NCBI GenBank assembly: GCA_963704885.1
Contig: CAVPIB010000007.1
Coordinates: 201,975-265,974 of the forward strand
DNA from: an uncultured Actinomycetes bacterium
Lineage (GTDB): Bacteria > Actinomycetota > UBA4738 > HRBIN12
DNA length: 64,000 bases
Direction of reading: 5' to 3'
Shown here: positions 1 to 64,000 of the stretch, piece after piece
Numbering within the stretch: position 1 is the first letter of the stretch
How the letters are laid out: each line of letters opens with the position of its first letter
Notes under the pieces: model-generated
The model's database searches: none
What the model was told of the DNA's origin: nothing
The model's input: the letters and a program-made list of their open reading frames with translations, nothing else
Position numbers and translations under genes: made by a program

Positions 1-486
1 TCCCCAAAGAGCGCCGATCGCCCAGCCGTCGGTTCCCATCTCACCCGTGTATTCGAGCTGCGTGCCGCTGCCGTCGTCGACCTCCGTCAGGACGAACCGC
101 TCGGTCACGGACGGAACGGGGCCGCGGACCAGCCGGAACCCGATGCGCTCGGGGCGGTCGAACGAAACCGTCTCGACCGTGACCGCCGTCAGCCCGCCGG
201 CCTTCGTGCGATGCGCGGCAAGCACCAGATCCGCGCCGGCGTCTAGGACCTCGACCTTCTCCCGTAGCGCTCGAGGCGGGTTCTTCGATAGATAGGGAAC
301 GGCGACGAGGTCGAAGACCGTCTCTCTCGGCGCTCCGATCTTCACGACCTGGGGCCCGAGCGGGCGGGTCCGTCGTCCGAGGCCCGTATCGAGCGTGAGC
401 CTGCCTGTGGCAACGAGCACGAAGGTCACTCCGGCGGCGATCACCGCCAGGACGCCCAACAGGACGAGCGCGATGACCCAGCTCAT
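1..486 (-). CDS. SRPBCC (polyketide cyclase/dehydrase-like) family protein with an N-terminal TM helix; partial, 3' end lies outside the window
   Basis: Manual translation of the minus strand from the ATG at 486 gives MSWVIALVLLGVLAVIAAGVTFVLVATGRLTLDTGLGRRTRPLGPQVVKIGAPRETVFDLV..., open to the window edge. A GAGGGG Shine-Dalgarno lies 6 nt upstream. Not in the ORF track because no stop codon falls inside the window. Confidence 0.5.
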   Translation of the reverse strand, partial: MSWVIALVLLGVLAVIAAGVTFVLVATGRLTLDTGLGRRTRPLGPQVVKIGAPRETVFDLVAVPYLSKNPPRALREKVEVLDAGADLVLAAHRTKAGGLTAVTVETVSFDRPERIGFRLVRGPVPSVTERFVLTEVDDGSGTQLEYTGEMGTDGWAIGALWG

Positions 487-785
487 CGGCCCCTCACGAT
501 GAACCAGATCCACAAGGGGACCGTGAGCAGCTGGAGCTTCTGTGCCCAACAGGTGTCACGCCACCAGGCCCGGAGCCCAGGCTCCCGCTCGGAAGTCGAG
601 CACGACGAGGAACGGCGATCGTCGCGCGCCCGCGTTGCTCGGTCAGGTTCTTCGAGAGTCATGAGTTCAGCCTAAGGGACGCCGGGAGGTCGCCCGGATC
701 TCCCACGTGATCACCATGCCCGGTTGATCGGATGATGAAGGGAATCATCGCTGCCTTCGCTGCGTCTTGTTGATGGAGGAGGCAG

Positions 786-1313
786 ATGGGTACCGAACAC
801 GACGCATTCCTGCGAGCCACGATGGGTTGTATGGACCTGGTCTACAACATCGCCAGGCGCATGGTCTTCTCGGCCGAGGATGCTGAGGACCTGGTGCAGG
901 AGACCTATCTGGCGGCCTTCCGCGCCTGGGAGGACGAGCGCCGTCCGGACAAGGTGGAGCCGTGGATGGCGACGATCTGCCTGAATCTAGGGCGGTCTCT
1001 CTATCGGCGGCGTGCTCGTCGGCCCCAGGAGGTGCCCCTGGAAGCTCGCCTGCTGGTGTTGCCCGACCAGGCCGACCCGGAGCGCGAGGCGCTGGCGTCG
1101 CTCGATCGCGACGCGCTGCACAGAGCGATGTGGCAGCTCCCCGAGGAGCAGTGCACCGCGCTCACCCTGGTGGACCTCGGAGGTCTCAGCACGGCCGAGG
1201 CCGCGTCGGTGATGGCGACGCCCCGGGGAACCGTGCTCTCGCGCCTGCACCGAGGGCGCCGGGCCCTCGCGCTGCTATTGGCTGACGAAGTACCTGACCG
1301 GGAGGTGACGTGA
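786..1313 (+). CDS. ECF (sigma-70 family, group IV) RNA polymerase sigma factor
   Basis: 175 aa. Region 2 motif DAEDLVQETYLAAFRAW and region 4 HTH LSTAEAASVMATPRGTVLSRLHRGRRAL. GGAGG Shine-Dalgarno upstream of the ATG. Confidence 0.9.
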   Translation: MGTEHDAFLRATMGCMDLVYNIARRMVFSAEDAEDLVQETYLAAFRAWEDERRPDKVEPWMATICLNLGRSLYRRRARRPQEVPLEARLLVLPDQADPEREALASLDRDALHRAMWQLPEEQCTALTLVDLGGLSTAEAASVMATPRGTVLSRLHRGRRALALLLADEVPDREVT

Positions 1314-1636
1314 TGAGCCGAGACCGATCCGACACCGAGGTCGACATCCGGCGTGCGCACGACCCTGACGTGAACGCCTCGGTCTACGTGGCAGGAGAAC
1401 TGTCCCGCCGTGTCGCTCGATGGTTCGAGCATCATCTCCTCGAGTGCGACGACTGCTGGCGAGAGGTCTGGCTCGCTCGAAGAGGCCGGTTCGTCGCCGA
1501 GCACGCCCGCGAGCTCGCGCCCGCCTCGCTGAGGGACGCGGTGCGTGGAGCGATCCAGCTCTCGTCCGTAGCCTCCGAGGGAACGGGCCGTCGACGCTGG
1601 GCCTGGTTCCGTAGGCGCCCGACGGGACGAGGATGA
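1310..1636 (+). CDS. zinc-finger anti-sigma factor (RsrA/ChrR-like), translationally coupled to the sigma factor
   Basis: 108 aa. HxxxCxxC motif (HHLLECDDC). GTGATGA overlap with the stop of the ECF sigma gene. Confidence 0.7.
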   Translation: MMSRDRSDTEVDIRRAHDPDVNASVYVAGELSRRVARWFEHHLLECDDCWREVWLARRGRFVAEHARELAPASLRDAVRGAIQLSSVASEGTGRRRWAWFRRRPTGRG

Positions 1637-2025
1637 CCCCGCCGGACGGCACCATGGGGATCGGATCGAGCGACGCGGTCGGCCACCAGATCGACGGTGG
1701 TCGCCCTCCGGTGATCGCCGGTCTCCTCGGCGGGGCGATCGGGGCGGTGTGCTGCATAGGTCCAGCCGTAGGGGTGGCCATCGGGGCGAGCTCAGGGTCC
1801 TTCCTGATAGGGCTGAGCCGGTATCGTCCGGCGACGTTCGCTCTGGGGGCGGTGTTCGCCGCAGGAGCGGTGTGGCTCCAACTCCGCAGGCGCAGGGCCT
1901 CGTGTCCGACGCCTCAGTCGTTCCGAGTGCTCAGGAGTCGCTGGATCGACGTTTCCTTACTGGCGTTCGTGCTGACCTATGCGATCGGCCGGTTCGTGGT
2001 GCCGCCGCTCATCGAGCGTCTGTGA
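1633..2025 (+). CDS. MerT-like three-TM membrane protein (mercuric/heavy-metal transport protein homolog)
   Basis: 130 aa. TM1 carries a vicinal Cys pair (GAIGAVCCIGPAVGVAIG) and is followed by SRYRP, which together closely resemble MerT TM1 (SACCLGPLVLIALG...EPYRP). ATGA overlap with the anti-sigma gene. Confidence 0.5.
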   Translation: MTPPDGTMGIGSSDAVGHQIDGGRPPVIAGLLGGAIGAVCCIGPAVGVAIGASSGSFLIGLSRYRPATFALGAVFAAGAVWLQLRRRRASCPTPQSFRVLRSRWIDVSLLAFVLTYAIGRFVVPPLIERL

Positions 2026-2246
2026 AACTCCGAGGCCGAGCGATCTCTTCGCCTTGGTTCCGCTACTTGGAGGTGACCGCGACTGCCATCGGTCGGGCAA
2101 CAGCAGGGCATAGGGCAACAGCAGGGCATAGAAGGACGAGCGCTATGGCGGCGGCTGCGACCAGCGAGCCCCGCGCAGCAGGCGATGATCGGCGCCATCG
2201 AACATGAGATCGCTGCGTCCTCGCGGGCTGCTCAGCAGCATGCAGG

Positions 2247-3377
2247 TCAGCCGGTGATTGCGACGCCGAGCAGACTACCGATGCCGTAGGTGAGCCCGGC
2301 GGCGGCGAGCCCGAGCACCGCCTGACGGAGCCCCGAACGCCATGGGCCCCGGCCGGTCACGAGGGTGATGGCCGCCCCGGTTCCGAACAGGGCGAGGCTC
2401 GCCAGGGAGAGGCTGGTGAGCACCGCGGTGGCCCCGCTCGTGAATAGGAACGGGATCACGGGGATGATGGCGCCGAGGGCGAAGAGGACGAACGAGGCAG
2501 TGGCGGCTTCCCACGGGGAACCGCCCAGCTCGTCGGGGTCGATGCCGAGCTCCTCCCGTGCCAGGGTGTCGAGCGCCGTGTCGTGGTCGGCCATGACCCG
2601 GGCCGCCAACTGGCGGGCCTGGGCCTCGGGCAGCCCCTTGGCCTGGTAGATCAGGGCGAGCTCCTCTTCCTCCTCCTCGGGGAACTCCTCGATCTCGCGA
2701 GCTTCGATGTCGATCTGGCGTTGGTACAGCTCGCGGGAGGATTGCACCGAGAGCCATTCGCCGAGGGCCATGGACGACGCCCCGGCGAGGAGGCCGGCGA
2801 ACCCGGCGATCAGCACCGCCTGGTTCGAGATGTCGGCGCCGGCCACACCCATCACCAGAGCGAGGTTCGACACGAGCCCGTCGTTGGCGCCCAGCACGGC
2901 GGCACGTAGCGCGTTGCCGCCGATCGTCCGGTGGCGTCCCTCGAGCCTTGCCAACGCACCGCCCTCGACGCCGCCGTTACCGCTCGTGAGCGTGCGCAAC
3001 AGTCGGGCGTGAGACCGTTCGTCGGCAGGCATCGAGGTGCCGTCGGTCTCGGGCTGGTCGTCGTACATGAACTGGCCCGTCTGCTCCTCCCTCGCCAACG
3101 TGGACGCCAGCACGCCCGGTCCGAGCCGGCGCGCGGACCAGGCCAGGATGCGGGCGCGTCGGGTCGGCGTCCGGGGCGGAACCGGTTGGCCTGCGGCGCG
3201 GATCTTGTCCTCCCAGAACGAGGCGTGTCGTTCTTCCGTGGCCGCGAGGCGCTCGTACAGCTCGGCCAGCTGCGGCTGGTCCTCGAGCTCGGCCAGCGCC
3301 CGGTACTGGAACGCCCCGTCGGTCTCTTCCTGGATGTTCTCGCGGTAGCGGGCGATGTCGTCGCGATCCGCCTTCAT
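2247..3377 (-). CDS. VIT1/CCC1-family Fe/Mn transporter with N-terminal ferritin-like (rubrerythrin/Er) domain
   Basis: ERHASFWEDK ferritin-like segment, then GANDGLVSNLALVMGVAGA, the VIT1 signature. Start assigned to the internal Met (MKADRDD) at 3377, which has an AGGAAC Shine-Dalgarno; the ORF track extends to 3503. Confidence 0.85.
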   Translation of the reverse strand: MKADRDDIARYRENIQEETDGAFQYRALAELEDQPQLAELYERLAATEERHASFWEDKIRAAGQPVPPRTPTRRARILAWSARRLGPGVLASTLAREEQTGQFMYDDQPETDGTSMPADERSHARLLRTLTSGNGGVEGGALARLEGRHRTIGGNALRAAVLGANDGLVSNLALVMGVAGADISNQAVLIAGFAGLLAGASSMALGEWLSVQSSRELYQRQIDIEAREIEEFPEEEEEELALIYQAKGLPEAQARQLAARVMADHDTALDTLAREELGIDPDELGGSPWEAATASFVLFALGAIIPVIPFLFTSGATAVLTSLSLASLALFGTGAAITLVTGRGPWRSGLRQAVLGLAAAGLTYGIGSLLGVAITG

Positions 3378-4015
3378 CCCGTCGGTTCCTTCCTTCTGGT
3401 CGGGCGCCGGGCGGGTTGGGCCTGCCCGAACCCTCTTTCGAGGAGTCCCAAGCCCTCTTCCACCGTCGTGCGGGGGTCCGAGGCGCCGCCGGATCCCACC
3501 CACAGGCGCATCGCAGCGCGCAGCGCCCCGAGTGCGGCCCCGGCCACGACGCGAGGTCGTGGATCGAGGTCGGCGTCCACACCGAGACGTGTGGCGACCT
3601 CGCGGGCTATGGCGTCCTCGTAGGCCGCTTGCAGTTCGAGGCTCCTCGCCAACACCGAGGGCTCCGTGGAGACGATCCGGGCGCGAACCGATCCCTCGGC
3701 GGGGTCGGCCGCGACCTCACCCACCATCGCCAACACCGCGCGGCGGACAGGTGCGGTGACCGGCTCGTCGGGTGGACCGGCTGCGAGCGCGTCGCGGATC
3801 GCCGCGAGGCGGCGCTCGTGGTCGGCTAGGGCCGCGTCCTCCTTCGTCGCGAAGTATCGGAAGAACGTGCGCGGTGAGACGTCGGCGGCCGCCGCGATCT
3901 CGTCGACCGTCGTCTCGCGGAAGCCGCGCTCGGCGAACAGACGGAGCGCGGCGGACGCGATCGCCTTGCGCGTTCGGAGCTTCTTCCGCTCCCGCAAGCC
4001 CTGCTCCGCGACCAT
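3374..4015 (-). CDS. TetR/AcrR family transcriptional regulator
   Basis: N-terminal HTH RKKLRTRKAIASAALRLFAERGFRETTVDEIAAAADVSPRTFFRYF. Divergent to the MmpL gene. Confidence 0.9.
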   Translation of the reverse strand: MVAEQGLRERKKLRTRKAIASAALRLFAERGFRETTVDEIAAAADVSPRTFFRYFATKEDAALADHERRLAAIRDALAAGPPDEPVTAPVRRAVLAMVGEVAADPAEGSVRARIVSTEPSVLARSLELQAAYEDAIAREVATRLGVDADLDPRPRVVAGAALGALRAAMRLWVGSGGASDPRTTVEEGLGLLERGFGQAQPARRPTRRKEPTG

Positions 4016-4063
4016 GTGTCAAGCCTAGCAGTGAGTGGCGTCCAGTGTCAGATGGCGGAGGTT

Positions 4064-4084
4064 GTCAAATGACAGAAGCTGTCA
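4064..4084. promoter_or_regulatory. candidate TetR operator: overlapping palindromes GTCAaaTGAC and TGACAGaagCTGTCA in the TetR-MmpL intergenic region
   Basis: Perfect 6-3-6 inverted repeat read directly from the sequence, positioned between the divergent TetR start (4015) and the MmpL start (4100/4136). Confidence 0.45.
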
Positions 4085-4099
4085 GTATGCTGATCCCAA

Positions 4100-6346
4100 G
4101 TGACCCGAGTGGCCGCGAGAAGAAGGGAGCGCCACATGTCGTTGTCAGGGGCCCTTTACCGCCTGGGGCGAGGGTCGGTGCGTCGGCGTCGGCTCGTCGT
4201 GGCCGTCTGGATAGTGTCGGCGGTGGGGATGCTGCTTACCGGGCGTGCCCTGGGCGCGAGCTCGGTGGACGACTTCCGGGTGCCCGGGACTGAATCCCAG
4301 CAGGCGCTTGACCTGTTGAGGGAGCGGTTCCCCGCGGCCTCCGGCACCGAGGCCACCGTGGTGTTCCATATAGCCACGGGCACGGCACGCGACGCCCAGA
4401 ACGTCGTGCTGATCGGCGAGACGCTCAGCCAGGTCGCGCGACTTCCGCACGTGCTTGGTGTGGAGAGCCCCGTGGCCGACTCCACCCCATCGGGTCGGGC
4501 GGGTGTGTCCGCAGACGGGACGATCGCCTTCGCGACGGTCCACTACGACTCCGACGCGTCGGCACTCGGTATCCGGGCCGTCGATGCGCTCGAGGAGGCC
4601 GTTGGCCCGGCTCGCGAAGCCGGGATGCAGACGGAGCTCGGTGGCGCGCTGCTGCAATCGGTCGACCGGGCGGAACCGAAATCCTCAGAGCTGTTCGGCT
4701 TGGTGGCCGCGGTGCTGGTGTTGCTGCTGGCGTTCGGGTCAGTGGTCGCGATGGGGCTGCCGATCGGCACCGCGATCCTCGGCCTGCTCACCGGCATGTC
4801 GGTCGTGAAGCTCGTGAGCCTGTTCGTCGACATGCCCACTGTGGCGCCGACGCTCGCGACGATGATCGGGTTGGGCGTGGGGATCGACTACGCCCTGTTC
4901 ATCGTCACACGACACCGCGAGTACCTCCATGCAGGACTCACGGTCGAGGAGGCCGCCGGTCGCGCGATCGCGACCTCGGGCCAGGCGGTCGTGGTCGCCG
5001 GTGCCACCGTTGTGATCGCGATCTTGGGCCTATGGATCTCGGGGATCCCGTTCGTCGGCCTCCTCGGAACCGCATCGGCGATCGTCGTGACCGTGGCGGT
5101 GCTCGCCGCCATCACGGCGCTGCCCGCGCTGCTCGGGTTCGCCGGGCAGGCGATCGATCGTCTCCGCGTCCCGCGGTTCGGCCGTCGGTCCTCCAACGCC
5201 GAAGCGTCGCCGGGTTGGCGGCGGTTCGGTCGCCACGTGGTCGACCAACCTTGGCGTCACCTGGCGCTCAGCCTCGCGATCCTCGGCGCGCTGGCGGTTC
5301 CCCTGTTCTCGATGCGGCTAGGCCAGGTGGACGCGGGGACGGCCTCGGCCGAGACTACCCAGCGCCGCGCCTTCGACCTCATGACGCAGGGCTTCGGACC
5401 GGGCTTCAACGGTCCACTGCTGTTGACCGTCGAGGGCGCCGACGCGGCAACCCTGGGATCGATCGGCGTTGCTGTGGCTGCCGACCCCGACGTCGTCGCG
5501 GTGAAGCCGCCGATGGCGAGCCCCGACGGAACGACCGCCGTCATCACCGTCGTCCCGGGGTCCTCGCCGCAGAGCGAGGCAACTACCGAGTTGGTGTCGC
5601 GCCTCCGCGATCAGGTGCTGCCCGGCGTCGTCGAGGGAACCGACGCGCAGGTCTTCGTCGGCGGCCAGACCGCCACCTATGTCGACCTGGCGGCGAAGGT
5701 CGGTGACGCCCTTCCGCTGTTCATCGGCGCGGTCGTGCTGCTTTCGTTCGTGTTGCTGACCGTGGTCTTCCGCTCGATCCTCGTGCCGCTCAAGGCCGCC
5801 CTGATGAACCTGCTGTCGATCGGCGCCGCATACGGCGTGGTCGTCGCTATCTTCCAGTGGGGGTGGGGCAAAGGTCTCGTCGGCCTCGAGGAGACGGTCC
5901 CGATCGTCTCGTTCGTGCCGATGATGATGTTCGCGATCCTGTTCGGCCTCTCGATGGACTACGAGGTGTTCCTGCTCTCGCGGATCCGCGAGGAGTACGT
6001 GCAACGGCGCGACAACGCGGAGAGCATCGTGACCGGGTTGGCATCGACAGCGAGGGTTATCACCTCGGCCGCCCTCATCATGATCGCCGTGTTCCTCTCC
6101 TTCCTGTTGAACGACGACCCGACCGTGAAGATGGTGGGCATCGGACTGGCGACCGCGGTGGCCGTGGATGCCACGATCGTCAGGATGATCTTGGTGCCCT
6201 CGACGATGGCGTTGCTCGGTGACGCGAACTGGTGGCTGCCCCGGTGGCTCGACCGCCTGCTACCGAGGATCGACATCGAGGGCGAGGCCGGACTTCCTCT
6301 TGGAAGCGAGGCACGGGTAACCGGAGCTACAGTCGAGGTCGTTTGA
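4100..6346 (+). CDS. MMPL-family (RND superfamily) membrane transporter
   Basis: 748 aa, about 12 TM helices with two periplasmic loops, MmpL-type N-terminus. The likelier start is the ATG at 4136 (AAGGGAG Shine-Dalgarno); a GTG at 4100 is also open. Confidence 0.9.
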   Translation: MTRVAARRRERHMSLSGALYRLGRGSVRRRRLVVAVWIVSAVGMLLTGRALGASSVDDFRVPGTESQQALDLLRERFPAASGTEATVVFHIATGTARDAQNVVLIGETLSQVARLPHVLGVESPVADSTPSGRAGVSADGTIAFATVHYDSDASALGIRAVDALEEAVGPAREAGMQTELGGALLQSVDRAEPKSSELFGLVAAVLVLLLAFGSVVAMGLPIGTAILGLLTGMSVVKLVSLFVDMPTVAPTLATMIGLGVGIDYALFIVTRHREYLHAGLTVEEAAGRAIATSGQAVVVAGATVVIAILGLWISGIPFVGLLGTASAIVVTVAVLAAITALPALLGFAGQAIDRLRVPRFGRRSSNAEASPGWRRFGRHVVDQPWRHLALSLAILGALAVPLFSMRLGQVDAGTASAETTQRRAFDLMTQGFGPGFNGPLLLTVEGADAATLGSIGVAVAADPDVVAVKPPMASPDGTTAVITVVPGSSPQSEATTELVSRLRDQVLPGVVEGTDAQVFVGGQTATYVDLAAKVGDALPLFIGAVVLLSFVLLTVVFRSILVPLKAALMNLLSIGAAYGVVVAIFQWGWGKGLVGLEETVPIVSFVPMMMFAILFGLSMDYEVFLLSRIREEYVQRRDNAESIVTGLASTARVITSAALIMIAVFLSFLLNDDPTVKMVGIGLATAVAVDATIVRMILVPSTMALLGDANWWLPRWLDRLLPRIDIEGEAGLPLGSEARVTGATVEVV

Positions 6347-6372
6347 CCTCTCGGCGTGAGGAGGTATGAGGG

Positions 6373-6777
6373 ATGGACCGACGGAACCGGGTGTTATGGA
6401 TCATCCAATGGGTGTTCGGTGTCATATTCATCTTGGTTGGCGTGATGCACTTCATCGTTCCGGACGGCCTTCCTGGACCGATGAGCTGGATGTACGACCT
6501 CAGCGATCCTCTCCACACGGTGGCCGGCATCGCGGAGATCCTCGGAGGACTCGGTCTGATCCTGCCGGGGCTCACCAAGATCAGCCCCGGACTGACCGTG
6601 TTCGCTGCCGTCGGCTTGATCTTCGTGATGGTGGGAGCCGCAGCCTGGCACCTGTCGCGCGGCGAGGTGCAAAACGTCGTGCAGAACCTGATCATCGCCG
6701 GCGCCCTGGCCTACCTGGCGTACGGCAGGTGGAAGCTGAGCCCGCTTCCGGCCAAGGGGGCGGGCAACGTCGCCTAG
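6373..6777 (+). CDS. DoxX-like small membrane protein
   Basis: 134 aa, 4 TM helices, WVFGVIFILVGVMHF...GIAEILGGLGLILPG pattern typical of the DoxX family. GAGGAGG Shine-Dalgarno. Confidence 0.5.
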   Translation: MDRRNRVLWIIQWVFGVIFILVGVMHFIVPDGLPGPMSWMYDLSDPLHTVAGIAEILGGLGLILPGLTKISPGLTVFAAVGLIFVMVGAAAWHLSRGEVQNVVQNLIIAGALAYLAYGRWKLSPLPAKGAGNVA

Positions 6778-6802
6778 CGCTCAGCGGAGGGATGCGGCCG
6801 CG

Positions 6803-7207
6803 TCAGACGAGCTTCTCGACGGCGAGCTTGCCGTACTTGTGCCTGGCGTGCGCCCCGTGGCGGACGAGGATCTCGTCGGCGGCCGTGGTGAGTTCCTGGG
6901 TGGGGGCGTGCACGGCCAGCAGAGTGGCCCCCGCTTCGGCGGCTGACAGGTACTCGGCCTCGCGTTGACCCTCTTCGGAGGGGAGCTGCCGGAGCACCCG
7001 CCCCACCGGGCCGAGGCCCTCGGCGATGCCGCGCGAGAGACGAACCGCCTCGTCGCCGGTCAGCACCTCGAGCTCGTCGAACCCCTCGTCGCGCAGCTCC
7101 GAGGCGGCGGCGTCGGCTTCGGCTCGCGCATGGAACCACGCTACGACGTACCCCGTGGGGTACGGTCGCCCAGCCAGCTTCCCAGGGAACGAGCTCTCGT
7201 CGGTCAT
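6803..7207 (-). CDS. hypothetical protein (135 aa)
   Basis: Internal Met start MTDESSFPGKLAGRPYPTGYVVAWFHARAE...; the upstream part of the ORF is Arg-rich junk. Lies downstream of the USP gene. Confidence 0.4.
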   Translation of the reverse strand: MTDESSFPGKLAGRPYPTGYVVAWFHARAEADAAASELRDEGFDELEVLTGDEAVRLSRGIAEGLGPVGRVLRQLPSEEGQREAEYLSAAEAGATLLAVHAPTQELTTAADEILVRHGAHARHKYGKLAVEKLV

Positions 7208-7296
7208 GGCAGCATCATATGGCCTCGTCCTCCGCCGTCGCCAGCCTGCCGCCCGAGGCGTCCGTGGCGAGAACCGATGAAGCAGGAGATAGGTGA

Positions 7297-8142
7297 CTAC
7301 GGGAGCCGTCGGCCGACCAGCGTGGCGCGCGCGTGCCTGGCCACGCGGTCGCTCACTGATCCCAGGAGCGTCCGACTCACCGGACCGAGACCTCTCGAGC
7401 CGACGACCACCAGGTCGGCCTCCCCGGACTCCGCCTCCTGGAGGAGAGAGGCTGCCGGCGTTCCGACGACCACCGTAGGCTCCGCCTGGAACCCGGTCGA
7501 TGACAGACGCTCGGCGGCGTGCTCGGCGACGCCCCACGTGAGCTCCTTCAGCTTGCGCAGGAGTTCCGGGTTGGGCGACAGGGTTCCCCCGAACGGGTTG
7601 AGGACCGAAGCCGGCGTCGGCACCTCCTCGACGCAGAGGATCTTGAGGACGGCGCGCGCGGGATCGGCGAACGCTACCAGCGTCTCCACGGCGAACTTCG
7701 CGTCGTCGGAGCCATCCACACCCACCAGGATCGGTGCGGGCACCCGGCTACCGGGTGGCTCGTGTGCCACCAGGACCGAGCTGGGCGCCGAATGGAGGAC
7801 ACGCATGCTGACGCTGCCGAGGAGTAGCCGACCGAGCCACCTCGTGCTCCCGGCGCCGACGGCTGTGAGGTCGTATCCGTCCTGCTCGACGATGCGCAGG
7901 ATCTCCATCGCGGGGTGTCCTCGTTCGACCCGTGTCGCCACCTCGAACCCGGCATCAGCAAGGATCCTCGCGCCCAGTCCGGCGATCTCCTCCGTGGCGG
8001 AGCCGTCGGCTGCACCCGAACGGACGGGGGCGTCGATCGAGACGACCGTCACCTCGGTGCGCGTCGGATCGGCGATCTTCGCGATGATCTGACCGGCGGC
8101 ATCGGCGGACGGTGACCCATCGGTGGCCCAGAGGATCCTCAT
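7297..8142 (-). CDS. tandem-domain universal stress protein (2x UspA)
   Basis: Two USP domains (MRILWATDGS...VLVAHE and ILVGVDGSDDA...DLVVVGSRGLG..GSVS). GGAAGGAG Shine-Dalgarno before the start at 8142. Confidence 0.85.
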   Translation of the reverse strand: MRILWATDGSPSADAAGQIIAKIADPTRTEVTVVSIDAPVRSGAADGSATEEIAGLGARILADAGFEVATRVERGHPAMEILRIVEQDGYDLTAVGAGSTRWLGRLLLGSVSMRVLHSAPSSVLVAHEPPGSRVPAPILVGVDGSDDAKFAVETLVAFADPARAVLKILCVEEVPTPASVLNPFGGTLSPNPELLRKLKELTWGVAEHAAERLSSTGFQAEPTVVVGTPAASLLQEAESGEADLVVVGSRGLGPVSRTLLGSVSDRVARHARATLVGRRLP

Positions 8143-8344
8143 CACCTGCAGCTCCTTCCGTCTTGTCCATAGTGACACTACGTAACGGCATCCAAGCAGG
8201 CCCGTGACGTTCAGCTCGTTATGGGAAGGCCATCCGGTCCCGTCCTCGCTAGCGGCTCCTAGGCGCCTCTGGAACTACGCGGTTCCGAGGACCCTCTGGC
8301 CGATCTCCTGATCGAGCTGTCGGGTCCTCGGGCTGCGAAGCGCC

Positions 8345-8887
8345 TCAGACGAGACCAAGGAGACGCCAGACAGCGATGCCGATCGTCACGAGGATGAGGA
8401 TCCCGATCGCGTCGAGGGGCGCGCCGATACGGAAGATCTCGCGGACCGAGTACATCTTCGTCGAGTAGGCGAGCATCGTGGGCGGCGTCCCGATCACGAG
8501 GGCGAAGTCGATCGAGGAAGCGATCGCCACGACCACGACTAGGAGGACGGGATCCACGCCGATCACCGCCGCCAAGGGGATCGCCAGCGGGATCATCATC
8601 GCAGCCGAGGCCGTGTTCGACGCGACGGCTGTTAGCAGCAGCGTCACCACAGCCATCACGGTCACGGCGAGCGGTGCAGGAACATCGGCGAGCCCACCGA
8701 GGCGCGTGGCCAGCCAATCGGCCGTTCCCGATCTGACCAGGAACACGCCGAGTGCGAGGCCGCCCCCGAAGATGATCAATACCGTCCAAGAGATCCGGCC
8801 GAGATCGGACGGGATCACCTTGCCGAGGACCGCCAGGACGACGACGCCGCCGATGGCGACGATCCCCGTATCGAGGCCGGTCGACAC
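8345..8887 (-). pseudogene. C-terminal 180-aa fragment of a DASS/ArsB-NhaD superfamily anion permease (truncated)
   Basis: Carries the conserved GTPPTMLAY...IGAPLD permease C-terminal motifs but lacks the N-terminal half. The TM-like segment LVIVAALWVCV appears upstream only in another frame. Confidence 0.55.
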
Positions 8888-9083
8888 ACACCCATAGGGC
8901 GGCGACGATCACGAGCTTCTGCGTCGACGTCACCGAGCAAGGTTGGTCGAGGGCATCCGCGGGCGCCTGCGGCCGTCCGCCCCGTCGCCGCAGAGGCGTG
9001 TGACCTCCCCACGGGCGCCGCTCTCGCCCGAGACTGTCGGGGCTTGGGTTAGGTTGGTTCGTCTCGATCGAGGGGTGGGGCGG

Positions 9084-10121
9084 TTGACGGAGGGCTTCGG
9101 GTTGTGGCACTGGATCGCGATCTTCCTCGTCTCGGCGGCAGCCCTCGTCTGGGCTGGCATCACGCTGGCGCGGGCCGGCGACGAGATCGCAACTCGGACC
9201 GGACTCGGCGGCCTTGTCGTCGGCATGTTCCTCATGGCAGTAGCCACTTCCTTGCCGGAGATCGTGACCGACGTGAGCGCGGCTATCGCTCACGCGCCGG
9301 ACCTCGCCGTCGGTGACCTCTTTGGGAGCAACATGGCGAACATGGCGATCTTGGCGGTCATCGACCTGATCGCGCAGCGGAAGGTCTGGCCTTCCGTGGA
9401 ACTCGGGCACGCGCGTGTCGCTTCCGTCGCGATCGCCCTGACGACGCTCGCCGTCCTCGGGATCGTCACACCGGTAGGGGTCTCGATCGGCTGGGTGGGC
9501 CTCGACACGATCGGGATCGTCGCGGCCTACCTGCTCGCGGTGGCGTGGGTGCGGCGAACCCGGACCCACGCTCCAGCAAGCAGGATCGATCTGGGGGAGC
9601 TGCCGGTTGCCACAGGGTGGACCCGATCGTCGCGCGCGCCCCGGCTGTTCCGAAGCGCCGCGGCGAGGTTCGGGCTGGCGGCCGCCGTCGTATTCGTGAC
9701 CGGCCCGTTCGTGGCGATCGCGGGGAAGGGGATCGCCGATACCTCCGGTCTCGGTCAGACGTTCGTGGGGGTGGCGATGCTCGCGGTCGCGACGTCCCTC
9801 CCGGAACTCGTGGCCTCCGTGGCCGCGGTGCGGATCGGGGCGTTCGACTTGGCGGTCGGGAACTTGTTCGGGAGCAACGCGATCAACATGGCGATGCTCG
9901 TGGTCGTCGACGTGGCCTTCGCGCGCGGGCCCCTGTTGTCGGCCGTGACGGGTTCCGGCGTGGTCGTTGCGGGCGTCGGGGCCATCTTGCTCATGTCGAT
10001 CGCCCTGGCGGCGGTCGTGCACGGTCAGGAGACCCGTATCAAGCGGCTCGAGCCCGATGCCGTCGTCCTGTTGCTTGCCTACATCGGCGCGCTGGCGGCG
10101 GTCGCAGCCGCCGCCATGTAG
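9084..10121 (+). CDS. CaCA family Na+/Ca2+ (cation/Ca2+) antiporter, YrbG-like
   Basis: Two alpha-repeats with GDLFGSN / GNLFGSN and ATSLPE motifs. Start is uncertain (TTG 9084 or GTG 9075); the ORF track extends to 8943. Confidence 0.8.
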   Translation: MTEGFGLWHWIAIFLVSAAALVWAGITLARAGDEIATRTGLGGLVVGMFLMAVATSLPEIVTDVSAAIAHAPDLAVGDLFGSNMANMAILAVIDLIAQRKVWPSVELGHARVASVAIALTTLAVLGIVTPVGVSIGWVGLDTIGIVAAYLLAVAWVRRTRTHAPASRIDLGELPVATGWTRSSRAPRLFRSAAARFGLAAAVVFVTGPFVAIAGKGIADTSGLGQTFVGVAMLAVATSLPELVASVAAVRIGAFDLAVGNLFGSNAINMAMLVVVDVAFARGPLLSAVTGSGVVVAGVGAILLMSIALAAVVHGQETRIKRLEPDAVVLLLAYIGALAAVAAAAM

Positions 10122-10223
10122 CAGGGACGAGCACCACCCGGCTCGGGGGGAGCGGGTCTTTCGGCCGGGCGAGACGCGGGATGACGGCGCCTAGGGTTGC
10201 TTCCAGGGCTGATGGGAGGTGCG

Positions 10224-11047
10224 GTGAAGATCTGTGTTCCCAGGGAGCGTGCTGCGGGTGAGCGGCGCGTTGCTCTGACGCCGCAGGGCGCCTCCGCCCT
10301 CGTCGTGCGCGGCTTCTCCGTGCTCGTCGAGCAGGGGCCGGGCTCGGAGCCGGCTTCACCGACGACGGATATGTGACGTCGGGCGCGTACGTCGTACCGG
10401 GTGCAGCGTCTGCATCTGCCGTCGACATCGTGCTGCGAGTGGGGCCCCCGCGACCCGAGGAGCTCGACCCGATCCCTCCGGGGACCGTCCTCGTCGGCTT
10501 CCTGGCTCTGTTCACCGACGGACCGCTTGTCCGACGCGTGGTCGAGCGGAGCTTGACCGCGCTCGCCCTCGAGGCGATGCCACGGAAGATGCTGGCCCAG
10601 AGTCTCGACGCCCTTTCCTCGCAGGCGAGCGCAGCGGGCAACGCGGCCGCCGTCTCGGCCGCGCGTGCATCTGGGCGGATCGTCCCGATGCTCACCACCG
10701 CTGCCGGCACGGTGCGGCCCGTGAAGGTGCTAGTTCGTCTCGGCCTACGACATCCGTCCGGAAACCAGGTTGAGATCGAGAGCCTCGGAGCCCGATTCGT
10801 CGAAGCGTCGGAGGCGGAGCGATCGGACCTTCCCGACGGCGCCGAGGAGGTCACGGGCTGGATGGTTCGCAGTCGATCACCACGGCCCACTGCCAGAACT
10901 CGAACCCCTCCGTCAACGGGCGACCCCCGATCCGGTCGAGCCAACCTACCCGAGCCCTCACGGCGGTCTCCGCGCCGGGGTGTACCCCTTCCAGGGGCCA
11001 CTCGCCTCATCCGTGGCGGGGCGGACGGCCGAGGGCGCTGCGGTTAG
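10224..11047 (+). pseudogene. pntA: pntA-like NAD(P) transhydrogenase alpha / alanine dehydrogenase-PNT domain gene, frameshifted and internally deleted
   Basis: The N-terminus VKICVPRERAAGERRVALTPQGASALVVRGFSVLVEQG stops at 10376. The protein continues in another frame (AGAGLGAGFTDDGYVTSGAYVV...DIVLRVGPP...EAMPRKMLAQSLDALSSQASAAG) after a shift within a GGGG run near 10340. The NAD-binding GxGxxG segment is missing and the C-terminal third is absent. Confidence 0.7.
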
Positions 11048-11066
11048 TTCCGTCTAACCTAGCTCT

Positions 11067-11681
11067 ATGACGACGACACAGACGCTCGGGATCATCGCCG
11101 CCCTGTGGGTGCTGATCGGTGTGACCGCCTCGATCGTGATGGGTCGGCGCGGACACAGCTCGTTCACCTGGCTGCTCCTCGGAGCGCTGCTCGGACCGCT
11201 GGTGATCCCCCTGGGACTGAGTGCCGTCAGGGCCGAGCGACGGGACCCCGGGACGCGGTCCAGGATCCTGCGCGAGGGCACGGCGCGTACCGGGACCGTG
11301 GATCTGCTCGTTGGGATCGACGGGTCGGTGCAGTCCGCCGCCGCGCTCCGTGCCGTGCTCAGCCTTTTCGCGGATCGCATCGGCCGCCTCACGCTTGCGA
11401 GCGTCATCGACTACGACAGCGCCATCTCGTCCCGGCCCTGGGATTCCGAGCGGCTGGCCGCGGAGCAACTCGGAAGTCTCGCGGCCACCGTGGAGGGCGC
11501 CCGGCCTACCACGATGGTGCTGGTGGGGCAGCCTTCTGCCGCGCTCGCGAAGCACGCGGCGGAGGACGGCTATGAACTGATCGTGGTCGGGCGTCGAGGC
11601 CACGGAGCGAGCAAGGCCCTGATCGGCAGCACGGCGATGCGTCTCGGGCACGGGGATGGTGCCCCGGTCCTCATCGTCTGA
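11067..11681 (+). CDS. membrane-anchored universal stress protein (N-terminal TM helix + UspA domain)
   Basis: 204 aa; TM helix plus MGRRGH motif, then the USP domain LLVGIDGS...LIVVGRRGHGASKALIGSTA. Confidence 0.8.
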   Translation: MTTTQTLGIIAALWVLIGVTASIVMGRRGHSSFTWLLLGALLGPLVIPLGLSAVRAERRDPGTRSRILREGTARTGTVDLLVGIDGSVQSAAALRAVLSLFADRIGRLTLASVIDYDSAISSRPWDSERLAAEQLGSLAATVEGARPTTMVLVGQPSAALAKHAAEDGYELIVVGRRGHGASKALIGSTAMRLGHGDGAPVLIV

Positions 11682-11695
11682 TCGCAGAGAGGGGG

Positions 11696-12307
11696 ATGAC
11701 CATGAACAGCACGCAGGTCGGGATCCTCATCGTGGCCGCATGGGTGTCGGTGGGCCTGGTCATCGGGCTCGTGATGGGCCGACGTGGACACAACACGCTC
11801 ACATGGATGATCTTGGGTGTGGTGCTCGGTCCCTTGACCGTTCCCCTGACGTGGCGAGCGGTCCGCGACGAACGAACGTCGAGGTCCCACGAGCTGTCAC
11901 AGGGCTCGCCCGGACCCGGAACCGCCGACGTGCTCGTCGGGATCGACGGCTCCGCTCAGTCCGAAGCCGCGCTCCGAACCGTCGTCGCACTCCTGGGCGG
12001 CCGGCTGGGCCGTCTCACATTGGCGGGCGTCGTCGACTTCGACAGCGTGGGATCAACGCCGCCGTGGGACAACGAGGCTCAGGTCCTTGAGGTCCTGGAG
12101 CGTCTACGAGGCTCCCTGCCGGACCTGAGCCCCGGGACCACGGTTCTCGGCGGGCATCCCGCGACCGCTCTCATGAAGGAAGCCGTGGAGGGTGGTTACG
12201 AGATGCTGGCTATCGGGCGACGGGGCCACGGAGCCGCGAAGGCCCTGATGGGGAGCACCGCGAACCGGCTCGCGCACGGCGCCAACATCCCCGTGCTCAT
12301 CGTCTGA
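11696..12307 (+). CDS. membrane-anchored universal stress protein, tandem paralog of 11067-11681
   Basis: 203 aa, about 55% identical to the upstream paralog, with the same MGRRGH motif, USP domain and VLIV C-terminus. Confidence 0.8.
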   Translation: MTMNSTQVGILIVAAWVSVGLVIGLVMGRRGHNTLTWMILGVVLGPLTVPLTWRAVRDERTSRSHELSQGSPGPGTADVLVGIDGSAQSEAALRTVVALLGGRLGRLTLAGVVDFDSVGSTPPWDNEAQVLEVLERLRGSLPDLSPGTTVLGGHPATALMKEAVEGGYEMLAIGRRGHGAAKALMGSTANRLAHGANIPVLIV

Positions 12308-12323
12308 TCGGGGTGCCCTGCTT

Positions 12324-15200
12324 GTGAGCCTGGCCGGGTCGACGTCGTCGGCCAGCCTGGGGGACAGACGAGTGGCGACACGCGGTCAGGATCGAGGTGA
12401 CTCCCGGCGACCGACATCCGGGCTCACTCCGCATGTGTGCACGGTCGCCGAGATCGCGGCGGAGCTGGCCTGTGATCTGGATCGCGGCCTGACATCCGAC
12501 GAGGCGCTGCGGAGGATCGCGCGTCACGGGCCGAACGAACTCCCGGCCCCGGCCCCCCCTCTCCGCTGGCGCCGGTTCCTCGAGCAGTTCCGCGATCCAC
12601 TGGTGTTGCTGCTGCTTGCGGCCACGGTCATCTCCTTCGCCGTCTGGCTCCTCGAGGGGGCCCACGGCATCCCGGTGGAGGCCCTCGTCATCGTGGGGAT
12701 CGTGGTCTTCAACGCGACCCTGGGCTTCCTGCAGGAGGAACGCGCCGAACGAGCCGTCGCGGCCCTCCGGGTGATGACCGTCCCTACCGCGACCGTGATC
12801 CGTGATGGTGCGCGCTCACGTATCGCATCTCGCGATGTGGTGCCCGGCGACCTGATGCTGATCGAGGAAGGGGATGCCGTCGCCGCCGACGGACGACTGT
12901 TCGAAATCACCTCGCTTCAACTCGCCGAAGCGGCTCTCACGGGCGAGAGCGAGGCGGTCGCGAAGAAGCTCGAGCCTGTCGACATCGATGCCGCTCTCGG
13001 CGACCGCACGAACATGGTGTTCACCGGGACGGTCGCGACGTTCGGGCGCGGTCGGGCGATCGTGACTGGGACCGGTGCGGACACGGAGATCGGGCGGATC
13101 GCCTCGATGCTCGTATCCACCCCCGAACGACAGACGCCCCTGCAGCGCGAGATCGAACGGGTAGGACGCGCGCTCGGGATCGCGGTGCTCGTGGTCGCTG
13201 TGGTCGTCGTCGGCTCGAGCCTGCTCACGAGTGAGATCCGAACGACGGCCGATGTCGTCGAGGTGCTCTTGTTGGGGGTCTCCCTCGCCGTGGCCGCCGT
13301 GCCCGAGGGCCTCGCGGCGGTCCTGACCGTGGTGCTGGCTCTCGGAGTGGAGCGGATGGCGAAGCGGAACGCGATCGTGAAGAAACTGTCGGCGGTCGAG
13401 ACGCTGGGGTCCGCGTCGGTGATCGGGTCGGACAAGACCGGCACGCTGACCAAGAACGAGATGGCGGTCCGAGCGGTGCTGAGCGCGAGCGGAAGATGCG
13501 AGCTATCGGGCGACGGTCGCGTGCGGCCGGATCCGGCTGTGTCGAACGAAGCTCCGTCGGACGACCGAACCCTGCGGGCTGAACTGGCGGCGCTTCTCGC
13601 CGCCGCTGCCACGGCGACGAACGCGGTCGTGGAGGAGGGCAAGGGCGGGCGGGTCATCCACGGCGACCCGACCGAGGCGGCGCTCATCGTCGCCGCCCGG
13701 AGCATCGATGCGCCGATCGAGGATCGTGCGGAACGGGTCGGCGAGGTGCCGTTCTCGTCGGAGCGCAAGCTGATGAGCGTCGTGCACGCCGACCCCCGGG
13801 ACGCCGAGCACATGACGGTGTTCGTGAAGGGCGCGCCCGACGTCTTGTTGGAGCGGTGCACGCACGAGGTCGTCGGCTCGGCTGCCCGTCCGCTGACGGA
13901 GAGGCGCCGGTCGGAGATCGAGTCGAGCGTGGAGCAGATGGCGGCGACCGGTCTCCGAACGATCGGCGTGGCGCGGCGGTCCGTCATGAGGGACTCTTAC
14001 ACCGAGGCGACCGAAGACCTGGAGAGGGACCTCGCGTTCCTCGGCGTCGCCGGGATGAACGATCCGCCGCGGTCGGAGTCGCGCGAAGCGGCCGGGACGG
14101 CGCGTGCCGCCGGGATCAGGGTGATCATGATCACCGGAGACCATCCCGCGACCGCTGCTGCGATCGCGTCCGAGATCGGCATCTCACAGGCCGGCGTCTC
14201 CGCGGCGGCGACGGGACAGGAGCTCGCGCGCCTGGACGACGACGGGTTCCTGGCGGTCGTGCGAAACACGGACGTCTTCGCCCGTGTTTCCCCCGAGCAC
14301 AAGCTGCGGATCGTGGAGAGCCTTGAGCTCGACGGCCACGTGGTGGCGATGACCGGAGACGGGGTGAACGACGCGCCGGCGCTGAAGACGGCCGACATCG
14401 GCATCGCCATGGGGATCACAGGTACGGAGGTGGCGAAGCAGGCGGCGGACGTGATCCTGACGGATGACAACTTCGCCACCATCGTCGCCGCGGTCGAGGA
14501 GGGCCGCACGATCTACTCGAACATCAGGAAGTTCATCCGCTACCTGCTCTCGTCGAACGTAGGTGAGGTCTTCACGGTGTTCTTCGGAGTCGCCCTGGCG
14601 GACGTGATCGGTCTGACCGCCGTGGACGGATCGTTCGTCGCGCCGCTCCTCGCTACTCAGATCCTTTGGATCAACCTGCTCACAGACGCGGCACCCGCGT
14701 TGGCGCTCGGGGTCGACCCGGCCAGCCCAGGGCTGATGGCGCGTCCTCCGAGGTCTTCCAAGGACCGGCTGATCGATGTCGAGATGTGGCTCGGGATCTT
14801 GGTCGTGGGCTCTGCGATGGCCATCGGGACGCTGCTCACGCTGGACCTGGCACTAGTGGGTGGCCTCATCGAAGGGGATCGCTCGCTCGACGAGGCTCGG
14901 ACGATGGCGTTCACCGTTCTCGTCCTGGCGCAACTGTTCAACGTATTCAACTCGCGTTCGGACCGGTCGAGCGCCTTCCGCTCCGGCCCCGTGAACCGAA
15001 GCGTATGGGGCGCGGTCGGCATCTCGGTTGGCCTCCAGGTCCTGGTGGTCTACGTCCCCGGACTCGGTCGGGCGTTCGGCACCGTCGCGATCGGCGCGGC
15101 CGACTGGGGCATCTGCATCGCCATGGCGAGCCTCGTCCTGTGGGCCGATGAGGCGTGGAAGCTGGTGAAGCGCGGCAAGAGCTCGCCACAGGAGTCCTGA
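12324..15200 (+). CDS. P-type ATPase, type II (Ca2+/cation-transporting, SERCA/PMCA-like)
   Basis: TGES, PEGL, DKTGTLT, KGAPD, MITGDHPATA and GDGVNDAPALK motifs. The true start may be a downstream GTG near 12440. Confidence 0.9.
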   Translation: MSLAGSTSSASLGDRRVATRGQDRGDSRRPTSGLTPHVCTVAEIAAELACDLDRGLTSDEALRRIARHGPNELPAPAPPLRWRRFLEQFRDPLVLLLLAATVISFAVWLLEGAHGIPVEALVIVGIVVFNATLGFLQEERAERAVAALRVMTVPTATVIRDGARSRIASRDVVPGDLMLIEEGDAVAADGRLFEITSLQLAEAALTGESEAVAKKLEPVDIDAALGDRTNMVFTGTVATFGRGRAIVTGTGADTEIGRIASMLVSTPERQTPLQREIERVGRALGIAVLVVAVVVVGSSLLTSEIRTTADVVEVLLLGVSLAVAAVPEGLAAVLTVVLALGVERMAKRNAIVKKLSAVETLGSASVIGSDKTGTLTKNEMAVRAVLSASGRCELSGDGRVRPDPAVSNEAPSDDRTLRAELAALLAAAATATNAVVEEGKGGRVIHGDPTEAALIVAARSIDAPIEDRAERVGEVPFSSERKLMSVVHADPRDAEHMTVFVKGAPDVLLERCTHEVVGSAARPLTERRRSEIESSVEQMAATGLRTIGVARRSVMRDSYTEATEDLERDLAFLGVAGMNDPPRSESREAAGTARAAGIRVIMITGDHPATAAAIASEIGISQAGVSAAATGQELARLDDDGFLAVVRNTDVFARVSPEHKLRIVESLELDGHVVAMTGDGVNDAPALKTADIGIAMGITGTEVAKQAADVILTDDNFATIVAAVEEGRTIYSNIRKFIRYLLSSNVGEVFTVFFGVALADVIGLTAVDGSFVAPLLATQILWINLLTDAAPALALGVDPASPGLMARPPRSSKDRLIDVEMWLGILVVGSAMAIGTLLTLDLALVGGLIEGDRSLDEARTMAFTVLVLAQLFNVFNSRSDRSSAFRSGPVNRSVWGAVGISVGLQVLVVYVPGLGRAFGTVAIGAADWGICIAMASLVLWADEAWKLVKRGKSSPQES

Positions 15201-15209
15201 GTTGGGTAC

Positions 15210-15250
15210 CTGGGCCGAACTGCCCTCTGCGGCAGGGACGTTCGGCCCGT
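15210..15250 (+). terminator. GC-rich hairpin GGGCCGAAC-N18-GTTCGGCCC immediately after the P-type ATPase stop
   Basis: 9-bp perfect stem read from the sequence; no U-tract, as is common in high-GC genomes. Confidence 0.4.
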
Positions 15251-15302
15251 CCAGATGTGTGCGAGTAGAGGGCTAGACTCCGTCCAGAAAGGGGGGATCG
15301 GG

Positions 15303-15872
15303 ATGTATGACCTCTCGAACCGCGAGTTCTGGACGGTGGTCCATGGGCTCGTTCTGGGAACGGTCTTCCTGCTCCTGTTCGGCGGGGGGCTCGCGGGATT
15401 ATGGAGTCTTCGCCCCGGGTTCCTGACGACCAAGGGCGTGCAAGAGCGCATGCGCCGTCTCTACGTGGGGATGTGGGCGATGGCGCTCACCGCCTGGGCG
15501 ACGGTGATAACGGGCACGTGGATCGTCTATCCCTGGTACCGCGCTGCGTTGGCGGGCGACGACTACTCCGGCTGCGCCGGGGCGGTCGTGCCGACGTCGG
15601 GCTGCTCCCCACGTGACTTCTTGAAGTCCAACGTCTCGGGCAACACCGAGAGCTGGCATGGCTTCGGGATGGAGTGGAAGGAGCACATCACGTGGGCGGC
15701 GCCGATCCTGGCCACCGCGGCCGCGTTCATCGTTGCCTACTACGGGGCACGTCTGATCCAACGACCCTGGTTGCGGGTGGCAACCCTCGTGATGATCGTG
15801 GGGGCGTTCGGAGCGGCCGTCATCGGCGGCTTCTACGGGGCGTTCCTGAACAAGATCGCGCCGATCGTGTGA
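15303..15872 (+). CDS. hypothetical integral membrane protein (4 TM)
   Basis: MYDLSNREFWTVVHGLVLGTVFLLLFGGG... AAGGGGGG Shine-Dalgarno upstream; the ORF track start at 15255 is less likely. Confidence 0.5.
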   Translation: MYDLSNREFWTVVHGLVLGTVFLLLFGGGLAGLWSLRPGFLTTKGVQERMRRLYVGMWAMALTAWATVITGTWIVYPWYRAALAGDDYSGCAGAVVPTSGCSPRDFLKSNVSGNTESWHGFGMEWKEHITWAAPILATAAAFIVAYYGARLIQRPWLRVATLVMIVGAFGAAVIGGFYGAFLNKIAPIV

Positions 15873-15883
15873 GGTGATATGAG

Positions 15884-16285
15884 ATGGCAACCAAGGAATG
15901 GAGCACGAAGGGCGATCCGATCGTGGATGCGCCCGAATTGGAGCCCCTGAACCTGGAGGCTAAGCCCGACGGGCCGGGGGCGGCGGTGATGCTTTCGGCC
16001 GGCGTAGGGATCTTCATCCTGGGTCTCTTCACGGTCCTGTCTGAGGCCTCCGCCGGGATCCACGACTGGCTCGAGACGCTCGACTTCGACAAGGGTGTCG
16101 GGCCGCTGGCCGGCAAGACGATCCTGGCCTCGGTTGGCTTCTTCGCGAGCTGGCTGATCTTCGGGATCGCCCTCCGCGACAAGGAGGTCAACCTCCCGAA
16201 GTGGTTCTGGTGGAGCCTGGGCCTGGGCGTGCTGGGAGCGATCATGATGTTCCCGCCTGTCTTCACGGCCTTCGCGGCGGAGTAG
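15884..16285 (+). CDS. hypothetical small membrane protein (133 aa, 3 TM)
   Basis: GAGGTG Shine-Dalgarno 7 nt upstream of the ATG; hydrophobic segments. Confidence 0.5.
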   Translation: MATKEWSTKGDPIVDAPELEPLNLEAKPDGPGAAVMLSAGVGIFILGLFTVLSEASAGIHDWLETLDFDKGVGPLAGKTILASVGFFASWLIFGIALRDKEVNLPKWFWWSLGLGVLGAIMMFPPVFTAFAAE

Positions 16286-16290
16286 GTGCG

Positions 16291-16536
16291 GTGAGGAGGA
16301 TCATCGAGGCGACGACGGCCGATCGGGTGGCCGCCCGGGTCGTGGGCCTGGGAGTGGGCCTGATAGCCCTGATGGTGACCTGGCTCGTGGGCAACCGAGT
16401 GGCCGGGCTCATCTGGGCTGCGCCCGTCGGGCCCAAGGTTGCATTCGGGGCTGCGATCGCCGTCGGGGTCGTCGTGGCCGTCATCGCGGGGATCCGGTTG
16501 GATCGCTCTTTGAGGACCAACGCCTCCAAGGAGTAG
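16291..16536 (+). CDS. hypothetical small membrane protein (about 81 aa from a GTG start)
   Basis: VRRIIEATTADRVAARVVGLGVGLIALMVTWLVG... Overlaps the stop of the previous gene; weak Shine-Dalgarno. Confidence 0.3.
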   Translation: MRRIIEATTADRVAARVVGLGVGLIALMVTWLVGNRVAGLIWAAPVGPKVAFGAAIAVGVVVAVIAGIRLDRSLRTNASKE

Positions 16537-16564
16537 CAAGGGAGCAGCACCACCCTGGAACGCA

Positions 16565-16593
16565 GGGTTCGGACCGCAGGTCCGAACCCTGCG
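16565..16593 (+). terminator. perfect 13-bp stem hairpin CAGGGTTCGGACC-GCA-GGTCCGAACCCTG
   Basis: Read directly from the sequence; follows the stop at 16536. Confidence 0.4.
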
Positions 16594-16610
16594 CTAGGCT
16601 CTGCGCCTAG

Positions 16611-16867
16611 ACATCCACGACGCGTACGACCTGGCAGACCGGATCAGCGTGATGCTCCAGGGGAAGCTGGGCGGCACGGTCAAGCAGGAAGACGTGACCG
16701 TGGACGAGGTCCTTGCCATGATCATCATGGGGAAGGCCCGGCGAGCTGACTCCGACCGACATCGCCCAGCTCCACTGAAGCGCTCTCGCCGTGTTGGCCT
16801 GACGCCTCTGGATAGTTTCGGGTTTGGCAAGGATCGCGTTATCGGTCCGCAACCCGCCGCTCGTTAG
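16611..16867 (+). pseudogene. 3'-terminal remnant of an ABC transporter ATP-binding protein gene
   Basis: [43 protein letters not shown] matches the extreme C-terminus of an ABC ATPase. There are no Walker motifs or start codon upstream, and the hairpin sits immediately before it. Confidence 0.45.
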
Positions 16868-16905
16868 CGTCATCGGCGTCCGGTATGTCGAGCTAAGGAG
16901 GATCC

Positions 16906-17265
16906 ATGCGGCGACGGGGGATCACTGTGATCGCGATGTCGGCGGTCTTGACGCTGTTCGGTGGGAGCGCCGCGCTGGCCGCGGTTCCCAGCACCATCTC
17001 GATCGGGTTCAACCAGGAAACCGAGCACTTCCACGGCAAGGTGCGTTCCTCAGATGACGAATGCTCGGCAGGGCGGACCGTGAAGCTCTTCGAGAAGACG
17101 GCCGACGGGCGAACGCTCCAAGGCAAGGCCACCACCAACGCTAACGGCAAGTGGGACATCGAGCTCATGCAGGCTGAGGGCTTCTACTTCGCAGTGACGC
17201 CCAAGCAGAAGGCCATGCACGCCAAGTGCGGGCGAGCGGTCTCGCGCATGGTCGACGTGATGTAG
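16906..17265 (+). CDS. secreted hypothetical protein (signal peptide, 119 aa)
   Basis: MRRRGITVIAMSAVLTLFGGSAALAAVPS signal peptide. Strong AAGGAGG Shine-Dalgarno; local GC dip. Confidence 0.7.
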   Translation: MRRRGITVIAMSAVLTLFGGSAALAAVPSTISIGFNQETEHFHGKVRSSDDECSAGRTVKLFEKTADGRTLQGKATTNANGKWDIELMQAEGFYFAVTPKQKAMHAKCGRAVSRMVDVM

Positions 17266-17282
17266 GGATCTGTCTCACGGAG

Positions 17283-17322
17283 ACGCCGGGCCGCCGCAGC
17301 GGGGCCCGGCGTTCTTCTGTCA
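17283..17322 (+). terminator. rho-independent-like terminator: GCCGGGCC-GCCGCAGC-GGGCCCGGC stem followed by a TTCTTCTGTC T-rich tract
   Basis: Stem and T-rich tail read directly from the sequence after the stop at 17265. Confidence 0.5.
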
Positions 17323-17326
17323 CGGG

Positions 17327-18142
17327 GTGACCGGTCGGACAGCGTCCGTGGAGAACAGCGCCATCGGAGCCCCCGCGTGGTCGAAGCGAGCGAGGAGACC
17401 GATCCGAACCAGGAGTACCGTGGCTCTGGTGTCGCCGCAACGACAGGAGCACGAGGTCTATCTGGAGGTGGCGACGAAGCGCGCCTTCGCCGGGGCGATC
17501 GGTTGGCCGGGGTGGTGTCGGAGCGGTCGTGACGCGGACGCCGCACTCGAGGCGCTGTTGGCGTATGGGTCCCGCTACGCGAATATCGTCCGTGGTCTGC
17601 GGCCTGCATTTCACTCGCCGATCGCCCTTGGGGACCTACGTGTGGTGGAGCGGCTGACCGGCGACGCCACCACCGAGTTCGGTGCGCCCTCCATCGCGCC
17701 ATCCGCCGACGCACGCCCGATGGACGCGAAAGAGTTCGACCGGTCGCTGTCGGTGCTGCGATCGTGCTGGTCGGCCTTCGACCGAGCCGTCGCGACCGCT
17801 CGAGGTGTGGAACTCACGAAGGGTCCGCGTGGCGGGGGTCGTGGGCTAGACGCGATCGTCTCGCACGTGGTCAGCGCGGAAGCTAGCTATGTAGGCAAGC
17901 TAGGTATGAAGCGCCCGAGGGTCGACGCTGACGAGACGGCACACGCTCGCGACGACGTCCGCATGGTGGTCCTTGAGGCCCTGTCGCGCGCGCTGACCGA
18001 TGGGCTTCCCGAGGCCGGGCCTCGCGGCGGGAAGATGTGGACGCCGTCGTACTTCGTTCGCCGAGCCTCGTGGCACGTGACCGATCACCTGTGGGAGATA
18101 CAGGACCGGTCCGGGACCGAAGCGTCAGCCGGTTCCTGCTGA
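17327..18142 (+). CDS. DinB/MDMPI-like (mycothiol maleylpyruvate isomerase N-terminal domain-like) hypothetical protein
   Basis: C-terminal WHVTDHLWEI motif and His-rich metal-binding pattern. The real start is probably an internal GTG near 17420. Confidence 0.4.
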   Translation: MTGRTASVENSAIGAPAWSKRARRPIRTRSTVALVSPQRQEHEVYLEVATKRAFAGAIGWPGWCRSGRDADAALEALLAYGSRYANIVRGLRPAFHSPIALGDLRVVERLTGDATTEFGAPSIAPSADARPMDAKEFDRSLSVLRSCWSAFDRAVATARGVELTKGPRGGGRGLDAIVSHVVSAEASYVGKLGMKRPRVDADETAHARDDVRMVVLEALSRALTDGLPEAGPRGGKMWTPSYFVRRASWHVTDHLWEIQDRSGTEASAGSC

Positions 18143-18844
18143 AGTCGTCGCCCCGCCAACGATCGCTTCGTCCGCGAACGCCACCACCTGATCCATCAGT
18201 CCCGGGTTATCTCTGAACATCCCTGTCCCGTGTCCATCGCCGCTTACGACCACGGGCTCGATCCCAAGCGCATCGGCCAGCTGTCGAGCGTCTGAGTCGT
18301 AGGGTTCATTACCCTCGGCCACCGCCAGCATCACGGGCGTGGTGCGGGGCAGTTCGCCCGCGACCTGGAGCGCATCGAAGGAACTCGCCGGTGCAGAAAG
18401 GCCGACCACAGCGTCCACGGCCAGCTCTCGTGCCATCGCGATGGACAAAGAGCCGCCGAGGGACCCACCGACGAGCACGATCGCCGAGGCGCCGGAGTCG
18501 CGCGCATATCCCACAACTGCCCGCAGATCCTCCTGGCGATCCAGGCCGCTTCCAGTGGAATCTCCGACCCCACGCGCGTCGTAGGCGATCACCCGCCAGC
18601 CGTGATCGGCGAACACTGTGGCCAGATCGTAGAAGCCCTCCTTGGTGCCGGTGGCGCCGTGAGAGAGCACGGCGACCTGTTCGCCGTTCCCGAGCTCGAT
18701 CGCATCGAGCTCGACGCCATCCGTCGTGCTGATCCGGATGCGCGACGCGCCCGTTGGGGGATCGGGCTGGTCGGCCTCGCATGCCGAGAGGACTACTCCG
18801 GCCAGAACCACGACGGTGAGGATAGGAAGGAGGTCTCGCCGCAT
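18125..18844 (-). CDS. alpha/beta hydrolase lipoprotein
   Basis: Lipobox LSAC, HGATG nucleophile-elbow-like motif, GGSLGG, and alpha/beta fold order. Confidence 0.8.
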   Translation of the reverse strand: MRRDLLPILTVVVLAGVVLSACEADQPDPPTGASRIRISTTDGVELDAIELGNGEQVAVLSHGATGTKEGFYDLATVFADHGWRVIAYDARGVGDSTGSGLDRQEDLRAVVGYARDSGASAIVLVGGSLGGSLSIAMARELAVDAVVGLSAPASSFDALQVAGELPRTTPVMLAVAEGNEPYDSDARQLADALGIEPVVVSGDGHGTGMFRDNPGLMDQVVAFADEAIVGGATTSAGTG

Positions 18845-18951
18845 GGTACGACCGACGATAGGACCAGGGGGTGCTCCTGGTGTGGCGTGGGTGTGCTGAT
18901 CCGGTGACGGTCGGGCACCCGTGGCTCCGATGGACGGTGTCGAACTCGGCC

Positions 18952-19398
18952 CTACGCGATCCGGATCTCACCGCGCATGCCGTATGCATAGTGGCCCGGC
19001 AGATGACATCCGAAGATGAGTCCGCCGACCTGTTCGGGGAACGGATAGGTCGTGACGACCGTCTCCCCGGCCGCGATCGAGATCTCCCCGGGCCTCGGCG
19101 TGTGGTGAGCCTCACTCCCGGTCTCGTGGACCTGCTGCATGTACTCGTCGCCTACGACGAATTCGTGGTCGATGGGATCGGCGTTCTCCACCACGAACCG
19201 GATCGTCTGGCCCGGTTCGACGTCGATCTCCTGCGGCTCGAAGAGGGAGAAGTGGATCCGGATCTGGATCGTGCGAGTAGGAGCCGAGGCTGTCGATCGC
19301 TCTAGCCAACCCGACGCGAGCGCCGCGGTGGCTCCGACGAGTAGGAGTGCCAGGATGAGCACACCGATCCCCGCCGTGCGCGTGCCGCTGGTTCTCAT
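18952..19398 (-). CDS. cupredoxin (type 1 blue copper, plastocyanin/azurin-like) secreted protein
   Basis: Internal Met start (MRTSGTRTAGIGVLILALLLVGA signal peptide). Copper ligands H (DPIDHEF) and C..H..M (FGCHLPGHYAYGM). Four-bp overlap with the upstream lipoprotein gene. Confidence 0.8.
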   Translation of the reverse strand: MRTSGTRTAGIGVLILALLLVGATAALASGWLERSTASAPTRTIQIRIHFSLFEPQEIDVEPGQTIRFVVENADPIDHEFVVGDEYMQQVHETGSEAHHTPRPGEISIAAGETVVTTYPFPEQVGGLIFGCHLPGHYAYGMRGEIRIA

Positions 19399-20489
19399 CG
19401 TGCCGTTGCGTGCGACGTGGAACGACGGCTGGTCAAGATCCCCACGCCGCCCAGCACCACCACGGACGCCAGTGCGACCCAAAGGATCGGCCACAGCGAC
19501 GCGTTCGAGATCGGCAGGTGCGATGGTCGCAGCCCCGCCGCCGCCGGGCTCGGCTGGCCGAACCCGCTCGCGTCCACGGCGAGGTCGTGGGTGAGCGTAC
19601 CGGCGGTGGCGTTGACGTTGATCTTGGTCAGCCACATCTGATCGGTGGGCATCCACTTCATGCCGCGATCCGAACGCAGATCGGCGAGCAGCGATGTCGA
19701 AGCGGGCTCGCTCACCTCCTGGATCAAGCCGCGCTGGTCCGGGTCACCGTTGGGACGAACGGCCAAGGGAAGGGTGGCCGGGCGAACGTCGGTCAGCAGG
19801 TAGACGTCGGCCTGAACCAGCTCGGCTTCTTGACGTCCAAGCGCCAAGATCCGCAGAGGGACCCAGGGGTTCGGCGTGGGGATCACCACGTGGACCGGCG
19901 TGCCCTGCCCCTGCTGGACACCTTGCTCGTTCGCGCGGCCCACGTCGAACTTCACTGCCATGAAGATCGGACTGCGTTGCGCGTAGAACTCCAGCACCTC
20001 TGGAGCATCCGGTGGCAGGAAGAAGCCGTGATCGCTCGCCCAGGTCCCCACGGCGACCGCGCCACCCTCCAAGACCGTGATGTCGAGCGCGTCGATCTGA
20101 GTCTCCAGGAGCACCGTCGCGGAGTCGGCGGCTCCGGCTTCCGCCGCCAGGGCGAAGGTCCGTTGTTCAGGAGGTTGTGTCTCGAGGATCAAGCGCTGCA
20201 GGGTCCAGTCGCCGCCTTTGATCACCTTGGTTGGCACGCCAGGCAGGGGAACGATCGACCCGACCTCGGTGGCATCCACGCCCGCGAACTCGAACGAAGT
20301 CACGTAGTGCTCGACCCCCGCGTGGTAGGCGGCGAGGGTCGTGGTGCGGACAAGGTTGACGGTTCCGTTCGGGGTCACCAAGCCTCCACACGCGAGCGCG
20401 CTCGCCGCGGGAACAACTACGGCGAGCGAGACGGTTGCGGCGAAGATGGTCCTGCGGGCGAGGCGGCGATGGGCCTTGCGGTGGGCCAT
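19395..20489 (-). CDS. lipoprotein with C-terminal TM anchor, hypothetical; its 5' end lies in a tandem duplication
   Basis: MAHRKAHRRLARRTIFAATVSLAVVVPAASALACGG (lipobox ALAC) and a C-terminal TM helix LWPILWVALASVVVLGGVGIL. A second in-frame copy of the start and signal peptide lies 183 nt upstream, at 20672. Confidence 0.7.
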   Translation of the reverse strand: MAHRKAHRRLARRTIFAATVSLAVVVPAASALACGGLVTPNGTVNLVRTTTLAAYHAGVEHYVTSFEFAGVDATEVGSIVPLPGVPTKVIKGGDWTLQRLILETQPPEQRTFALAAEAGAADSATVLLETQIDALDITVLEGGAVAVGTWASDHGFFLPPDAPEVLEFYAQRSPIFMAVKFDVGRANEQGVQQGQGTPVHVVIPTPNPWVPLRILALGRQEAELVQADVYLLTDVRPATLPLAVRPNGDPDQRGLIQEVSEPASTSLLADLRSDRGMKWMPTDQMWLTKINVNATAGTLTHDLAVDASGFGQPSPAAAGLRPSHLPISNASLWPILWVALASVVVLGGVGILTSRRSTSHATAR

Positions 20490-20722
20490 GGGGGGCTCCT
20501 CCTTCGCGAGATCGCGGTTGGACGGAAGAACCCGAGCCTCGGTTCCCTCGTTCGGAGTCACCAGGCCTCCACACGCGAGCGCGCTCGCCGCGGGAACGAA
20601 CACGGCGAGCGAGACGGTTGCGGCGAAGATCGTCCTGCGGGCGAGGCGGCGATGAGCCTTGCGGTGGGCCATGGGGCTCCTCCTTCGCGAGATCGCGGTT
20701 GGACGGAAGAACCCGAGCCTCG
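20361..20722. repeat. about 181-bp tandem direct duplication (2 copies, about 95% identical) spanning the Shine-Dalgarno, start codon and signal-peptide coding region of the lipoprotein gene
   Basis: Copy 1 (20361-20540) and copy 2 (20541-20722) each contain GGAGGAGCCCC-ATG-GCCCACCGCAAGGC... on the minus strand. Confidence 0.8.
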
Positions 20723-20729
20723 GTTCCCT

Positions 20730-21836
20730 TTAGGCGGAAGGACCTGCCGGCGCCGGCGCCGCTACGTCCGCCGGGTAGGCGATGCCGGCCCGCTCGGGCC
20801 AGCCGATCGACAGCCGCTCGCCTGGAGCCCGTGGCTCCCGCAGTCGCAGTCGGCAGGATCCGATAGTGGTTGAGGTCAACACGTCGAAGTGCGAGCCGAA
20901 GAACGAACAGGTCTCCACGGAGCCCGTGAGCGCTCCTTCGCCATCGGCTCGGATCTCCAATTCCTCGGGGCGTAGAAGCACTTGCGCTCCGGCTCCGGGT
21001 CGTGCTCCGGCGTCGAGCGCTCTGAACCGTCGTCCTGCCACTTCCACCTCCACGTTGCCCTCACCGGCGGATATGACGGTCGCCGGGAAGAACGAGCCGG
21101 CACCGATGAATCGCGCGGTGAACAACGTCGCGGGCGAACGGTAGATGGTTTGCGGGTCGGCCATCTGTTCCAAGCGGCCCTGGTTCATCACGCCGACAAG
21201 CTGAGAGATGCTTAGGGCCTCGTCCTGGTCATGCGTCACGAACACGAAGGTAGTCCCGAGCTCCTGATGGATCCGGAGCAGCTCCTCTCGGAGCGCGAAC
21301 CGAACGTTGCGGTCGAGCGCGCTGAGCGGCTCGTCCAAGAGCAACACGCGAGGACGGTTGATCAACGCACGCGCGACCGCCACCCGCTGCGCCTGCCCGC
21401 CCGAGAGCTCCGACGGGTAGCGTGCGCCCAATCCCTCCAGTCCTACTAGCTGAAGCATGTCGGCCACGCGCTGCGAACGCTCCGCCGCAGATGGTCGCGA
21501 GTTCTTCGACTGAGTGGTCAAACCGAACCCGACGTTCTCGGTGATCGTCATGTGGGGGAAGAGTGCGTAGTGCTGGAACACCATGTTGAAGGGACGGCGC
21601 TCGGGCGGCCTCCGTGTGATGTCGGTCCCGTCGGTGAGGACCAGCCCACTATCCGGCGACTCCAGCCCAGCGACGATCCGCAGAAGCGTCGTCTTCCCAC
21701 ACCCGCTCGGCCCGAGCAGGCTGAAGAACGAGCCGGCCGGGATATCCAGATCGAGCGCGTGCAGCGCCACCACATCGCCGAACCGCTTCGACACCCCTTC
21801 GATCGAGATAGCGCCCTTAGGGCCGGCGCCCGTCAT
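20730..21836 (-). CDS. potA: ABC transporter ATP-binding protein, spermidine/putrescine importer PotA-like
   Basis: Walker A GPSGCGKTT, LSGGQ signature, Walker B LLLDEPLSALD, and a C-terminal TOBE-like domain. ATGA overlap with the permease gene. Confidence 0.9.
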   Translation of the reverse strand: MTGAGPKGAISIEGVSKRFGDVVALHALDLDIPAGSFFSLLGPSGCGKTTLLRIVAGLESPDSGLVLTDGTDITRRPPERRPFNMVFQHYALFPHMTITENVGFGLTTQSKNSRPSAAERSQRVADMLQLVGLEGLGARYPSELSGGQAQRVAVARALINRPRVLLLDEPLSALDRNVRFALREELLRIHQELGTTFVFVTHDQDEALSISQLVGVMNQGRLEQMADPQTIYRSPATLFTARFIGAGSFFPATVISAGEGNVEVEVAGRRFRALDAGARPGAGAQVLLRPEELEIRADGEGALTGSVETCSFFGSHFDVLTSTTIGSCRLRLREPRAPGERLSIGWPERAGIAYPADVAAPAPAGPSA

Positions 21837-22654
21837 GCCACCCTCGCGAGCGCCTCGGCTTGGGAGCGCAAAGCGGATCGGGACGACCGTCGCCGCTGAA
21901 TGGCGAACGACAACGCAACCGCCACCCATGGCACCACTAATAGGATCGTCGCGACCGCGTTGATGGACGGGTCGATCGTGCGTCGCAGGCGGGACAGAAC
22001 GAAGAGCGGCAGCGTCACCCGCGTCCCGGATGTGAAGTTGGTGATCAGCACCTCGTCGAAGGAGATCGCGAACGCGATCATCATGGCGCCCAGTATCGAA
22101 GGGCCTATCAGAGGGAGCGTGATGCGGCGAAGGACCATCGCTGGACGGGCGCCCAGATCGCGGGCCGCCTGCTCGACGGCCAGGTCGTAGTTCCTCAGTC
22201 GGGCTCCCACGATGAGGATCACGAACGGCGTCGTGACGATCACGTGCCCCGCCACGATCGTGTACATGGACGGGTCGATCGCGAAGGTCTTCAGTGCGGC
22301 GACGAGTGAGATGCCGATGAACAGAGGTGGCAGCATGATGGGCAGTCGCGACCCGCTCTCCAACCATCTGGTGGCCCGATTGATCCGCCGGGTTATCGCG
22401 AACGCGGCTGCGGTACCTACCACCCCCGCAACGACCGCCGTCGCGCTGGCCGCGGTCAAGCTTGTCTTCATGCCAGTGCGGAACTGCTGTTCGCTGAAGA
22501 TCACGCGGAACCATCTGAGCGAGATCCCCTGGGGCGGCCAACTCAGATTCGACCCGGAGTTCAGCCCGTAGAGCACCACCACGATCAGCGGGAGATAGAT
22601 GAAGACGACGAGGATCACGACGACCACCGTGAGTAGACCCGGATGGCGCTTCAT
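21833..22654 (-). CDS. potC: ABC transporter permease, PotC-like
   Basis: 6 TM helices and an EAA-like loop (AARDLGARPAMVLRRITLP). Confidence 0.9.
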   Translation of the reverse strand: MKRHPGLLTVVVVILVVFIYLPLIVVVLYGLNSGSNLSWPPQGISLRWFRVIFSEQQFRTGMKTSLTAASATAVVAGVVGTAAAFAITRRINRATRWLESGSRLPIMLPPLFIGISLVAALKTFAIDPSMYTIVAGHVIVTTPFVILIVGARLRNYDLAVEQAARDLGARPAMVLRRITLPLIGPSILGAMMIAFAISFDEVLITNFTSGTRVTLPLFVLSRLRRTIDPSINAVATILLVVPWVAVALSFAIQRRRSSRSALRSQAEALARVA

Positions 22655-23517
22655 CCGACGTGCCTGGGCAGGAGACCCGCACCGCGCATCGCGAGCCGAA
22701 GCAGGACAACCAGCCCAAGGAACAGGACGAGCATGACGAACGCCATAGCGGCTCCGAGGGGGTAGTTGAGGGCCGTGGTCAGTTGATCGGCGATCAACGT
22801 GCCGAACATAGCGCTCGAGCCGATGCCCCCGAGGAAGACAGGCGTTATGTAATCACCGGCCGAGAGGAAGAACACGAACAGGGTGGCGCCGAACATGGCG
22901 TTTCCGGAGAGGGGCAGAACGATCCGGCGGAGGGTCATCCACCGTGACGCACCTAGGTCTCGCGCCGCGGGCTCCAGCTCAGACGAGATAGAAGACAGGC
23001 TGGAGTAAAGGACCAGCGCGGTGAACGGGAGGAAGAAGTTCACCTCGGCTACGACGACCGCGACCCGGGAGAAGAGCAGTATATGGAGGGGCTTATCGGT
23101 GACGTTCAACGCCTGCAGCAAGGAGTTGAATATGCCGCTCTCGCCCGAGAGCGTGCGCCAGGAGTAGATCAATGCCAGATAGCTTCCCATCAGCGCGATC
23201 ACGATCGCGATGAGGAGGAGCCCCTTGGATCGACGGGCGCGGAACGCCAGGAAGTACGCGAGTTGGTAACCGAATACCACGGAGATGAGGGCCGTTGGGC
23301 CGGCGATCAACAGCGTGTTGAGCGCATACCGTCGGTATAGCTGCGTGGTCAGGACCCTTCGGTAGTTGTCGACCGTCGCGCCGGGCACGATCTCGAGCAG
23401 ATGAACGTGGAAGAACGAGAACGCGAACAGCATCGTGACCGGCACCAGCACGCCGAACAAGAGAAGCGCCCCCAAAGGGGTCGACAGGAGCGCAGCCAGG
23501 CGACGGGAGAGCGGCAA
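22651..23517 (-). CDS. potB: ABC transporter permease, PotB-like
   Basis: EAA loop AARDLGASRWMTLRRIVLP. Four-bp overlap with the downstream permease. Confidence 0.9.
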   Translation of the reverse strand: MPLSRRLAALLSTPLGALLLFGVLVPVTMLFAFSFFHVHLLEIVPGATVDNYRRVLTTQLYRRYALNTLLIAGPTALISVVFGYQLAYFLAFRARRSKGLLLIAIVIALMGSYLALIYSWRTLSGESGIFNSLLQALNVTDKPLHILLFSRVAVVVAEVNFFLPFTALVLYSSLSSISSELEPAARDLGASRWMTLRRIVLPLSGNAMFGATLFVFFLSAGDYITPVFLGGIGSSAMFGTLIADQLTTALNYPLGAAMAFVMLVLFLGLVVLLRLAMRGAGLLPRHVG

Positions 23518-23537
23518 GACCTAGGACGAGGGCCGGT

Positions 23538-24722
23538 TCAGGAGCCCTTGACCTCCTCCCACAACCCGATGACGTCGTCGTACGTGGCGCGGTCTCCGTC
23601 GGGCTCGTGCGGGAATCCTTGGTTGAACGTCAGAGTGTTCGACAGGTAGTTGTCGATGTCATCGTACGGATAGAGAGCAGCGGCTTCCGGAGTCAAGAGC
23701 GGGATCGCCGCGGAAACCCCCGGCCCTTGCAGGAGGCTGCTGTTCGCGTCAGCGTTCACCTCCGGATCCAACAGGTGATTGACGAAGGCGTAGGCGTTCT
23801 GAGGATTGGGTGCCGTCGGAGTGATGAACGCCGAGTCCGCCCAACCGATGGCTCCTTCCGACGGGATCACCGTCTTCGTGGGGATGCCCTCATCGGCGGT
23901 GACCGAATCCATGAAGGCCAACCCGACCACCATGTAGTCCACATCGCCGGCGATCAGCAGGGAGATGGAGTCGCCGATGGTCGGTGCGAGCGCCTTGATC
24001 TGCCCGACTAGGCTCGTCAGGTAGTCCTTGACTTCGCCGTTCAGCTGATCCGTGGTCAGCTCGTCCGGATCGATGCCCACCGCGATGGCCCCGAGCGCGA
24101 CGTTGTTCAGGGCGCTGTCGATGGTGGAGACGCGTCCCTTGTACGCGGGGTCGAGGAGGTCGTGCCAGCTCTTCGGCTCGGGCACCCGATCGGTCCGATA
24201 CGTCACGCCCGAGAAACCCCAGGTCCATGGGGACGCGTTATAGGTGCCATCGTCGTTCTTGAACGGCGCGACCTGGAAGGCGGGCATCAGTCCGGCCAGA
24301 CCCGGAACCTGATCGAGGGTCATCGGGCTGATCAGGCCCAGATCCACGTAGTCCAGGAGCACCACGTTGTCGCCATACGAGATGTCCCACTGATCACCGC
24401 CTGGACCCTTGAGGACCGTGGCCACCTCCTCGGGACCCGCGATGTACTTGACGTTCACCTCGATGTCGTTCTGCTTGAGCCACGGGGTCAGGTCGCCCGC
24501 CGTGTCGTATCCCTCCCACGTGTAGAGGTTGAGCGGTCCTCCCACCGGTGGGAGCGGGCTCGGCGACGGACTTCCCGCCGTGCCGGAGGTGGGGCTCGAC
24601 TCCGAGTCGCCGGACAAGCCGCAGGAGGCGAGGAAGGCGGCGGCGGCCGCCGTTCCGGTGACCCTCAGGAACCGCCTGCGGTCCATCAAGAATCTCAGCT
24701 CACGGTCTTGTGCCTCGCCCAT
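23538..24722 (-). CDS. potD: extracellular solute-binding protein (PotD/PotF-like polyamine-binding), Tat/lipoprotein signal
   Basis: RRRFLRVTGTAAAAAFLASCG signal (Tat-type, with a lipobox). GGAGGGGGAGAG Shine-Dalgarno before the start at 24722. Confidence 0.85.
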   Translation of the reverse strand: MGEAQDRELRFLMDRRRFLRVTGTAAAAAFLASCGLSGDSESSPTSGTAGSPSPSPLPPVGGPLNLYTWEGYDTAGDLTPWLKQNDIEVNVKYIAGPEEVATVLKGPGGDQWDISYGDNVVLLDYVDLGLISPMTLDQVPGLAGLMPAFQVAPFKNDDGTYNASPWTWGFSGVTYRTDRVPEPKSWHDLLDPAYKGRVSTIDSALNNVALGAIAVGIDPDELTTDQLNGEVKDYLTSLVGQIKALAPTIGDSISLLIAGDVDYMVVGLAFMDSVTADEGIPTKTVIPSEGAIGWADSAFITPTAPNPQNAYAFVNHLLDPEVNADANSSLLQGPGVSAAIPLLTPEAAALYPYDDIDNYLSNTLTFNQGFPHEPDGDRATYDDVIGLWEEVKGS

Positions 24723-24825
24723 CTCTCCCCCTCCACGAACTCATCACGGCCACCCTCGGTGGTCAGGTGGCATGATAACCTGCATACCCGCTGTCAAGTC
24801 AACGCCGTTCGGGCCAGGCGACCTC

Positions 24826-26226
24826 CTAAGAAGGCTCCAGGTAGCGGTCTCGCTCCCAGTCCGTCACGTGCTCACGGAAGGCCGCCTCTTCGCGGCGACC
24901 CAGGATCGAATAGGTTTCCACGAACAGCTCGCCGAACACGTCCTTGCAGAAGGCGCTCTGCTCGAAGATGTCGATCGCCGCTGCCAAGGTGCCGGGGATC
25001 CGCTCGAGCGAGTCGTCCTTGTATGCGTCGCCCTCGATCTCCGGCGGCGGCTGGAGCCCTCGGGCGATGCCATCGGCTCCGGAGGCGATGGCGCCCGCGA
25101 GGATGAGGTAAGGGTTGGCATCGGCCGAGGGCGTTCGGATCTCGAGCCGTCGCGCCTCTGGCTCGCCGGGCGGAATCCGCACAGCCGCGGTCCGGTTGTC
25201 GAGGGCCCACGACACGCGATTCGGCGCGAACGTGTAGTCCTTCAGTCGCTTGTAGGCGTTGACCGTTGGGAGGTTGATGGCGGTCGTATCGACCGTGTGC
25301 ATCAGAACGCCGGCGAGGTACGCGTGCATGACCGACTCGTCGGTCGCGAACACGTTTTCCGTGGAGCCCTTGCGACGCAGGCTGTTATGGATGTGGTGGC
25401 CACTGCCTTCCATCCCCGTGAAGGGCATCGGCATGAACGTGGCGCGCAGATCATGTCGTTCTGTGATGAGCTTGACGACGTACTTGAGGACGGCGGCGTT
25501 GTCCGCCGTCTCGATCGGCGACGCGGGCCCCACGTTGATCTCGAACTGCGCGGGCCCGCCCTCCGTCTGGCTGGACTCGATGGGGACTCCGGCCGCGAGC
25601 AGCATCGCCCGGATCTCACCGATGACGGGCTCGTATTCCGCCCCGCGCGTCATCGACCAACAGCGGTGATCGTCGAAGGCGGGACGCCAATCTCGATCGC
25701 AGAGGTAGAACTCGAGCTCGGGAGCGACCCACGCCTCGTAGCCCAGGTCCTCGAGCGACATGACCGATCGTCGAAGGATGCTCCTGGAGTCCAAGGGGTG
25801 CTCCGCGCCGCCTCGCGCAAGGACTGCGTCCATGAGACAGAAGGCGGTGCCCGCGGCCCAGGGTGCCGGACGGAGGGTGGACAGGTCCGGGAACACGTGC
25901 ATGTTCGGGAAGCCGGTGTCGGCGTTGGCGTAAGGGGTCGGAGTGATGTCGCCGAGGATGCTCCATGTGAACGCAGCGTTGGGCATGCTCATCCCGCTTT
26001 CGGCGACATTCAGGAACGCGGCCGTCGGCATCCGACGCCCGACCAAGACGCCCCACGTGTCAGGGAAGCAGCATTCGACAGTATCTATCGTCGAAAGGAA
26101 GCGTTCGGTCTCCGCCAGATCCACGCTGAGAGGCTCCTCCCTGGACGGTGGCCGGAGGATAGCACCCTGCAACGTTGCAGAAGAACCGTCCTGGCGACCC
26201 CTGATATCATCTGGTCTGCTCACCAT
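24826..26226 (-). CDS. glutamine synthetase family protein (type III / gamma-glutamylpolyamine synthetase PuuA-like)
   Basis: N-terminal beta-grasp and catalytic domain with the PAQFEINVGP, MPMPFTGMEGSGHHIHNS and NRTAAVRIP motifs. Start assigned to an internal Met (MVSRPDD); the 85 upstream codons in the track look non-coding. Confidence 0.8.
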   Translation of the reverse strand: MVSRPDDIRGRQDGSSATLQGAILRPPSREEPLSVDLAETERFLSTIDTVECCFPDTWGVLVGRRMPTAAFLNVAESGMSMPNAAFTWSILGDITPTPYANADTGFPNMHVFPDLSTLRPAPWAAGTAFCLMDAVLARGGAEHPLDSRSILRRSVMSLEDLGYEAWVAPELEFYLCDRDWRPAFDDHRCWSMTRGAEYEPVIGEIRAMLLAAGVPIESSQTEGGPAQFEINVGPASPIETADNAAVLKYVVKLITERHDLRATFMPMPFTGMEGSGHHIHNSLRRKGSTENVFATDESVMHAYLAGVLMHTVDTTAINLPTVNAYKRLKDYTFAPNRVSWALDNRTAAVRIPPGEPEARRLEIRTPSADANPYLILAGAIASGADGIARGLQPPPEIEGDAYKDDSLERIPGTLAAAIDIFEQSAFCKDVFGELFVETYSILGRREEAAFREHVTDWERDRYLEPS

Positions 26227-26250
26227 ACATCTAGGCGAGGAGCGGTGAGG

Positions 26251-26997
26251 ATGCAGGGGAACGAGGTCTTCGCCCGCCTCGATGGCCTCACGGGGTTGGT
26301 CACGGGTGCAGGGCGAGGGATCGGGGAGGCCTGCGCGATCGCTCTGGCCGGCCACGGTGCTCAGGTGCTGCTGGCCGATCTGGACGAGAAACGCCTGGTT
26401 GAGGTGGCGGCCAAGATCGAGTCCGACGGCGGCCGCGCGACGACCTGCGTGACCGACGTTCGACAGTGGGCGAGCGTGCAAGCCATGGCCGACAGCTGCA
26501 TCGAAGCGTTCGGCGGCATCGACTTCGCGATAGCCAACGCGGGGGTGGGCAGCTACTCATCGCTCGACACGGGCGATCCAGAGCTTTGGCGCCGTGTCGT
26601 CGAGACCAACCTGCTCGGCGTGCTGCACACGGTCCGTGCCGTCTACCCGCAGATGAAGGAGCGACGAAGCGGACACATAGTCCTGATGGCTTCCATCGCC
26701 GGGCGCCAGACATGGGTGGGTGAGCCCGTCTACATCGCCACGAAGTGGGGTGTCGTGGGGCTCGGGTGGGCCCTGCGGAAGGAAGCCCTGCCGCACAAGG
26801 TGCGCGTGACGATGATCGAGCCCGGCATGGTCGACACACCGCTCCTGCACGAGACCGAGGAGGGGATGAGCGAGCTCGAGCGTTTCGCGGCGCTCGACGT
26901 GAAGGATGTCGCTCGCGCCGTGGTCTTCGCGCTTTCCCAGCCTGAGGGAGTCGCGGTGAGCGAACTGATCATCACGCCCGTCGGTCCCGAGCTCTGA
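26251..26997 (+). CDS. SDR family short-chain dehydrogenase/reductase
   Basis: TGAGRGIG Rossmann motif, NAG, and YIATKWG (YxxxK). GAGGAGCGGTGAGG Shine-Dalgarno. The 822-aa ORF in the track is read-through from upstream non-coding frame. Confidence 0.9.
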   Translation: MQGNEVFARLDGLTGLVTGAGRGIGEACAIALAGHGAQVLLADLDEKRLVEVAAKIESDGGRATTCVTDVRQWASVQAMADSCIEAFGGIDFAIANAGVGSYSSLDTGDPELWRRVVETNLLGVLHTVRAVYPQMKERRSGHIVLMASIAGRQTWVGEPVYIATKWGVVGLGWALRKEALPHKVRVTMIEPGMVDTPLLHETEEGMSELERFAALDVKDVARAVVFALSQPEGVAVSELIITPVGPEL

Positions 26998-27009
26998 CGA
27001 GCCAGCCCG

Positions 27010-28140
27010 ATGACCCGCGCCGGGAATGACACTCGACCTGTGGGTCCGAAGGTGGAGCTGGCTGGAGTCGTTGGGAGACCGATCGAGGAGGTGGCGACGC
27101 CGGCGCTCGTACTGGACCTAGCCGCCGCCCGTCGCAACATCGCCGCCATGGCCGAACGGATGGCGGCGCTCCCGGCCGGCCTGCGACCTCACATCAAGGT
27201 GCACAAATGCGCGGAGCTGGCGCGGATGCAGATCGCAGCGGGGGCTCTCGGCGTCACCGCCGCGACCGTGTCGGAGGCCGTGGCGATGGTGGATGCTGGC
27301 GTCACCGACGTGCTGGTCGCGAACCAGGTCGTATCTCCAGTATCGGTCGCCCGGCTGCTGGACGCGGCGGGCCGAGCCCGCGTGCTGGTGGCGATCGACG
27401 ACCGGCGCAACCTGGAGATGCTTGGCCTCGCCGCGATCGGGGCGGGGGTCGAGCTGGGAGTGCTGATCGAGCTCGACGTCGGACTCGGACGCGGGGGCGT
27501 TCGGTCGGTGGATGAAGTCGTGCGTCTTGCCGGGCTCGCGACCGAGACGCCAGGCGTGATCTTCGACGGACTCATGGGGTACGAAGGCCATTGTGCCAGC
27601 GAACCCGATCCGAAGATCCGGACCGAGGCGGCCACGCGAAGCATGGAGCTGCTGGCGTCCGCGGCCGATCGCTGTCGTGACGCTCGGCTCGTGGTTTCAA
27701 CCGTTTCAGCAGGAGCCACGGGGACGTTCGAGATCACGGCCAACGCCCGCGCCGTCACCGAGGTGCAAGCTGGTTCCTACGTCGTGATGGATCGCTTCCA
27801 TGAGGCGCTCGTCTCTGGGTTCGAGACCGCCCTGACCGTCATGGCCACCGTGACCGGGCGTCACGACGATCTGCTCGTGCTCGACGCCGGCCGCAAGTCG
27901 ATCGATGTCAGCCTGCGTCCGCTCCAACCCTCGGATCCGCGTGCCACGCTCGCATTCATCCATGAGGAACACGTGGGAATCCGCTACGAGGGACCGGCTC
28001 CGGGGTCCGTGGGTGATCGCGTGAGCTTCGTACCGGGATACGCTCCCACGACGGTCAACCTGTTCGGTGCCTACCACGTCGTCGAGGACGGCTACGTCGT
28101 AGACGTATGGCCGGTGCTAGCGCGACACGGGGCTCCGTGA
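27010..28140 (+). CDS. alanine racemase N-terminal domain protein (DSD1 / D-threonine aldolase-like PLP enzyme)
   Basis: PLP-Lys motif PHIKVHKC, TIM-barrel order, and a C-terminal beta domain ending HVVEDGYVVDVW. Confidence 0.85.
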   Translation: MTRAGNDTRPVGPKVELAGVVGRPIEEVATPALVLDLAAARRNIAAMAERMAALPAGLRPHIKVHKCAELARMQIAAGALGVTAATVSEAVAMVDAGVTDVLVANQVVSPVSVARLLDAAGRARVLVAIDDRRNLEMLGLAAIGAGVELGVLIELDVGLGRGGVRSVDEVVRLAGLATETPGVIFDGLMGYEGHCASEPDPKIRTEAATRSMELLASAADRCRDARLVVSTVSAGATGTFEITANARAVTEVQAGSYVVMDRFHEALVSGFETALTVMATVTGRHDDLLVLDAGRKSIDVSLRPLQPSDPRATLAFIHEEHVGIRYEGPAPGSVGDRVSFVPGYAPTTVNLFGAYHVVEDGYVVDVWPVLARHGAP

Positions 28141-29808
28141 AGGCGGGGTGGTTCTCCGCCGAGCTCGAGGGCGCCGACCTGACGCAGCTCCGATGGGGTG
28201 GACTCGAGATCGCTTCGTCGATCCAGGTGACCGTGAGAGATGAGCGGTGGGGCACGCTCCGGCCGGCGTTAGTGACCGCCGAGGTGAGCGAGGACGCCGA
28301 TCGGTTCTCGGTGAGTCTCGAGGCGACACACGGCGACGACGTCTTGGCGTGGACCGGAACCATCCACGCCTCCGCCGACGGAACACTTGGATTCGACGTG
28401 AACGCGATCGCCAAGCGTGAGTTCGTGTACCGCCGGATGGGGATCTGCGTCCAGCATCCCTGGGCGTCGCATGTTGGCGCGCGGTACGAAGCCTCCGGCG
28501 TCGGCACTGCCGCGACCGGCACCTTCCCCTCGGATATCGCGCCCCAACCTTTGGTCGACGGACACCTCGCTCCCTTCGTACCCGCGTTCAAGGAACTCTC
28601 GATCCGGTTCCCCACGGGTGTTGACGCGGGCTACGTCTTCGAAGGTGAGGACGATGGGTTCGAGCTCGAGGACCAACGCAACTGGACCGACGCCTCGTTC
28701 AAGACCTATCCGACGCCGCTGAAACGGTCGCTCCCGAGGCGGCTCCAGCCGGCGATCGGTGGACCCAGAGGTTACGGCTCACCGTCAGAGGACCCGCTCC
28801 GGGGTCGGCGGCCACCGATGGGCCGGTAACGATCGAGATCGGCTCCCCAACGGGCGGCCACATGCCGTCGATCGGCGTAACGGCACGCGCCGGACCTGTC
28901 GATCCGGGCGCGCTCCGCAGGCTGCAGCCCGCTCATCTGCGCGTAACGGTAGAACCACCTGATCGTGATCGGGTCGTGCGGCGAGCCACTTCCCTCGCGA
29001 GGGAGATCGGCGTTCCGCTGGAGCTCGTTCTCCTGTTCGATGACGAACCCGAAGGGGCGGACCTGCTCGGCAAGGCCCTCGAGGACGCCCCCCTCGCCCG
29101 GGTCCTCGCTCTACGCCGAGACGGCGTCACGACCGACGGGCGTTTCGTTGCTAGGGCGCGGCCCGATCTTCCTTCGAACGGAGCGGGGTTCTTCGGTGGC
29201 ACAGCCTCGCACTTCTCGGAGCTGAATCGCTTGAGGCCTTCGCCCGATGGGATGGACGGGGTCGCGCTGGCGATGTCTCCACAGGCGCACACGATAGATG
29301 AGCGATCGATGGTGGAAACGCTCGAGATTCAAGGGCAGATCGTGAGGCAGGTGAGCGGTTTCTCCCGTGGCCTGCCCGTTGCGGTCTCGCCGGTGACCCT
29401 GGCCGCCCGTGAACCTCCCCATGAGCAGGTTCCGATCGACCACCGCGTGGGCTCCTCGTTCGGCGCTGCTTGGACCGCGGGCTCGGTGGCGAACCTGCGG
29501 CCGCTGGCGTCTCGTCCGTGACGCTGCACGAGGCCGTCGATCGCACGTACTTGGGCTCTGCTCAACTCAGCCGCGTCTTCAGCGAGCTCGCAGCGAGGCG
29601 CGGTTCCACGCTGCACGAGGTCTCATCGTCCGAGCCACGACGGGCCCTGGCGATCGCCGCAACCGGCGCACCTGTAATGCTCGTCAACCTGACGCCGGAG
29701 TCGTGCGAGGTCAGGCTCCGAGGCGTCGTGTCGGGGAGCGGACCCTCGCGCCCTACGAGGTGGCGGCGCTCGACCTGTCCCCGTGATAGTGGGGATTCAT
29801 CGACATGA
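28137..29808 (+). pseudogene. hypothetical gene spread over three successive -1 frames (28107-28829, 28862-29521, 29470-29808): probably a single frameshifted gene of about 550 aa
   Basis: Three same-strand ORFs with no intergenic space and consistent codon bias; the frame shifts 0 to 2 to 1. No family could be assigned. Confidence 0.35.
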
Positions 29809-30477
29809 CGTGCTCGAGCATCCGCAGGCGGGCAAGCTCGCCGTCCCCGGAGGCGATCGCGTCGCGGATGCGTGTGTGCTGGTCCAGTTCCCAGTGTGCG
29901 TATCCCTCGGCGGTCTGATAGAGCTGCGGGCCAAGCTCGAAGGCCAACCTGAAGAACGGGCGGACGATGCTCGATAGGACCCGGTTCTTCGCGGCATCGG
30001 CAACCAGCAGGTGGAACTGCGAGGCCTCGACTATGGGCCGCTTCAACTCATCCGAGCGAGCGCGGTGTGGGTCCAGCACGTCCTGCATGGCGGTCGGGTC
30101 CGGATTCGTCCGGCGATCCGCAGCCAGGCGTGACAGCTCGGCCTCGATGAATCGCCGAGCCTCGAGGATCTCCGGTGTGATCACCTTCGGCTCGGCGTTC
30201 GTCTCGTCTTTCGAGATCGGCGGATGCTCCGCCACGAACACGCCCTGGCCGTGCCGGATCTCGATGACGCCGATCATGGCCAGTCCGTTCAACGCTTCGC
30301 GGACCGTCGATCGGACCGCACCCCAGTCGTTGCGTGAGCTCGCGTTCGGCCGGCAGGCGAGTGCCCGGAGAGAGGTCTTTGACGGCGTCTAGGATCTGCT
30401 GCGCGACCGTCTCGGCCAGCTTCTTGCGTGGAGCCTGGTTTGATCTGTAAGGCGGGGATCTCGTAGTTCACGGCCAT
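29753..30477 (-). pseudogene. GntR family (FadR/FCD C-terminal domain) transcriptional regulator, HTH disrupted by at least two frameshifts
   Basis: The N-terminus MAVNYEIP, then APRKKLAETVAQQILDAVKDLSPGTRLPAERELTQRLG, then AVRSTVREALNGLAMIGVIEIRHGQGVFV are in three different frames; one shift falls at a GGGG run. The FCD domain (29753-30292) is in a single frame. Confidence 0.6.
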
Positions 30478-30479
30478 CG

Positions 30480-30999
30480 AGTCTAGCCCGTTGCCCTGCT
30501 CGGTCCCAGGACGCGCCCGCTCGATGAACTCGGTCTGGGCGCCATCGGGATCGGACACGTAGGCGCCCTTCCCTCCCGCGTAGGCGCCAGGTCCATGTCG
30601 ATAGGCTCCGCGGTGCGCGAACGCACGCCGGCAGCCCGCAGCTTGGCCAAGGTGATCGTCAGATCGTCCACCAGGAGCGAGAGGTGTGACCGTCCCGGCT
30701 CGTTCTCTGCACCCGTCGGAAGGGAAGTCCCGACGGGACGCCGGTACTGCATCAGGTCGACGGAGGTGCCCCCAGGGATCTTCGGCTCAGCCCATTCGAT
30801 CTTGGTTCGGTCCAAAGCGGCCGACCTGTCGATCTGGTCCCACTCGATGGCGCCGCGCCCAACCACTTCCAGGCCCAGGAGATAGCCAGAAGGTGAGCGA
30901 ACGCTCGATGTCGCTCACCGTGGCGCCGAAGTGATCGACGCCCGTGACCCCACCCGCCATCGACCTGCCTCCTGACCCGTGACGCCGGTGACGTCTCAA
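30480..30999 (-). pseudogene. VOC (glyoxalase/bleomycin-resistance/dioxygenase) family gene, frameshifted
   Basis: N-terminal MAGGVTGVDHFGATVSDIERSLTFW, middle RSHLSLLVDDLTITLAKLRAAGV and C-terminal SDPDGAQTEFIE lie in three frames. There is no stop codon before the GntR coding start. Confidence 0.5.
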
Positions 31000-31022
31000 C
31001 AGAGCGGATGACCTGCTGAACT

Positions 31023-31998
31023 GTGAACGATGCTACCATGCGCCACATCGGTAAGACCGAGGCGCCGTCGCGCGCGGCAGCCTTCGAGCTTCTGGTGCTG
31101 ATCCGCCGCTTCGAAGAGGCGGCGAGACGCCTTTCTCTTTCCGCTTCGCTTCCGGGGGCTGTGCATCTCGCGACGGGGCGTGAGGCGGTGAGCGTTGGGG
31201 TCGGCTCGGGGATCGAACCTACGGACTGGGTAGCTTGTGCCTATCGGGGTCACGGACACGCTCTGACAGCCGGAGTGACTCCGCGCGCCCTCATGGCGGA
31301 GCTACTCGGTCGAGAGACCGGCATCTACGGTGGCCGTGCGGGATCGATGAACATCGTGGATCGCGAGCACCGATTGCTCGGTTCGATCGGGATGATCGGC
31401 GGAAGCATCGCTGGCGCAACGGGGGCCGGACTGTCGCTTCGCGGCGCGGGCGCGGCCGCGATCGCGATCTTCGGTGACGGGGCGGTGGATCAGGCGTACT
31501 TCCTCGAATGCCTCAATCTCAGCAGCGGTGCTGTCCCTCCCGGTTCTGTTCGTGTGCGAGAACGATCTGTACAGCGAGTGCACCCGCACCGATGTCGTCA
31601 CCGGAGGCTCCGTCGCCGATCGCGCCAGGGCCATCGAAGTCGTCGCCGAGGTGGTGGACGGCATGGACGTGCGAGAAGTCGAAGCCGGGTAGCGAGCTCG
31701 CGCTCGAGGAGGTTCGGCGGGGTACCGGGCCCCGGTTCGTGGAGGCGAGACCTATCGGTTCGTGCCGCGCAGCCGAGCGATCCCGTTGCCTGCCAGCCTC
31801 CGACGAGGTCGAGCGATGGAAGGCGCGCGATCAGATCGATCAGGAGCGCGTCCGCCTGCTCGCCGAGGGCGCGGATGCAGGCGAGCTGGAATTGGCTGGC
31901 GCGATCGATCGATGAGCAGGTCAAGGCCGCGATCGCGGCCGCGTTCGAGGATCCGATCCCGGAGTGGGGTAACTCCTGGACGGAGAGTTCGTCTGAGC
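31023..31998 (+). pseudogene. 2-oxoacid (pyruvate/acetoin/branched-chain) dehydrogenase E1 component alpha subunit, TPP-dependent, with at least 3 frameshifts
   Basis: YRGHGHALTAGV and GDGAVDQAYFLECLNLS in one frame, LPVLFVCENDLYSE..VREVEAG in a second, and GTGPRFVEARP / ETYRF / DEVERWKARDQIDQ switching between frames again. Confidence 0.75.
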
Positions 31999-32007
31999 GC
32001 CGGATCG

Positions 32008-32955
32008 ATGTGGATCAGGGATGCCCTTCACGCCGCCCTCGCGGACGAGTTGTCCGCGGACGCGTCCGTAATCTTGTTGCGCGAAGACATCGGCATGGCC
32101 GGCGGCGTCTTCGCCGTCACGAGCGGTCTCATAGAGCGGTTCGGCCCGGAGCGGGTGATCGATGCGCCGATCTCCGAGCTGGCTCTGACCGGGGCAGGGA
32201 ACGGCGCGCCGTGACCGGGTCGCGTCCGGTGGTGGAGATCATGTTCGGCGACTTCGTGGCGCTGGCGATGCGGTACACTCCTGGAACAGGCCGCGAAGTA
32301 TGCGTTCGTCTCGAACGGGCAGGGCGGCGTACCGATAGTTGTCCGATGCGCCGTCGGAGGCGGGGCGCGCATCGAGGAGATGAACTCGCAGGTCCCTGCG
32401 TCGTGGTTCATGGGGCGTTCCAGGCCTGAAGATCATAGCTTCGAGCGATGCGGCGTCTGCCTACGTTCTGTTGCGGGCGTCGATCCGCGATGACAACTAG
32501 GTCGTCTTCATGGAGCGCGAGATGCTCTATTCGGAGAAGGGTTGGAGTTGGAACGACGAGCCGAATGCCGATCGAGCGCGCCGCGATCGATCGCGACGGG
32601 ACGGACGTCACCATCGTCACAGCCATGCGATGGACACTTGATGCCGTCGAGGCGGCCGGGCGGCTGAGCGCTCGAGAACGGGATCGAGGCGGCCGTGAAT
32701 CGAGTCTCCGATTCCTTCGTCCTCTCGACATCGGGACGATCATGTCCTCGCTGTCGATCGCCGAACCGCGCGATGGTCGTGGAAGAGGGGCCGAAGACCG
32801 GAGGATCGACGAGTGAGGTCGTCGCTTCGATCGACGAGACCGCCTCGGGGTGAGCTGGAGGACCTCTGGCGCCTGACGTCGCCTGACCTGCCGACACCAT
32901 TCAGCGCGCCGTTGGAGGACGACTTCCTGCCGCGGGTTGACGCGGTCGTCGGATC
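32008..32955 (+). pseudogene. 2-oxoacid dehydrogenase E1 component beta subunit, with at least 3 frameshifts
   Basis: MWIRDALHAALADELSADASVILLREDIGMAGGVFAVTSGLIERFGPERVIDAPISE, then RPVVEIMFGDF, QAAKYAFVSNGQGGVPIVVRCAVGGGA, PIERAAIDRDGTDVTIVTAM, MVVEEGPKTGGSTSEVVASIDE and RVDAVVGSIL in alternating frames. Confidence 0.75.
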
Positions 32956-32977
32956 GATCCTGAGCACGCCTGACCGG

Positions 32978-33960
32978 TCAGCGGCGAGCCGCGATCGCCT
33001 CTTCGGCGGCCGCCGACGCGGCGCCGGCCGTCAGGCCGTGCGTTTCGGCGACGTAGTCGTTGGTGCGAACGAGCAGAACTCGTCTCGCACGCCCACGCGG
33101 CCGCACGGGCGCCCCGACCCCTTCGCGCGCGAGCACCTCCGACACGCAAGAGAACGATCCGCCGATGGTCGAGTGGATCTCGGCCGTCACCAGCGCGCCC
33201 GTCTCGTGCGCGAGCGCGAGCAGCGCTGCGCCGTCGAACGGCTTGATGGTGGACATCTTCGACGCGGCGGCCGATACGCCCTGGTCTGCAAGCGCCGTCG
33301 CGGCATCGAGCGAGCGACGCACCATCACGCCGCTGGTGACGATACCCACGTCGGTCCCCTCGTGCAGGATCTGCCCCTCACCGATCCATGAACGTGTGGC
33401 TTCCCTCTCCACGTATGGCGTCTCGCGGCCGAGCGGCTCGCGCAGGTGCACCGGACCCTCGAAGTAAACGAGCGCGTGCGTTGCCTCGGCCGTCTCGGCG
33501 TTGTCGCACGGGTCGATCACGGTCATGTTCGGCAGCGCTCGCATGTGCGCCAGGTCGTAGAATTCCTGGTGCGTCGGGCCGAACGTCGGGTGGATTTCCG
33601 GAAGCGCGGCCACTATCTCACGTTCGCACGGTTCAGCGCACATTGGATGGCTATGAAGTCGAGAGCTCGGCGCGTGGCGAACACGGCGAACGTGGTGGCG
33701 ACCGGTGTGAACCCTGCCTTCCACAGACCCACCGCCACGCTGATCAGGTTCTCCTCGGCCATGCCGACGTTGATGAACCGATCCGGGAACGCCTGGGCGA
33801 ACGGGTGTAGTCCCGTGACGCCGGCGACGTCGGCGGAGAGCGTGACCACGTCTGGCCGGCGTTCGCCGATCTCCAGGATCGCGTGACCGAACGGGCCGGA
33901 CTTCGCCAAGACGACCGGGTCGACCGGTGGATGGCCCAGTGCCGGCAGCGTGTCGCTCAC
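32978..33960 (-). pseudogene. tktB: split transketolase C-terminal subunit (TktB-like), frameshifted
   Basis: The N-terminal part FPDRFINVGMAEENLISVAVGLWKAGFTPVATTFAVFATRRALDFI (frame of 33613-34014) and the C-terminal part PTHQEFYDLAHMRALPNMTVIDPCD...TIKPFD (frame of 32978-34060) are in different frames. GTGA overlap with the tktA stop. Confidence 0.7.
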
Positions 33961-34800
33961 GTGGGTAGACTTCCAGCTGGCGCGTGACCGCGTCCCACTC
34001 GTCGTCGTCCACACGGACGAAGTGATTGCGTTCGCGCTCCATGATCAAGCGGAACGCCACATCCGAGCGTGGTGCGACAGACCACGGCCTTCGGTCGACC
34101 GGTCACCTCACGCGCCCGATCGAACGCGCCCAGCAGCGCCGCGATGTCGTTGCCGTCGACCTCGTCCACCCACCAGCCGAACGCGCGCCACTTCTCAGCG
34201 TGCGGCTCGATCTCCAGGACCAGGTCGCCATCGGCCTGAACGCGATTGACGTCGAATTCGTTCACCAGGTTGTCAAGGCCTTGCGCCGCGGCGAACATCG
34301 CCGACTCCCAGGTGGAGCCCTCCTGGACCTCTCCGTCGGACATGAAGTTGAAGACGCGCGCCGGGTGGCCCTTCAGGCGGAGCCCGATCGCCAGGCCCGC
34401 CGCCACACCAAGGCCGTGCGCGAGTGAGCCGCCCGTCATTTCGATTGAACGGAGGGTGCCCCTCGTACGTGGACATGATGAGCGTGGTGCCGTCGGCACC
34501 GTAGGTGTCAAGATCCTCGCCCCCCAAGTGGCCTGCCTCCGCGAGTGCGGCCCACAGTCCGATGGAGTAGTGGCCCGCCGAGTAGATCAGGCGATCGATA
34601 TCGGGAGAGCGGTCGACCGGGTCGTAGCGCATCTCAGATAGGAGTAGGACGGCGAGGATGTCGGCCACGTCCAGTCCCTGACCCACGTATCCCTCACCTT
34701 TGCCGGCGGACATCCGCACGACGTTCTTGCGTATCTGCTTTGCTCGGGTACGGAGCTCGTCTATGGACGCGCCAGTTGATCTTCGCTTCGGTTGCAGATG
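33957..34800 (-). pseudogene. tktA: split transketolase N-terminal subunit (TktA-like, TPP-binding), with at least 2 frameshifts
   Basis: KQIRKNVVRMSAGKGEGYVGQGLDVADILAVLL...SAGHYSIGLWAALAE in one frame and GSLAHGLGVAAGLAIG...MSDGEVQEGSTWE...AFGWWVDEVDGNDI in another. No clean start codon in any frame. Confidence 0.65.
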
Positions 34801-34903
34801 CCCTCCTAGTCAGAAGGTGAGCAGATAACCTGCTGACTCTCAGTATACGATGGCTGGAGATCGGGGTCGACCGGGCCGGGACGCCCGGCCGTAGGCTTAG
34901 CCC

Positions 34904-35785
34904 GTGATCGTGCACCTGGTGGACGGGACGTACGAGCTGTTCCGCTACCACTTCGGGGTGCCGTCACACGTGACCGACGACGGCCGCGAGGTCGCCGCCA
35001 CGCGAGGGGTGCTCGGCTCCATGCTCTCCATGCTCGAGGGCGGTGCTACCCACGTGGGTATCGCCACCGATCACGTCATCGAGTCGTTCCGCAACGCGTT
35101 GCTCGAGAGCTACAAGACGGGCGAGGGCGTCGATCCCGTGCTCCGCTCGCAGTTCGAGCTGCTCGAAGACACGCTGAGGGCAGTCGGGTTCTGCGTGTGG
35201 CCGATGGAGGACTACGAGGCCGACGACGCACTCGGTTCGGCCGCGGCAGTGGCCGCTGCCGACATAAGGGTCGAGCGGGTGATCATCTGCACGCCCGACA
35301 AGGATCTGGGCCAGTGCGTCAGCGCCGACGGGCGGGTCGTGCAGTTCGACCGGCGGAAGGAGTCGCTGACCGACTTCGCCGGCGTCGTCGCGAAGTTCGG
35401 AGTGGAGCCTGAGAGCATCCCGGACTATCTGGCTCTGGTCGGCGACACGGCCGATGGGATCCCCGGCGTGCCCGGCTGGGGGGCGAAGACCTCGGCCACG
35501 GTGCTGGCCCGCTACCGGCATCTGGAAGACATCCCGCTACAGGCGGGCCTCTGGGACATCTCCGTGCGGGGGAGGGCGAACCTGCTGCGAACGCTGGCCG
35601 ATCGGTTCGAGGACGCGTTCCTCTACCGGCGGCTGGCGACGATCGACACGAACGCGCCGACGATCAGTGACGTCGAGGAGCTCGAGTGGACGGGTCCGGC
35701 CGAGGGCTTCGAGGAGTCGCTGAGGGCGATCGACGCCGATGGGTCCATCGCGCGCATCATGAGGCTCACCGACACGCGCGGTTGA
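34904..35785 (+). CDS. 5'-3' exonuclease (Pol I-type 5' nuclease / flap endonuclease domain protein)
   Basis: MIVHLVDGTYELFRYHFG..., EADDALGS, and an H3TH region GDTADGIPGVPGWGAKTSATVL. Intact 293 aa. Confidence 0.85.
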   Translation: MIVHLVDGTYELFRYHFGVPSHVTDDGREVAATRGVLGSMLSMLEGGATHVGIATDHVIESFRNALLESYKTGEGVDPVLRSQFELLEDTLRAVGFCVWPMEDYEADDALGSAAAVAAADIRVERVIICTPDKDLGQCVSADGRVVQFDRRKESLTDFAGVVAKFGVEPESIPDYLALVGDTADGIPGVPGWGAKTSATVLARYRHLEDIPLQAGLWDISVRGRANLLRTLADRFEDAFLYRRLATIDTNAPTISDVEELEWTGPAEGFEESLRAIDADGSIARIMRLTDTRG

Positions 35786-35873
35786 GCGATCGTCCTCCCG
35801 GGTCGGCGACGCTGTTTCCGACCGGGGGCCACGTCACGCTAGGCTCTTTGCCTTCGCCGGAGGGAGCCGAGAC

Positions 35874-36986
35874 ATGCCGACACGCCACACGCCATACCAC
35901 CAGCGGTTCATGGAGCTCGGGGCTGAGATGGGGGACCGGATCGGGTTCGACGCGGCGGTCGTGTTCTCATCGACCGAGAAGGAGCACCTGGCCACGCGCG
36001 AAGGCGTGGGGCTGTACGACGTCTACTACCAGGGGCCCATCGACATCAAAGGGCCGGACGCGCAGGCGCTCCTGGACCATGTGCTGGCGCGTGACGTGCC
36101 GCGGCGGTTGGCCACCGACGGTCAGGTGCTCTACTCCTCGGTCTGTAGCGCGGAGGGCGGGATGATCGACGACCTCACCGCTTACCGACTGGGACCTGAG
36201 CACTACTGGCTGATCGCCACGCCGGCCCGCGCCGAGATCGTCGGACTCACGTGACCGAGCACGCACGCGATCGCCGCGCCTTCGTGACCAACTGCATCTC
36301 GGGCACTGCGTATCTGTCCGTGCAGGGCCCGGGTTCGCGCGAGCTGCTCGCGCCGCTCGCGGAGGCGGATCTGTCGACCGACCGGCTCCCCTACTTCAGG
36401 TGTGTTCGAACCGTGGTCGCCGACGTGCCCACCCTCGTGTCGCGCACGGGCTACTCGGGCGAGCTGGGGTACGAGCTCTACTACCCGCGCGACTACGCGC
36501 TCCACATGTGGGACACGCTCACGAACGCCGGCGCCACGCCGTGCGGGCTGGGGGCGCTGCGCAGCGTTCGCATGGAGAAGAAGTACCCGCTCTACGGCCT
36601 GGACGTTAGCGAGACCACGTCGCCGCTGGAGGCGGGTCTGGGATGGGCGGTCGACCTGGATGGGTCGGACTTCATGGGACGCGACGCGCTGATGCGTCAG
36701 CGCGATGAGGGGATCGCACGGCTCCTCACGGGGATCGAGTTCCCCGACCTGTCGTTCGTCCCGTCCGCTGGGGACGCCGTGGCGACCGCCGACGGCGAGC
36801 CGCTCGGCACGCTCACGTCCGCGGACCGCGGCTGGTTCCTGGGCAAGGCGCTGGCGATGGGCTATCTGCCGTTCGACCTCGCCCGGTTCCACCGTCACGG
36901 TGACCTCGGCCGACGGCACCCGGGGCGAGGGCGTGACTTCGGATCGACCGTTCTACGACCCGGACGGAACGCGCGTCCGCGCTTAG
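35874..36986 (+). pseudogene. gcvT: glycine cleavage system T protein / aminomethyltransferase family gene split over three frames (35874-36254, 36251-about 36900, 36705-36986)
   Basis: YDVYYQGPIDIKGPDA (N), LSVQGPGSRELL..VSRTGYSGELGYELYYP..LRSVRMEKKYPLYGLD..EAGLGW (middle) and MGYLPFDLA..VTVTSADGTRGEGVTSDRPFYDPDGTRVRA (C) in frames shifted by 1 nt each. Confidence 0.7.
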
Positions 36987-36997
36987 GGTGCCTGGCG

Positions 36998-37688
36998 ATG
37001 AGCGCATGGAATGTTCTCGGCAGGCGCGCCCTGGTGACGGGCGGCAACCGTGGCATCGGCCTGGAGGTCGTGCGGCTCTTGGGTCCGCATTGGCTTGGAG
37101 GTCTTCCTAGGCTCGCGCGATCCGGACGCGGGGGCGACCGCCGCCTCGGCGCTCGGATCGCCGGGTGTCACACCGGTTCGCATCGACGTAGCCGACCCCT
37201 CGAGCGTGATGGCCGCTCACGATTCACTGGCGCCGGCCGGTATCGACGTGCTGGTCAACAACGCCGCGGTCAACCCACGAGGTCGGGTGACGCCGGAGGA
37301 GGCCGACCGGGCTTGGCAGGTGAACACGCTGGGGTGTTGGCGCGTGACACAGGCGTTCCTGACGCCGATGCGTGAGCACGGCTGGGGCCGGATCGTGAAC
37401 GTCTCTTCCGAGGTGGCCGCGAACGCGCATGAGCAGCGGGGTGGGGGCATCTACGCCGCGACGAAGATCGCTCTGAACGTCATGACTCGCGCGCTCGCAG
37501 AAGATCTAGAAGGGACCGGGATCTTGGTGAACGCGATCAGTCCGGGGTGGTGCCGATCGGACATGGGTGGGGCGAGTGCACCGCGATCGGTCGAGCAGGG
37601 TGCTGCGAGCATCGTCTGGGGTGTGACGCTCCTCGACGACGGTCCGTCCGGAGGCTACTTCCAGGACGGCGAACCGTTCGCCTGGTAG
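36998..37688 (+). pseudogene. SDR family oxidoreductase with a frameshift near 37080
   Basis: MSAWNVLGRRALVTGGNRGIGLEVVRLL in one frame; VFLGSRDPDAG...VLVNNAAVN...YAATKIALN...PGW in the next. The near-duplicate segments IGLEVV and IGLEVF flank the shift. Confidence 0.65.
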
Positions 37689-37784
37689 CGGCGAGCGCGA
37701 ACCTTGTCGATATCCGCCGGGGCCCTTCGTCGTAGAGGGTGACGGTCCCGCGCCGGGACCCGCGAACCGCAAGGAGGGGATGGC

Positions 37785-38099
37785 ATGGCGAAGTACCTGC
37801 TGCTCTACGGAGGCGGCCAGATGCCCGAAGGTGAGGCAGCTCAGGCCCAGGTCATGGCGGCTTGGGAGGCGTGGTTCACGGAGCTCGGCCCGGCGGTCGC
37901 CGACCCCGGTAACCCGTTCACGCCCGCCGCGAAGAAGATCGCGAGCGACGGCGCCGTGGGTGACACCCACCCCACAGCAAGTGGCTACTCGATCGTCGAG
38001 GCGGACTCGCTCGACATCGCGGCCAAGCTCGCCGCCGGATGCCCGGTCCTGCAGGGCGGTGCCGACATCACCGTCTTCGAGACCTTCAACGTGATGTAG
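37785..38099 (+). CDS. YciI-like (DGPF/YCII-related domain) small protein
   Basis: 104 aa beginning MAKYLLLYGGG; the size and N-terminal pattern are typical of the YCII-related family. AAGGAGGGGA Shine-Dalgarno. Confidence 0.55.
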   Translation: MAKYLLLYGGGQMPEGEAAQAQVMAAWEAWFTELGPAVADPGNPFTPAAKKIASDGAVGDTHPTASGYSIVEADSLDIAAKLAAGCPVLQGGADITVFETFNVM

Positions 38100-38153
38100 G
38101 AACCTCCACGGGTATGTGAGCGCGGCGGCGTCCTCGCCGCCGCGTTCGCGTAT

Positions 38154-38567
38154 CTAGGCGCGGTCGAGGACGATCACCGGGATCGTTCGATGCCCGGCGG
38201 TCTTCTCCTCGTACTCGCCGAACTGTGGGAACTTCGCCACCTGCCGAGCGTAGAGTTCGTCGCGTTCTGGCCCCTCGCGGAGGATCTTCGCGTTCACGGG
38301 GACGCTTTCGATTCCCAGCTCGATCGTGGCGTGTGCATCGGCCTCCAGGTTGAGGAACCAGTGCGGGTGCGCGACGTGGCCGCCCTTCGACGCGAAGATG
38401 ACCCACTGTTCGCCATCGGGCAGGTACATCAATGGACACACGTGCTCGCCTCCGGTGCGGCGTCCTGTTGAGTGCAACAGAAGGAGAGGCGCCCCTTCGA
38501 ACGTGCCGCCGACGCGACCCTCGTTCGATCGGAACTCCTCGATGACGTTCGTGTTCCAGTCGCTCAC
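38154..38567 (-). CDS. nitroreductase-family deazaflavin (F420)-dependent oxidoreductase (Ddn/DUF385-like)
   Basis: RRTGGEHVCPLMYL...HPHWFLNLEADAHATIE split-barrel motif pattern, 137 aa. Confidence 0.8.
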   Translation of the reverse strand: MSDWNTNVIEEFRSNEGRVGGTFEGAPLLLLHSTGRRTGGEHVCPLMYLPDGEQWVIFASKGGHVAHPHWFLNLEADAHATIELGIESVPVNAKILREGPERDELYARQVAKFPQFGEYEEKTAGHRTIPVIVLDRA

Positions 38568-38640
38568 GCGTACTCCTTTTCAAGGTGTCGCGGGTGGAAC
38601 CTGACGGAGCCGAGAAGCATTCCCGAACGACCGGCCCTCT

Positions 38641-39864
38641 TCAGCTGCTTCCCGTGACCTTGGCACGAGGTCGCTCGAAGCGTCCGAAGATGGCGATCAT
38701 GCCGAGGAGGATCATTCCCGGGACGAACAACCATGGTGCGCGTTCCGCCCACCATCGTGCCGTGCTGTCCGTCTCGTGGCCGAATCCGAGCGGCCAGAGC
38801 AGGAGCACGGCAAGCAGGTAGGCGGTCATGTGCCAAAGGAACAGTGTCATGATCACGCCGTTCACGGCGATCGTGAACGTCCACGGCCGCCGGCGTTGGA
38901 GCCATCTAGAGAGCCGGGGCCGAAGCAGCATCACCGCGCCGATCGACCACACGCCGCCGAGCATGAAGCAGACCGTGGGTGGGTAGGCGTTCGACACGGC
39001 CTCGATGTCCGTGCCGAGCAGGCTCTTCGGGTAGGTGCCGATCCCTGGGAACCAGGAGTAACGGATGTCGCCGAACAGCTTCCACAGGGGAGGGTTCGTC
39101 AGAAGGATCAAGCCCGAGAGGCCCGCGACGACCATCGCCCAGAACGCCCTGCGGGGCCATCGCGTCATGCTCTCATCGCCGTAAGCGTGTCCTAGCTGAT
39201 GTGGGAACAGCAGGACGAACGCCACGTTTGCCCAGCGAGCGAGGGGATGTCCGCCCATGAACCCGATCGCATCCGTGAGGAACGCTCCTGCGACCATCGC
39301 CGCCGGGACCCAGAGCCCGAAACGTCGGTGCAGGGCGATCGTCCACGGCGAGATGCAGACGACCACGACGTAGACGGCCAGGAACCAGAGGGGGCCGAAC
39401 GGGATCGTCGCGCCCGGCGGGAGCATTCCGCGCAGCAGTCTGGTGTCTCCCCAAAGAGGCGGTCCCGCGGTGGCGCCTATGTCGGCTAGGTGCAGCGCGA
39501 TCTGTACGACGGCCCATACACCCAGGAACACGAGCGACGGGCGCAGGAGCCGTGCGAGACGGTCACGGACGAACGCGCCGGTCGACTTGCCTCGCTCCTG
39601 ATAGGAATCGAACGCTACGAGGTTAGAGAAGCCACCCACGAAGAAGAAGATCGGCATCACCTGGAGGAACCAGGTCGCCAGCCAGAGCCACGACGTGAGG
39701 CCGATCGCACTGGTCGATCGGATGAACCCGTGATCCCAAGCGATCATCGCGATCGTCCAGTGGCCGACCACGACACACAGGATGCTCACTGCACGCAGGA
39801 AGTCGACATAGCGATCCCGCGTTGCGGGGGTCCGATCGGCCAGCTCGCCGATGCTCGCCGTCAT
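38641..39864 (-). CDS. acyltransferase family 3 (OafA/NolL-like membrane O-acyltransferase)
   Basis: 407 aa with about 10 TM helices, an N-terminal RYVDFLRAVSILCVVVGHW motif and FFFVGGFS. Confidence 0.85.
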   Translation of the reverse strand: MTASIGELADRTPATRDRYVDFLRAVSILCVVVGHWTIAMIAWDHGFIRSTSAIGLTSWLWLATWFLQVMPIFFFVGGFSNLVAFDSYQERGKSTGAFVRDRLARLLRPSLVFLGVWAVVQIALHLADIGATAGPPLWGDTRLLRGMLPPGATIPFGPLWFLAVYVVVVCISPWTIALHRRFGLWVPAAMVAGAFLTDAIGFMGGHPLARWANVAFVLLFPHQLGHAYGDESMTRWPRRAFWAMVVAGLSGLILLTNPPLWKLFGDIRYSWFPGIGTYPKSLLGTDIEAVSNAYPPTVCFMLGGVWSIGAVMLLRPRLSRWLQRRRPWTFTIAVNGVIMTLFLWHMTAYLLAVLLLWPLGFGHETDSTARWWAERAPWLFVPGMILLGMIAIFGRFERPRAKVTGSS

Positions 39865-39873
39865 GGGTCAAGT

Positions 39874-40560
39874 TCACGCGTCTCGGCGCGTCAGGTCAAG
39901 GGGCGAGGGCCATCGACCGTGGGAGAGCGTGTGTGCGTATGCGACGAGCGCGACGGCCACCAGGATGTGCCAGATCGCATGCCACTGGAACAAGCTCTCG
40001 GGCCGGCAGAGCGGCGAGCCCGTCTGGCCCAACAGATATGCGACTCCACCCAGCGCGATCGCGGCCAGACCAACCTTGCGGGCGAGGGCTCCACGCCGGA
40101 GACCCTCGGACCGGCGGGTTCGGCGATCGCCGGAGAGCGTCGTGACCTCGCCTAGGACCGCGCCCGCGGCCAAGGTGCCTGCGAACGGATCCGACGCGCC
40201 GTTGATGGCGGCAAGGCCCAGTCCGATGGCGACGAGACCGATCGCGTAGCCACCCGCCTGTATGCCTGGACGCCACCCAAGGATGTGTCCGAACGCGCGG
40301 ACCGCGATGAAGAGCAGGACGGCCATGATCGCGGCGTCGTGCGCCCACTGCGCCCAAGAGGGATCGGGACCGTGAAGCGCGAAGCTCCCAACGCCGTTCG
40401 CGGCCACCGCGAGCGCGAGCACCAGCAGGGCGGTGCGCGTCGTGCCTTCGCGCCGGAACGCGAAGATCAGGATGCAGCCGGCGGCGACCAGGAACGCCAT
40501 GCTAGATAGGGCGTTCGTGGGTTGGTGGAGGAAGCCCGAGACGATGAGTTCGCAGTCCAT
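39874..40560 (-). CDS. hypothetical polytopic membrane protein (ceramidase-like/hydrolase-like 7-TM, conserved His)
   Basis: 228 aa with 6-7 TM helices and a C-terminal WHAIWHILVAVALVAYAH motif. Confidence 0.45.
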   Translation of the reverse strand: MDCELIVSGFLHQPTNALSSMAFLVAAGCILIFAFRREGTTRTALLVLALAVAANGVGSFALHGPDPSWAQWAHDAAIMAVLLFIAVRAFGHILGWRPGIQAGGYAIGLVAIGLGLAAINGASDPFAGTLAAGAVLGEVTTLSGDRRTRRSEGLRRGALARKVGLAAIALGGVAYLLGQTGSPLCRPESLFQWHAIWHILVAVALVAYAHTLSHGRWPSPLDLTRRDA

Positions 40561-40673
40561 GGCCGTTCAGTCATCATCGCACCCCGAGCGCCGTGGCTAT
40601 CACTCGATCCCTCGCCAAGGATGGCTGGTTTCCCTGATGCTTTGGTCGACCCGACCTGTCAGACTCCCGACCG

Positions 40674-42065
40674 ATGGAGGGGCCGGCGCCAAGCGCGCCC
40701 GCTCGGTCGAGTGCCCTCGATCTAGCCTCCGCAACGCCCGCTACGCGGAACCGCTACGTCGACCTGATCCGTGTCGTCTCGATCGGGGTCGTCGTTCTGG
40801 GTCATTGGACGATGGCCGTCCTGGGTTACTCCGACGGCTCGTTTACAGGTAAGAACCTCCTGGAGATCGCACCCGGGTTGCAGATCCTCACCTGGATCTT
40901 CCAGGTGATGCCGCTCTTCTTCATAGTGGGAGGCTTCTCGAACGCGGCCTCGTGGGTATCGGCATCATCTCGCGGCGAGTCGTACGGTGACTGGCTTCGC
41001 GCCCGGTCGACCCGGTTGCTCAGGCCTTCGCTCTGGTTCGTTGGCTTCTGGACGTTGTTCCCGGTGGCCGCCGTCGCGTCAGGGCTGCTGTCGTCAGGCG
41101 TCGCCAGGGTCGGAGGGGGCGAGGTGGCTCTCCCGACGTGGTTCCTCGGCGTGTACCTGCTCGCGATCCCCGCGGTGCCCCCGCTGCTGGCTGCGCACCG
41201 CAGGTTCGGGGCTCGCGTCCTGATCCCGCTCGCAGGGGGAGCGCTCCTGGTCGACTCGCTTCGGTTCGGGCTCGACGTGACCGCTCTGGGGGTGGCGAAC
41301 TTCGCGTTCGTATGGCTCGCGATGCTCGAGCTCGGGTTCCTGTGGAAGGACGGGGTCCTGCGTCGACCCCCATGGCTCCCGTGGGCCATGGCCGGGGGCG
41401 GGCTCGCTTCGCTCGGGTTGCTGGTCGGTTTCTTCGATTACCCGGTGTCGATGATCGGGCTCACACACGGCATCCGGTCGAACACGCTTCCACCGTCTTC
41501 GGCCCTGCTCGCGCTCGGCGTGTGGCAGTGCGGCGCGATGTTGCTCTTCGAGCACGCGGCCAACCGATGGCTAGCGAAGACGCGTCCGTGGGCGGCGGTG
41601 ATCGTCGCGAACTCCATGGTGATGACCTTCTACCTGTGGAACATGACCGCGGTCGTCCTGGCTGCGGTCATCTTGTTCCCGACGGGGCTGGCACCGCAGC
41701 CGAACCAACTCAGCACGCCATGGTGGTGGCTGCGTCCGGCATGGATCGTCGCCTGCGCGATCTGCCTGGTGCCGTTCCTGCTGGCGTTCCGGTGGGCTGA
41801 GCGACCGGTTGGGGCAAAGGGGCGATATCCCAGTGGTGCCGCGGGTGTGGCGCTCGCCCTGGTGGGAACGGCGGCGGCCGCCGCAGGGTTCACGATCCTG
41901 ACGACCCAGGCCTTCCCGGTACCCGGCGAGGTCGTGTTGATGCCATCGATCGGCGTCGCCTGCGTCGTGCTGGGCGCCGTGCTGCTGAAGGTGGATCCGA
42001 TCGCCCCTCTACGCGCGGAGCGACGAGCGAGTCACTCCGGCGGCGCCTCTTCCTCCGTCTCTTGA
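40674..42065 (+). CDS. acyltransferase family 3 paralog
   Basis: RNRYVDLIRVVSIGVVVLGHWTMAV...MPLFFIVGGFSN, the same motifs as the 38641-39864 gene; 463 aa (the start may be a later codon). Confidence 0.85.
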   Translation: MEGPAPSAPARSSALDLASATPATRNRYVDLIRVVSIGVVVLGHWTMAVLGYSDGSFTGKNLLEIAPGLQILTWIFQVMPLFFIVGGFSNAASWVSASSRGESYGDWLRARSTRLLRPSLWFVGFWTLFPVAAVASGLLSSGVARVGGGEVALPTWFLGVYLLAIPAVPPLLAAHRRFGARVLIPLAGGALLVDSLRFGLDVTALGVANFAFVWLAMLELGFLWKDGVLRRPPWLPWAMAGGGLASLGLLVGFFDYPVSMIGLTHGIRSNTLPPSSALLALGVWQCGAMLLFEHAANRWLAKTRPWAAVIVANSMVMTFYLWNMTAVVLAAVILFPTGLAPQPNQLSTPWWWLRPAWIVACAICLVPFLLAFRWAERPVGAKGRYPSGAAGVALALVGTAAAAAGFTILTTQAFPVPGEVVLMPSIGVACVVLGAVLLKVDPIAPLRAERRASHSGGASSSVS

Positions 42066-42310
42066 TCAGGGGCGCCGGCGAGCTTGGCCTCTAGGGCCTG
42101 GATCTCCTCGACGAGTTGGTCCGCTTCGGCGCCCGCGGGATCGCCTCCGCTCCGCTCTCTGACGATCAGATATCCGAGCTTCTCGGCGAGGCCGTCCGCC
42201 TTCTTGCGGGTCTGCGAGTGCTCGACCTTGCCTTGAACCTGTGCCGTTCCCTTCTTAGCTTCCTCAGCGACCTTGCCGGCCGCTGCCTTCGCCTTGTCGA
42301 GCAGGCCCAT
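42032..42310 (-). CDS. small Lys/Ala/Glu-rich hypothetical protein (92 aa), CsbD-like flavour
   Basis: MGLLDKAKAAAGKVAEEAKKGTAQVQGKVEHSQ... from an internal Met. Confidence 0.4.
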   Translation of the reverse strand: MGLLDKAKAAAGKVAEEAKKGTAQVQGKVEHSQTRKKADGLAEKLGYLIVRERSGGDPAGAEADQLVEEIQALEAKLAGAPDQETEEEAPPE

Positions 42311-42353
42311 AGATCCATCTCCCTTCGGTCGAAACCCTACGTGCTCCGGTCTT

Positions 42354-42887
42354 CTAGAGGTATCGAGCGGTCGACATCGCCAGGACGGCGAGGAGGAGCA
42401 GACCAAGGCTCAGCCGGGCCAACTTCTTGAGACGGTCCTGGATCGCTCCGATCTCGGCGGCAACCTCGGGCGACGGCGGGCCGCCCGACTCCGCGACCTG
42501 ACGTCCGAGGCCCAGGAGCCGCATCACGTTCGGGCGGGTGCCGAAGGCGCCGATCGCAAGTGCTGTGATCGAGGCGATCATGCCCACCGTCATGGTCGCT
42601 CCGAACGACGAGGTGACCCAGTCGACCAAGGTCCCGTTCAGGTGCCAGTCGCGCCAGTAGAGGAACAGGCCGCCCACCACTGAGGTGAGTCCGAGGGCGA
42701 TGATCCGGTCGACCAGGCGCCGTTTGCCCAGCAGCTCCGCCATGAAGGGAGCCCCGGCGGGCGCTATGGCGGCCACGCTGGGCTGAACGTAGACCACTAA
42801 CAGGAAGACCGATCCGACCCAAAGGACTCCGGCCAGGATGTGCACGATCCTGAACACGACCATGTACGGGGCGATCGCGAGCGTCAC
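42354..42887 (-). CDS. hypothetical 4-TM membrane protein
   Basis: 177 aa of hydrophobic helices: MTLAIAPYMVVFRIVHILAGVLWVGSVFLLVV... Confidence 0.55.
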   Translation of the reverse strand: MTLAIAPYMVVFRIVHILAGVLWVGSVFLLVVYVQPSVAAIAPAGAPFMAELLGKRRLVDRIIALGLTSVVGGLFLYWRDWHLNGTLVDWVTSSFGATMTVGMIASITALAIGAFGTRPNVMRLLGLGRQVAESGGPPSPEVAAEIGAIQDRLKKLARLSLGLLLLAVLAMSTARYL

Positions 42888-42943
42888 GTACTCACTCCGG
42901 CCGGAATCCTTCTCACTTCGGCGCTATCCGTCGATGGCGCGTG

Positions 42944-43228
42944 CTACTTCGCCATGATCTTGCGGACCTCGTCCCCTTCGAAGGCGCGCATCGTCTGCGA
43001 GCGTACGTTCCCCAGGGACGAGACCTTGGCCAGGAACGCGACGGCGGTCTCGTCGTTGGCGAACTCGGTGATCGCCACCAGATCGCACTGACCCATCGTC
43101 CAGTAGACCTGGAGCGAGCCCCCCATATCGGCGGCGAGCTTCTGCGCGGCCTCCGCACGATCAACGGACTGGGCGGCGCTCTTGGCCCCCTCGTCGGTCC
43201 AGTTCAGCAGGCTGACGTACTTCGACAT
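42944..43228 (-). CDS. GYD domain protein
   Basis: WTMGQCDLVAITEFANDETAVAFLAKVSSLGNVRSQT matches the GYD family pattern; 94 aa. Confidence 0.75.
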   Translation of the reverse strand: MSKYVSLLNWTDEGAKSAAQSVDRAEAAQKLAADMGGSLQVYWTMGQCDLVAITEFANDETAVAFLAKVSSLGNVRSQTMRAFEGDEVRKIMAK

Positions 43229-43299
43229 GCCGACCTCCCTTCCTCGGTCGAACCCATCCTAGGACAGTCGGCGAACGCGTGCCCAGGGGCGACCGGCCC

Positions 43300-46200
43300 C
43301 TAACCGCCCAGCATCCTGAACGGCTCTGGTGTGTACTCGCCGAGTACGCGGACCCACTCCTGGCTGAGCAGGTCCCGGATCACCGGATCGTCCTTCGATA
43401 GCCAGGACAGGTGTCGCAGGCCATGCTCGATCACCTGGATCACGTCTATCCGCGCGGGCGCGCCGTGCGAGCTTCCACGTGCCAGCTCTGCACGCTCGAC
43501 GTCGTCCTCGGTCCAACCGACCGCGGTCTCCGGCACGACCGCCAGATAGGTGAGCACGACGCGGTCGCCCTCGGTTCGCCACGATGTTGAGTGAACGGCG
43601 ATCGGCTCGAGCCCGCGGGACGCGAGCTGCGCCAGAACCACATCGCCCGGCTGCCCGTCCGCGGTGCTCGCCACGCGAAGCGGGTGATCCTGGCCGGCCG
43701 CTCGCAACCAATGGAGCGCGGATCCGCGGAGCAGCACGGGGAAGACCTCGACGATGCCGTCCCCTCGGCCGCGTTGGGCCAGATGCTCGATCGTGCGGAT
43801 GCTGGCCTGAGCGGATGCGGCCTCGGGCGGCATCGTCTCCAGAGCTGTAGCCATACCGGCGATCACCCGGTCCGTCGTTCGTGAACTCCCGGCCAGGAAC
43901 GACGCGAACGCTTCCGCGCTGAAGAGCACGACCCTGGTCTCCGGGTCGGCCTCAGCCCGCCAGGGGGGATCTACTCCGGCGAGCGTCTCGACGCCGAACA
44001 CCTCACCCGGCCCGACGCGGGCGATCAACGCCTCGCCTTCCAGCAGCCGAACGAGGCCGGCGTCCACGCTGATGACGACCTGACCGGTATCGACCGGCCC
44101 ACCGTCGACCAGGTCTCTCGCGTCGCCCTGGTCGGAGACGGCGGTGAGCACCGCGGCGTCCAGATCGGCGAACCACGCGTCCATCGGCGGCGCCAGCAGC
44201 GAAGCGACCGCGGGACGCGCGATGTAGCTGGCGCGGGTCTCATCGTCGGGAGCGGTTGCGGCGATCGCGCGGGCGATCTCGGCGGCCCGCGCGCGCGCGG
44301 CGGCGGCGGCCGTCATGTGTCCGTGGGTGGAGAGCGCGTCCGCCTGGAGGGCGGACGCGCGCCACTGCAGCATCCGGTCGCCGCGGCGTGCCGCCGCGGC
44401 GACCACCCCCCGGGCCACTTCTTCGACATCCCCGCCTTCGCGGGCATCGGCCAGAGCCCTACCGTAGACAGCCCAGTCGGCCAGACCCAGCGCGTCGTCC
44501 CCGGCTCCCTCGGCCAGGTGCTCGGCCGCCGTCCTGATCGAGTTCGGATCGCCGTGCTCTTCGGCGCCGAGAAGCTCGATCCACGAGTTCCAAACGACAT
44601 CGAGCTCGACGCCCCCCGCTTCTCGCAGACCCTCCGCGAAGAGATCGGCGGCCTTCGCGGGGTCGCCATCCATCAACGCGAACCAGCCCTCCCAGGCGAA
44701 CGAGCGCGGCCTGTAGAACGATCCGCCGAGTGATGCGGAGATCTCCTCACACGTATCCAGGTCCGCGTGCAGCCGGTCGACGGCTCCCAGCTCCGCCCAC
44801 GCATGCATCCGGACGGAGCGCTGGGCCAGGTCCATCCGGGGCGTGCGCATGTCGGCGGCCAGTTCGATCGCGTGGGTTGGGTCGACGGCGGCCGCCCCCA
44901 GATCGCCGAGGACGAGGTGCGCCATCCCTCGGGACATGGCGAACCCCTCGTCGCGTCGGTTGCCCAGCTCGCGACAACCTTCGATGGACTCGTCGAAGGC
45001 GGCCAGGGCCGCGTGCAGCTCCCCGCGGAGCCAGTGGGCCCAAGCCACCATGTAGAGGTTGTGGAACACCATGGGCCGCTGGCCCAGCGTCCGGAACGCG
45101 CGGTCGGCCTCTAGTCCGTCGGCGAGCGAGCGGGAGAACGGCCCGAGGAAGAACCGCGTCTCGCACAACCCGTGCAGCGACATGGCCTCGCCGAGCGCGT
45201 CCCCGTGCTCGCGCGCGACGCGGATCGCCTCCTGATGGTGGGCGAGCGCCTCGTCGAAGTGCGCGCGACCGAACGCGAGCGTCCCCGCCGTGTAGAGAAG
45301 GTGCGCAACCAGATCGTTGGCGCCCGCCGCGCGCGCGTGCTCGAGGGCGTGAGCCAGCACGCCCTCCCCTTCGTCGTAGCGATCCTCCAGCCACAGCACG
45401 TGCGAGAGCGCCGCGAGCGCCCGCGCCTCGTCGGCCGGCAACCCGGCGCGACCGGCTGCATCGCGCGCGGCCTCGTAGTCGGCTTGCGCCTCCTCGAACC
45501 GACCCAGTTGTTCCCGAACCTCGCCCCGGGACAAAAGCAGGCGGGCCAGCACGTCGTCGGCTCCGACCTGCGATGCGAGCGGGACCGCTCGGTCGTAACG
45601 GTCGATCGCCAGCTCTGCGGCGAACGTCTTGCGCGCTCGGTCGCCGGCGCGCATGAGCGCCGCCAGCAGCGGCTCCCGCAGAGACGCTTCATCGTCGGTC
45701 CGCCCGAGCTCCACGGCCAGGTCGGCAGCGAGCACCAGGTGCTGGGCGGTCGCGTCGGCCAGATCCTCGCCGCCCGCGTGTTCGTTCAGCCACTCGGCCA
45801 CAGCTCGATGCTTGGACATCCGGACGGCTCGCGGGATGCTCGCGTAGGCGACGTCCCGCACCATGACGTGCCAGAAAGCGAGCTCCCTCTCGTTCGCCAT
45901 CGTCGAGGGCGTCGAGGGTCGCACCAGCTCCCTGCGGATCAAGTCGTCGATCATCGAACCGACCTGCGTGGCATCTCGATCCGCGAGCGACGCGAGTACC
46001 CCCGGCCAGAACGTTCGACCGACCACCGCGGCGTCCTGGACGAGCGACTTCACATCCGGTGACAGGGTGTCGAGCCGCGCGGCGACCAACGCCTGAACGG
46101 TCGCCGGCACCGCTGTAGGATCCGCGGCGCTCTCGCCCTCACGAACCGACGCGGCCAGTTGCTCGGCGTAGAGCGGGCTGCCTCCCGCCCGTTCGAGGAC

Positions 46201-47679
46201 GGCCGCGGTCATCTCGGGAGAGGCATCCGGCAGCACGGTCGAGACGAGCGCGGCGACATCCCGGTCGGCCAGTGGCGGCAGGGACAGGACCGTGGAGCGG
46301 CGCGCGCGCGCGAACCACGACGGGTGTCGGTCCTCGACCGCGGGTCTGGCCGTCACGATCACCAGGAGCGGGAGCCCCGCGGTCCGATCGGCGACGTCGG
46401 CCAGGAACCCAACGAGAGCATCGTCGGCCCAGTGCAGGTCCTCGATCACCACGACCGCGGGGCCGTCCGCGGCGAGCGACTCCAGGAAGGTCCGCCATGC
46501 GGAGAACGTCTCCGCGCGATCCATGGCCGCCTCCGCGTCCAGACCGACCAGCGTCGCCAACCGCTCCTGGACCCACGGACGCCGGCCGGGCTCCACGCCG
46601 ATCAACGCCTCCCGCAACTTGGTCTCCACCGCTTCCGGCGCATCGGTGTCCAAGATCCCTCCGTGCGCCTTCACGATCTGGGCGAGGGCCGCGAAACTGC
46701 CCCCGTCGCCGAACGGGAGGCAGCGACCCTGACGCCAGACGGGGCCCGGCGCAGCCTCGGAAGTGGCACGAGCAAGCTCACGGACCAACCGCGACTTGCC
46801 CATCCCCGCGTCCGCCACGATCGTGACGAAGCTAGTGGACGGATCTTCCGCCGCCCGTCGGTAGAGCTGGCTCAGCAGCCCAAGCTCAAGGTCCCGTCCG
46901 ACCAGCGGACCGGCGTCCGAGACGTCCCCGCCAAGGGCGGATGTTCGCTCCCCGATCACCCGCCAGATCGGGACCGGGGCGGCCTTCCCCTTGACCGCCA
47001 CGGGTTCCAGTGCCTCAAGCTCGAAGTCGCCGCGCGCGGCCCCGAACGTGGCCTCCCCGACGACGATCCCCATCTCGGGCGCGACACCCTGCAGCCGCGA
47101 GGCGGTGTTCACCGCGTCGCCGGTGACGTAGCCCTCGCCGGCCTCGGGCCGCGCGTCCATGGCCACCAGAACCTCGCCCGTGTTGATGCCGATCCGCACG
47201 CGCAGGCCGTCGCCGGCCGTCCCGAGCGACCGCAGTATCGCAAGGCCCGCCCGGATCGCACGGTGCGGATCGTCCTCATGAGCGATCGGCGCGCCGAACA
47301 CGGCCATCACGGCGTCCCCCACGAACTTCTCGACGGTGCCGCCCAGCCGCTCGATCTCTCGGCGCAGTAGCTCGTGGTAGGGCTTCAGCAGCGATCGGAC
47401 ATCCTCAGGATCGGCCCCCTCGCTCGATGCGGTGAACCCGACCAGATCGCAGAACAAGATCGTGACGACCTTGCGCTCGTCACCACGCGTCACCGGCTCC
47501 GTATCGGTCAGCCTCGAGCCGCAGCTGCCGCAGAAGCGGTTCCCGTCAGGGTTGGGTGCGCCGCACGAAGGGCAGCCGTCGGCCGAAGGTGGTCGATCCG
47601 TCACGTTCGGGAGCCTAGCGACCGGGGGAGTGGAGCGTGAAGGACTCAGCTCTGGTCGGGGATCACTCCACCGTGGCAA
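43300..47679 (-). CDS. multidomain signalling protein: Zn-ribbon + class III adenylyl/guanylyl cyclase catalytic domain + STAND/AAA ATPase + TPR repeats + about 430-aa unassigned C-terminal region (no LuxR HTH)
   Basis: CPSCGAPNPDGNRFCGSCGSRL; cyclase motifs VTILFCDLVGFTA...FVGDAVMAVFGAP...GINTGEV; P-loop IVADAGMGKSRL; long TPR/helical region. C-terminal segments such as GEVFGVETL and VVISVDAGLVRLLEGE are of unknown fold. 1459 aa, intact. Confidence 0.9.
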   Translation of the reverse strand: MPRWSDPRPELSPSRSTPPVARLPNVTDRPPSADGCPSCGAPNPDGNRFCGSCGSRLTDTEPVTRGDERKVVTILFCDLVGFTASSEGADPEDVRSLLKPYHELLRREIERLGGTVEKFVGDAVMAVFGAPIAHEDDPHRAIRAGLAILRSLGTAGDGLRVRIGINTGEVLVAMDARPEAGEGYVTGDAVNTASRLQGVAPEMGIVVGEATFGAARGDFELEALEPVAVKGKAAPVPIWRVIGERTSALGGDVSDAGPLVGRDLELGLLSQLYRRAAEDPSTSFVTIVADAGMGKSRLVRELARATSEAAPGPVWRQGRCLPFGDGGSFAALAQIVKAHGGILDTDAPEAVETKLREALIGVEPGRRPWVQERLATLVGLDAEAAMDRAETFSAWRTFLESLAADGPAVVVIEDLHWADDALVGFLADVADRTAGLPLLVIVTARPAVEDRHPSWFARARRSTVLSLPPLADRDVAALVSTVLPDASPEMTAAVLERAGGSPLYAEQLAASVREGESAADPTAVPATVQALVAARLDTLSPDVKSLVQDAAVVGRTFWPGVLASLADRDATQVGSMIDDLIRRELVRPSTPSTMANERELAFWHVMVRDVAYASIPRAVRMSKHRAVAEWLNEHAGGEDLADATAQHLVLAADLAVELGRTDDEASLREPLLAALMRAGDRARKTFAAELAIDRYDRAVPLASQVGADDVLARLLLSRGEVREQLGRFEEAQADYEAARDAAGRAGLPADEARALAALSHVLWLEDRYDEGEGVLAHALEHARAAGANDLVAHLLYTAGTLAFGRAHFDEALAHHQEAIRVAREHGDALGEAMSLHGLCETRFFLGPFSRSLADGLEADRAFRTLGQRPMVFHNLYMVAWAHWLRGELHAALAAFDESIEGCRELGNRRDEGFAMSRGMAHLVLGDLGAAAVDPTHAIELAADMRTPRMDLAQRSVRMHAWAELGAVDRLHADLDTCEEISASLGGSFYRPRSFAWEGWFALMDGDPAKAADLFAEGLREAGGVELDVVWNSWIELLGAEEHGDPNSIRTAAEHLAEGAGDDALGLADWAVYGRALADAREGGDVEEVARGVVAAAARRGDRMLQWRASALQADALSTHGHMTAAAAARARAAEIARAIAATAPDDETRASYIARPAVASLLAPPMDAWFADLDAAVLTAVSDQGDARDLVDGGPVDTGQVVISVDAGLVRLLEGEALIARVGPGEVFGVETLAGVDPPWRAEADPETRVVLFSAEAFASFLAGSSRTTDRVIAGMATALETMPPEAASAQASIRTIEHLAQRGRGDGIVEVFPVLLRGSALHWLRAAGQDHPLRVASTADGQPGDVVLAQLASRGLEPIAVHSTSWRTEGDRVVLTYLAVVPETAVGWTEDDVERAELARGSSHGAPARIDVIQVIEHGLRHLSWLSKDDPVIRDLLSQEWVRVLGEYTPEPFRMLGG

Positions 47680-48241
47680 GGGCCTCGATCTGGGCGACCG
47701 TGCGGTCGAGCTCGTCGACCAGGCGGGATCCGAAACCGTCGAGCGAGCGATAGATGCCGACGAGCGTTCGGTAGTACCAGAGGGTCCCGTCCCTCCCGCC
47801 GGTGGATCGTTCGAACATCCCGACGCCTCCCGTGCGCAGATCCATCAGGATCGACCGCGCGTTGTGGACCTTGTCCGCCACCGAGACAAGGAGCGCGTCA
47901 GGTGGCGCGCTCGGCAGGTGCGCCAGGTAGGACTCCTTGCGCTGTCGCCATGGCGGCTTCGGCTCCTCCATCGTGTCGGTGCACGCCTCCACGATCTCGG
48001 CGACTTCTTGCCCGAATCGAACGCGGATGTCCTCGAGCCGCGGAAGTCCACCCTGGTCCTCTACGGCGTCGTGCAGGAGCGCGGCGATGGCTTGGGTTTG
48101 GGTTCCACCCTCTTCGATCACCAGCGACGCGACGCCCAGAAGGTGCGAGACGTAGGGGACCTCGCTCGCCTTCCGCGGCTGTGCTCGGTGGATGTCGGAT
48201 GCGTAGATCAGCGCATCGTCGAAGTCCGATCCGAGCTTCAC
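47663..48241 (-). CDS. HD domain phosphohydrolase
   Basis: HLLGVASLVIEE...ALLHDAVED HD motif. Overlaps by 17 nt, and is co-directional with, the downstream cyclase-ATPase gene. Confidence 0.85.
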   Translation of the reverse strand: MKLGSDFDDALIYASDIHRAQPRKASEVPYVSHLLGVASLVIEEGGTQTQAIAALLHDAVEDQGGLPRLEDIRVRFGQEVAEIVEACTDTMEEPKPPWRQRKESYLAHLPSAPPDALLVSVADKVHNARSILMDLRTGGVGMFERSTGGRDGTLWYYRTLVGIYRSLDGFGSRLVDELDRTVAQIEALATVE

Positions 48242-48257
48242 GACCGCAGACTATCCT

Positions 48258-49406
48258 TTGGCCATGTCGACGTCCGTGCTCGTCCTCGGTGCCGGTTTCG
48301 GCGGACTCGAGCTGTCCACCCGGCTCTCGGAAGGGCTCGGCGACGAGGTCGAGATCACGTTGATCGATCGTGCGGACGCGTTCGTGTTCGGCTTCTCGAA
48401 GTTGGACCTGATGTTCGGCCGACGGATGCCAGAAGCCGTCCGCCTGAGCTACAGCGACATCACGACGCCCCAGGTCAGGTTCCGACAGGAGACCATCAGC
48501 TCGATCGACGCCGATGCACGGCGCGTGGTGACAGATCTCGACACCTACGAGGCCGACATCCTGGTGGTGGCTCTCGGCGCCGACTACGACCTCGCGGCCA
48601 CGCCCGGGCTGGCAGAGGCAGGCAACGAGTTCTACTCGGTACCTGGCGCCGAGATCCTGCGCGGTGTGCTCCCGTCGTTCCGTGAGGGCACGGCGATCGT
48701 GGGCGTGTGCGGAGCCCCGTTCAAATGCCCCCCGGCGCCCAGCGAGGCGGCGCTCCTCCTGGACGAGTTCCTGCGGGAGCGCGGCATCCGCGACGCTGTC
48801 CGGATCCAGGTCGTGATCCCTTTCGGCTCGCCGATCCCGCCGTCGCGCGCCACCTCGGAGGCGATCGTGGCTGTGTTCGCAGAACGAGATATCGAGTTCG
48901 TGCCCGATCGTCTGGTCGTTGCGCTCGACCCGAACACGAAGGAAGCCGTGCTGGACGACGGCAGACGCCTGCCTTACGACCTGTTCCTCGGCATCCCGGT
49001 GCACCGAGCGCCGGGGGTGGTCGTGGACTCGGGTCTCACGGAGAACGGCTGGATCCCCGTGGACCCGTCCACGCTCGCCACACGGTTCCCGGACGTCTAC
49101 GCCGTGGGTGACGTCACCAGCGTCGGCACCCCCAAGGCCGGGGTGTTCGCCGAAGGCGCGGCGCGAGTCGTGGCCGACCGACTGATCGCTCGGATCCGCG
49201 GGGCCGGCGAGGCTCCCGGCTACGACGGCACGGGCTCCTGCTATGTCGAGTTCGGAGGCAAAGAGGTCGCGCGCGTCGACGTCGACTTCTTCTCCACGCC
49301 GGGACACCCGACCGGAACGTTCGTGGCGCCGTCTGCGGAGATGACCGCCGAGAAGGCCGAGTTCGGATCCAGCCGGCTCGCTCGCTGGTTCGGCGGCCGG
49401 CGCTGA
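48258..49406 (+). CDS. FAD-dependent pyridine nucleotide-disulfide oxidoreductase, sulfide:quinone oxidoreductase (SQR)-like
   Basis: GAGFGGLE FAD motif, FKCPPAPSEAA (SQR-type motif), and a second Rossmann motif YAVGDV. Confidence 0.8.
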   Translation: MAMSTSVLVLGAGFGGLELSTRLSEGLGDEVEITLIDRADAFVFGFSKLDLMFGRRMPEAVRLSYSDITTPQVRFRQETISSIDADARRVVTDLDTYEADILVVALGADYDLAATPGLAEAGNEFYSVPGAEILRGVLPSFREGTAIVGVCGAPFKCPPAPSEAALLLDEFLRERGIRDAVRIQVVIPFGSPIPPSRATSEAIVAVFAERDIEFVPDRLVVALDPNTKEAVLDDGRRLPYDLFLGIPVHRAPGVVVDSGLTENGWIPVDPSTLATRFPDVYAVGDVTSVGTPKAGVFAEGAARVVADRLIARIRGAGEAPGYDGTGSCYVEFGGKEVARVDVDFFSTPGHPTGTFVAPSAEMTAEKAEFGSSRLARWFGGRR

Positions 49407-49772
49407 TCACCTCTTGCGGTGGGCTCCGTTCGATGCGAACGCGAAGCCCGCTGGCGAATCGTAGGCGCCGACGAGCTGGGGGAGCTCCACGCGGATCGAT
49501 CGTGTGTCCGGTCGCGAAGGCGGGGCGACATCACCGCCGGTCGAACGACCCAGCCGCTCGAGAGCTAAGCGCCGAAGCTCGGACTCGACGTCGGAGGCCG
49601 CCGGGACCACCGTCTCCGCGAGCCGGCGGCGGAGCCCATGGGTGAGGTCATCGAACGGGTTGCCTGCTGTCGATCGAGCCATGCGGTCCTCCTTGCCGTG
49701 GATCCCCCCGCTTGGCGACAACTCGTCCACGGTAGCGGGTCGGACTCCGTCGCCATAGAGGCTCTCGGTCAT
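49407..49772 (-). CDS. hypothetical protein
   Basis: 121-aa ORF with no recognisable motifs; it may start at the internal MARSTAGNPF. Confidence 0.3.
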   Translation of the reverse strand: MTESLYGDGVRPATVDELSPSGGIHGKEDRMARSTAGNPFDDLTHGLRRRLAETVVPAASDVESELRRLALERLGRSTGGDVAPPSRPDTRSIRVELPQLVGAYDSPAGFAFASNGAHRKR

Positions 49773-49882
49773 TCTTGGCTACGCCCAACGTCGCAGATCT
49801 TCTAGATCGAAAGCCTCAGCGGGACGCCCCTTCCACCGCGTAGCATCGACTCTCGTCGGACCGACCTGGGAGGGAGCTGAGG

Positions 49883-50572
49883 ATGGGTGAGGCGAGCCAG
49901 GCCGGCGACATGGGCGCTTCGGGCATCGCGGTGCCCCGGGCGGAACCTCGCTGGCCCATGGCGGTCGCCGTGCTCGCCGCCATCCTGCTCCAGGTCGGCA
50001 CCCCGCATCGGGGACGCGTTCAGGCTTGGTGGGTCTTCCCGTTGCTGGAGTTCGCGTTGCTGGTGGTCGTCGTCCTGCGCGATCCGGGCCGCATCGACCG
50101 GCGCAGCCGTGCGGCGCGGCGATCCACGATCGTCCTGGTCACCGTGATGACCATCGGCACCATGGCGGGGGTCATCGTGCTGATCTACGACATCCTCGCG
50201 GGTATCAAGGGGATCAACGCTACGGACCTGCTAGGCAGGGGCGCAGCGATCTGGTTCACGAACGTGATCGTCTTCAGCCTTTGGTACTGGGAGCTGGATC
50301 GAGGCGGACCCGCTGAGCGAGCAGCCGACTCGGGGAGGCCGCCGAGCTTCGCGTTCCCCGAGAACGCGATGCCCGAGTTCGCCGAGGAGGGTTGGCGCCC
50401 GAAGTACCCGGACTACCTGTACCTGGCATTCACCAACGCCACGGCGTTCAGTCCTACGGACACCCTTCCGGTGCGAACATGGGCGAAGATGACCATGCTC
50501 CTGCAATCCGTGGTTTCGCTGATCACCGCGATCCTGGTGATCGCGAGGGCGATCAACGTCCTGCCGGGATAG
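49883..50572 (+). CDS. DUF1345 family membrane protein
   Basis: WFTNVIVFSLWYWELDRGGP and C-terminal TMLLQSVVSLITAILVIARAIN are typical of DUF1345; the start codon is uncertain. Confidence 0.65.
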   Translation: MGEASQAGDMGASGIAVPRAEPRWPMAVAVLAAILLQVGTPHRGRVQAWWVFPLLEFALLVVVVLRDPGRIDRRSRAARRSTIVLVTVMTIGTMAGVIVLIYDILAGIKGINATDLLGRGAAIWFTNVIVFSLWYWELDRGGPAERAADSGRPPSFAFPENAMPEFAEEGWRPKYPDYLYLAFTNATAFSPTDTLPVRTWAKMTMLLQSVVSLITAILVIARAINVLPG

Positions 50573-50575
50573 GAC

Positions 50576-51208
50576 ATGGCGGACGAGAAGCGACCGCGAT
50601 GGGAAGCCCTCATCGAGATCGTTGAGGTGACCTTCCTCGCCATCGTGGCGATCGCGACCGCTTGGAGCGGCTATCAGGCGACGCAGTGGGGCGGCCTCCA
50701 GTCGGAGCGTTACGGGCAGGCGTCGAGCACCAGGTTCGCGGCGGATGCGCTCTCCACGCTCGGGGGCCAGGAGCTCGTGGCGGACTCCGCCGTGTTCACC
50801 GCGTGGCTCGAAGCTCATCAGAAGGGCGACGCGGCGCTCGAGGATCTGCTCGTCCGCCGCCTCAGCCCCGAGTTCGCCGAGGCGTTTCAGGAGTGGCTGA
50901 AGACGGATCCCTTCGAGGACCCGTCGGCGCCGCCGGGCCCCGGATACATGCCGGGGTTCACGACCAAGCATCTGGAGGAGGCCAAGGACCTGAACGATCA
51001 GGCGTCGGCGGCGTTCGCCGAGGGCACCGAGGCTCGCGCCACGGCCAACAAGTACGTGCGCGACACGGTCCTGCTGGCTTCGGTCCTGTTCTGTGTGGCC
51101 ATCGCGCAACGCTTCAAGATCCGTGGGGTGCGGATGGGGGCCAACGCCGTCGCGCTCACGCTGCTGATCTACACGCTGACGACGCTCGTCGTGCTTCCGC
51201 GGGCCTGA
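50576..51208 (+). CDS. hypothetical membrane protein (N- and C-terminal TM helices, central soluble domain)
   Basis: 210 aa; AGGACATGG Shine-Dalgarno-like sequence upstream; starts 4 nt after the previous stop. Confidence 0.55.
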   Translation: MADEKRPRWEALIEIVEVTFLAIVAIATAWSGYQATQWGGLQSERYGQASSTRFAADALSTLGGQELVADSAVFTAWLEAHQKGDAALEDLLVRRLSPEFAEAFQEWLKTDPFEDPSAPPGPGYMPGFTTKHLEEAKDLNDQASAAFAEGTEARATANKYVRDTVLLASVLFCVAIAQRFKIRGVRMGANAVALTLLIYTLTTLVVLPRA

Positions 51209-51247
51209 GCGTCCGGGTCGACCGCCGGGTCCGGGGAAGGATCGCCT

Positions 51248-53449
51248 CTAGTCGAGCAGGGCGTCGAACGCCTTCTGAGTGTCGGTCAACCGTTCCGCCA
51301 GCGTCCCGGCGAGCCATCGGTGAAGCGCCGCTGCCAGCTCCGGCTCATCGGCCTCCAACCGCTCGATGGAGGCCCGGCTGAGCCTAAGGACCACGCTCGG
51401 CGTCTCGGCCACGACGTCGGCCGTGCGCGGAACACCCGTGTAGAGGGCGATCTCTCCGACCACCACCCCCGGTCGCACCGAGCGCAGGCGCATCCGCGTC
51501 CCCTCGGGCGTCACCATCTCGACGCTCAGGCGGCCCGACTCCAACACGAACACATCCTCGGGCGGCTCGTCTTGGCGTATCAGCACGGTCCCTTCCGCGA
51601 GCGACACGTGTTCGAGGTATGTCTCAAGACCCGCCGGCATGCCGGCGAGCGACTCGGTAGCGGCGACCCCCGCGAGCCGCTCGGCCTGGGCGTCTTGCAG
51701 CAGGACGTCCTCGCACCGCTGCAGGCCTCGATCCAGATCCGGCTCGAACCGCACGACCCCTTCAGAGGGGACCACGCCGCCGCGGGCCAGCTGCTCGCGC
51801 ACGCGATCCGAGGCCCCCGCTAACACCAGCTCGAACCCGCTCGCCTGGGCGAGGTGGGTCACCTTGACGAAGGACATCACCGCCGAGGCGTCCATGCCCG
51901 TCACCTGTCGCAGGTCCATCAGCAGGAACCGCGGCGCCGTCGTCTCCACCCGCTTGCGGATGCGTTCGAGCAGGCCGCTAGCCGAGCCGAAGAACACGAA
52001 CCCGTGCACCCGCAGGATCTGAACCCGCTCGCCCATCTCGCGCAGGGATGCTCGCTCCGCGGGTGGACGGTCGACGTTGCTGCGGTAGGTGTCCCCGAAC
52101 GCGACCTCGCGCACCAGTTCGATCCGACCGTAGCTGACCGCGAACAAGACGACGGCCATCACCAGGCCGATCACCACGCCGGGCAGGAACCCCTTCGTGA
52201 TGATGCCCGCGAGGATCACCAGGACGACGGCGTACTCGACCTTCGGCAAGCTCCGCCGCTTGTCCCAGACCCACTCGACGATGAAGGCGAGGCCTAAGAA
52301 CACCAGCACGCCGCCGACGATCATCCGCGGGATCAGCTCGATGACCGCCGCGCCGAACACGACGGCGGTGATCGGGACGAGCGAGGCGACGAGCCCGGCG
52401 GTCCGCGTGTTGACGCTCATGCGCTCCGCGAGCGCCGTCAGGCTGAGCGCGTGGTACCCGGGGATCCCACCGAGCGCCCCGGAGATGACGTTGAGGAAAC
52501 CGGCGTCGCGGAGCTCCTGGTTCGTGTCTAGGTCCCGGTGAAGCACGATCTCGGTTCCGCTGATGTTGAACAAGATCGCGATGGACGGCGACGAGCACCG
52601 CGGCGCGATCTCCGTCCACTGTCCGAGCACCGCCGACCAATCGGCGCCCGTGATTGCGCGCAGGGTCCACGGTTGCCACAGCCGCACGGACTCGAACGGC
52701 CCGAGGAGCCATCTCCCCTCCTGCGCGGCGTCGATCGAGGAGCCGGTGACGAGCATGCCGATCACGAACAGGGCGAGCCCGATGCGCGAGCACGATCGGG
52801 ATGACCAGAGGCTTCTTCACCAGCCGGACGGCGAGGAGCAAGATCACGCCGAACGCGAATGCTGGAAGCCAGTGCTTGAGCGTCTCCGAGTTGAGCATCA
52901 GTCCGACCGTGCGCAGGTGCACCTCCACGCCCGAGGCGACATAGAGGCCGCCCTTCAAGAGCAGCCACCCGGTGCCGGCGAGGAAGCCGCCGACGACCGG
53001 GTACGGCACGAACCGGACCAGGTCGCCCAGCCGGAAGGTCCCGAGCGCCGAGAAGACGACACCGCAGAGGATCGTCACGACCAGGGTCGCGGCTATGACG
53101 GTGAGGAATACGTCGGGGGCTTCGTAGTTGCCCAGGGACCCTGCCGTGGCATCCCTCGCGATCGAAGCGGCCTTCGCCGCCGTGGTCGCTGCCACGACCG
53201 CGAGGACGGCCGCCGCCGCGTCCTGCACGCTTCCCACCACCCCCGGCGACCCGCCCTCCAGGCCAAGATCCCCAGCGTCAGTGCGGCAGCCACGAGGTAC
53301 AGGCCGATGCCATCGGCGAGGCGACCGACGAGGAGGCCGCCGAACACGAAGGCGGCGAACGCGATCGCGAGGACCGCCTCGACGACGCCGATGATCACGC
53401 CAGCGGCGAGCGAGGTGAGCATCCCCACGGATCGTCGCTCCTCGGACAA
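51248..53449 (-). pseudogene. SulP family anion transporter with STAS and C-terminal cyclic-nucleotide-binding domain, copy A, with at least 2 frameshifts
   Basis: N-terminus (53093-53449 frame), TM core VVGSVQDAAAAV...VPYPVVGGFLAGTGWLLLKGG (51978-53240 frame), and IGMLVTG...STAS...cNMP domain VFVLESGRLSVEM..GVVVGEIALYTG (51248-52765 frame). Confidence 0.7.
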
Positions 53450-53468
53450 CGGCCTCCCCCTCGCAGTT

Positions 53469-55654
53469 CTAGTCGAAGAGGGCCACGACGGCCCTCTGAG
53501 TGTCGGTCAGCCGTTCCGCCAGCGTCCCGGCGAGCCATCGGTGAAGCGCCGCTGCCAGCTCCGGCTCTTCGGCCTCCATCCGCTCGATGGAGGCCCGGCT
53601 GAGCCTAAGGACCACGCTCGGCGTCTCGGCCACGACGTCGGCCGTGCGCGGGATACCCGTGTAGAGGGCGATCTCTCCGACCACCACGCCCGGGCGCACC
53701 GAGCGCAGGCGCATCGGCGTCCCCTCGGGCGTCACCATCTCGACGCTCAGCCGGCCCGACTCCAGCACGAACACGTCGTCGGGCGGCTCGTCCTGGCGGA
53801 TCAGCACCGTGCCCTTCCGCCAGGGGCATGCGCTCGAGGTATGTCGAAAGACCCGGCGGCATGCCGGCGAGCGCCTCGCTCGACGCCGTCCTTTTCCCCG
53901 AGCCGCTCGGCCGGCGCCCTGGAGCAGAACGTCCTCGCACCGCTGCAGGCCTCGATCGAGATCCGGCTCGAACCGAGACGACCCCTTCAGAGGCCACCAC
54001 GCCGCCGCGGGCCAGCTGCTCGCGCACCCGATCCGAGGCCCCCGCTAACACCAGCTCGAACCCGCTCGCCTGGGCGAGGTGGGTCACCTTGACGAAGGAC
54101 ATCACCGCCGAGGCGTCCACGCCCGTCACCTGCCGCAGGTCCATCAGCAGGAACCGCGGCGCCGCCGTCTCCACCCGTTTGCGGATGCGCTCCAGCAGGC
54201 CGCTCGCCGAGCCGAAGAACACGAACCCGTGCACGCGCAGGATCTGAACCCGCTCGCCCATCTCGCGCAGGGATGCTCGCTCCGCGGGCGGACGGTCGAC
54301 GTTGCTGCGGTAGGTGTCCCCGAACGCGACCTCGCGCACCAGTTCTATCCGGCCGTAGCTGACCGCGAACAAGACGACGGCCATCACCAGGCCGATCACC
54401 ACGCCTGGCAGGAACCCCTTGGTGATGATGCCCGCGAGGATCACCAGGACGACGGCGTACTCGACCCTCGGCAAGCTCCGCCGCTTGTCCCAGACCCACT
54501 CGACGATGAAGGCGAGGCCTAGGAACACGAGCACGCCGCCGACGATCATGCGCGGGATCAGCTCGATGACCGCCGCGCCGAACACGACGGCGGCGAGCGG
54601 GACGAGCGAGGCGACGAGCCCGGCGGTCCGCGTGTTGACGCTCATGCGCTCCGCGAGCGCCGTCAGGCTGAGCGCGTGGTACCCGGGGATCCCACCGAGC
54701 GCGCCGGAGATGACGTTGAGGAAACCGGCGTCGCGGAGCTCCTGGTTCGTGTCGAGGTCCCGGTGCAAGGACGATCTCGGTGCCGCTGACGTTGAACAGG
54801 ACCCCGATCACGGCTACGAACACCACGGTGACGATGCCGGCGGACTTGGCCAAGCACCGCCGACCAGTCGGCGCCGGTGAGGGCGCGGAAGGTCCACGGC
54901 TGCCACAGCCGAGTCGAGTCGAACGGTCCGAGCATCCAACCTCCCCCGAGCGCGCGTCGGTGGTCGAGCCCGTGACGAGCATGCCGATCGCGAACAGCGC
55001 GAGCCCGGCCCCGATGACCACCGGGATCACGAGCGGCCGCTTCAACACCCGGGTCAGGACCAGCAGGATCACGCCGAAGACGACGGCCGGAACCCAGTGG
55101 GCCAGCACGGCGGCGGGCCGTAGGTCGCCGACCGCGCGCAGGGAGACCTGCATGTCCGCCGCGACTCCGATGCCACCCTTCAGGAGCAGCCACCCCGTTC
55201 CCGCCAGGAATCCGCCCACGACCGGGTATGGCACGTACCGGACCAGATTGCCCAGCCGGACCGTCCCCAGCACCAAGAACGTGATGCCCGTCAGGATCGT
55301 CACGACCAGGGTCGCGGCGATGACGGTGAGGAACGCCCGTTGGGGGCTCCCGTAGGCGTCCAGGGCCGTGCTCGTGGCGACGACCGCGAGCACGGCCGCC
55401 GTCGCGTCCTGCACGCTGCCCACCACGCCGCGGTTGCCGGCCCTCCAGGCGAGGATCGCGAGCGTCAGCGCGCCCGCCACCAGGTACAGGCCGATGCCGT
55501 CGGCCAGGAAATACGCGAGGTAGCCGCCGAACACAAGGGCGGCGAACGAGATGACCAGGACCGCCTCGACGGCGCCGATGATCAAGCCGGCGGTGATAGA
55601 GGCGGCCAGCACTCCCCCAGATCGTCGCTGTTCGGACACGGAGCCCCCCGCCAC
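53469..55654 (-). pseudogene. SulP-STAS-cNMP-binding transporter, copy B (tandem paralog), with at least 3 frameshifts
   Basis: Nearly identical segments to copy A at the nucleotide level. N-terminus plus TM in the 53987-55654 frame, middle in the 53605-54768 frame, and cNMP domain in the 53469-53807 frame; an extra out-of-frame piece appears in 54663-55193. Confidence 0.7.
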
Positions 55655-55733
55655 GCCCTGTGCGAGAGAGACCTTATGCCCAGACGGTCGTTCCCGCTAG
55701 AGGGCTGGAGATCTGGATCCATACTGCTGACCG

Positions 55734-56570
55734 ATGCCCAACCTCCTCGCTGGCCTGGCGTCGCTGCTCTGGGGGACCGCCGACTTCCTCGGAGGCGTCG
55801 CGGTCAAGGACTGGAGCGCGCCCAGGTTCGGAGCGTTGACGCAGCTGATCGGCCTGGGGGTCGTGACCATCGCGATCGCGTTCTTCCCGGCCGATCCCAC
55901 CACGACCGATCTCGTGTGGGGCGGTGTCGCCGGCGTGGCGACCGCGACCGGCACCGTCCTGCTCTACCGGAGCTTGGCGATCGGTCCTATGAACGTGGCT
56001 GCCCCCACCGCAGCCGTCATCGGCACGAGCATCCCCGTGATGCTCGGATTGCTCGCCGGCGAACGTCCCAGTGCCGCCGCTCTCTTAGGGGTCGTGCTGG
56101 CGTTGGTCTCGATCGCCCTCGTCGGCTCTCCGCAGGAGGGCACGACCCTGCGTGGAACGCGTCACGTGCTCCTGGTCGCGGCGGGGGCTGGAGTGTCGAT
56201 CGGGGTCGGGACCGCCTGCTTCGCTCAGACCTCTATCTCGTCCGGGGTCTGGCCCTTCGGGATGGCCAAGCTGATCGCGGCCGTCCTCCTCGGGGCGACG
56301 GTGCTCGCAGCGGGGACGGTTCGGGAGCGGGGGCCGCGGCGGGATCTCCGCCTGCCGCTCGCGGTGGGGGTCGCAGACGCCGGGGCGACGATCTCGCTGC
56401 TCCTCGCCCTCCAGCGAGGGTCGCTGGTGCTGGTGGGGGTGTTGGCTGGCCTCTTCCCGGTCGTCACCGTTCTTCTTGCCCGGCTGATCTTGAAGGAGCG
56501 GATCGCTCGGGCCCAGCTCTTGGGTCTCATGTTCGCGCTGGCAGCCGTTGCCCTGATCGCGTCTTCGTGA
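55734..56570 (+). CDS. EamA/DMT superfamily transporter
   Basis: 10 TM helices in two EamA repeats, 278 aa. Confidence 0.8.
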   Translation: MPNLLAGLASLLWGTADFLGGVAVKDWSAPRFGALTQLIGLGVVTIAIAFFPADPTTTDLVWGGVAGVATATGTVLLYRSLAIGPMNVAAPTAAVIGTSIPVMLGLLAGERPSAAALLGVVLALVSIALVGSPQEGTTLRGTRHVLLVAAGAGVSIGVGTACFAQTSISSGVWPFGMAKLIAAVLLGATVLAAGTVRERGPRRDLRLPLAVGVADAGATISLLLALQRGSLVLVGVLAGLFPVVTVLLARLILKERIARAQLLGLMFALAAVALIASS

Positions 56571-56610
56571 GTCGGCTGCTCAGGGTGTTTCGGGATCCGA
56601 ACGTCCGTCG

Positions 56611-56931
56611 CTAGCCGTCGGCTCGGAGCAGGGTGAGCAACATCACGGTGGGCTCTTCGGCCACGAGGGAATGTGGAGCCCCCGTCACCATGTGGACCCA
56701 GGAGCCGGGTCTCATTTCCTGCTCCTGTCCGTCGACCGTGAACCGCATCTTTCCCTCGAGCACCTGCACGATCGCGGCGCGTGACGCCTGATGCTCCGTG
56801 AGTCCTTCGCCGGCATCGAACCCGAACACCGTCACGTCGAGCAACTCGTCGCGATAGATCACCTTCGAGACGACGGCGCCGGCCTGGATCGTTACGGCTC
56901 GTGCCGCGTCGGCTATAGCGGTGTGCGTCAT
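56611..56931 (-). CDS. cupin domain protein
   Basis: Cupin motifs G(X)5HXH-like (EHQASRAA..) and GSWVHMVTGAPHSL; 106 aa. Confidence 0.75.
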   Translation of the reverse strand: MTHTAIADAARAVTIQAGAVVSKVIYRDELLDVTVFGFDAGEGLTEHQASRAAIVQVLEGKMRFTVDGQEQEMRPGSWVHMVTGAPHSLVAEEPTVMLLTLLRADG

Positions 56932-56983
56932 GGTTCCTCCTGCATCACGTCGTGTTCGCCCACTGGCCGCGTCCCGGTCGATG

Positions 56984-58918
56984 CTACGTTCCTGTCAGCG
57001 AGAAGTGCATGTAGTCCTTGATCGAGCGCCAGTCGCCGCCCCAGCTCCAACCGATCGCGGCGAACGATCGCACCACTACGTCGCCCGGATGGATCATGCC
57101 GCGCTGGTTCCGCGAGCGATCGCGGTACGGGGCCGCGGCGCGGCGCAGCACGGTTCCGTCGCCGCGCACGTACGGGTTGTGCAGGGGGTTGATGTCGATG
57201 GCCCAACCGTATGAGTGTTGTGAGAGCGCCCCCTCGTTCTCCGTCGCCGGCCGGCAGTTGAATGCGGCGGTGACGTTTCGGGTGCTGAACCAGTCGATAG
57301 GACGTTGCGGGCGGTACCGAGCCGGGAGCGCTATCCGGAAGATGCGGAAGCGAGCGTCGAAGAGCCGTGCGAACACCGACCGAACGTCGGCGGCGACGCT
57401 CTCGTTCACGACGAGCGGTCCGCGACGCTCCGAGCCGTCGAAACCCCAATAGTCCACGGTGAGGACCCGTAGATCCTCGATCGGCACGGGGCAACCGGCG
57501 TGCCAGTTGCGCCCGACCAGCTGACGGCGGAGCTCGGGTCCGATCACCGAGATGCGTCCCGAGAACCGAGGCGCAGGCTCGGCAACCGAGAGCTTGGTCA
57601 AGGTGCCGAGCGCCGGACCATCCACGGTCAGCTCGTCGCCCCCGGTGATCACCAGCGGACCGGATCCGAGTTCGTGTCCGTCGATCGTGGCGCCAGGCCC
57701 CGACGCTCGCAGCCGGAGCGACGTCAGGCCGCTCGCGACCTCCACGTGGATCAACCCCGGTTCCGGGTACGGCGACGGGCGGAGGCCTCCGTAGTAGAAG
57801 GCCAGGATGCGTGCGGCGGGCCAGCCGCGCAGCGCCTTGCCGTAGGCGCCCCACTGGACCATGCCGACACCGTGGCCCCAGCCTCTGCCGGTGATGACCG
57901 CAGAACCATGCGAGGACCTCGCGTTCATCCACCGCGAGGGGATCGTGACGGGAAGGGCGCCGGGCGGGTAGCGGGCCGGCTCCAGGCACGGCCCCCATGT
58001 GTTCACGGCGGCTCGGAATCCGCTGCCGTCGATCACGTGCGCCAGGCCGCCGCCGTCCGTCACCGTCACGCTCGAGCCGTCTCCGTAGACGCCCGCGATC
58101 CTGCGATCGCCCGGCCACGCGCCGGCGCGCGACAGGAACGTCGCCAGGTCGCGGAAGCCGATCCCGACCTCCCATCGCGAGGTCGGCGACGCTCCATCGT
58201 CGCGCTCGATCACCGGGCGCAGGTAGGGCAGCGGCGCGCTCCCGAACACATCCTCGTTGCCATACGTCCGGCCGTTCGAGGTGGAGGAGTAGACGGTGTC
58301 GGCAGGTCGCCCCTCGAAGAGCAGGACCTGACCCGTGGTGCGTCGGACCGCCGCGTGCCATCTGGCGATCCCCGTCACCGGCTCGACCGGGATGCCGCGG
58401 TAGACCTGGCACGAGGTGGTCGAGCAGATCGGCGTGTCCAGCGTCTCGCCCTGCTGGCCGTTCCACCCCGTGGTGGCCAGAGCGTAGCTGCGAGCGGCGA
58501 TCGCCTGTGCCTCGAGCGCCGCCACCGGCCACGAGGGAGGTACTTCCGCGATGCCCTGCAGGTATGCCTCGAACGGGAGCGTGACGGTGAGCGACAACGT
58601 GCCGTCGTCGGCCAGGCGCACCGCGAGGGTGCCCGGGTACCGGGCCAGGAGCCTCGGCTGCTCGAAGTCCTCACAGCTCGACTGGGCCCAGGGGTAGGCG
58701 CCGCGCACCAGGAACGAGCCCGCGCTCGGCGGCCTGACCCGGATGTTGCCGGTGGCGCCCAGCGGTGGGGGAGCCTCAGACGGCGAGTCGGAGGCATCTG
58801 CTGAGGTCGCCGGCGACGGAGCGGCGGTCCCGGAGGACGACGGCGCCGACGCGGTGCACGCGGTCGACACCAGGAGGATGGCCACGACCGGGAGGGCGAA
58901 CCGGGATGGCGCCACCAC
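56984..58918 (-). CDS. lipoprotein fusing a SpoIID/LytB domain to a C-terminal M15-family (VanY/D-Ala-D-Ala carboxypeptidase-like) peptidase domain
   Basis: Lipobox LLVSTAC. SpoIID motif EAQAIAARSYALATTGW...YSSTSNGRT. M15 motifs SQHSYGWAIDINP and DYMHFS. Confidence 0.85.
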   Translation of the reverse strand: MVAPSRFALPVVAILLVSTACTASAPSSSGTAAPSPATSADASDSPSEAPPPLGATGNIRVRPPSAGSFLVRGAYPWAQSSCEDFEQPRLLARYPGTLAVRLADDGTLSLTVTLPFEAYLQGIAEVPPSWPVAALEAQAIAARSYALATTGWNGQQGETLDTPICSTTSCQVYRGIPVEPVTGIARWHAAVRRTTGQVLLFEGRPADTVYSSTSNGRTYGNEDVFGSAPLPYLRPVIERDDGASPTSRWEVGIGFRDLATFLSRAGAWPGDRRIAGVYGDGSSVTVTDGGGLAHVIDGSGFRAAVNTWGPCLEPARYPPGALPVTIPSRWMNARSSHGSAVITGRGWGHGVGMVQWGAYGKALRGWPAARILAFYYGGLRPSPYPEPGLIHVEVASGLTSLRLRASGPGATIDGHELGSGPLVITGGDELTVDGPALGTLTKLSVAEPAPRFSGRISVIGPELRRQLVGRNWHAGCPVPIEDLRVLTVDYWGFDGSERRGPLVVNESVAADVRSVFARLFDARFRIFRIALPARYRPQRPIDWFSTRNVTAAFNCRPATENEGALSQHSYGWAIDINPLHNPYVRGDGTVLRRAAAPYRDRSRNQRGMIHPGDVVVRSFAAIGWSWGGDWRSIKDYMHFSLTGT

Positions 58919-58974
58919 GCCAGGATACGCCCGACCCCGATCAGCTCTTGCTGCCGCTTGGGCCGCGACTCCCT

Positions 58975-59012
58975 TAGAAAGGGCCGGCCGCTGGAGAAAG
59001 GGCCGGCCGCTG
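58975..59012. repeat. perfect 19-bp tandem direct repeat x2 (AGAAAGGGCCGGCCGCTGG), each with a GGCCGGCC palindrome, immediately 3' of vapC
   Basis: Read directly from the sequence. Confidence 0.6.
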
Positions 59013-59014
59013 GC

Positions 59015-59404
59015 TTATCTGAGCACCCTCATCTCGAGCCCGGGGAGTCCGCCGAAGCCCCGATCGTCCGCCGTGACCAGGATCCGGGCCGTGCTGACGG
59101 CGGTCGCGGCGATGATCAGATCGTGCGCGCCGCGTGGTCGGCCGTCGCGGCGCGTGGCCCCCAGGAGCGCCGCGTGCGACCTCGCGGTATCGAGCGTGTA
59201 GTCCTCCACCTTCAGGGTGTCGAGCACACCCTCGACGAACGTCGCTCGGCGAGCGCGGTGGCGAGACGTCGCCAGCTCCACCCCCACGAGCAGTTCCGCG
59301 ACGGTGACAGCGGCGATCGCGACGTCGTCGTCGTCCGCGATCACTTCATCGAGCCGAGCGCGCGAGCGCTCCGCCGAGATCAGCACGGTCGTATCAAGGA
59401 TCAA
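59015..59404 (-). CDS. vapC: PIN-domain ribonuclease toxin VapC
   Basis: MILDTTVLISAER..., acidic residues D5, E, D...D, and a C-terminal TADDRGF. Confidence 0.85.
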   Translation of the reverse strand: MILDTTVLISAERSRARLDEVIADDDDVAIAAVTVAELLVGVELATSRHRARRATFVEGVLDTLKVEDYTLDTARSHAALLGATRRDGRPRGAHDLIIAATAVSTARILVTADDRGFGGLPGLEMRVLR

Positions 59405-59652
59405 TCGGTCCAGTTGCGCTCCTCGGCGATCGACCCTGCGCGCAGCTCTGCCAGTTGGGTAGACCAGTTGCCGTCCACACGGTGGCTCACCAAGAAGTCC
59501 TTAGCTGCCCGACCCGACGCTGACGCCGCCGGCACGAGGTGCGCGATCGGGTGCCCGCGCCGCACGATCGCGAACGACTCGCCTCGATGCTCGACGGCAT
59601 CTAGAACGTCCGAGAAGCGTCGAGCAGCGGTCGTGGCTGAGATGTCCCTCAT
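59401..59652 (-). CDS. vapB: type II antitoxin VapB (Phd/YefM-like)
   Basis: MRDISATTAARRFSDVLDAVEHRGESFAIVRRGHPIAHLVP. Four-bp overlap with vapC. Confidence 0.75.
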   Translation of the reverse strand: MRDISATTAARRFSDVLDAVEHRGESFAIVRRGHPIAHLVPAASASGRAAKDFLVSHRVDGNWSTQLAELRAGSIAEERNWTD

Positions 59653-59835
59653 AGGAGTCAGATTATCAGAGTGAGGGCTCCCGTCCACGTACCGACCTTA
59701 CCGAGTGGCTCAGACACGGGTTCCTCGATCGACGAGATCGCGACGAGCAGAAGGGCCGGTCCGAAGACCGGCCCTTCGATGCCCATGGGGGACCTGTGCG
59801 AGTCGATCCTCGCGCTGGATCCGCCCGGTGTGACG

Positions 59836-60873
59836 TCAGACCAGCGGCACTACCGCCGTTTCTCCGGGGATGAGAGCGGAGACGACCACGAACACACCGG
59901 AGTCGTTCTCTGCGGCGGCCATCGGCATGGTCAGGCCGGTCGCCGCCTCGGTGCACGTCCACGTGGTCGGGTCGCACGCGTTCACCGTTCCACCCGCCAT
60001 CGCGCTCGGGAGGACCTCGACCGCGAACCAGCTGGCTTCGTCCAGCTCGACGACGTAGGCGGTACCGTCGGCCCCGAACGTGAGGTCGACGATCGACGTG
60101 AACCCGTCGGCGACGACGGTGCACGGTGAACCGACGGCGTCGGGGTCACAGTGCTCATGCCGCGTGCCGGGCTCGATCCGCCAGACGCGAGACTCACCGG
60201 TCGGTGCGGGGAATCCCTTCAGCTCCGTGACGTAGTAGGCGCCGTCGGGACCGATCGCCGCGCTCGTGGCAACCGCCTGCGCCGGGATCTGGTCCGGTAG
60301 GTCGCAGATCTCGGCCAGCTCCGGCGGCGCGTCGGGGCATCCGGCCAGCGTCTTCGCGTTCGCTGTCGACACGAGCTCGTCGGGCAACGTCGCGATCCAG
60401 TTGACCCCACCACGCCTGTTCGCGATGAGCAGCGCGTTGGCGCCCGCGTCGGCGATCAGGGCGCGCTTGGTGCCCAGTGCGGTCACGTCGAAGGGATTCG
60501 AGTCGACCTCGCCCCCATCGGGGTTGACGATCCGCTCGAACTTGCCGAGGCCGGCCAGGAAGCGGGGCGTCCCGTGCACGACCTTGAAGAGCTTCCTGCC
60601 GGCGATGGCCCACATCCAACCGGGCCGTACCGGAGCGATATCCGTGACCCGCGGCAACTCGGCGATGAGCTGCCCCTCGCCGGCCTGAAGCCGAACGATA
60701 CCGGCGCCGCTGTCGGCAGCGAACAGGACGTCCCCCGGCCCGGCCGCCAACCCGAAGACCGGACCCGCGAACTCATACGCCGCGCCCGCCGTCGCGGACG
60801 GGGCGAACCCTGCCGTCACGGCGGCTACCAACAACAGAACGGTCAACATGCGGCCTGACGATCGATGCTTCAT
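59836..60873 (-). CDS. secreted hypothetical protein, probable beta-propeller (ScyD/ScyE-like family)
   Basis: Signal peptide MKHRSSGRMLTVLLLVAAVTAGFAPSATA; repeated Gly/Asp-rich strands; Cys pairs near the C-terminus. Confidence 0.55.
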   Translation of the reverse strand: MKHRSSGRMLTVLLLVAAVTAGFAPSATAGAAYEFAGPVFGLAAGPGDVLFAADSGAGIVRLQAGEGQLIAELPRVTDIAPVRPGWMWAIAGRKLFKVVHGTPRFLAGLGKFERIVNPDGGEVDSNPFDVTALGTKRALIADAGANALLIANRRGGVNWIATLPDELVSTANAKTLAGCPDAPPELAEICDLPDQIPAQAVATSAAIGPDGAYYVTELKGFPAPTGESRVWRIEPGTRHEHCDPDAVGSPCTVVADGFTSIVDLTFGADGTAYVVELDEASWFAVEVLPSAMAGGTVNACDPTTWTCTEAATGLTMPMAAAENDSGVFVVVSALIPGETAVVPLV

Positions 60874-61264
60874 CCGAGCCCCTCCCCTTAGATCCTCGAT
60901 GATGTGCGAACGCTGTGTATCAGCACTGCCTCTGTCGGTCAACCCGCGCAGAACGGACCGGACCCGGTGTGGGTCCGGTCCGTTCGTCTGCTTGTCCCCT
61001 CACGAGCGCTTCGGACTCTTGCGAGGCCTCGTCCGGTAGACCAGCCGGAACCCGTGAGGTCGGTGAGATGGTTGGATTCTGCCGGTCTCCCGGCGAGCGG
61101 GCGAGGTGGTGAGCCCCGGCCCGCGAGGGATGGCTCAGCAGCCACTCACCTCGAGGGTCGCCTGCTGTCTATGCAAGTTGGACCACCTCCTTCCTCTCGT
61201 GCCGCACATCCTGCGGCAGTCCTGGCGGGAAGGCAACAACGAAAGCTGTCGTTATGGTTCGTGT

Positions 61265-62263
61265 ATGAAAGCCGCTGTTCACACCCGGTACGGTCCGCCG
61301 GACGTGGTTCGGATCGCGGAAGTTGAGAAGCCGACGGCCGTGGACCACGAGGTGCTCGTCAAGGTTCACGCGACCACGGTGAATCGGACGGACTGTGGCT
61401 TCCTGGCGGGCAAGCCTTTCATCGTTCGGTTCTTCAGCGGACTCCTCCGGCCGAAGGCCACGGTCCTCGGGTGTGAGTTCGCGGGGGTCGTCGAGGCGGT
61501 CGGCGGAGGTGTCACGTCCTTCGAGGTCGGCGACGAGGTGTTCGGATTCAGCGAGTGGCGGTTCGGTGGTCAGGCCGAGTACCTGACGATGCCCGAAGGC
61601 GACTCGATCGCGACGATGCCGGCGAACGTGACCTACGAGGAGGCCGCTGCCAGCACCGAGGGATCGCACTATGCGCTGTCGTTCATCACGAAGGCCAAGA
61701 TCCGGAGCGGGCAAGACGTGCTCGTCAACGGCGCGACCGGAGCGATCGGCACGGCGGCGGTGCAGCTCCTGAAGCGACTCGGTGCCGTGGTGACCGCGGT
61801 CTGCGGCAGGGAGCACATGGAGATGGTGCGGGGCTTGGGCGCCGATAGGGTGATCGACTACACGGCCGAGGACTTCACGAATGACGAGCAAACGTACGAC
61901 GTGGTCCTGGACGCGGTCGGCAAGAGCTCGTTCGGTCGCTGCAAGCGCCTGTTGAAACCGGGCGGGATCTACCTCTCATCGGACCTGGGTCTCCTTGCCC
62001 AGAACCCGATCCTGGCGCTCGTCACCCGGCTCTCCCGGGGGAAGAAGGTCGTGTTCCCCATCCCGCCGAGGTACGACCAGGCGCGGGTGAACGGCTTCAA
62101 GGCGATGCTCGAGGCGGGGGAGTTCAAGCCGGTCATCGACAGGCGGTACGACCTGGACCAGATCGTCGAGGCCTATAGGTACGTCGAGGCCGGGCAGAAG
62201 GTCGGCAACGTCGTGATCATCGTCGATCCCGATCAGAGGTCAAGCCAGATGCGGAGAGCTTGA
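61265..62263 (+). CDS. zinc-type alcohol dehydrogenase / MDR-family NAD(P)-dependent oxidoreductase
   Basis: MKAAVHTRYGPPDVVRIAEVEKP, GxGxxG-like NGATGAIGTAAVQL, and C-terminal VGNVVI. The upstream part of the track ORF is non-coding. Confidence 0.85.
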   Translation: MKAAVHTRYGPPDVVRIAEVEKPTAVDHEVLVKVHATTVNRTDCGFLAGKPFIVRFFSGLLRPKATVLGCEFAGVVEAVGGGVTSFEVGDEVFGFSEWRFGGQAEYLTMPEGDSIATMPANVTYEEAAASTEGSHYALSFITKAKIRSGQDVLVNGATGAIGTAAVQLLKRLGAVVTAVCGREHMEMVRGLGADRVIDYTAEDFTNDEQTYDVVLDAVGKSSFGRCKRLLKPGGIYLSSDLGLLAQNPILALVTRLSRGKKVVFPIPPRYDQARVNGFKAMLEAGEFKPVIDRRYDLDQIVEAYRYVEAGQKVGNVVIIVDPDQRSSQMRRA

Positions 62264-62266
62264 CCC

Positions 62267-62887
62267 TCAACGGCCACGGATGAAGGCGAACCTCGCACGG
62301 CGCGTCGCGGCCGTCTCGACGTGGATGAACCCGGCCTCCCTCATCATCGGGGCCAGCTTGTCCACGATGTCCTCCCCGTGGGTATGGCCGACCAACGAGA
62401 GGAGATGGCCGAGCGGGGAATGGCTCTCCGTCGCGAGGTCCATCGCCAGGAAACGGCCGCTGGGCTTGAGGACCCGCCGTACCTCCGCGATGCCGGCGCG
62501 TTTGAGGTCATCCGGCAGGTGGTGGAGCATCAGGCTGCTCGTCACCAGGTCGAAGGAATCGTCCGGGAACGGGAGCGCCTCGATAAGGGCCACCTGGAAG
62601 TCGATCCCGAGGCCACCCTTGGCCGACTTCTTCTTGGCGACATCGATCATCTCGGGCGAGGCATCGATGCCGCGCACGTCGCCCGGGGCGACCTTCGCTT
62701 GGAGAACGATCGCGAGCGTTCCGGTGCCGCAACCCACATCGAGCACGTCCTCGCCGGGCGACGGTGCGGCCAGCCGGATGAGTTCGTCTCGCCCGAACGA
62801 GATCTTCCGACTGAACAGGTCGTACATGCGCGCCCGGCGGATGACCATGCCCCTCGTTCCCGGGGTATCGGCGGTCTCGTTATGCAT
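62267..62887 (-). CDS. class I SAM-dependent methyltransferase (Methyltransf_11-like)
   Basis: VLDVGCGTG motif I and LKPSGRFLAMD motif. Start assigned at the Met of MHNETADTPG (62887). Confidence 0.85.
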   Translation of the reverse strand: MHNETADTPGTRGMVIRRARMYDLFSRKISFGRDELIRLAAPSPGEDVLDVGCGTGTLAIVLQAKVAPGDVRGIDASPEMIDVAKKKSAKGGLGIDFQVALIEALPFPDDSFDLVTSSLMLHHLPDDLKRAGIAEVRRVLKPSGRFLAMDLATESHSPLGHLLSLVGHTHGEDIVDKLAPMMREAGFIHVETAATRRARFAFIRGR

Positions 62888-62927
62888 CCTGTGAGCGCCT
62901 CCTTCCTCGAGTCTATTCGAGCGATCA

Positions 62928-63045
62928 TCCGAACGGATCGCGCACGTCGATGGCGTCGAACCGGCGGAAGTCCCGGTCGTGCGTCCAGATGGTGCGGACA
63001 CCGTTCTGGTGCATCAGCGCCACGATGTGCGCATCAGGGACCAGG
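62928..63045 (-). pseudogene. 3' fragment of a PIN-domain (vapC-like) gene
   Basis: DAHIVALMHQNGVRTIWTHDRDFRRFDAIDVRDPFG matches a VapC C-terminus. The upstream frame is junk overlapping the nitroreductase gene, and no N-terminal PIN part is present. Confidence 0.4.
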
Positions 63046-63079
63046 TTCTCGCGCACCGAGGCATCCGTCGATGTTCTAC

Positions 63080-63595
63080 TCACCAACGCTCGCGATGGAC
63101 GACGTCGTCGAACGGACGCCGGTCGGGTTGGACGATCGGTGAGAGCGGGCGACCGGCCGGATAGCCGAACGCGACGAGGCCCACGCAGAAGCGATCCTCG
63201 GGGAGGCTCAGGACCTTCCGGGCGAGCACTTGATCGTCCAGCGCCGCGTGGCAGCTCCCGATGCCGAGATCGGCCGCTGCGAGCATCATGCTCATCGTCG
63301 CCTGACCCATGTCGTAGAAGATCCAGTCGCGCGAGTCCTGGTCGGCGGGGATGGGCGCCACGAGGACGATCGTCGCGGCCGACCCCGCGATGTGCCGCGC
63401 GTAGCGCCACGTCTCGGCGAGCTGTCGGAGGGTCTCACGCTCGGTGCACACAACGAAGTCCCATGGCTGTTCGTTCATCGAGGAGGGCGTACGCCGCGCG
63501 GCCTCCAGGATCCGCTCCAGGTCCTCCAGCGGGATCGGCCGATCCTGGTACTCCCGCACGTTCCGCCTGGCACGGATCGGATCCCACGTCTCCAC
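63080..63595 (-). CDS. nitroreductase family protein
   Basis: RRNVREYQDRPIPLEDLERILEAARRTPSSMNEQPWDFVV, then a core of the NfsB/FRP-like fold; 171 aa. Confidence 0.85.
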   Translation of the reverse strand: METWDPIRARRNVREYQDRPIPLEDLERILEAARRTPSSMNEQPWDFVVCTERETLRQLAETWRYARHIAGSAATIVLVAPIPADQDSRDWIFYDMGQATMSMMLAAADLGIGSCHAALDDQVLARKVLSLPEDRFCVGLVAFGYPAGRPLSPIVQPDRRPFDDVVHRERW

Positions 63596-63641
63596 GGCGC
63601 CACGTTAACCTGGGCCGCTCGCCTCCGCGCGAGCCAGGTCC

Positions 63642-64000
63642 TCAGCGAGGCTGGGTCGCGCCGGGTGTCAACACCTCGAGTCCCAGTGCGGACGCTGCAT
63701 GGGCTTGTCGGACGTCGTAGGTGATCACCGGGCCCACGTCGGGGCGCAGCGAGAGCGCGGTCGCCAGGTGGATCGCATCGAGCGTCCTGAGGTCTTTCGG
63801 ACCGAGGGTCGCCGCTTCACGCAGGATGGCGTCGTCGATCGGGACCAGAGCGATGCCGTCCAGGATCCGCTCGGCGCGCGCCGCCGACCGGCCGGCTCGA
63901 CGGGTGGCGATCACCACCTCGGTCCACGCGATGTGGCTCGAGACGACCTCCGGATCCGTATGGAGGGCCTGGACCAACTCGGCCGTCTCCGGCTCACTTA
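63642..64000 (-). CDS. PIN-domain (VapC-like) protein, partial; N-terminus lies beyond the window end
   Basis: LRTLDAIHLATAL...VITYDVRQAHAASALGLEVLTP C-terminal PIN motifs. The reading frame stays open to position 64000. Confidence 0.65.
   Translation of the reverse strand, partial: SEPETAELVQALHTDPEVVSSHIAWTEVVIATRRAGRSAARAERILDGIALVPIDDAILREAATLGPKDLRTLDAIHLATALSLRPDVGPVITYDVRQAHAASALGLEVLTPGATQPR

What the first reader, a model, noticed from the sequence alone, without database searches (positions are those of the whole stretch)
786..2025. Operon coupling an ECF sigma factor, a zinc-finger anti-sigma factor and a MerT-like membrane protein
The three ORFs overlap by 4 nt each (GTGATGA and ATGA). 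The third protein has the MerT hallmark, a vicinal Cys pair in TM1 (AVCCIGP) followed by the conserved YRP motif. No merR, merP or merA gene is nearby. A thiol/metal-reactive membrane protein co-transcribed with a redox-sensitive HxxxCxxC anti-sigma factor suggests a metal or thiol-stress sensing or transport module controlled by the sigma factor. This is not the canonical mer operon context.
Basis: partly seen in the sequence, partly recalled or inferred. Interest (0 to 1): 0.55.

Follow-up and report, generated by a model that had tools for sequence, protein, structure and literature searches.

The report
Sigma/anti-sigma operon with MerT-like protein
A stress-response switch (an alternative sigma factor and its zinc-binding inhibitor) is co-transcribed with a small cysteine-lined membrane protein distantly related to the mercury importer MerT; the trio recurs in uncultured Actinomycetota and seems to belong to a larger, uncharacterised thiol or soft-metal stress regulon.

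Summary
Three translationally coupled genes lie at 786-2025. They encode an ECF sigma factor, a 107/108-aa soluble zinc-finger anti-sigma factor (ZAS), and a 130-aa, predicted three-helix membrane protein.

The third protein falls below the Pfam and NCBIfam MerT thresholds. Reciprocal profile searches (hhalign 99.2%) still place it in the MerT superfamily. It keeps the TM1 Cys-Cys pair and the YRP motif, but has one loop Cys instead of two. No mer genes were detected: a motif scan found no HMA domain in the window, and only the genes at 1-6346 were profiled.

The sigma-ZAS-MerT-like order recurs in five distinct loci with unrelated flanks, with MerT-like identity down to 49%. It is not universal. 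Orthologous sigma/ZAS pairs exist without the MerT-like gene, and the MerT-like gene also occurs alone.

A conserved promoter, GGGAATC-N15-GCGTC (window 740-768), precedes the sigma gene in all nine close orthologous loci. In relatives it also precedes two other gene sets:
- TlpA-like/CcdA/DUF3179 genes
- a radical-SAM + methyltransferase + second MerT-like paralogue operon

My best reading is an autoregulated ECF module whose output handles thiol-reactive stress or soft metals at the membrane. It is not a mer operon. The ZAS has a His2Cys2 zinc site, so RsrA-type redox sensing is unproven. VIT1 belongs to a separate operon. I rate this a new variant of a known kind, of moderate interest.

The parts
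740..768 (+). Predicted autoregulatory ECF promoter GGGAATC-N15-GCGTCTT (-35 GGAAT at 741-745; -10 CGTC at 763-766)
   Evidence: This is the only GGAAT-N18-GTC site in the 64-kb window and the only PWM hit scoring >= 12. The same motif lies 20-80 nt upstream of the sigma start in all nine close orthologous loci, while the spacer sequence varies. One match in the window is not significant on its own, since 2.4 are expected by chance.
775..782 (+). Shine-Dalgarno sequence GGAGGAGG of the sigma gene
   Evidence: Read directly from the sequence. It lies 3 nt before ATG786.
786..1313 (+). ECF (group 4) sigma factor, 175 aa, SigH/SigE-like
   Evidence: Pfam Sigma70_r2 E = 1e-14 and r4_2 E = 5.5e-13. 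TIGR02937 sigma70-ECF is above its cut-off, while the SigH_actino model is far below its own (97 vs 251). The best solved relative is M. tuberculosis SigH, E = 1.5e-22.
1313..1636 (+). Soluble zinc-finger anti-sigma factor (ZAS), 107 aa from ATG1313 (108 aa from GTG1310); Arg-rich C-terminal tail; no TM segment
   Evidence: Pfam zf-HC2 27 bits, above the 22.2 cut-off. In the 28-sequence family alignment H17, H42, C46 and C49 are invariant, and the tail is RRRRxWFRRR. The L018 orthologue continues into a TM segment and an extracytoplasmic domain.
1633..2025 (+). MerT-superfamily membrane protein ('MerT-like A'), 130 aa, three predicted TM helices; C40-C41 in TM1, Y64-R65-P66, single loop Cys C91
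   Evidence: Pfam MerT E = 2.1e-5 and 25 bits, below the gathering score of 32.9. Subfamily alignment A1 shows the invariant Cys residues. The profile search found 164 hits, of which 78/86 tested match Pfam MerT. hhalign gives 99.2%. The AF2 model is all-helical with pLDDT 76.

Best explanation
The locus is an autoregulated ECF sigma / zinc-anti-sigma operon whose third, translationally coupled gene is an output (effector) gene.

**Proposed mechanism.**
1. In the resting state the soluble ZAS holds the sigma factor through a Zn(His2Cys2) anti-sigma domain.
2. A thiol-reactive signal attacks the C46-x2-C49 site and releases sigma. The signal would be a soft metal or metalloid ion, an electrophile, or an oxidant. 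This step is inferred.
3. Sigma-RNAP then fires from GGAAT-N18-GTC promoters, including its own at 741-766. This promoter assignment is predicted from conservation.
4. That produces more sigma/ZAS together with the 130-aa MerT-like protein.

**Role of the third protein.** It is a distant MerT-superfamily member with three predicted TM helices. By analogy with MerT, it would pass a thiophilic cation, or another thiol-bound species, from the Cys-Cys pair in TM1 to the single cytoplasmic-loop Cys. This is inferred from homology only.

**Wider regulon in related genomes.** The same promoter motif also precedes two other gene sets:
- a TlpA-like thioredoxin, CcdA and DUF3179 (which carries a CxxC motif)
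- a radical-SAM (TrsS/Tes-like) + DVU_1556/ArsM-like methyltransferase + second MerT-like paralogue operon

So the module most likely governs an envelope thiol or soft-metal(loid) stress response. It is not classical mercury resistance.
For: **Domain identities.**

**Coupling and starts.**

**MerT-superfamily homology.**

**Conserved cysteines.** C40, C41 and C91 are invariant in the 19-sequence subfamily. C91 is invariant and C40/C41 nearly so across 86 superfamily hits.

**Synteny.** Sigma-ZAS-MerT-like A is found in:
- the window and its sister contig
- L008/L009/L010
- L030
- L028
- L018, at 49-56% identity

The flanks differ in each locus.

**Paralogue.** A second MerT-like paralogue sits next to the same sigma/ZAS in L008, L025, L026/27, L028 and L030.

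**Promoter motif.**
- It lies upstream of every close sigma orthologue.
- It lies 16-73 nt upstream of the Redoxin/CcdA, DUF3179, rSAM and 93-aa genes.
- It also precedes an rSAM-MT-MerT-like B operon that has no adjacent sigma gene (L031).

**Purifying selection.** All three genes show it.

**DUF3179.** It has selenocysteine (UxxC) forms, which implies a redox or metal-active site (PMC13188914).
Against: - No experiment supports any step, and all relatives are uncultured MAGs or metagenome contigs.
- The MerT-like protein is below the curated MerT thresholds and has only one loop Cys, so its substrate is unknown.
- Its gene contexts elsewhere give no metal clue. They are an AlaX-like gene, AlkZ-like/zf-CGNR genes, and large Zn-ribbon regulators.
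- The ZAS lacks the RsrA C11 equivalent and most RsrA redox determinants. ZAS factors with a ChrR-type site are reported to be insensitive to thiol oxidants (PMC3177212).
- Within the window the promoter motif occurs only once, so no regulon beyond the operon itself can be shown in this genome.
- The window has no rSAM, methyltransferase, DUF3179, Redoxin or CcdA homologue.
- Pattern counts alone are near chance expectation. The support comes from position and conservation.
Confidence: 0.55

Rival explanations
1. The MerT-like protein is part of the sensor rather than an output. It would act as a membrane co-receptor that captures a thiophilic metal and hands it to the CxxC of the soluble ZAS, as MerT hands Hg to the N-terminal domain of MerA. 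Alternatively it would tether the TM-less ZAS to the membrane through the ZAS's Arg-rich tail, as the small membrane protein YhdK does with YhdL in the B. subtilis sigM operon.
For: - The gene overlaps the ZAS stop as ATGA, which favours equimolar production.
- The short ZAS ends exactly at the basic juxtamembrane-like tail. In the L018 orthologue that tail is followed by a TM segment and an extracytoplasmic domain. The short form therefore looks as if it has lost its own membrane and sensor part.
- A MerT-like protein (A or B) lies within the cluster in 8 of 11 distinct sigma/ZAS loci.
Against: - Orthologous short-ZAS pairs in L023, L024 and L029 have no MerT-like gene within the DNA seen.
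- MerT-like A occurs without sigma/ZAS in most loci.
- L018 has both a full-length membrane ZAS and MerT-like A, so the protein is not simply a replacement for a lost TM domain.
- No interaction data exist, and too few paired sequences are available for a coevolution test.
Confidence: 0.15
2. The MerT-like protein is a transmembrane thiol-disulfide relay, analogous to CcdA/DsbD, rather than a metal transporter. It would use the TM1 Cys pair and the cytoplasmic Cys to move reducing equivalents to exported CxxC proteins such as DUF3179.
For: - MerT-like A sits divergently next to DUF3179 in L001-L003 and L022. A sigma-type promoter in the shared gap faces DUF3179.
- In relatives the predicted regulon contains CcdA and a TlpA-like thioredoxin.
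- The protein has conserved Cys residues on both sides of the membrane.
Against: - To my knowledge no MerT-family protein is known to act as a redox relay.
- CcdA-type proteins are already present in several of these clusters, which would make a second relay redundant.
- Homology points to metal transport: 27 of the 86 superfamily hits carry HMA metal-binding domains.
Confidence: 0.15
3. The third gene is an ordinary mercury-resistance merT whose partner genes lie elsewhere in the genome.
For: - The MerT models are the best hits in both Pfam and NCBIfam.
- The CC pair and the YRP motif are present.
Against: - Scores are far below the curated cut-offs (25 vs 32.9; 26.8 vs 150).
- The loop has a single Cys.
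- No HMA motif occurs anywhere in the 64 kb.
- None of about 25 related loci shows merA, merP or merR next to it.
- The subfamily is confined to a few clusters of uncultured Actinomycetota: five 50%-identity clusters at E < 1e-30.
Confidence: 0.05
4. The adjacency is fortuitous. Either the third ORF is not functionally tied to the sigma/ZAS pair, or it is a spurious ORF in high-GC DNA.
For: - The gene's context varies across the family.
- The SD sequence in front of ATG1633 is poor.
Against: - The same gene order with overlapping stop/start recurs in five distinct loci with unrelated flanks, down to 49% identity.
- The family is conserved with invariant residues.
- Substitutions show a third-codon-position bias.
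Confidence: 0.05

Closest known systems
MerT (Tn501/Tn21 mercuric ion transporter, Pfam PF02411)
   Same: - About 120-130 aa with three TM helices.
- A vicinal Cys-Cys pair in TM1 followed by G-P.
- A YRP motif before TM2.
- A basic cytoplasmic loop bearing Cys.
- Profile-profile probability 99.2%.
   Different: - Below the Pfam and NCBIfam thresholds.
- Only one loop Cys (C91) instead of the C76/C82 pair.
- No merR, merP or merA partner.
- Transcribed from an ECF promoter with a sigma/anti-sigma pair rather than under MerR.
- The subfamily is restricted to uncultured Actinomycetota.
SigR-RsrA (S. coelicolor) / SigH-RshA (M. tuberculosis), ECF12 thiol-oxidative stress switch
   Same: - An actinobacterial ECF sigma with an adjacent soluble ZAS of about 105 aa.
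- The closest solved sigma is SigH.
- The ZAS core FEHHxxECxxC resembles the RsrA region K33FEHHFEECSPC44.
- The promoter GGAAT-N18-GTC resembles the SigR/SigH GGAAT-N18-GTT consensus (consensus recalled from my own knowledge).
- The operon is autoregulated.
   Different: - The SigH and RsrA equivalog models are far below their cut-offs (97 vs 251; 24 vs 62.5).
- The RsrA C11 equivalent is His.
- Only E40, and loosely L45, of the four redox determinants are kept.
- The predicted targets are envelope thiol proteins and MerT-like proteins, not cytoplasmic trxBA or mycothiol genes.
- A third, membrane-protein gene is coupled to the pair.
ChrR-sigmaE (Rhodobacter sphaeroides) ZAS
   Same: The zinc ligand set is His, His, Cys, Cys: H6/H31/C35/C38 in ChrR and H17/H42/C46/C49 here.
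   Different: ChrR has a C-terminal cupin domain and senses singlet oxygen. The ZAS here is a bare anti-sigma domain with an Arg-rich tail. No sequence match to solved ZAS structures was found at E <= 1.
B. subtilis sigM-yhdL-yhdK operon (ECF sigma, anti-sigma, small multi-TM protein); recalled from my own knowledge
   Same: A three-gene ECF operon in which a small polytopic membrane protein follows the anti-sigma gene.
   Different: YhdL is itself membrane-anchored. YhdK is not a MerT relative and has no Cys pair. No homology was tested here.
Metal-responsive ECF systems (CnrYXH of Cupriavidus, CorE of Myxococcus); recalled from my own knowledge
   Same: An ECF sigma factor coupled to metal handling.
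   Different: Their sensing uses a periplasmic CnrX sensor, or direct Cu binding by the sigma factor. They have no ZAS and no MerT-like protein.

Membership tests
ECF (group 4) sigma-70 factors | Sigma regions 2 and 4 only; match to the ECF superfamily model above its cut-off | tested here: met
   Pfam Sigma70_r2 54 bits and r4_2 49 bits, with no r3. TIGR02937 scores 73.1 bits against a cut-off of 42.9.
SigH/SigR (ECF12) orthologues | Score above the TIGR02947 SigH_actino cut-off | tested here: not met
   97.4 bits against a cut-off of 251.55. The sigma is related but not an orthologue.
SigH/SigR (ECF12) orthologues | Target promoter GGAAT-N18-GTT | tested here: inconclusive
   The conserved upstream motif is GGAAT-N18-GTC, with an extended -10 of GCGTC. 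It is similar to the consensus but not identical, and no transcription data exist.
Zinc-binding anti-sigma factors (ZAS, zf-HC2) | H-x3-C-x2-C motif in an anti-sigma domain encoded next to an ECF sigma gene | tested here: met
   PF13490 scores 27 bits against a cut-off of 22.2. H42, C46 and C49 are invariant in 28 homologues. The gene overlaps the sigma stop codon.
Zinc-binding anti-sigma factors (ZAS, zf-HC2) | Binds Zn(II) and the cognate sigma factor | not testable with these tools
   Needs purified protein.
Redox-sensing RsrA/RshA subgroup of ZAS | Cys at the RsrA C11 position, which forms the trigger disulfide with C44 | tested here: not met
   The equivalent residue, 25 residues before H42, is an invariant His (H17). 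The protein has only two Cys. The role of C11 is taken from PMC3177212.
Redox-sensing RsrA/RshA subgroup of ZAS | Redox-determinant residues E39, E40, L45 and E46 flanking the two Cys | tested here: not met
   The window has L44, E45, W50 and R51 at those positions. Only E40 is matched, and L45 is replaced by another hydrophobic residue. TIGR03988 scores 23.9 against a cut-off of 62.5.
MerT mercuric ion transporters (PF02411 / NF010314) | Score above the curated family threshold | tested here: not met
   Pfam 25.0 bits against 32.9. NCBIfam 26.8 bits against 150.
MerT mercuric ion transporters (PF02411 / NF010314) | Homology to the family over TM1-TM2-loop | tested here: met
   hhalign of the subfamily against proteins scoring 46-111 bits on PF02411 gives 99.2% probability, E = 3e-19, over 87 columns. 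78 of 86 profile hits match PF02411.
MerT mercuric ion transporters (PF02411 / NF010314) | Vicinal Cys pair in TM1 | tested here: met
   C40-C41 lie in AVCCIGP and are invariant in the subfamily.
MerT mercuric ion transporters (PF02411 / NF010314) | Second Cys pair in the cytoplasmic loop between TM2 and TM3 | tested here: not met
   The loop RRRRASCPTPQSF has a single Cys, C91.
MerT mercuric ion transporters (PF02411 / NF010314) | Encoded in a mer operon with merR, merP and merA | tested here: not met
   The neighbours are SRPBCC, sigma, ZAS, VIT1, TetR and MMPL. No HMA motif occurs in the 64 kb. No mer genes are seen in the related loci.
MerT mercuric ion transporters (PF02411 / NF010314) | Transports Hg(II) | not testable with these tools
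   Needs uptake or hypersensitivity assays.

The most novel reading that the evidence does not exclude
The window's operon would be the visible tip of an undescribed ECF-controlled regulon of uncultured Actinomycetota. A His2Cys2 ZAS would sense a soft metal or metalloid. It would then switch on four components:
- two families of MerT-like membrane proteins
- an exported CcdA/TlpA/DUF3179 thiol system
- a TrsS/Tes-like radical-SAM enzyme
- a DVU_1556/ArsM-like methyltransferase

Together these would form a dedicated organometal(loid) uptake and transformation pathway. The MerT-like protein might also feed the inducer directly to the anti-sigma factor.
Probability: 0.15. Interest if true: 0.75.

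Novelty: new variant of a known kind. Interest (0 to 1): 0.5.

Why it matters
ECF sigma / ZAS pairs and MerT proteins are each well known. I found no description of them coupled together (literature searches). If the predicted regulon is real, three things follow:
- It would assign a first regulatory context, and a testable stress signal, to several protein families of unknown function. These are DUF3179, the TrsS-like radical-SAM enzyme, the DVU_1556-like methyltransferase, and two MerT-like subfamilies.
- It would show MerT-fold proteins working outside mercury resistance.
- It would offer a compact sigma/anti-sigma/promoter set with a defined motif, usable as an orthogonal switch.

The limits are real. 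All members come from uncultured organisms, and the inducer and substrate are inferred only.

Tried and rejected
- **Metagenome scans.** Two scans for more loci gave little. The alignment query found none. The single-protein query found four loci, none with new sigma contexts.
- **Solved structures.** A PDB sequence search with the MerT-like profile gave only a spurious viral glycoprotein hit. The ZAS gave only antibody noise. No solved relative is available to anchor either protein.
- **Structure prediction.** The AF2 model has pLDDT 76 and pTM 0.45. It is all-helical but does not resolve the TM1/TM2 hairpin, so I did not use it for fold search.
- **Consensus scans.** Sigma-70 promoter and intrinsic terminator scans of 400-2400 found nothing.
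- **RNA families.** An Rfam scan of the whole window found nothing.
- **Sigma-type promoter near VIT1 or elsewhere in the window.** There is none. The two-mismatch hit at 23611 has the wrong spacing.
- **Regulon partners in the window.** tblastn for rSAM, MTase, DUF3179, Redoxin and CcdA homologues found none.
- **Literature.** Neither the ECF reclassification paper nor a MerT + anti-sigma search mentions this arrangement. The Haft & Tolstoy 2025 paper that defines TrsS could not be read.
- **Gene-fission idea.** I considered that MerT-like A might be the detached TM part of an ancestral membrane ZAS. I rejected it because L018 has both a full-length membrane ZAS and MerT-like A.
Full report
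**1. Observation**

Window 786-2025 carries three same-strand ORFs.
- ORF 1 is 786-1313 (175 aa).
- ORF 2 is 1310/1313-1636 (108/107 aa).
- ORF 3 is 1633-2025 (130 aa).

The sigma stop TGA (1311-1313) overlaps GTG1310 by 4 nt, or ATG1313 by 1 nt. I take ATG1313 as the likelier start. GGAGG at 1301-1305 lies 7 nt upstream of it, and all homologues begin MSRDR/MRRRR. The ZAS stop and the next gene's start overlap as ATGA (1633-1636). The sigma gene has a strong SD sequence (GGAGGAGG, 775-782).

The ORFs look like real genes. GC3 is 0.75-0.82. Against the L030 orthologues, substitutions fall mostly on third codon positions: 14/6/62, 12/5/33 and 23/18/43.

**2. What the three proteins are**

*Gene 1* is an ECF sigma factor. 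It matches Pfam r2 + r4_2, and TIGR02937 is above its cut-off. Its nearest solved relative is M. tuberculosis SigH (E = 1.5e-22), followed by SigE. It is not a SigH orthologue, since TIGR02947 scores 97 bits against a cut-off of 251.

*Gene 2* is a zf-HC2 anti-sigma factor (27 bits against a cut-off of 22.2). It has no TM segment.
- In a 28-member family alignment the invariant candidate zinc ligands are H17, H42, C46 and C49.
- That is a His2Cys2 set, as in ChrR. RsrA and RshA use Cys-His-Cys-Cys.
- The protein has only these two Cys.
- Its core FEHHLLECDDC resembles RsrA K33FEHHFEECSPC44.
- The RsrA trigger Cys (C11) is replaced by His, and only one or two of the four published redox determinants (E39, E40, L45, E46) are retained (PMC3177212).
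- That paper also records that ChrR, RsiW and RsuA are insensitive to thiol oxidants.
- 'Redox-sensitive' therefore remains possible but is not implied by the motif.
- The family ends in a conserved Arg-rich tail (RRRRxWFRRR). In the more distant orthologue L018 the same tail is followed by a TM helix and an extracytoplasmic domain of about 120 aa.

*Gene 3* scores on the MerT models of both libraries, but below their curated cut-offs: Pfam 25 bits against 32.9, NCBIfam 26.8 against 150.
- A word-indexed search found only 19 close relatives, none with an informative name.
- C40, C41 and C91 are invariant among them.
- An exhaustive profile search of 1.84 billion representatives found 164 hits at E <= 1e-3, but only five at E <= 1e-30.
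- Of the 86 hits tested, 78 match Pfam MerT and 27 carry HMA domains.
- C91 is invariant and C40/C41 nearly invariant across those 86.
- hhalign of the subfamily against proteins that score 46-111 bits on PF02411 gives 99.2% probability over TM1-TM2-loop.
- AF2 gives an all-helical model of moderate confidence.

The protein is therefore a real but distant MerT-superfamily member. It keeps the TM1 Cys pair and the YRP motif, but has one cytoplasmic-loop Cys rather than two.

**3. Context in the window**

- Upstream, on the minus strand at 1-486, is a membrane-anchored SRPBCC gene.
- Downstream and convergent lies a ferritin-like/VIT1 gene. Its true start (ATG at 3377) overlaps the stop of a TetR/MftR-like gene as ATGA. 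VIT1 therefore belongs to a separate operon, which is divergent from an MMPL gene.
- No HMA/GMTCxxC motif occurs in any frame of the 64 kb.

**4. Is the arrangement conserved?**

Yes, but only within a lineage, and not universally. The order sigma-ZAS-MerT-like A, with overlapping or closely spaced genes, occurs in:
- the window and an identical-protein contig from ERR12037370
- L008/L009/L010, at 74% MerT-like identity
- L030
- L028, where the downstream gene is cut by the contig end
- L018, at 49-56% identity, where the ZAS is membrane-anchored

The flanking genes differ in every case.

Starting instead from the ZAS, I found further orthologous sigma/ZAS pairs with 76-85% sigma identity. They lack MerT-like A and sit among a recurrent set of genes:
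- a radical-SAM enzyme with an N-terminal zinc ribbon; its best NCBIfam matches, both below cut-off, are TrsS (345 bits against 490) and the tetraether synthase Tes
- a methyltransferase; its best matches are the DVU_1556 family (128 bits against 155) and arsenite methyltransferase
- a second MerT-like paralogue, 'B' (GxGCCxYP, 38-43% identical to A; Pfam MerT E = 0.03)
- a TlpA/ResA-like thioredoxin
- CcdA (DsbD_TM)
- DUF3179, which carries a YCPLC motif

Of 11 distinct sigma/ZAS loci, five have MerT-like A directly downstream, and eight have a MerT-like gene (A or B) in the cluster.

Conversely, MerT-like A occurs without sigma in most GTDB and metagenome loci:
- after an AlaX-like gene in L004-7 and L011-12
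- divergent from DUF3179 in L001-3 and L022
- in other contexts elsewhere

**5. Promoter and predicted regulon**

Window 740-768 reads GGGAATC-N15-GCGTCTT, that is GGAAT-N18-GTC. One such match in 64 kb is not significant alone, since 2.4 are expected by chance.

What makes it convincing is conservation.
- The same motif, with a varying spacer sequence, lies upstream of the sigma start in all nine close orthologous loci. In L026 it sits inside the end of the preceding rSAM gene.
- Identical motifs lie 16-73 nt upstream of the divergent Redoxin/CcdA operons (L023, L025, L026, L029), upstream of the rSAM operon (L024, L026), and upstream of a 93-aa gene (L028, L029).
- A GGAATC-N16-GCGTT variant faces DUF3179 in L001-3 and L022.
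- An N17 variant precedes an rSAM-MT-MerT-like B operon that has no adjacent sigma gene (L031).
- A PWM built from 17 sites finds only the autoregulatory site in the window, and nothing near VIT1.

In this genome fragment the only demonstrable output of the sigma factor is therefore its own operon, and hence the MerT-like gene.

**6. Mechanism**

*Shown by sequence and comparison:*
- an ECF sigma/ZAS pair
- translational coupling to a MerT-superfamily membrane protein
- a conserved ECF-type promoter
- recurrent association with Cys-rich envelope proteins

*Inferred:*
- The ZAS sequesters sigma through a Zn(His2Cys2) domain.
- A thiol-reactive agent (soft metal or metalloid, electrophile, or oxidant) disrupts the CxxC/Zn site.
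- Sigma then drives its own promoter and the regulon.
- The MerT-like protein relays a thiophilic species from C40/C41 in TM1 to C91 on the cytoplasmic loop.

I put 0.55 on this composite. The 'autoregulated ECF operon with a MerT-superfamily effector' part is much firmer than the identity of the signal or the substrate.

*Rivals:*
- The MerT-like protein is a co-sensor or membrane tether for the TM-less ZAS (0.15).
- It is a CcdA-like redox relay (0.15).
- It is a genuine merT (0.05).
- The adjacency is fortuitous (0.05).

**7. Comparison with known systems and novelty**

The regulatory half works like SigR-RsrA/SigH-RshA but fails the membership tests for that orthologous group. Its zinc site is ChrR-like.

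The third gene is MerT-like by fold and motif. It fails four tests for family membership:
- the curated thresholds
- the loop Cys pair
- mer operon context
- MerR control

A three-gene ECF operon ending in a small polytopic membrane protein has a loose precedent in B. subtilis sigM-yhdL-yhdK (my own knowledge, not tested here).

Neither a MerT + anti-sigma + ECF literature search nor the main text of the ECF reclassification paper mentions a MerT or DUF3179 context. That library is incomplete, however.

I rate the finding a new variant of a known kind and score interest at 0.5. The added value is the conserved promoter and the predicted regulon, which links several families of unknown function. 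Everything rests on uncultured genomes and inference.

Noticed in passing
window 2095-2131: A perfect 18-bp tandem repeat (GGGCAACAGCAGGGCATA x 2.1) lies in the 220-nt gap between the convergent MerT-like and VIT1 genes. No terminator-like hairpin was detected there.
   Followed up: no
window 2247-4015 (-) and 4100-6346 (+): A TetR/MftR-like gene (3374-4015) and a ferritin-like + VIT1 fusion gene overlap by ATGA and form their own operon. The fusion has an MbfA-like architecture, and its real start is ATG 3377. The operon is divergent from an MMPL transporter gene. This suggests TetR-controlled iron/manganese export, unrelated to the sigma operon.
   Followed up: partly
window 1-486 (-): An SRPBCC/Polyketide_cyc2 protein with an N-terminal TM helix is encoded divergently from the sigma gene. 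In the sister contig it is followed by a glutaredoxin-Pyr_redox_2 fusion and a HAD hydrolase. That puts a thiol-redox gene just beyond the window edge.
   Followed up: no
L008 263-3013; L024 1103-3383; L026 1918-5543; L028 299-3043; L031 5843-8381: A conserved operon combines a zinc-ribbon radical-SAM enzyme (TrsS/Tes-like), a DVU_1556/ArsM-like methyltransferase (N-terminal ACC...HPGG motif) and a second MerT-like paralogue. Its family has 95 clusters, all either unnamed or labelled hypothetical or uncharacterised, mostly from Actinomycetota MAGs. The operon carries the sigma-type promoter even when it is not next to the sigma gene. This may be organometal(loid) chemistry.
   Followed up: partly
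L023 1362-3291; L025 3325-6003; L029 2853-5669; L001 3790-4959: DUF3179 (YCPLC motif; selenocysteine forms are reported in PMC13188914) repeatedly sits next to a TlpA-like thioredoxin and CcdA, and is preceded by the same ECF promoter motif. This gives a first regulatory and functional lead for DUF3179.
   Followed up: partly
window 11067-11681 and 11696-12307 (+): Two tandem paralogous membrane-protein genes of about 204 aa have near-identical N-termini. They were not examined further.
   Followed up: no
window 17429-18112: A 75%-identical homologue of the 231-aa gene that lies 0.4 kb downstream of the operon in L008 is found 15 kb away in the window. This shows local rearrangement around the sigma operon.
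   Followed up: no
L028 3071-3352 (-); L029 2118-2399 (+): A 93-aa gene with no family assignment lies next to the sigma/ZAS pair and has its own copy of the promoter motif 16-20 nt upstream.
   Followed up: no

Follow-up and report, generated by a model that had tools for sequence, protein, structure and literature searches.

A head-to-tail repeat of the leader, start codon and signal-peptide region of a DUF2330-cupredoxin operon in an uncultured actinobacterial lineage

When the translation-initiation region and the signal peptide of a gene are both present twice and in the same reading frame, it has to be asked whether the second copy belongs to the genome or to its assembly, what exactly has been doubled, and which of the two starts is likely to serve the gene. 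These questions are raised by a locus on the minus strand of a 64-kb stretch of DNA from an uncultured Actinomycetota lineage (the whole stretch that was analysed, 64,000 nt, is called the window below), where a repeat stands at the head of an operon for a DUF2330 protein and a cupredoxin. The reading that we favour, with moderate confidence, is that a unit of about 183 nt, comprising one expression module of the operon, was genuinely duplicated in tandem and in frame in this lineage only, which gave the operon tandem promoters and left the ancestral start in the downstream position.

Anatomy of the repeat and of the gene that it heads

Analysis with Tandem Repeats Finder revealed a single two-copy array at 20366-20729 (period 183, 2.0 copies, 95% matches, score 666), the sole array with a score of at least 80 in the whole 64-kb window. 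The copies lie head-to-tail on the minus strand and are 95% identical. The score, the identity and the uniqueness of the array confirmed the tandem duplication that had been proposed in the initial annotation; the coordinates given there, 20361-20722, were found to be shifted by 5-7 nt, and the gene to lie on the minus strand. The upstream unit, copy A (20549..20729, minus strand), has the proposed length of 181 nt, whereas the downstream unit, copy B (20366..20548, minus strand), which is continuous with the remaining gene, has 183 nt. Both contain the same module, consisting of a predicted promoter, a 5′-UTR, a Shine-Dalgarno sequence (SD), an ATG, the signal peptide, and the first 8 mature residues. 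The difference in length is due to a CC indel within a homopolymer, the C-run that separates the SD from the start codon (GGAGGAG-CCCC-ATG in copy A, and GGAGGAG-CCCCCC-ATG in copy B), and a repeat search splits the array into a 128-nt block with 183-nt spacing and 95% identity, and a 57-nt block with 181-nt spacing and 100% identity. The duplicated coding portion comprises 41 codons plus 1 nt per copy (123 nt), rather than the 39 codons first reported, and the non-coding portion comprises the 57-59 nt before the ATG.

The DUF2330 gene in its ancestral form (19395..20489, minus strand) encodes 364 aa, with an N-terminal signal peptide and a C-terminal TM helix, and its product matches the Pfam HMM PF10092 with 48.1 bits, against a gathering cut-off of 24.7. 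The signal peptide is followed directly by the sequence A-x-A-C-G-G-L, which does not vary among 36 aligned homologues. The ATG of the adjoining cupredoxin gene (18952..19398, minus strand; 148 aa) overlaps the DUF2330 stop codon (ATGA), an arrangement by which the two genes are predicted to be translationally coupled. On the other side, the TAA stop of a PotA-like ABC ATPase gene (20730..21833, minus strand) abuts copy A. The DUF2330-cupredoxin pair is kept in 19 of the 20 related loci, and the remaining locus ends at a contig edge. The gene pair is widespread but unstudied in uncultured Actinomycetota, and a literature search found no paper that mentions DUF2330.

The distribution of the repeat was assessed in a homologue search of 5.8 billion proteins. 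Among the best 120 matches listed, one alone spanned the full query, and this was the 425-aa protein of the window itself (P0001, a cluster of a single member on one 275-kb contig). Most of the other 119 are 343-395 aa long, and in two entries of 479 aa the extra length is confined to the C-terminus. None of these 119 listed matches was found to have a second signal peptide at its N-terminus, and those inspected have one, starting MAHR... or similar. The orthologous loci, whose comparison had been suggested as a check, likewise contain a single unit; this applies to the syntenic locus L001 (ABC ATPase, DUF2330, cupredoxin), to L002-L004, and to L021, the closest relative, with 88% protein identity. 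When the window is aligned with L001, one clean gap of ~183 nt results. The locus thus presents two closely similar copies in the window and one copy in its relatives, as a genomic tandem duplication does.

The upstream start codon (ATG_A, 20670..20672, minus strand) and the downstream start codon (ATG_B, 20487..20489, minus strand) are 183 nt apart and in frame, and the former opens a 425-aa ORF (19395..20672). The SD of each copy has the sequence GAAGGAGGAG (20677..20686 in copy A and 20496..20505 in copy B, minus strand), followed by four C residues in the first case and six in the second. From its N-terminus, the 425-aa ORF encodes signal peptide A (codons 1-34, 20571..20672, minus strand; the last codon is the Cys of ASALAC), a 20-residue translation of the copy-B promoter and UTR (EGTEARVLPSNRDLAKEEPP), signal peptide B (codons 1-34, 20388..20489, minus strand; the last codon is the family-invariant Cys), and the rest of the protein. 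The expectation that the upstream ATG would yield two consecutive signal peptides was therefore borne out, both by the in-frame ORF and by signal-peptide analysis, in which the n-region carries a charge of +6 and the hydrophobic core has a Kyte-Doolittle 19-residue mean of ~2.1. The first 8 mature residues in each copy include the family-invariant Cys-Gly-Gly.

The description of the product as a lipoprotein is uncertain. A lipobox is expected to read [LVI][ASTVI][GAS]C where the h-region ends. The A-L-A-C at that position (VVVPAASALAC) is matched by a permissive PROSITE-style lipobox pattern, but it fails the stricter Gram-positive G+LPP pattern, owing to the L at position -2, and an AxA signal peptidase I site (ASA) is present 2 residues upstream. 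A Tat signal was also considered and rejected, as the twin arginine varies in relatives and no Tat-signal family was found among the NCBIfam matches.

Since the other homologues listed have one signal peptide and the loci L001-L004 and L021 are single-copy, the downstream module, with its ATG at 20489, is the ancestral gene start, common to all homologues. This agrees with the initial proposal that the start at 20489 is probably the functional one, insofar as it is the ancestral one; its exclusive use is insecure, because the promoter, SD and ATG of copy A are intact and the derived changes of that copy are synonymous. Annotators should be warned that the longest ORF (425 aa, as deposited) differs from the ancestral protein.

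The conserved leader and its predicted promoter

The duplicated non-coding part had been described as containing an SD. The SD is indeed present, and the leader in addition contains what is predicted to be a complete, phylogenetically conserved ECF-sigma-type promoter with its 5′-UTR. In each copy, the sequence GGGAACC-N17-CGTCCAA is followed by a 5′-UTR of ~25 nt and the SD. The -35 box GGGAACC is located at 20722..20728 in copy A and at 20541..20547 in copy B, and the -10 box CGTCCAA at 20699..20705 and 20518..20524, respectively (all minus strand), with AAC-N17-CGTC spacing. The elements GGAAC at -35 and CGTC at -10 are hallmarks of ECF promoters (PMC3397946), and this arrangement has the format of validated members of this class (PMC6767563, PMC3397946). 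The earlier statement that the regulatory and initiation region has been doubled was thus substantiated, as each copy carries the putative promoter, 5′-UTR, SD, and ATG.

The promoter comparison included L001-L004, 16 further loci from GTDB genomes (44-80% protein identity), and L021. In all of L001-L020 (protein identity 44-89%), a GG(G)AAC(C) block is followed by a CGTC(C/G)AA-type block, and the same holds for L021. The spacing AAC-N17/18-CGTC was found in 18 of the 20 loci L001-L020, the exceptions being L008, which has CATC, and L020, with N15; L021 has AAC-N17-CGTC. The spacer between the blocks is free in sequence and nearly constant in length (15-18 nt across loci), and the -10 block lies 32-39 nt before the ATG in L001-L020, except in L016, where the distance is 49 nt. 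Among the relatives of alignment A1, whose coding sequences differ by ~15%, there is hardly any variation in the 57-59 nt that precede the ATG. The motif is kept regardless of the upstream neighbour, which is the ABC ATPase gene in the window and L001, and a VapC toxin gene in L002-L004. A strict form of the promoter pattern is matched by 13 loci, each with one occurrence, which lies upstream of the DUF2330 gene; the window has 2 occurrences, only at the two copies, against 0.06 expected.

The -35 box, the -10 box with its spacing, and the position near the gene all agree with those of ECF promoters, and in format the predicted promoter is closest to the sigmaE-like promoters of actinobacteria. 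No sigma-70-like promoter was found at the duplicated leader, and no intrinsic terminator of the upstream ABC gene. A search for the cognate sigma factor of GGGAACC/CGTCCAA identified none; the only ECF sigma gene within the 64-kb window (786-1313) lies 19 kb off and carries its own GGGAAT-type, SigH/R-like promoter. The pair that it forms with a ZAS anti-sigma gene (786-1636) was considered as the regulator and set aside as probably not cognate, on the grounds of that GGGAAT-type promoter.

Another account of the leader would be that a structured cis-regulatory RNA, such as a riboswitch, a thermosensor or an SD-sequestering switch, has been doubled instead of a promoter. When folded as a single sequence, the window leader does form an SD-sequestering helix (-30.6 kcal/mol, z = -2.4). 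However, RNAalifold returned 0 conserved pairs on 20 orthologous leaders, a search of Rfam up to E = 10 returned nothing beyond noise, and the region between the boxes is promoter-like rather than helix-like in being free in sequence and near-constant in length. A structured RNA leader was rejected on these grounds, and we regard it as highly improbable. The predicted ECF-type promoter of the DUF2330-cupredoxin operon has no earlier description, and is a more useful result than the duplication itself. The motif would make the operon part of a regulon for envelope or extracytoplasmic stress, and GGGAACC/CGTCCAA can be used to find the remaining members of that regulon and its sigma factor.

Divergence between the copies and origin of the repeat

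Copies A and B differ by 7 substitutions, all of which fall in the 123-nt coding part (codons 6, 14, 24, 25 (two, F/V), 37, and 39), and the promoter and UTR differ at 0 of 57 positions. Comparison of the copies by the Nei-Gojobori method gave Sd = 6 and Nd = 1, with dS ~0.20, dN ~0.011, and dN/dS ~0.06; for the identical 41 codons, dN/dS between orthologues is ~0.5. The probability that at least 5 of 7 random changes are synonymous is P = 0.02, and that for the observed 6 of 7 is P ~0.003 (a hand-worked binomial using a synonymous-site fraction of 0.279), figures that rest on only 7 substitutions. The absence of differences from the leader has a Fisher P of 0.006 against synonymous sites, and of only 0.10 against the whole coding part. 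Outgroup polarisation assigned the derived state to copy A at codons 6, 14, and probably 39 (all synonymous), and to copy B at codons 24, 25, and 37. This codon-aware pattern, together with the intact leader, suggests that both copies are under constraint, that neither resembles a decaying relic, and that the differences go beyond sequencing noise.

These data bear on the possibility that the duplication is real and the upstream copy is a silent relic in decay, without relevant transcription or translation and without effect on expression. It would fit such a relic that all homologues work with one module, that a precursor with two signal peptides would be topologically awkward, and that the C-run ahead of the start codon has been shortened by 2 C in copy A. 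Nevertheless, C-runs of 4, 5 or 6 are found across functional single-copy relatives (6 C in L001-L004, as in copy B, and 5 C in L021), and the 4-nt SD-ATG spacer occurs naturally in L007. Copy A retains all conserved promoter positions, the SD, and the ATG, with its 57-nt leader unchanged, and each of the three changes derived in it is synonymous and falls at a third codon position (P ~0.02-0.04 under neutrality, by hand calculation). A silent relic thus appears unlikely, although it retains some weight.

It had also been suggested that the repeat could equally be an assembly artefact. In that event, two strain alleles of a single-copy region would have been concatenated, or a chimeric read incorporated, and the genome would have one unit. 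A synonymous bias and an invariant leader are also expected from two co-existing alleles, the 425-aa protein is known from a single contig, and the CC indel between the copies sits in a homopolymer; moreover, related assemblies from the same data sources include frameshifted DUF2330 genes (P0039, P0044, and P0068), so that indel errors do occur there. The junction itself argues for a different conclusion. Where CCGAACG meets AGGGAACC, the in-register microhomology is only 1 nt, and the nearby heptamer GGAACCG is 3 nt out of register; a false join by an assembler requires a k-mer common to both sides, and as none is shared across the junction, such a join is improbable unless reads contained it. 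The units meet cleanly and without loss of frame, the array is the only long tandem repeat in 64 kb, and the alignment with the syntenic locus opens a single clean gap. Given the seven codon-aware differences, the lack of a shared junction k-mer, and the lack of any other such repeat in the window, the equal weight first given to an artefact did not hold, and we consider it quite unlikely. No other indexed contig was returned when the cupredoxin, P0001, or the DUF2330 protein in its 364-aa and 425-aa forms was looked up by exact sequence, and searches of JGI metagenomes with the junction, and then with the leader, gave 0 matches in a collection that also missed the leader of a known JGI-derived relative.

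Short tandem duplications of promoters and 5′ gene regions arise by replication slippage, or by unequal or illegitimate recombination. The heptamer GGAACCG, which coincides with the -35 box, recurs at codons 41-43, a consequence of the GGA codon for Gly42 in this lineage, the relatives having GGC. A clean microhomology origin through this heptamer was rejected, since its offset of 3 nt from the register of the junction predicts a unit of 180 nt; the heptamer may still have facilitated misalignment. A direct repeat of 181 nt is intrinsically unstable and is readily lost by recombination or slippage, and a dS of ~0.2 between its copies is large. This value implies either very long retention, or formation from two alleles that had already diverged, for which illegitimate recombination with DNA of a sibling strain is one possible route. 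No clear step that would mark a recombination breakpoint was seen in the sliding identity to the syntenic L001, and the nearest available relative is at dS ~0.45 from the window gene. Three origins can therefore be named, an old duplication retained by selection, a recent joining of diverged alleles, and a chimera, of which the first two are inseparable on present sequences. The duplication is most likely lineage-specific, present in one genome, and a real but ordinary event of a known kind. It is unusual in that an entire cassette for expression and export was duplicated without a break in frame, and in that the copies have diverged in a codon-aware manner.

A working model and its relation to known systems

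Under the favoured reading of a genuine duplication with the ancestral start downstream, promoter B, SD_B and ATG_B (20489) would reproduce the ancestral layout and would suffice for the normal 364-aa precursor. Promoter A, identical and 181 nt upstream, would provide a second, tandem promoter under the same sigma factor, and the two together may give more operon transcription on induction. The upstream module would also add a second good start, the product of which would be the 425-aa precursor with two signal peptides. Transcripts from promoter A would include the spacer of the copy-B promoter (GGGUUCUUCC), which is predicted to pair with SD_B in the fold described above. Such masking of SD_B could favour the long form on promoter-A transcripts, and promoter-B transcripts would give the normal form. 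The frame of the upstream ORF would depend on the copy-B C-run, which varies from 4 to 6 C in relatives. Cleavage of the long form at the second site might release the same mature protein; alternatively, the long form might be mis-inserted. The two n-regions, each with a charge of +6, and the two hydrophobic cores on one precursor are in conflict with the positive-inside rule, so that an active upstream start could harm rather than help.

Another view, that both starts are used by design, was also weighed. Here signal peptide B would remain part of the long form, as a pro-region or an internal membrane segment, a DUF2330 protein that is differently anchored or located would be made beside the normal one, and purifying selection would keep both peptides. 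The low dN/dS between the copies, set against that of the same codons between orthologues, is in line with this view, as are the preserved frame and an h-region hydrophobic enough for a TM segment, and retention to dS 0.2 despite the instability of such repeats favours selection. On the other hand, the same statistics are explained by copies derived from two diverged alleles, and the contrast with the orthologous dN/dS reaches only P ~0.03 (7 substitutions, hand calculation). Among the best 120 matches listed, the architecture is seen in one genome only, and no precedent was found in the DUF2330 family. We consider a selected two-isoform design quite unlikely. We regard as unlikely, too, the more specific proposal of a twin module kept by selection, in which two ECF promoters and two conserved, translated signal peptides would produce a regulated mix of the normal and the 425-aa forms. 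If it were true, the second signal peptide would act as an internal anchor or pro-segment, and the C-run before ATG_B would set the frame of the upstream ORF.

On the favoured reading of one duplicated expression module, the locus offers a natural case in which a cassette of promoter, RBS, start, and signal peptide was copied in frame with both copies intact, and it may be a simple system in which to study ECF promoters and signal peptides in tandem. Tandem repeats of promoters may raise expression, as in the case of TR34 of Aspergillus fumigatus cyp51A. The window repeat resembles such duplications in being head-to-tail, shorter than 200 nt, inclusive of the promoter, and reversible, and higher transcription would be expected from it in the same way. 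It differs from them in that the unit reaches the coding region and doubles the RBS, start, and signal peptide in frame; the copies, which are identical in the known cases, are 5% diverged here and lack a clean junction microhomology.

A literature search on tandem signal peptides gave nothing directly usable. Tandem signal peptides were reportedly engineered into Sec-exported proteins in E. coli lipoprotein work of the 1980s. Like those constructs, the 425-aa precursor would have two complete signal peptides in series. Unlike them, the arrangement in the window is natural, and the second peptide has its own predicted promoter and RBS, so that the normal precursor could be made independently.

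The closest likeness of the putative promoter is to the sigmaE promoters of Streptomyces coelicolor, which respond to cell-envelope stress (PMC6767563). The experimentally supported targets of sigmaE include GGGAACC...-CGTCTT and GGGAACCTCGGCATGACCGTGTT-CGTCTC, with 16-17-nt spacers (PMC6767563). Shared features are the GGGAAC(C) -35 box, CGTC at -10, a free spacer of 16-18 nt, a distance of 10-200 nt to the start codon, and control of a protein that is exported or sits in the membrane. In place of CGTCTT, the predicted -10 box in the window reads CGTCCAA; the putative promoter occurs here twice in tandem, and the host belongs to an uncultured Actinomycetota lineage. With the DUF2330 (PF10092) family, the window protein shares the Pfam match, the signal peptide, the A-x-A-C-G-G-L sequence, the C-terminal TM helix, and the cupredoxin partner gene; among the best 120 matches, it alone has a duplicated N-terminal module.

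C-run length and the reading frame of the upstream ORF

The start of the DUF2330 gene is tandemly duplicated on the minus strand, and the upstream and downstream copies (copies A and B) were found to differ in the run of C residues that separates the Shine-Dalgarno sequence from the ATG. The run consists of four residues in copy A (window 20673-20676), six in copy B (20490-20495), and five in the closest relative (L021, 88-92), and the single-copy orthologous loci L001-L004 carry six, as in copy B. The length of the copy-B run sets whether the 425-codon upstream ORF, which begins at the copy-A ATG, is in frame with the DUF2330 gene. Several close DUF2330 homologues from ENA assemblies (P0039; P0044, 479 aa; and P0068, L004 6001-7098) have frameshifted C-termini that enter the cupredoxin gene in a different frame, suggesting indel errors, or genuine frameshifts, in these related assemblies, and bearing on how far homopolymer lengths from this data source can be trusted. 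Each signal-peptide coding copy also contains a perfect 14-nt palindrome, GCGAGCGCGCTCGC (window 20392-20405 and 20575-20588), coinciding with the codons for AASALA, which might be a slippage or secondary-structure hotspot.

Operon neighbourhood in relatives

In L002-L004, a PhdYeFM/PIN (VapBC) toxin-antitoxin pair replaces the ABC transporter directly 5′ of the DUF2330 operon. The promoter block is unaltered despite these different upstream genes, which argues that promoter and operon move as one cassette. A scan of metagenome_contigs with the exact 25-nt leader pattern gave no match, though the pattern is present in the JGI-derived contig L002 (sample 3300037264); negatives from that collection are therefore not evidence of absence in this lineage.

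The ECF sigma locus of the window

The plus-strand locus at 786-2025 encodes a 175-aa ECF sigma factor and, downstream of it, an RsrA-like, zinc-type (HxxxCxxC) anti-sigma factor and a weakly MerT-like membrane protein. This sigma factor was considered as the cognate sigma of the DUF2330 operon, and probably is not, because the promoter of its own gene is GGGAAT-type, similar to, yet distinct from, the GGGAACC promoter of the operon. The protein exceeded the cut-off of the ECF superfamily model only (NCBIfam), the nearest models being SigH/SigM/SigE. The plus-strand GGGAAT-N17-CGTCTTG motif 5′ of the gene (about 729-762) is a SigR/H-like promoter of the autoregulatory type.

Follow-up and report, generated by a model that had tools for sequence, protein, structure and literature searches.

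In an uncultured Acidimicrobiales genome, seven of the nine genes of a conserved catabolic cluster are disrupted, and the larger part of this cluster is probably being lost in the lineage by relaxed selection. The most likely explanation is an ordinary case of dispensable pathway decay. Together, the seven disrupted genes carry approximately 30 frameshifts and one in-frame stop codon within the 64,000-nucleotide stretch of DNA that we analyzed (the window), and the signature of relaxed selection, a lineage-specific excess of non-synonymous changes, is present in the cluster. The cluster is of a putative sugar-lactone/sugar-acid type with a split transketolase, and not the acetoin or 2-oxoacid dehydrogenase module that the initial annotation had proposed.

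Results

Organization of the cluster and state of its genes

The cluster is arranged in the order SDR oxidoreductase, D-serine-dehydratase-like PLP enzyme, ApnL-like lactonase, GntR regulator, VOC enzyme, an optional pair of ThDP-dependent E1 alpha and E1 beta subunits, and the two halves of a split transketolase. L086, L081, and the JGI contig of P0129 have intact orthologous clusters in which this gene order is conserved; in L086, synteny with the window extends into the flanks. The window genes align end to end with those of the intact clusters at 66 to 87% identity after frame correction. The E1 pair is absent from the JGI contig of P0129, which marks it as an optional insert, and in L086 it is itself frameshifted (two to three lesions), with no frameshift in the rest of the 21-kb L086 locus. 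Lesions were counted from frameshift-aware protein-to-DNA alignments against intact orthologues. The genes of the cluster and the region that follows it are as follows.

26251..26997, plus strand: SDR oxidoreductase, first gene of the cluster; intact
27010..28140, plus strand: PLP enzyme of the D-serine-dehydratase / 3-hydroxy-D-aspartate-aldolase type (Ala_racemase_N and D-ser_dehydrat); intact
28137..29783, plus strand: D-apionate-lactonase (ApnL) homologue, pseudogene; three frameshifts (28749 -1, 29495 -1, 29737 +2)
29753..30477, minus strand: GntR/FCD regulator, pseudogene; two frameshifts (30441 +1, and 30314 +1 within the HTH domain)
30484..30960, minus strand: VOC/glyoxalase-fold enzyme, pseudogene; two frameshifts (30882 -2, 30590 -1)
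31038..31996, plus strand: ThDP-dependent E1 alpha, pseudogene; seven to eight frameshifts
31993..32973, plus strand: E1 beta, pseudogene; nine frameshifts, CTG in place of the GTG start codon, and an in-frame stop (TAG, 32498-32500)
32978..33960, minus strand: transketolase C-terminal half TktC (Pyr and C domains), pseudogene; five frameshifts (33618, 33406, 33386, 33097, 33066)
33957..34800, minus strand: transketolase N-terminal half TktN (ThDP-binding), pseudogene; three frameshifts (34446 +1, 34049 +1, and +2 near 33985)
34904..35785, plus strand: 5'-3' exonuclease, core gene and boundary marker outside the cluster; intact
35874..36988, plus strand: GcvT-like aminomethyltransferase, pseudogene; two frameshifts (36249 -1, 36872)
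36998..37688, plus strand: second SDR; one frameshift (37088 +1), after the Rossmann GxxxGxG motif

The first two genes, which correspond to the window's own gene calls P0369 and P0367, have complete Pfam domains. All 248 codons of the SDR (adh_short) align to the L086 SDR at 83% identity without a frameshift or stop, and the PLP enzyme is 78% identical to its L086 orthologue over 362 codons with no frameshift; that orthologue has a BhcC-like NCBIfam match that falls under the cut-off. The lactonase pseudogene is colinear with the 550-amino-acid L086 lactonase (66% identity) and is spread over three reading frames. The GntR pseudogene (FCD/GntR at 29756-30292, minus strand) is 87% identical to the L086 regulator and 79% identical to that of L081. 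Three frames are likewise needed to recover 76% identity to the 159-amino-acid L086 VOC enzyme; Glyoxalase domains are present in this intact orthologue, and Glyoxalase/VOC matches 30486-30999 (minus strand) in the window.

Damage is heaviest in the E1 pair. E1 alpha, which is 71% identical to the frame-corrected L086 subunit, has frameshifts at 31521, 31681, 31698, 31745, 31777, and 31800, a tandem duplication of ATCG (4 nt) near 31905, and one further possible frameshift before the stop codon at 31994-31996; its E1_dh match is split (31023-31520 and 31474-31692, plus strand), and Asn residues of the ThDP motif are replaced by Asp. E1 beta (74% identity to the frame-corrected L086 subunit; Transket_pyr from 31762, plus strand) is frameshifted at 32206, 32271, 32413, 32564, 32673, 32698, 32757, 32845, and 32960, and a codon-usage HMM drops the reading frame there. 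In TktC (Transket_pyr and Transketolase_C at 32981-34060, minus strand), comparison with P0123 and P0122 revealed 24 single-nucleotide amino-acid changes, every one of them past residue 112. TktN is 83% identical to the 279-amino-acid L086 protein; its Transketolase_N match is split (33960-34511 and 34276-34719, minus strand), and the +2 frameshift near its end abolishes the stop codon.

Downstream of the cluster, the exonuclease splits the run of broken genes. Both of its domains (5_3_exonuc_N and 5_3_exonuc) are complete and it is 78% identical to the L001 protein with no frameshift, in agreement with its initial description as intact. In the GcvT-like gene, the GCV_T profile switches frame at positions 114/120, and only a truncated GCV_T_C match follows. 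The second SDR is 70% identical to an L001 SDR over two frames, with adh_short starting at position 26 in the second frame. Other parts of the window contain apparently truncated gene remnants as well, which suggests real gene decay in this genome: positions 8348-8905 retain the C-terminal third of an Na_sulph_symp gene, 10343-10861 an AlaDH N-domain, and 62943-63095 a PIN tail.

These results bear on the initial annotation, which had described a GntR-associated catabolic unit of six genes at 29753-34800 (GntR, VOC, E1 alpha, E1 beta, and both transketolase halves), each inactivated by one to three frameshifts. All six genes are out of frame in our alignments, with approximately 28 frameshifts and the one in-frame stop between these coordinates; they do belong to one conserved unit, which is best read as having been lost as a whole. 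The number of lesions per gene was set too low, however, as E1 alpha has seven to eight, E1 beta nine, and TktC five. The extent was also too small, because the upstream lactonase is part of the same decayed unit, in which the SDR and the PLP enzyme are intact, and the damage itself reaches further, to the GcvT-like gene, the second SDR past the exonuclease, and two broken SulP genes at 51 to 56 kb.

Distribution of the lesions

Approximately 30 of the approximately 36 frameshifts in the window are concentrated in 6.6 kb (Poisson p ~2e-16), so, as the initial annotation had supposed, the lesions are not random hits. No frameshift was found across about 44 kb of coding sequence elsewhere in the window, which includes ORFs as long as 4.35, 2.9, and 2.1 kb. 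We considered whether the genes might be intact in the organism, with the indels and perhaps some of the substitutions representing long-read metagenome errors in poorly supported segments, for example in strain-variable accessory DNA covered by few reads or after bad polishing. Such an assembly or consensus artefact is unlikely, but it is a serious contender. The clean 44 kb argues against it, since the general consensus quality must be high, and so does the position of the indels, none of which lies in a homopolymer of 5 or more bases. Their size points the other way: all 33 indels are of 1 to 2 nt except one of 4 nt, deletions do not outnumber insertions, and none of the indels examined is a larger deletion. 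This profile is unusual for old bacterial pseudogenes and also counts against decay.

Frameshift density is unequal among the genes (G = 32.5, p = 6e-4), with 8.3 frameshifts per kb in E1 alpha/beta and 3.0 per kb in the other broken cluster genes (p = 0.005). Lesion density thus tracks gene identity, and the most damaged pair is the one that is also broken or absent in relatives. Noise would not choose this pair, and this is one of the reasons why we favor real decay. At the rate of the broken genes, the chance of finding no frameshift is 0.03 for the exonuclease and 6e-4 for the SDR and PLP enzyme together. Differences in coverage could produce the same alternation of broken and clean genes, as the GcvT-like gene is accessory (it is absent at the syntenic position in L001) and the clean exonuclease is core. 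Yet the cluster and its flanks are syntenic with L086, and the cluster is not an obvious strain-variable island.

A near-identical contig without the TktC lesions

A contig of 33,455 nt is nearly identical to the window, with 194 of 195 amino acids the same in the PLP enzyme and 38 of 38 the same in TktC residues 75-112. At all 24 TktC positions where the window deviates, this contig has the family consensus, and at the protein level it has none of the five window frameshifts. The TktC lesions thus belong to this assembly or strain alone, which counts against decay and keeps consensus error in play. The contig also has indels of its own in the SDR and PLP enzyme genes, which are intact in the window, as would be expected of two noisy consensuses of one population. 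The switch at TktC residue 112, where sequence without lesions gives way to damaged sequence inside a single gene, fits the same explanation. Long-read consensus error is a realistic background here, because the relatives are ENA assemblies with Flye-style contig names, several of which show split genes.

Substitution pattern and selection

In a relative-rate test with L081 as the outgroup (765 codons), window-specific changes at codon positions 1 and 2 numbered 109, compared with 47 in L086 (2.3-fold), and at position 3 there was no excess (127 versus 117). The window-specific excess thus lies at selected positions only, a restriction that errors in a consensus would not be expected to show. 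Conserved columns tell a similar story. TktC of the window departs from 12 of 107 columns with conservation of 95% or more (11%; homologue median, 0.9%), and E1 alpha departs from 8 of 68 near-invariant columns (homologue median, 1.5%). The exonuclease, used as a control, departs from 1 of 52 conserved columns (2%). The excess at positions 1 and 2 and the contrast between TktC and the exonuclease both favor real decay. Nanopore or PacBio noise has indels that equal or outnumber substitutions. The TktC profile is unlike such noise, because substitutions in its damaged patch exceed indels approximately 5:1 (24 amino-acid changes versus 5 frameshifts), and in the damaged patches approximately 5% of non-synonymous sites are changed.

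Other features fit decay less well. Substitution damage is patchy within TktC, where 0 of 37 conserved columns are changed before residue 112 and 12 of 62 after it (p = 0.003), and dN/dS relative to L086 (0.08 to 0.24, with dS saturated) is not visibly raised. We also weighed a process that is real but is not simple decay, either a localized, strand-biased mutational episode (for example during a mutator phase or error-prone repair synthesis) or recombination that combined old pseudogene alleles with intact ones into a mosaic. Either would create short, heavily mutated patches, and gradual neutral decay of the whole cluster would not be the main process. The confinement of the TktC substitutions to residues 112-259 is consistent with this proposal, as is the spectrum in this patch (on the gene's strand, T>C 12, G>T 4, C>N 0). 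So is the density of window-specific changes, which ranges from 2% to 23% per 150 nt, although some of the high bins include misaligned out-of-frame codons. On the plus strand, window-specific changes affect 13.7% of A but 4.6% of T, a threefold difference seen in genes of both orientations; this asymmetry nevertheless lies within the range of replication-strand bias, and its sign is the one predicted from the local GC and AT skews, which favors ordinary decay. A mechanism-specific sequence motif was looked for around the mutated sites and none was seen, and the rigorous test of patchiness covers one gene only (TktC). We regard this proposal as improbable. A kataegis-like mutation shower, the footprint of localized and strand-asymmetric hypermutation, would have replaced plus-strand A with G and C with A or T, added 1-nt indels, and hit short patches of the accessory cluster within the divergence of two strains that are approximately 99.5% identical at the protein level; this reading is likewise improbable.

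Discussion

The D-apiose/D-apionate clusters (Carter et al. 2018, Nat Chem Biol 14:696, as cited in PMC12994016 and PMC13001218) include the lactonase ApnL and the split transketolase AptA/AptB. The window cluster resembles them in its ApnL-family lactonase (PF25837/PF25838 in the L086 orthologue, with NF049900 as the sole NCBIfam match), its overlapping genes for the N- and C-terminal transketolase halves, its SDR, and its sugar-type regulator. The L086 lactonase scores only 169 bits on NF049900, however, against an equivalog cut-off of 750, and is thus a family homologue only. TktN and TktC are 36% and 33% identical to AptA and AptB of E. coli SE15, no closer than generic split transketolases. 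No FGGY kinase, AplK/OiaK, ApnO oxidoisomerase, or RuBisCO-like enzyme was found among the genes of the window and L086, and the P0129 contig likewise has no AplK/OiaK kinase, ApnO, or RuBisCO-like enzyme. The D-serine-dehydratase-like PLP enzyme, the VOC enzyme, and, in some genomes, E1 alpha/beta are additions relative to the D-apionate clusters.

The E1 pair is what recalls acetoin (AcoABCL), pyruvate, and 2-oxoacid dehydrogenases, which share with it the heteromeric ThDP-dependent E1 alpha and E1 beta encoded by overlapping genes. E1_dh and Transket_pyr/Transketolase_C are present in homologous form, both window E1 genes being pseudogenes, and close homologues carry the JGI annotation "acetoin:DCPIP oxidoreductase subunit alpha." The best NCBIfam model, TIGR03182 (PDH E1 alpha), is matched below its cut-off (248 versus 394 bits). 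The earlier statement that the window has no E2 or E3 gene was upheld by domain scans and tblastn: Biotin_lipoyl and 2-oxoacid_dh were not found in the window coding segments scanned, which were most of them, tblastn with lipoyl/2-oxoacid_dh queries gave spurious matches only, and the sole Pyr_redox_2 protein (48249-49388, 380 amino acids), at a distance of 15 kb, is FCSD-like. In L081 and L086, the relatives that bear the cluster, there is likewise neither E2 nor E3 beside E1 alpha/beta. Fragments of Biotin_lipoyl and 2-oxoacid_dh are present in L082 and L083, both of which lack the cluster. We rejected an acetoin/2-oxoacid dehydrogenase module because no E2 or E3 gene was found in the window or beside the pair in L081 and L086 and because the E1 pair is a dispensable insert within a sugar-lactone cluster. 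The sugar-lactone label follows from the lactonase homologue, PLP enzyme, and SDR that accompany these genes in intact syntenic clusters.

Where the cluster is intact, its probable role is to feed a sugar lactone or a branched sugar acid into central metabolism. Ring opening would fall to the lactonase and remodeling of the resulting acid to the oxidoreductase, the PLP enzyme, and the VOC enzyme; a two-carbon unit would then be cleaved off or transferred by the ThDP enzymes. GntR would keep the divergent operons repressed in the absence of the substrate. In the window lineage, E1 alpha/beta may have been lost first, as this pair carries the heaviest damage and, in relatives, is either missing or decaying too. 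Next would have come the lactonase, the regulator, the VOC enzyme, and both transketolase halves, and the SDR and PLP enzyme may still be under selection or may simply be the last to be hit. Neighboring accessory genes (the GcvT-like gene, the second SDR, and the two SulP transporters) appear to be decaying as well, and selection would have kept the housekeeping exonuclease intact amid broken genes.

Mycobacterium leprae and host-restricted Salmonella are among the classic cases of accessory operons pseudogenized under relaxed selection. The window cluster resembles them in the many frameshifts in contiguous genes of one pathway, the sparing of housekeeping neighbors, the non-synonymous excess, and the intact orthologues in relatives. 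It differs in having only indels of 1 to 2 nt with no deletion bias, in being very recent (a relative approximately 99.5% identical is without the TktC lesions), and in being known from metagenome-assembled genome sequence. For the annotation of such genomes, the practical lesson is one of caution: this organism should not be credited with the pathway, and the lesions need read-level confirmation before they serve as evidence of genome reduction. If the decay is real, the cluster offers a clean natural example of how an uncultured Acidimicrobiales lineage loses an entire regulated catabolic cluster step by step, in which an optional ThDP E1 pair goes first, the rest follow, and an embedded housekeeping gene is preserved. 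The conserved, uncharacterized cluster itself, with its ApnL-like lactonase, split transketolase, VOC enzyme, D-serine-dehydratase-like PLP enzyme, and SDR, may represent a new branched-sugar or sugar-acid pathway.

Frameshift lesions in the six genes

The initial annotation held that all six genes at 29753-34800 (a GntR regulator, a VOC enzyme, E1 alpha, E1 beta, and the C- and N-terminal halves of a split transketolase, TktC and TktN) are out of frame, and our results bear this out. Pfam confirmed the six proposed identities and showed single domains divided between reading frames, and a purpose-written frameshift-aware protein-to-DNA aligner, with intact orthologues as references, placed frameshifts in every gene, about 28 in total. 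The earlier count of one to three per gene was accurate for GntR, VOC, and TktN and too low for E1 alpha, E1 beta, and TktC.

Lesions in the six genes, from frameshift-aware alignment
GntR: 2 frameshifts; no other lesions
VOC: 2 frameshifts; no other lesions
E1 alpha: 7-8 frameshifts, one of them a 4-nt ATCG tandem duplication
E1 beta: 9 frameshifts; in-frame TAG; start codon GTG changed to CTG
TktC: 5 frameshifts; 24 amino-acid substitutions
TktN: 3 frameshifts; stop codon lost through the last of them

The duplication in E1 alpha lies near the C-terminus (about 31900-31915), where ATCGAT has become ATCGATCGAT and the frame is moved. An in-frame stop at 31913 was considered as a nonsense mutation and rejected, since it is the product of the 4-nt duplication and an out-of-frame reference. 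In L086, a relative carrying a syntenic cluster on a 318-kb contig, E1 alpha carries its own, independent insertion of 1 nt roughly 15 nt downstream of the corresponding position. A homopolymer origin of the indels was rejected because none of their local contexts, at positions accurate only to a few bases, contains a run of five or more identical bases. An Rfam scan of the window returned no RNA family, and thus the frame changes are not explained by a riboswitch or recoding element.

Extent and surroundings of the damaged unit

The full neighbourhood is preserved in L086 in the order TktN, TktC, E1 beta, E1 alpha, VOC, GntR, lactonase, PLP enzyme, and SDR, followed by a GS-like gene and then an ABC transporter. 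The window has exactly this order, and the genes on either side of the six are as follows.

26251-26997: SDR of the cluster, intact
27010-28140: D-serine-dehydratase-like PLP enzyme, intact
28137-29783: lactonase with 3 frameshifts, a three-frame stretch without a Pfam match
34904-35782: 5'-3' exonuclease, intact as first reported
35874-36988: GcvT-like gene with 2 frameshifts, between the exonuclease and a second SDR that has 1

The lactonase of L086 is a 550-aa protein with Pfam apionate-lactonase domains. Its damaged counterpart belongs to the same unit, so the extent originally proposed was too small. The metagenome contig L081 carries intact GntR and VOC on the minus strand and intact E1 alpha and E1 beta on the plus strand, laid out as in the window, and on a JGI contig the cluster occurs with E1 alpha and E1 beta missing. 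In L086, the E1 genes (11014-12946) contain two or three frameshifts, one following 'IDRDV', one at 11815, and a possible third at 11028, and the rest of the locus none; the gene call there joins E1 alpha and the first part of E1 beta in a single product of 430 aa. The absence of the E1 pair from one relative and its frameshifts in another indicate an optional, repeatedly decaying passenger. No E2 or E3 gene was found in the window, as the initial annotation stated. The cluster is not the acetoin or 2-oxoacid dehydrogenase module which that annotation proposed; it consists of a GntR regulator, a VOC enzyme, a lactonase, a PLP enzyme, an SDR, and a split transketolase, with the E1 pair optional.

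The exonuclease is most similar to proteins of uncultured Acidimicrobiales/Acidimicrobiia, with 78% amino-acid identity to the closest (L001), and none of the 80 syntenic loci retrieved with it has the cluster alongside. In L001 the exonuclease and the second SDR are only about 460 nt apart, which identifies the GcvT-like gene as an accessory insertion in the window lineage.

About 30 of the roughly 36 frameshifts in the window fall within 6.6 kb (Poisson p ~ 2e-16), in agreement with the claim that the hits are not random. A codon-usage hidden Markov model run over the whole window, which is 67% G+C, flagged numerous frame changes on the same strand. When the pieces were scanned with Pfam, nearly all of the changes outside the block proved to be normal gene boundaries between complete domains, and a window-wide frameshift error model was rejected on this ground. 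Long intact genes include those for a 959-aa P-type ATPase, a 1451-aa cyclase/AAA/TPR protein, and a 698-aa MMPL protein.

A tandem pair of transporter genes of the SulP-STAS-cNMP-binding type (51251-55675, minus strand) is split in both members, with shifts near 52790, 54767, and 53815; these are apparently further pseudogenes outside the finding. We count at least three frameshifts here, using only those backed by Pfam and ORF structure; a count made with a 34%-identical reference was rejected as unreliable. Three other stretches look like truncated gene remnants.

8348-8905, minus strand: C-terminal part only of a Na+/sulfate symporter (Na_sulph_symp, profile positions 289-471 of 472)
10343-10861, plus strand: alanine-dehydrogenase (AlaDH) N-domain, NAD domain missing
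62943-63095, minus strand: PIN domain, final 30 residues only

A toxin-antitoxin pair (PIN and PhdYeFM) at 59021-59658 on the minus strand appears to be intact.

Decay or assembly error

We consider the lesions to be probably real decay, and five observations count for this reading. With L081 as the outgroup, changes at codon positions 1 and 2 were 109 specific to the window versus 47 specific to L086, with 127 versus 117 at position 3; pairwise dN/dS against L086 proved uninformative as a test, dS being about 1 and saturated. Near-invariant residues are altered in 11% of columns in TktC and 12% in E1 alpha, compared with 2% for the neighbouring exonuclease and roughly 1% for a typical homologue. 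Frameshift density depends on the gene, at 8.3/kb in E1 alpha and E1 beta, 3.0/kb in the other broken cluster genes, and 0 in the exonuclease, SDR, and PLP enzyme (heterogeneity p = 6e-4), and the worst-hit E1 pair is also the one being lost in relatives. Finally, the damage in TktC runs to about five substitutions per indel. This excess of substitutions, unlike long-read noise, and the variation in density among genes also speak against an assembly or consensus artefact, which we regard as unlikely.

Points in favour of such an artefact, which also count against decay, come from a 33,455-nt contig of a near-identical relative (194/195 aa identical in the PLP enzyme, about 102/103 in the SDR, and 38/38 at TktC residues 75-112). 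This contig, which encodes proteins P0122, P0319, P0368, and P0370, lacks the window's five TktC frameshifts and has the family consensus at all 24 TktC positions where the window deviates. It has indels of its own that break the SDR and PLP enzyme, both intact in the window, and shows odd in-frame differences ('MDYQLFHE' versus 'MDRFHE', 'ALPGRKV' versus 'ALPHKV'). Such near-identity at the protein level fits 5-10% synonymous divergence, so the TktC patch, in which changes affect about 5% of its non-synonymous sites, could have arisen by neutral decay after the strains split. Apart from the 4-nt duplication, the indels are all 1-2 nt with no deletion bias, and split genes are common in related ENA long-read-style assemblies; both points weigh on the side of error. 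In three of these assemblies (L082, L083, and L084, of the ERZ250395xx family) many genes are called as short single-domain fragments, for example CT_C_D, E1 beta, and FAD_binding_3, which suggests that indel errors are frequent in that family.

The patchiness of the substitutions in TktC also counts against decay. Conserved columns are changed at 0/37 before residue 112 and 12/62 after it (p = 0.003), and radical substitutions in the transketolase genes are limited to TktC residues 112-259 (33066-33618); across 33618-34767, which takes in the N-terminus of TktC and the whole of TktN, there are frameshifts and almost no radical substitutions. A localised mutational or recombination mosaic is very improbable as an explanation of the lesions.

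Window-specific polarised changes affect 13.7% of A, 9.9% of C, 6.5% of G, and 4.6% of T sites on the plus strand (A versus T, p = 3e-4); across 29850-33620, A changed about three times as often as T, and C 1.5 times as often as G. The asymmetry has the same direction in genes of both orientations, and the TktC patch, read on the gene's minus strand, shows T>C 12, G>T 4, and C>N 0. Its sign is that of the local skews (GC positive, AT negative) and agrees with what a replication-strand mutational bias would predict.

Function of the cluster

The cluster resembles D-apiose and apionate systems in having an ApnL-family lactonase and a split transketolase. The nearest NCBIfam model to the lactonase is D-apionate lactonase ApnL, at 169 bits against an equivalog cut-off of 750, and the remaining cluster enzymes likewise score under their cut-offs. 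The transketolase is 33-36% identical to AptA/AptB of E. coli SE15, which passages of PMC13001218 and PMC12994016 citing Carter et al. 2018 place in the D-apiose pathway. A pathway kinase gene, ApnO, and a RuBisCO-like gene are all missing. Judged from these results, the cluster would be of an uncharacterised sugar-lactone or sugar-acid type, related to those systems but outside them.

Divergent to the cluster, at 20733-26181 on the minus strand, lie an intact GS-like (Gln-synt_C) gene and genes for a solute-binding protein, two permeases, and a TOBE_2-domain ATPase; at least the GS-like gene, the binding protein, and one permease also adjoin the cluster in L086. This operon may serve the cluster in uptake, or it may be unrelated and of the gamma-glutamylation/polyamine type.

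Collectively, the initial annotation was partly right: the observation holds, and its interpretation was correct on the loss of a unit and its non-randomness and wrong on function, extent, and counts. The probable loss is an event of an ordinary kind; the cluster concerned is interesting but uncharacterised.
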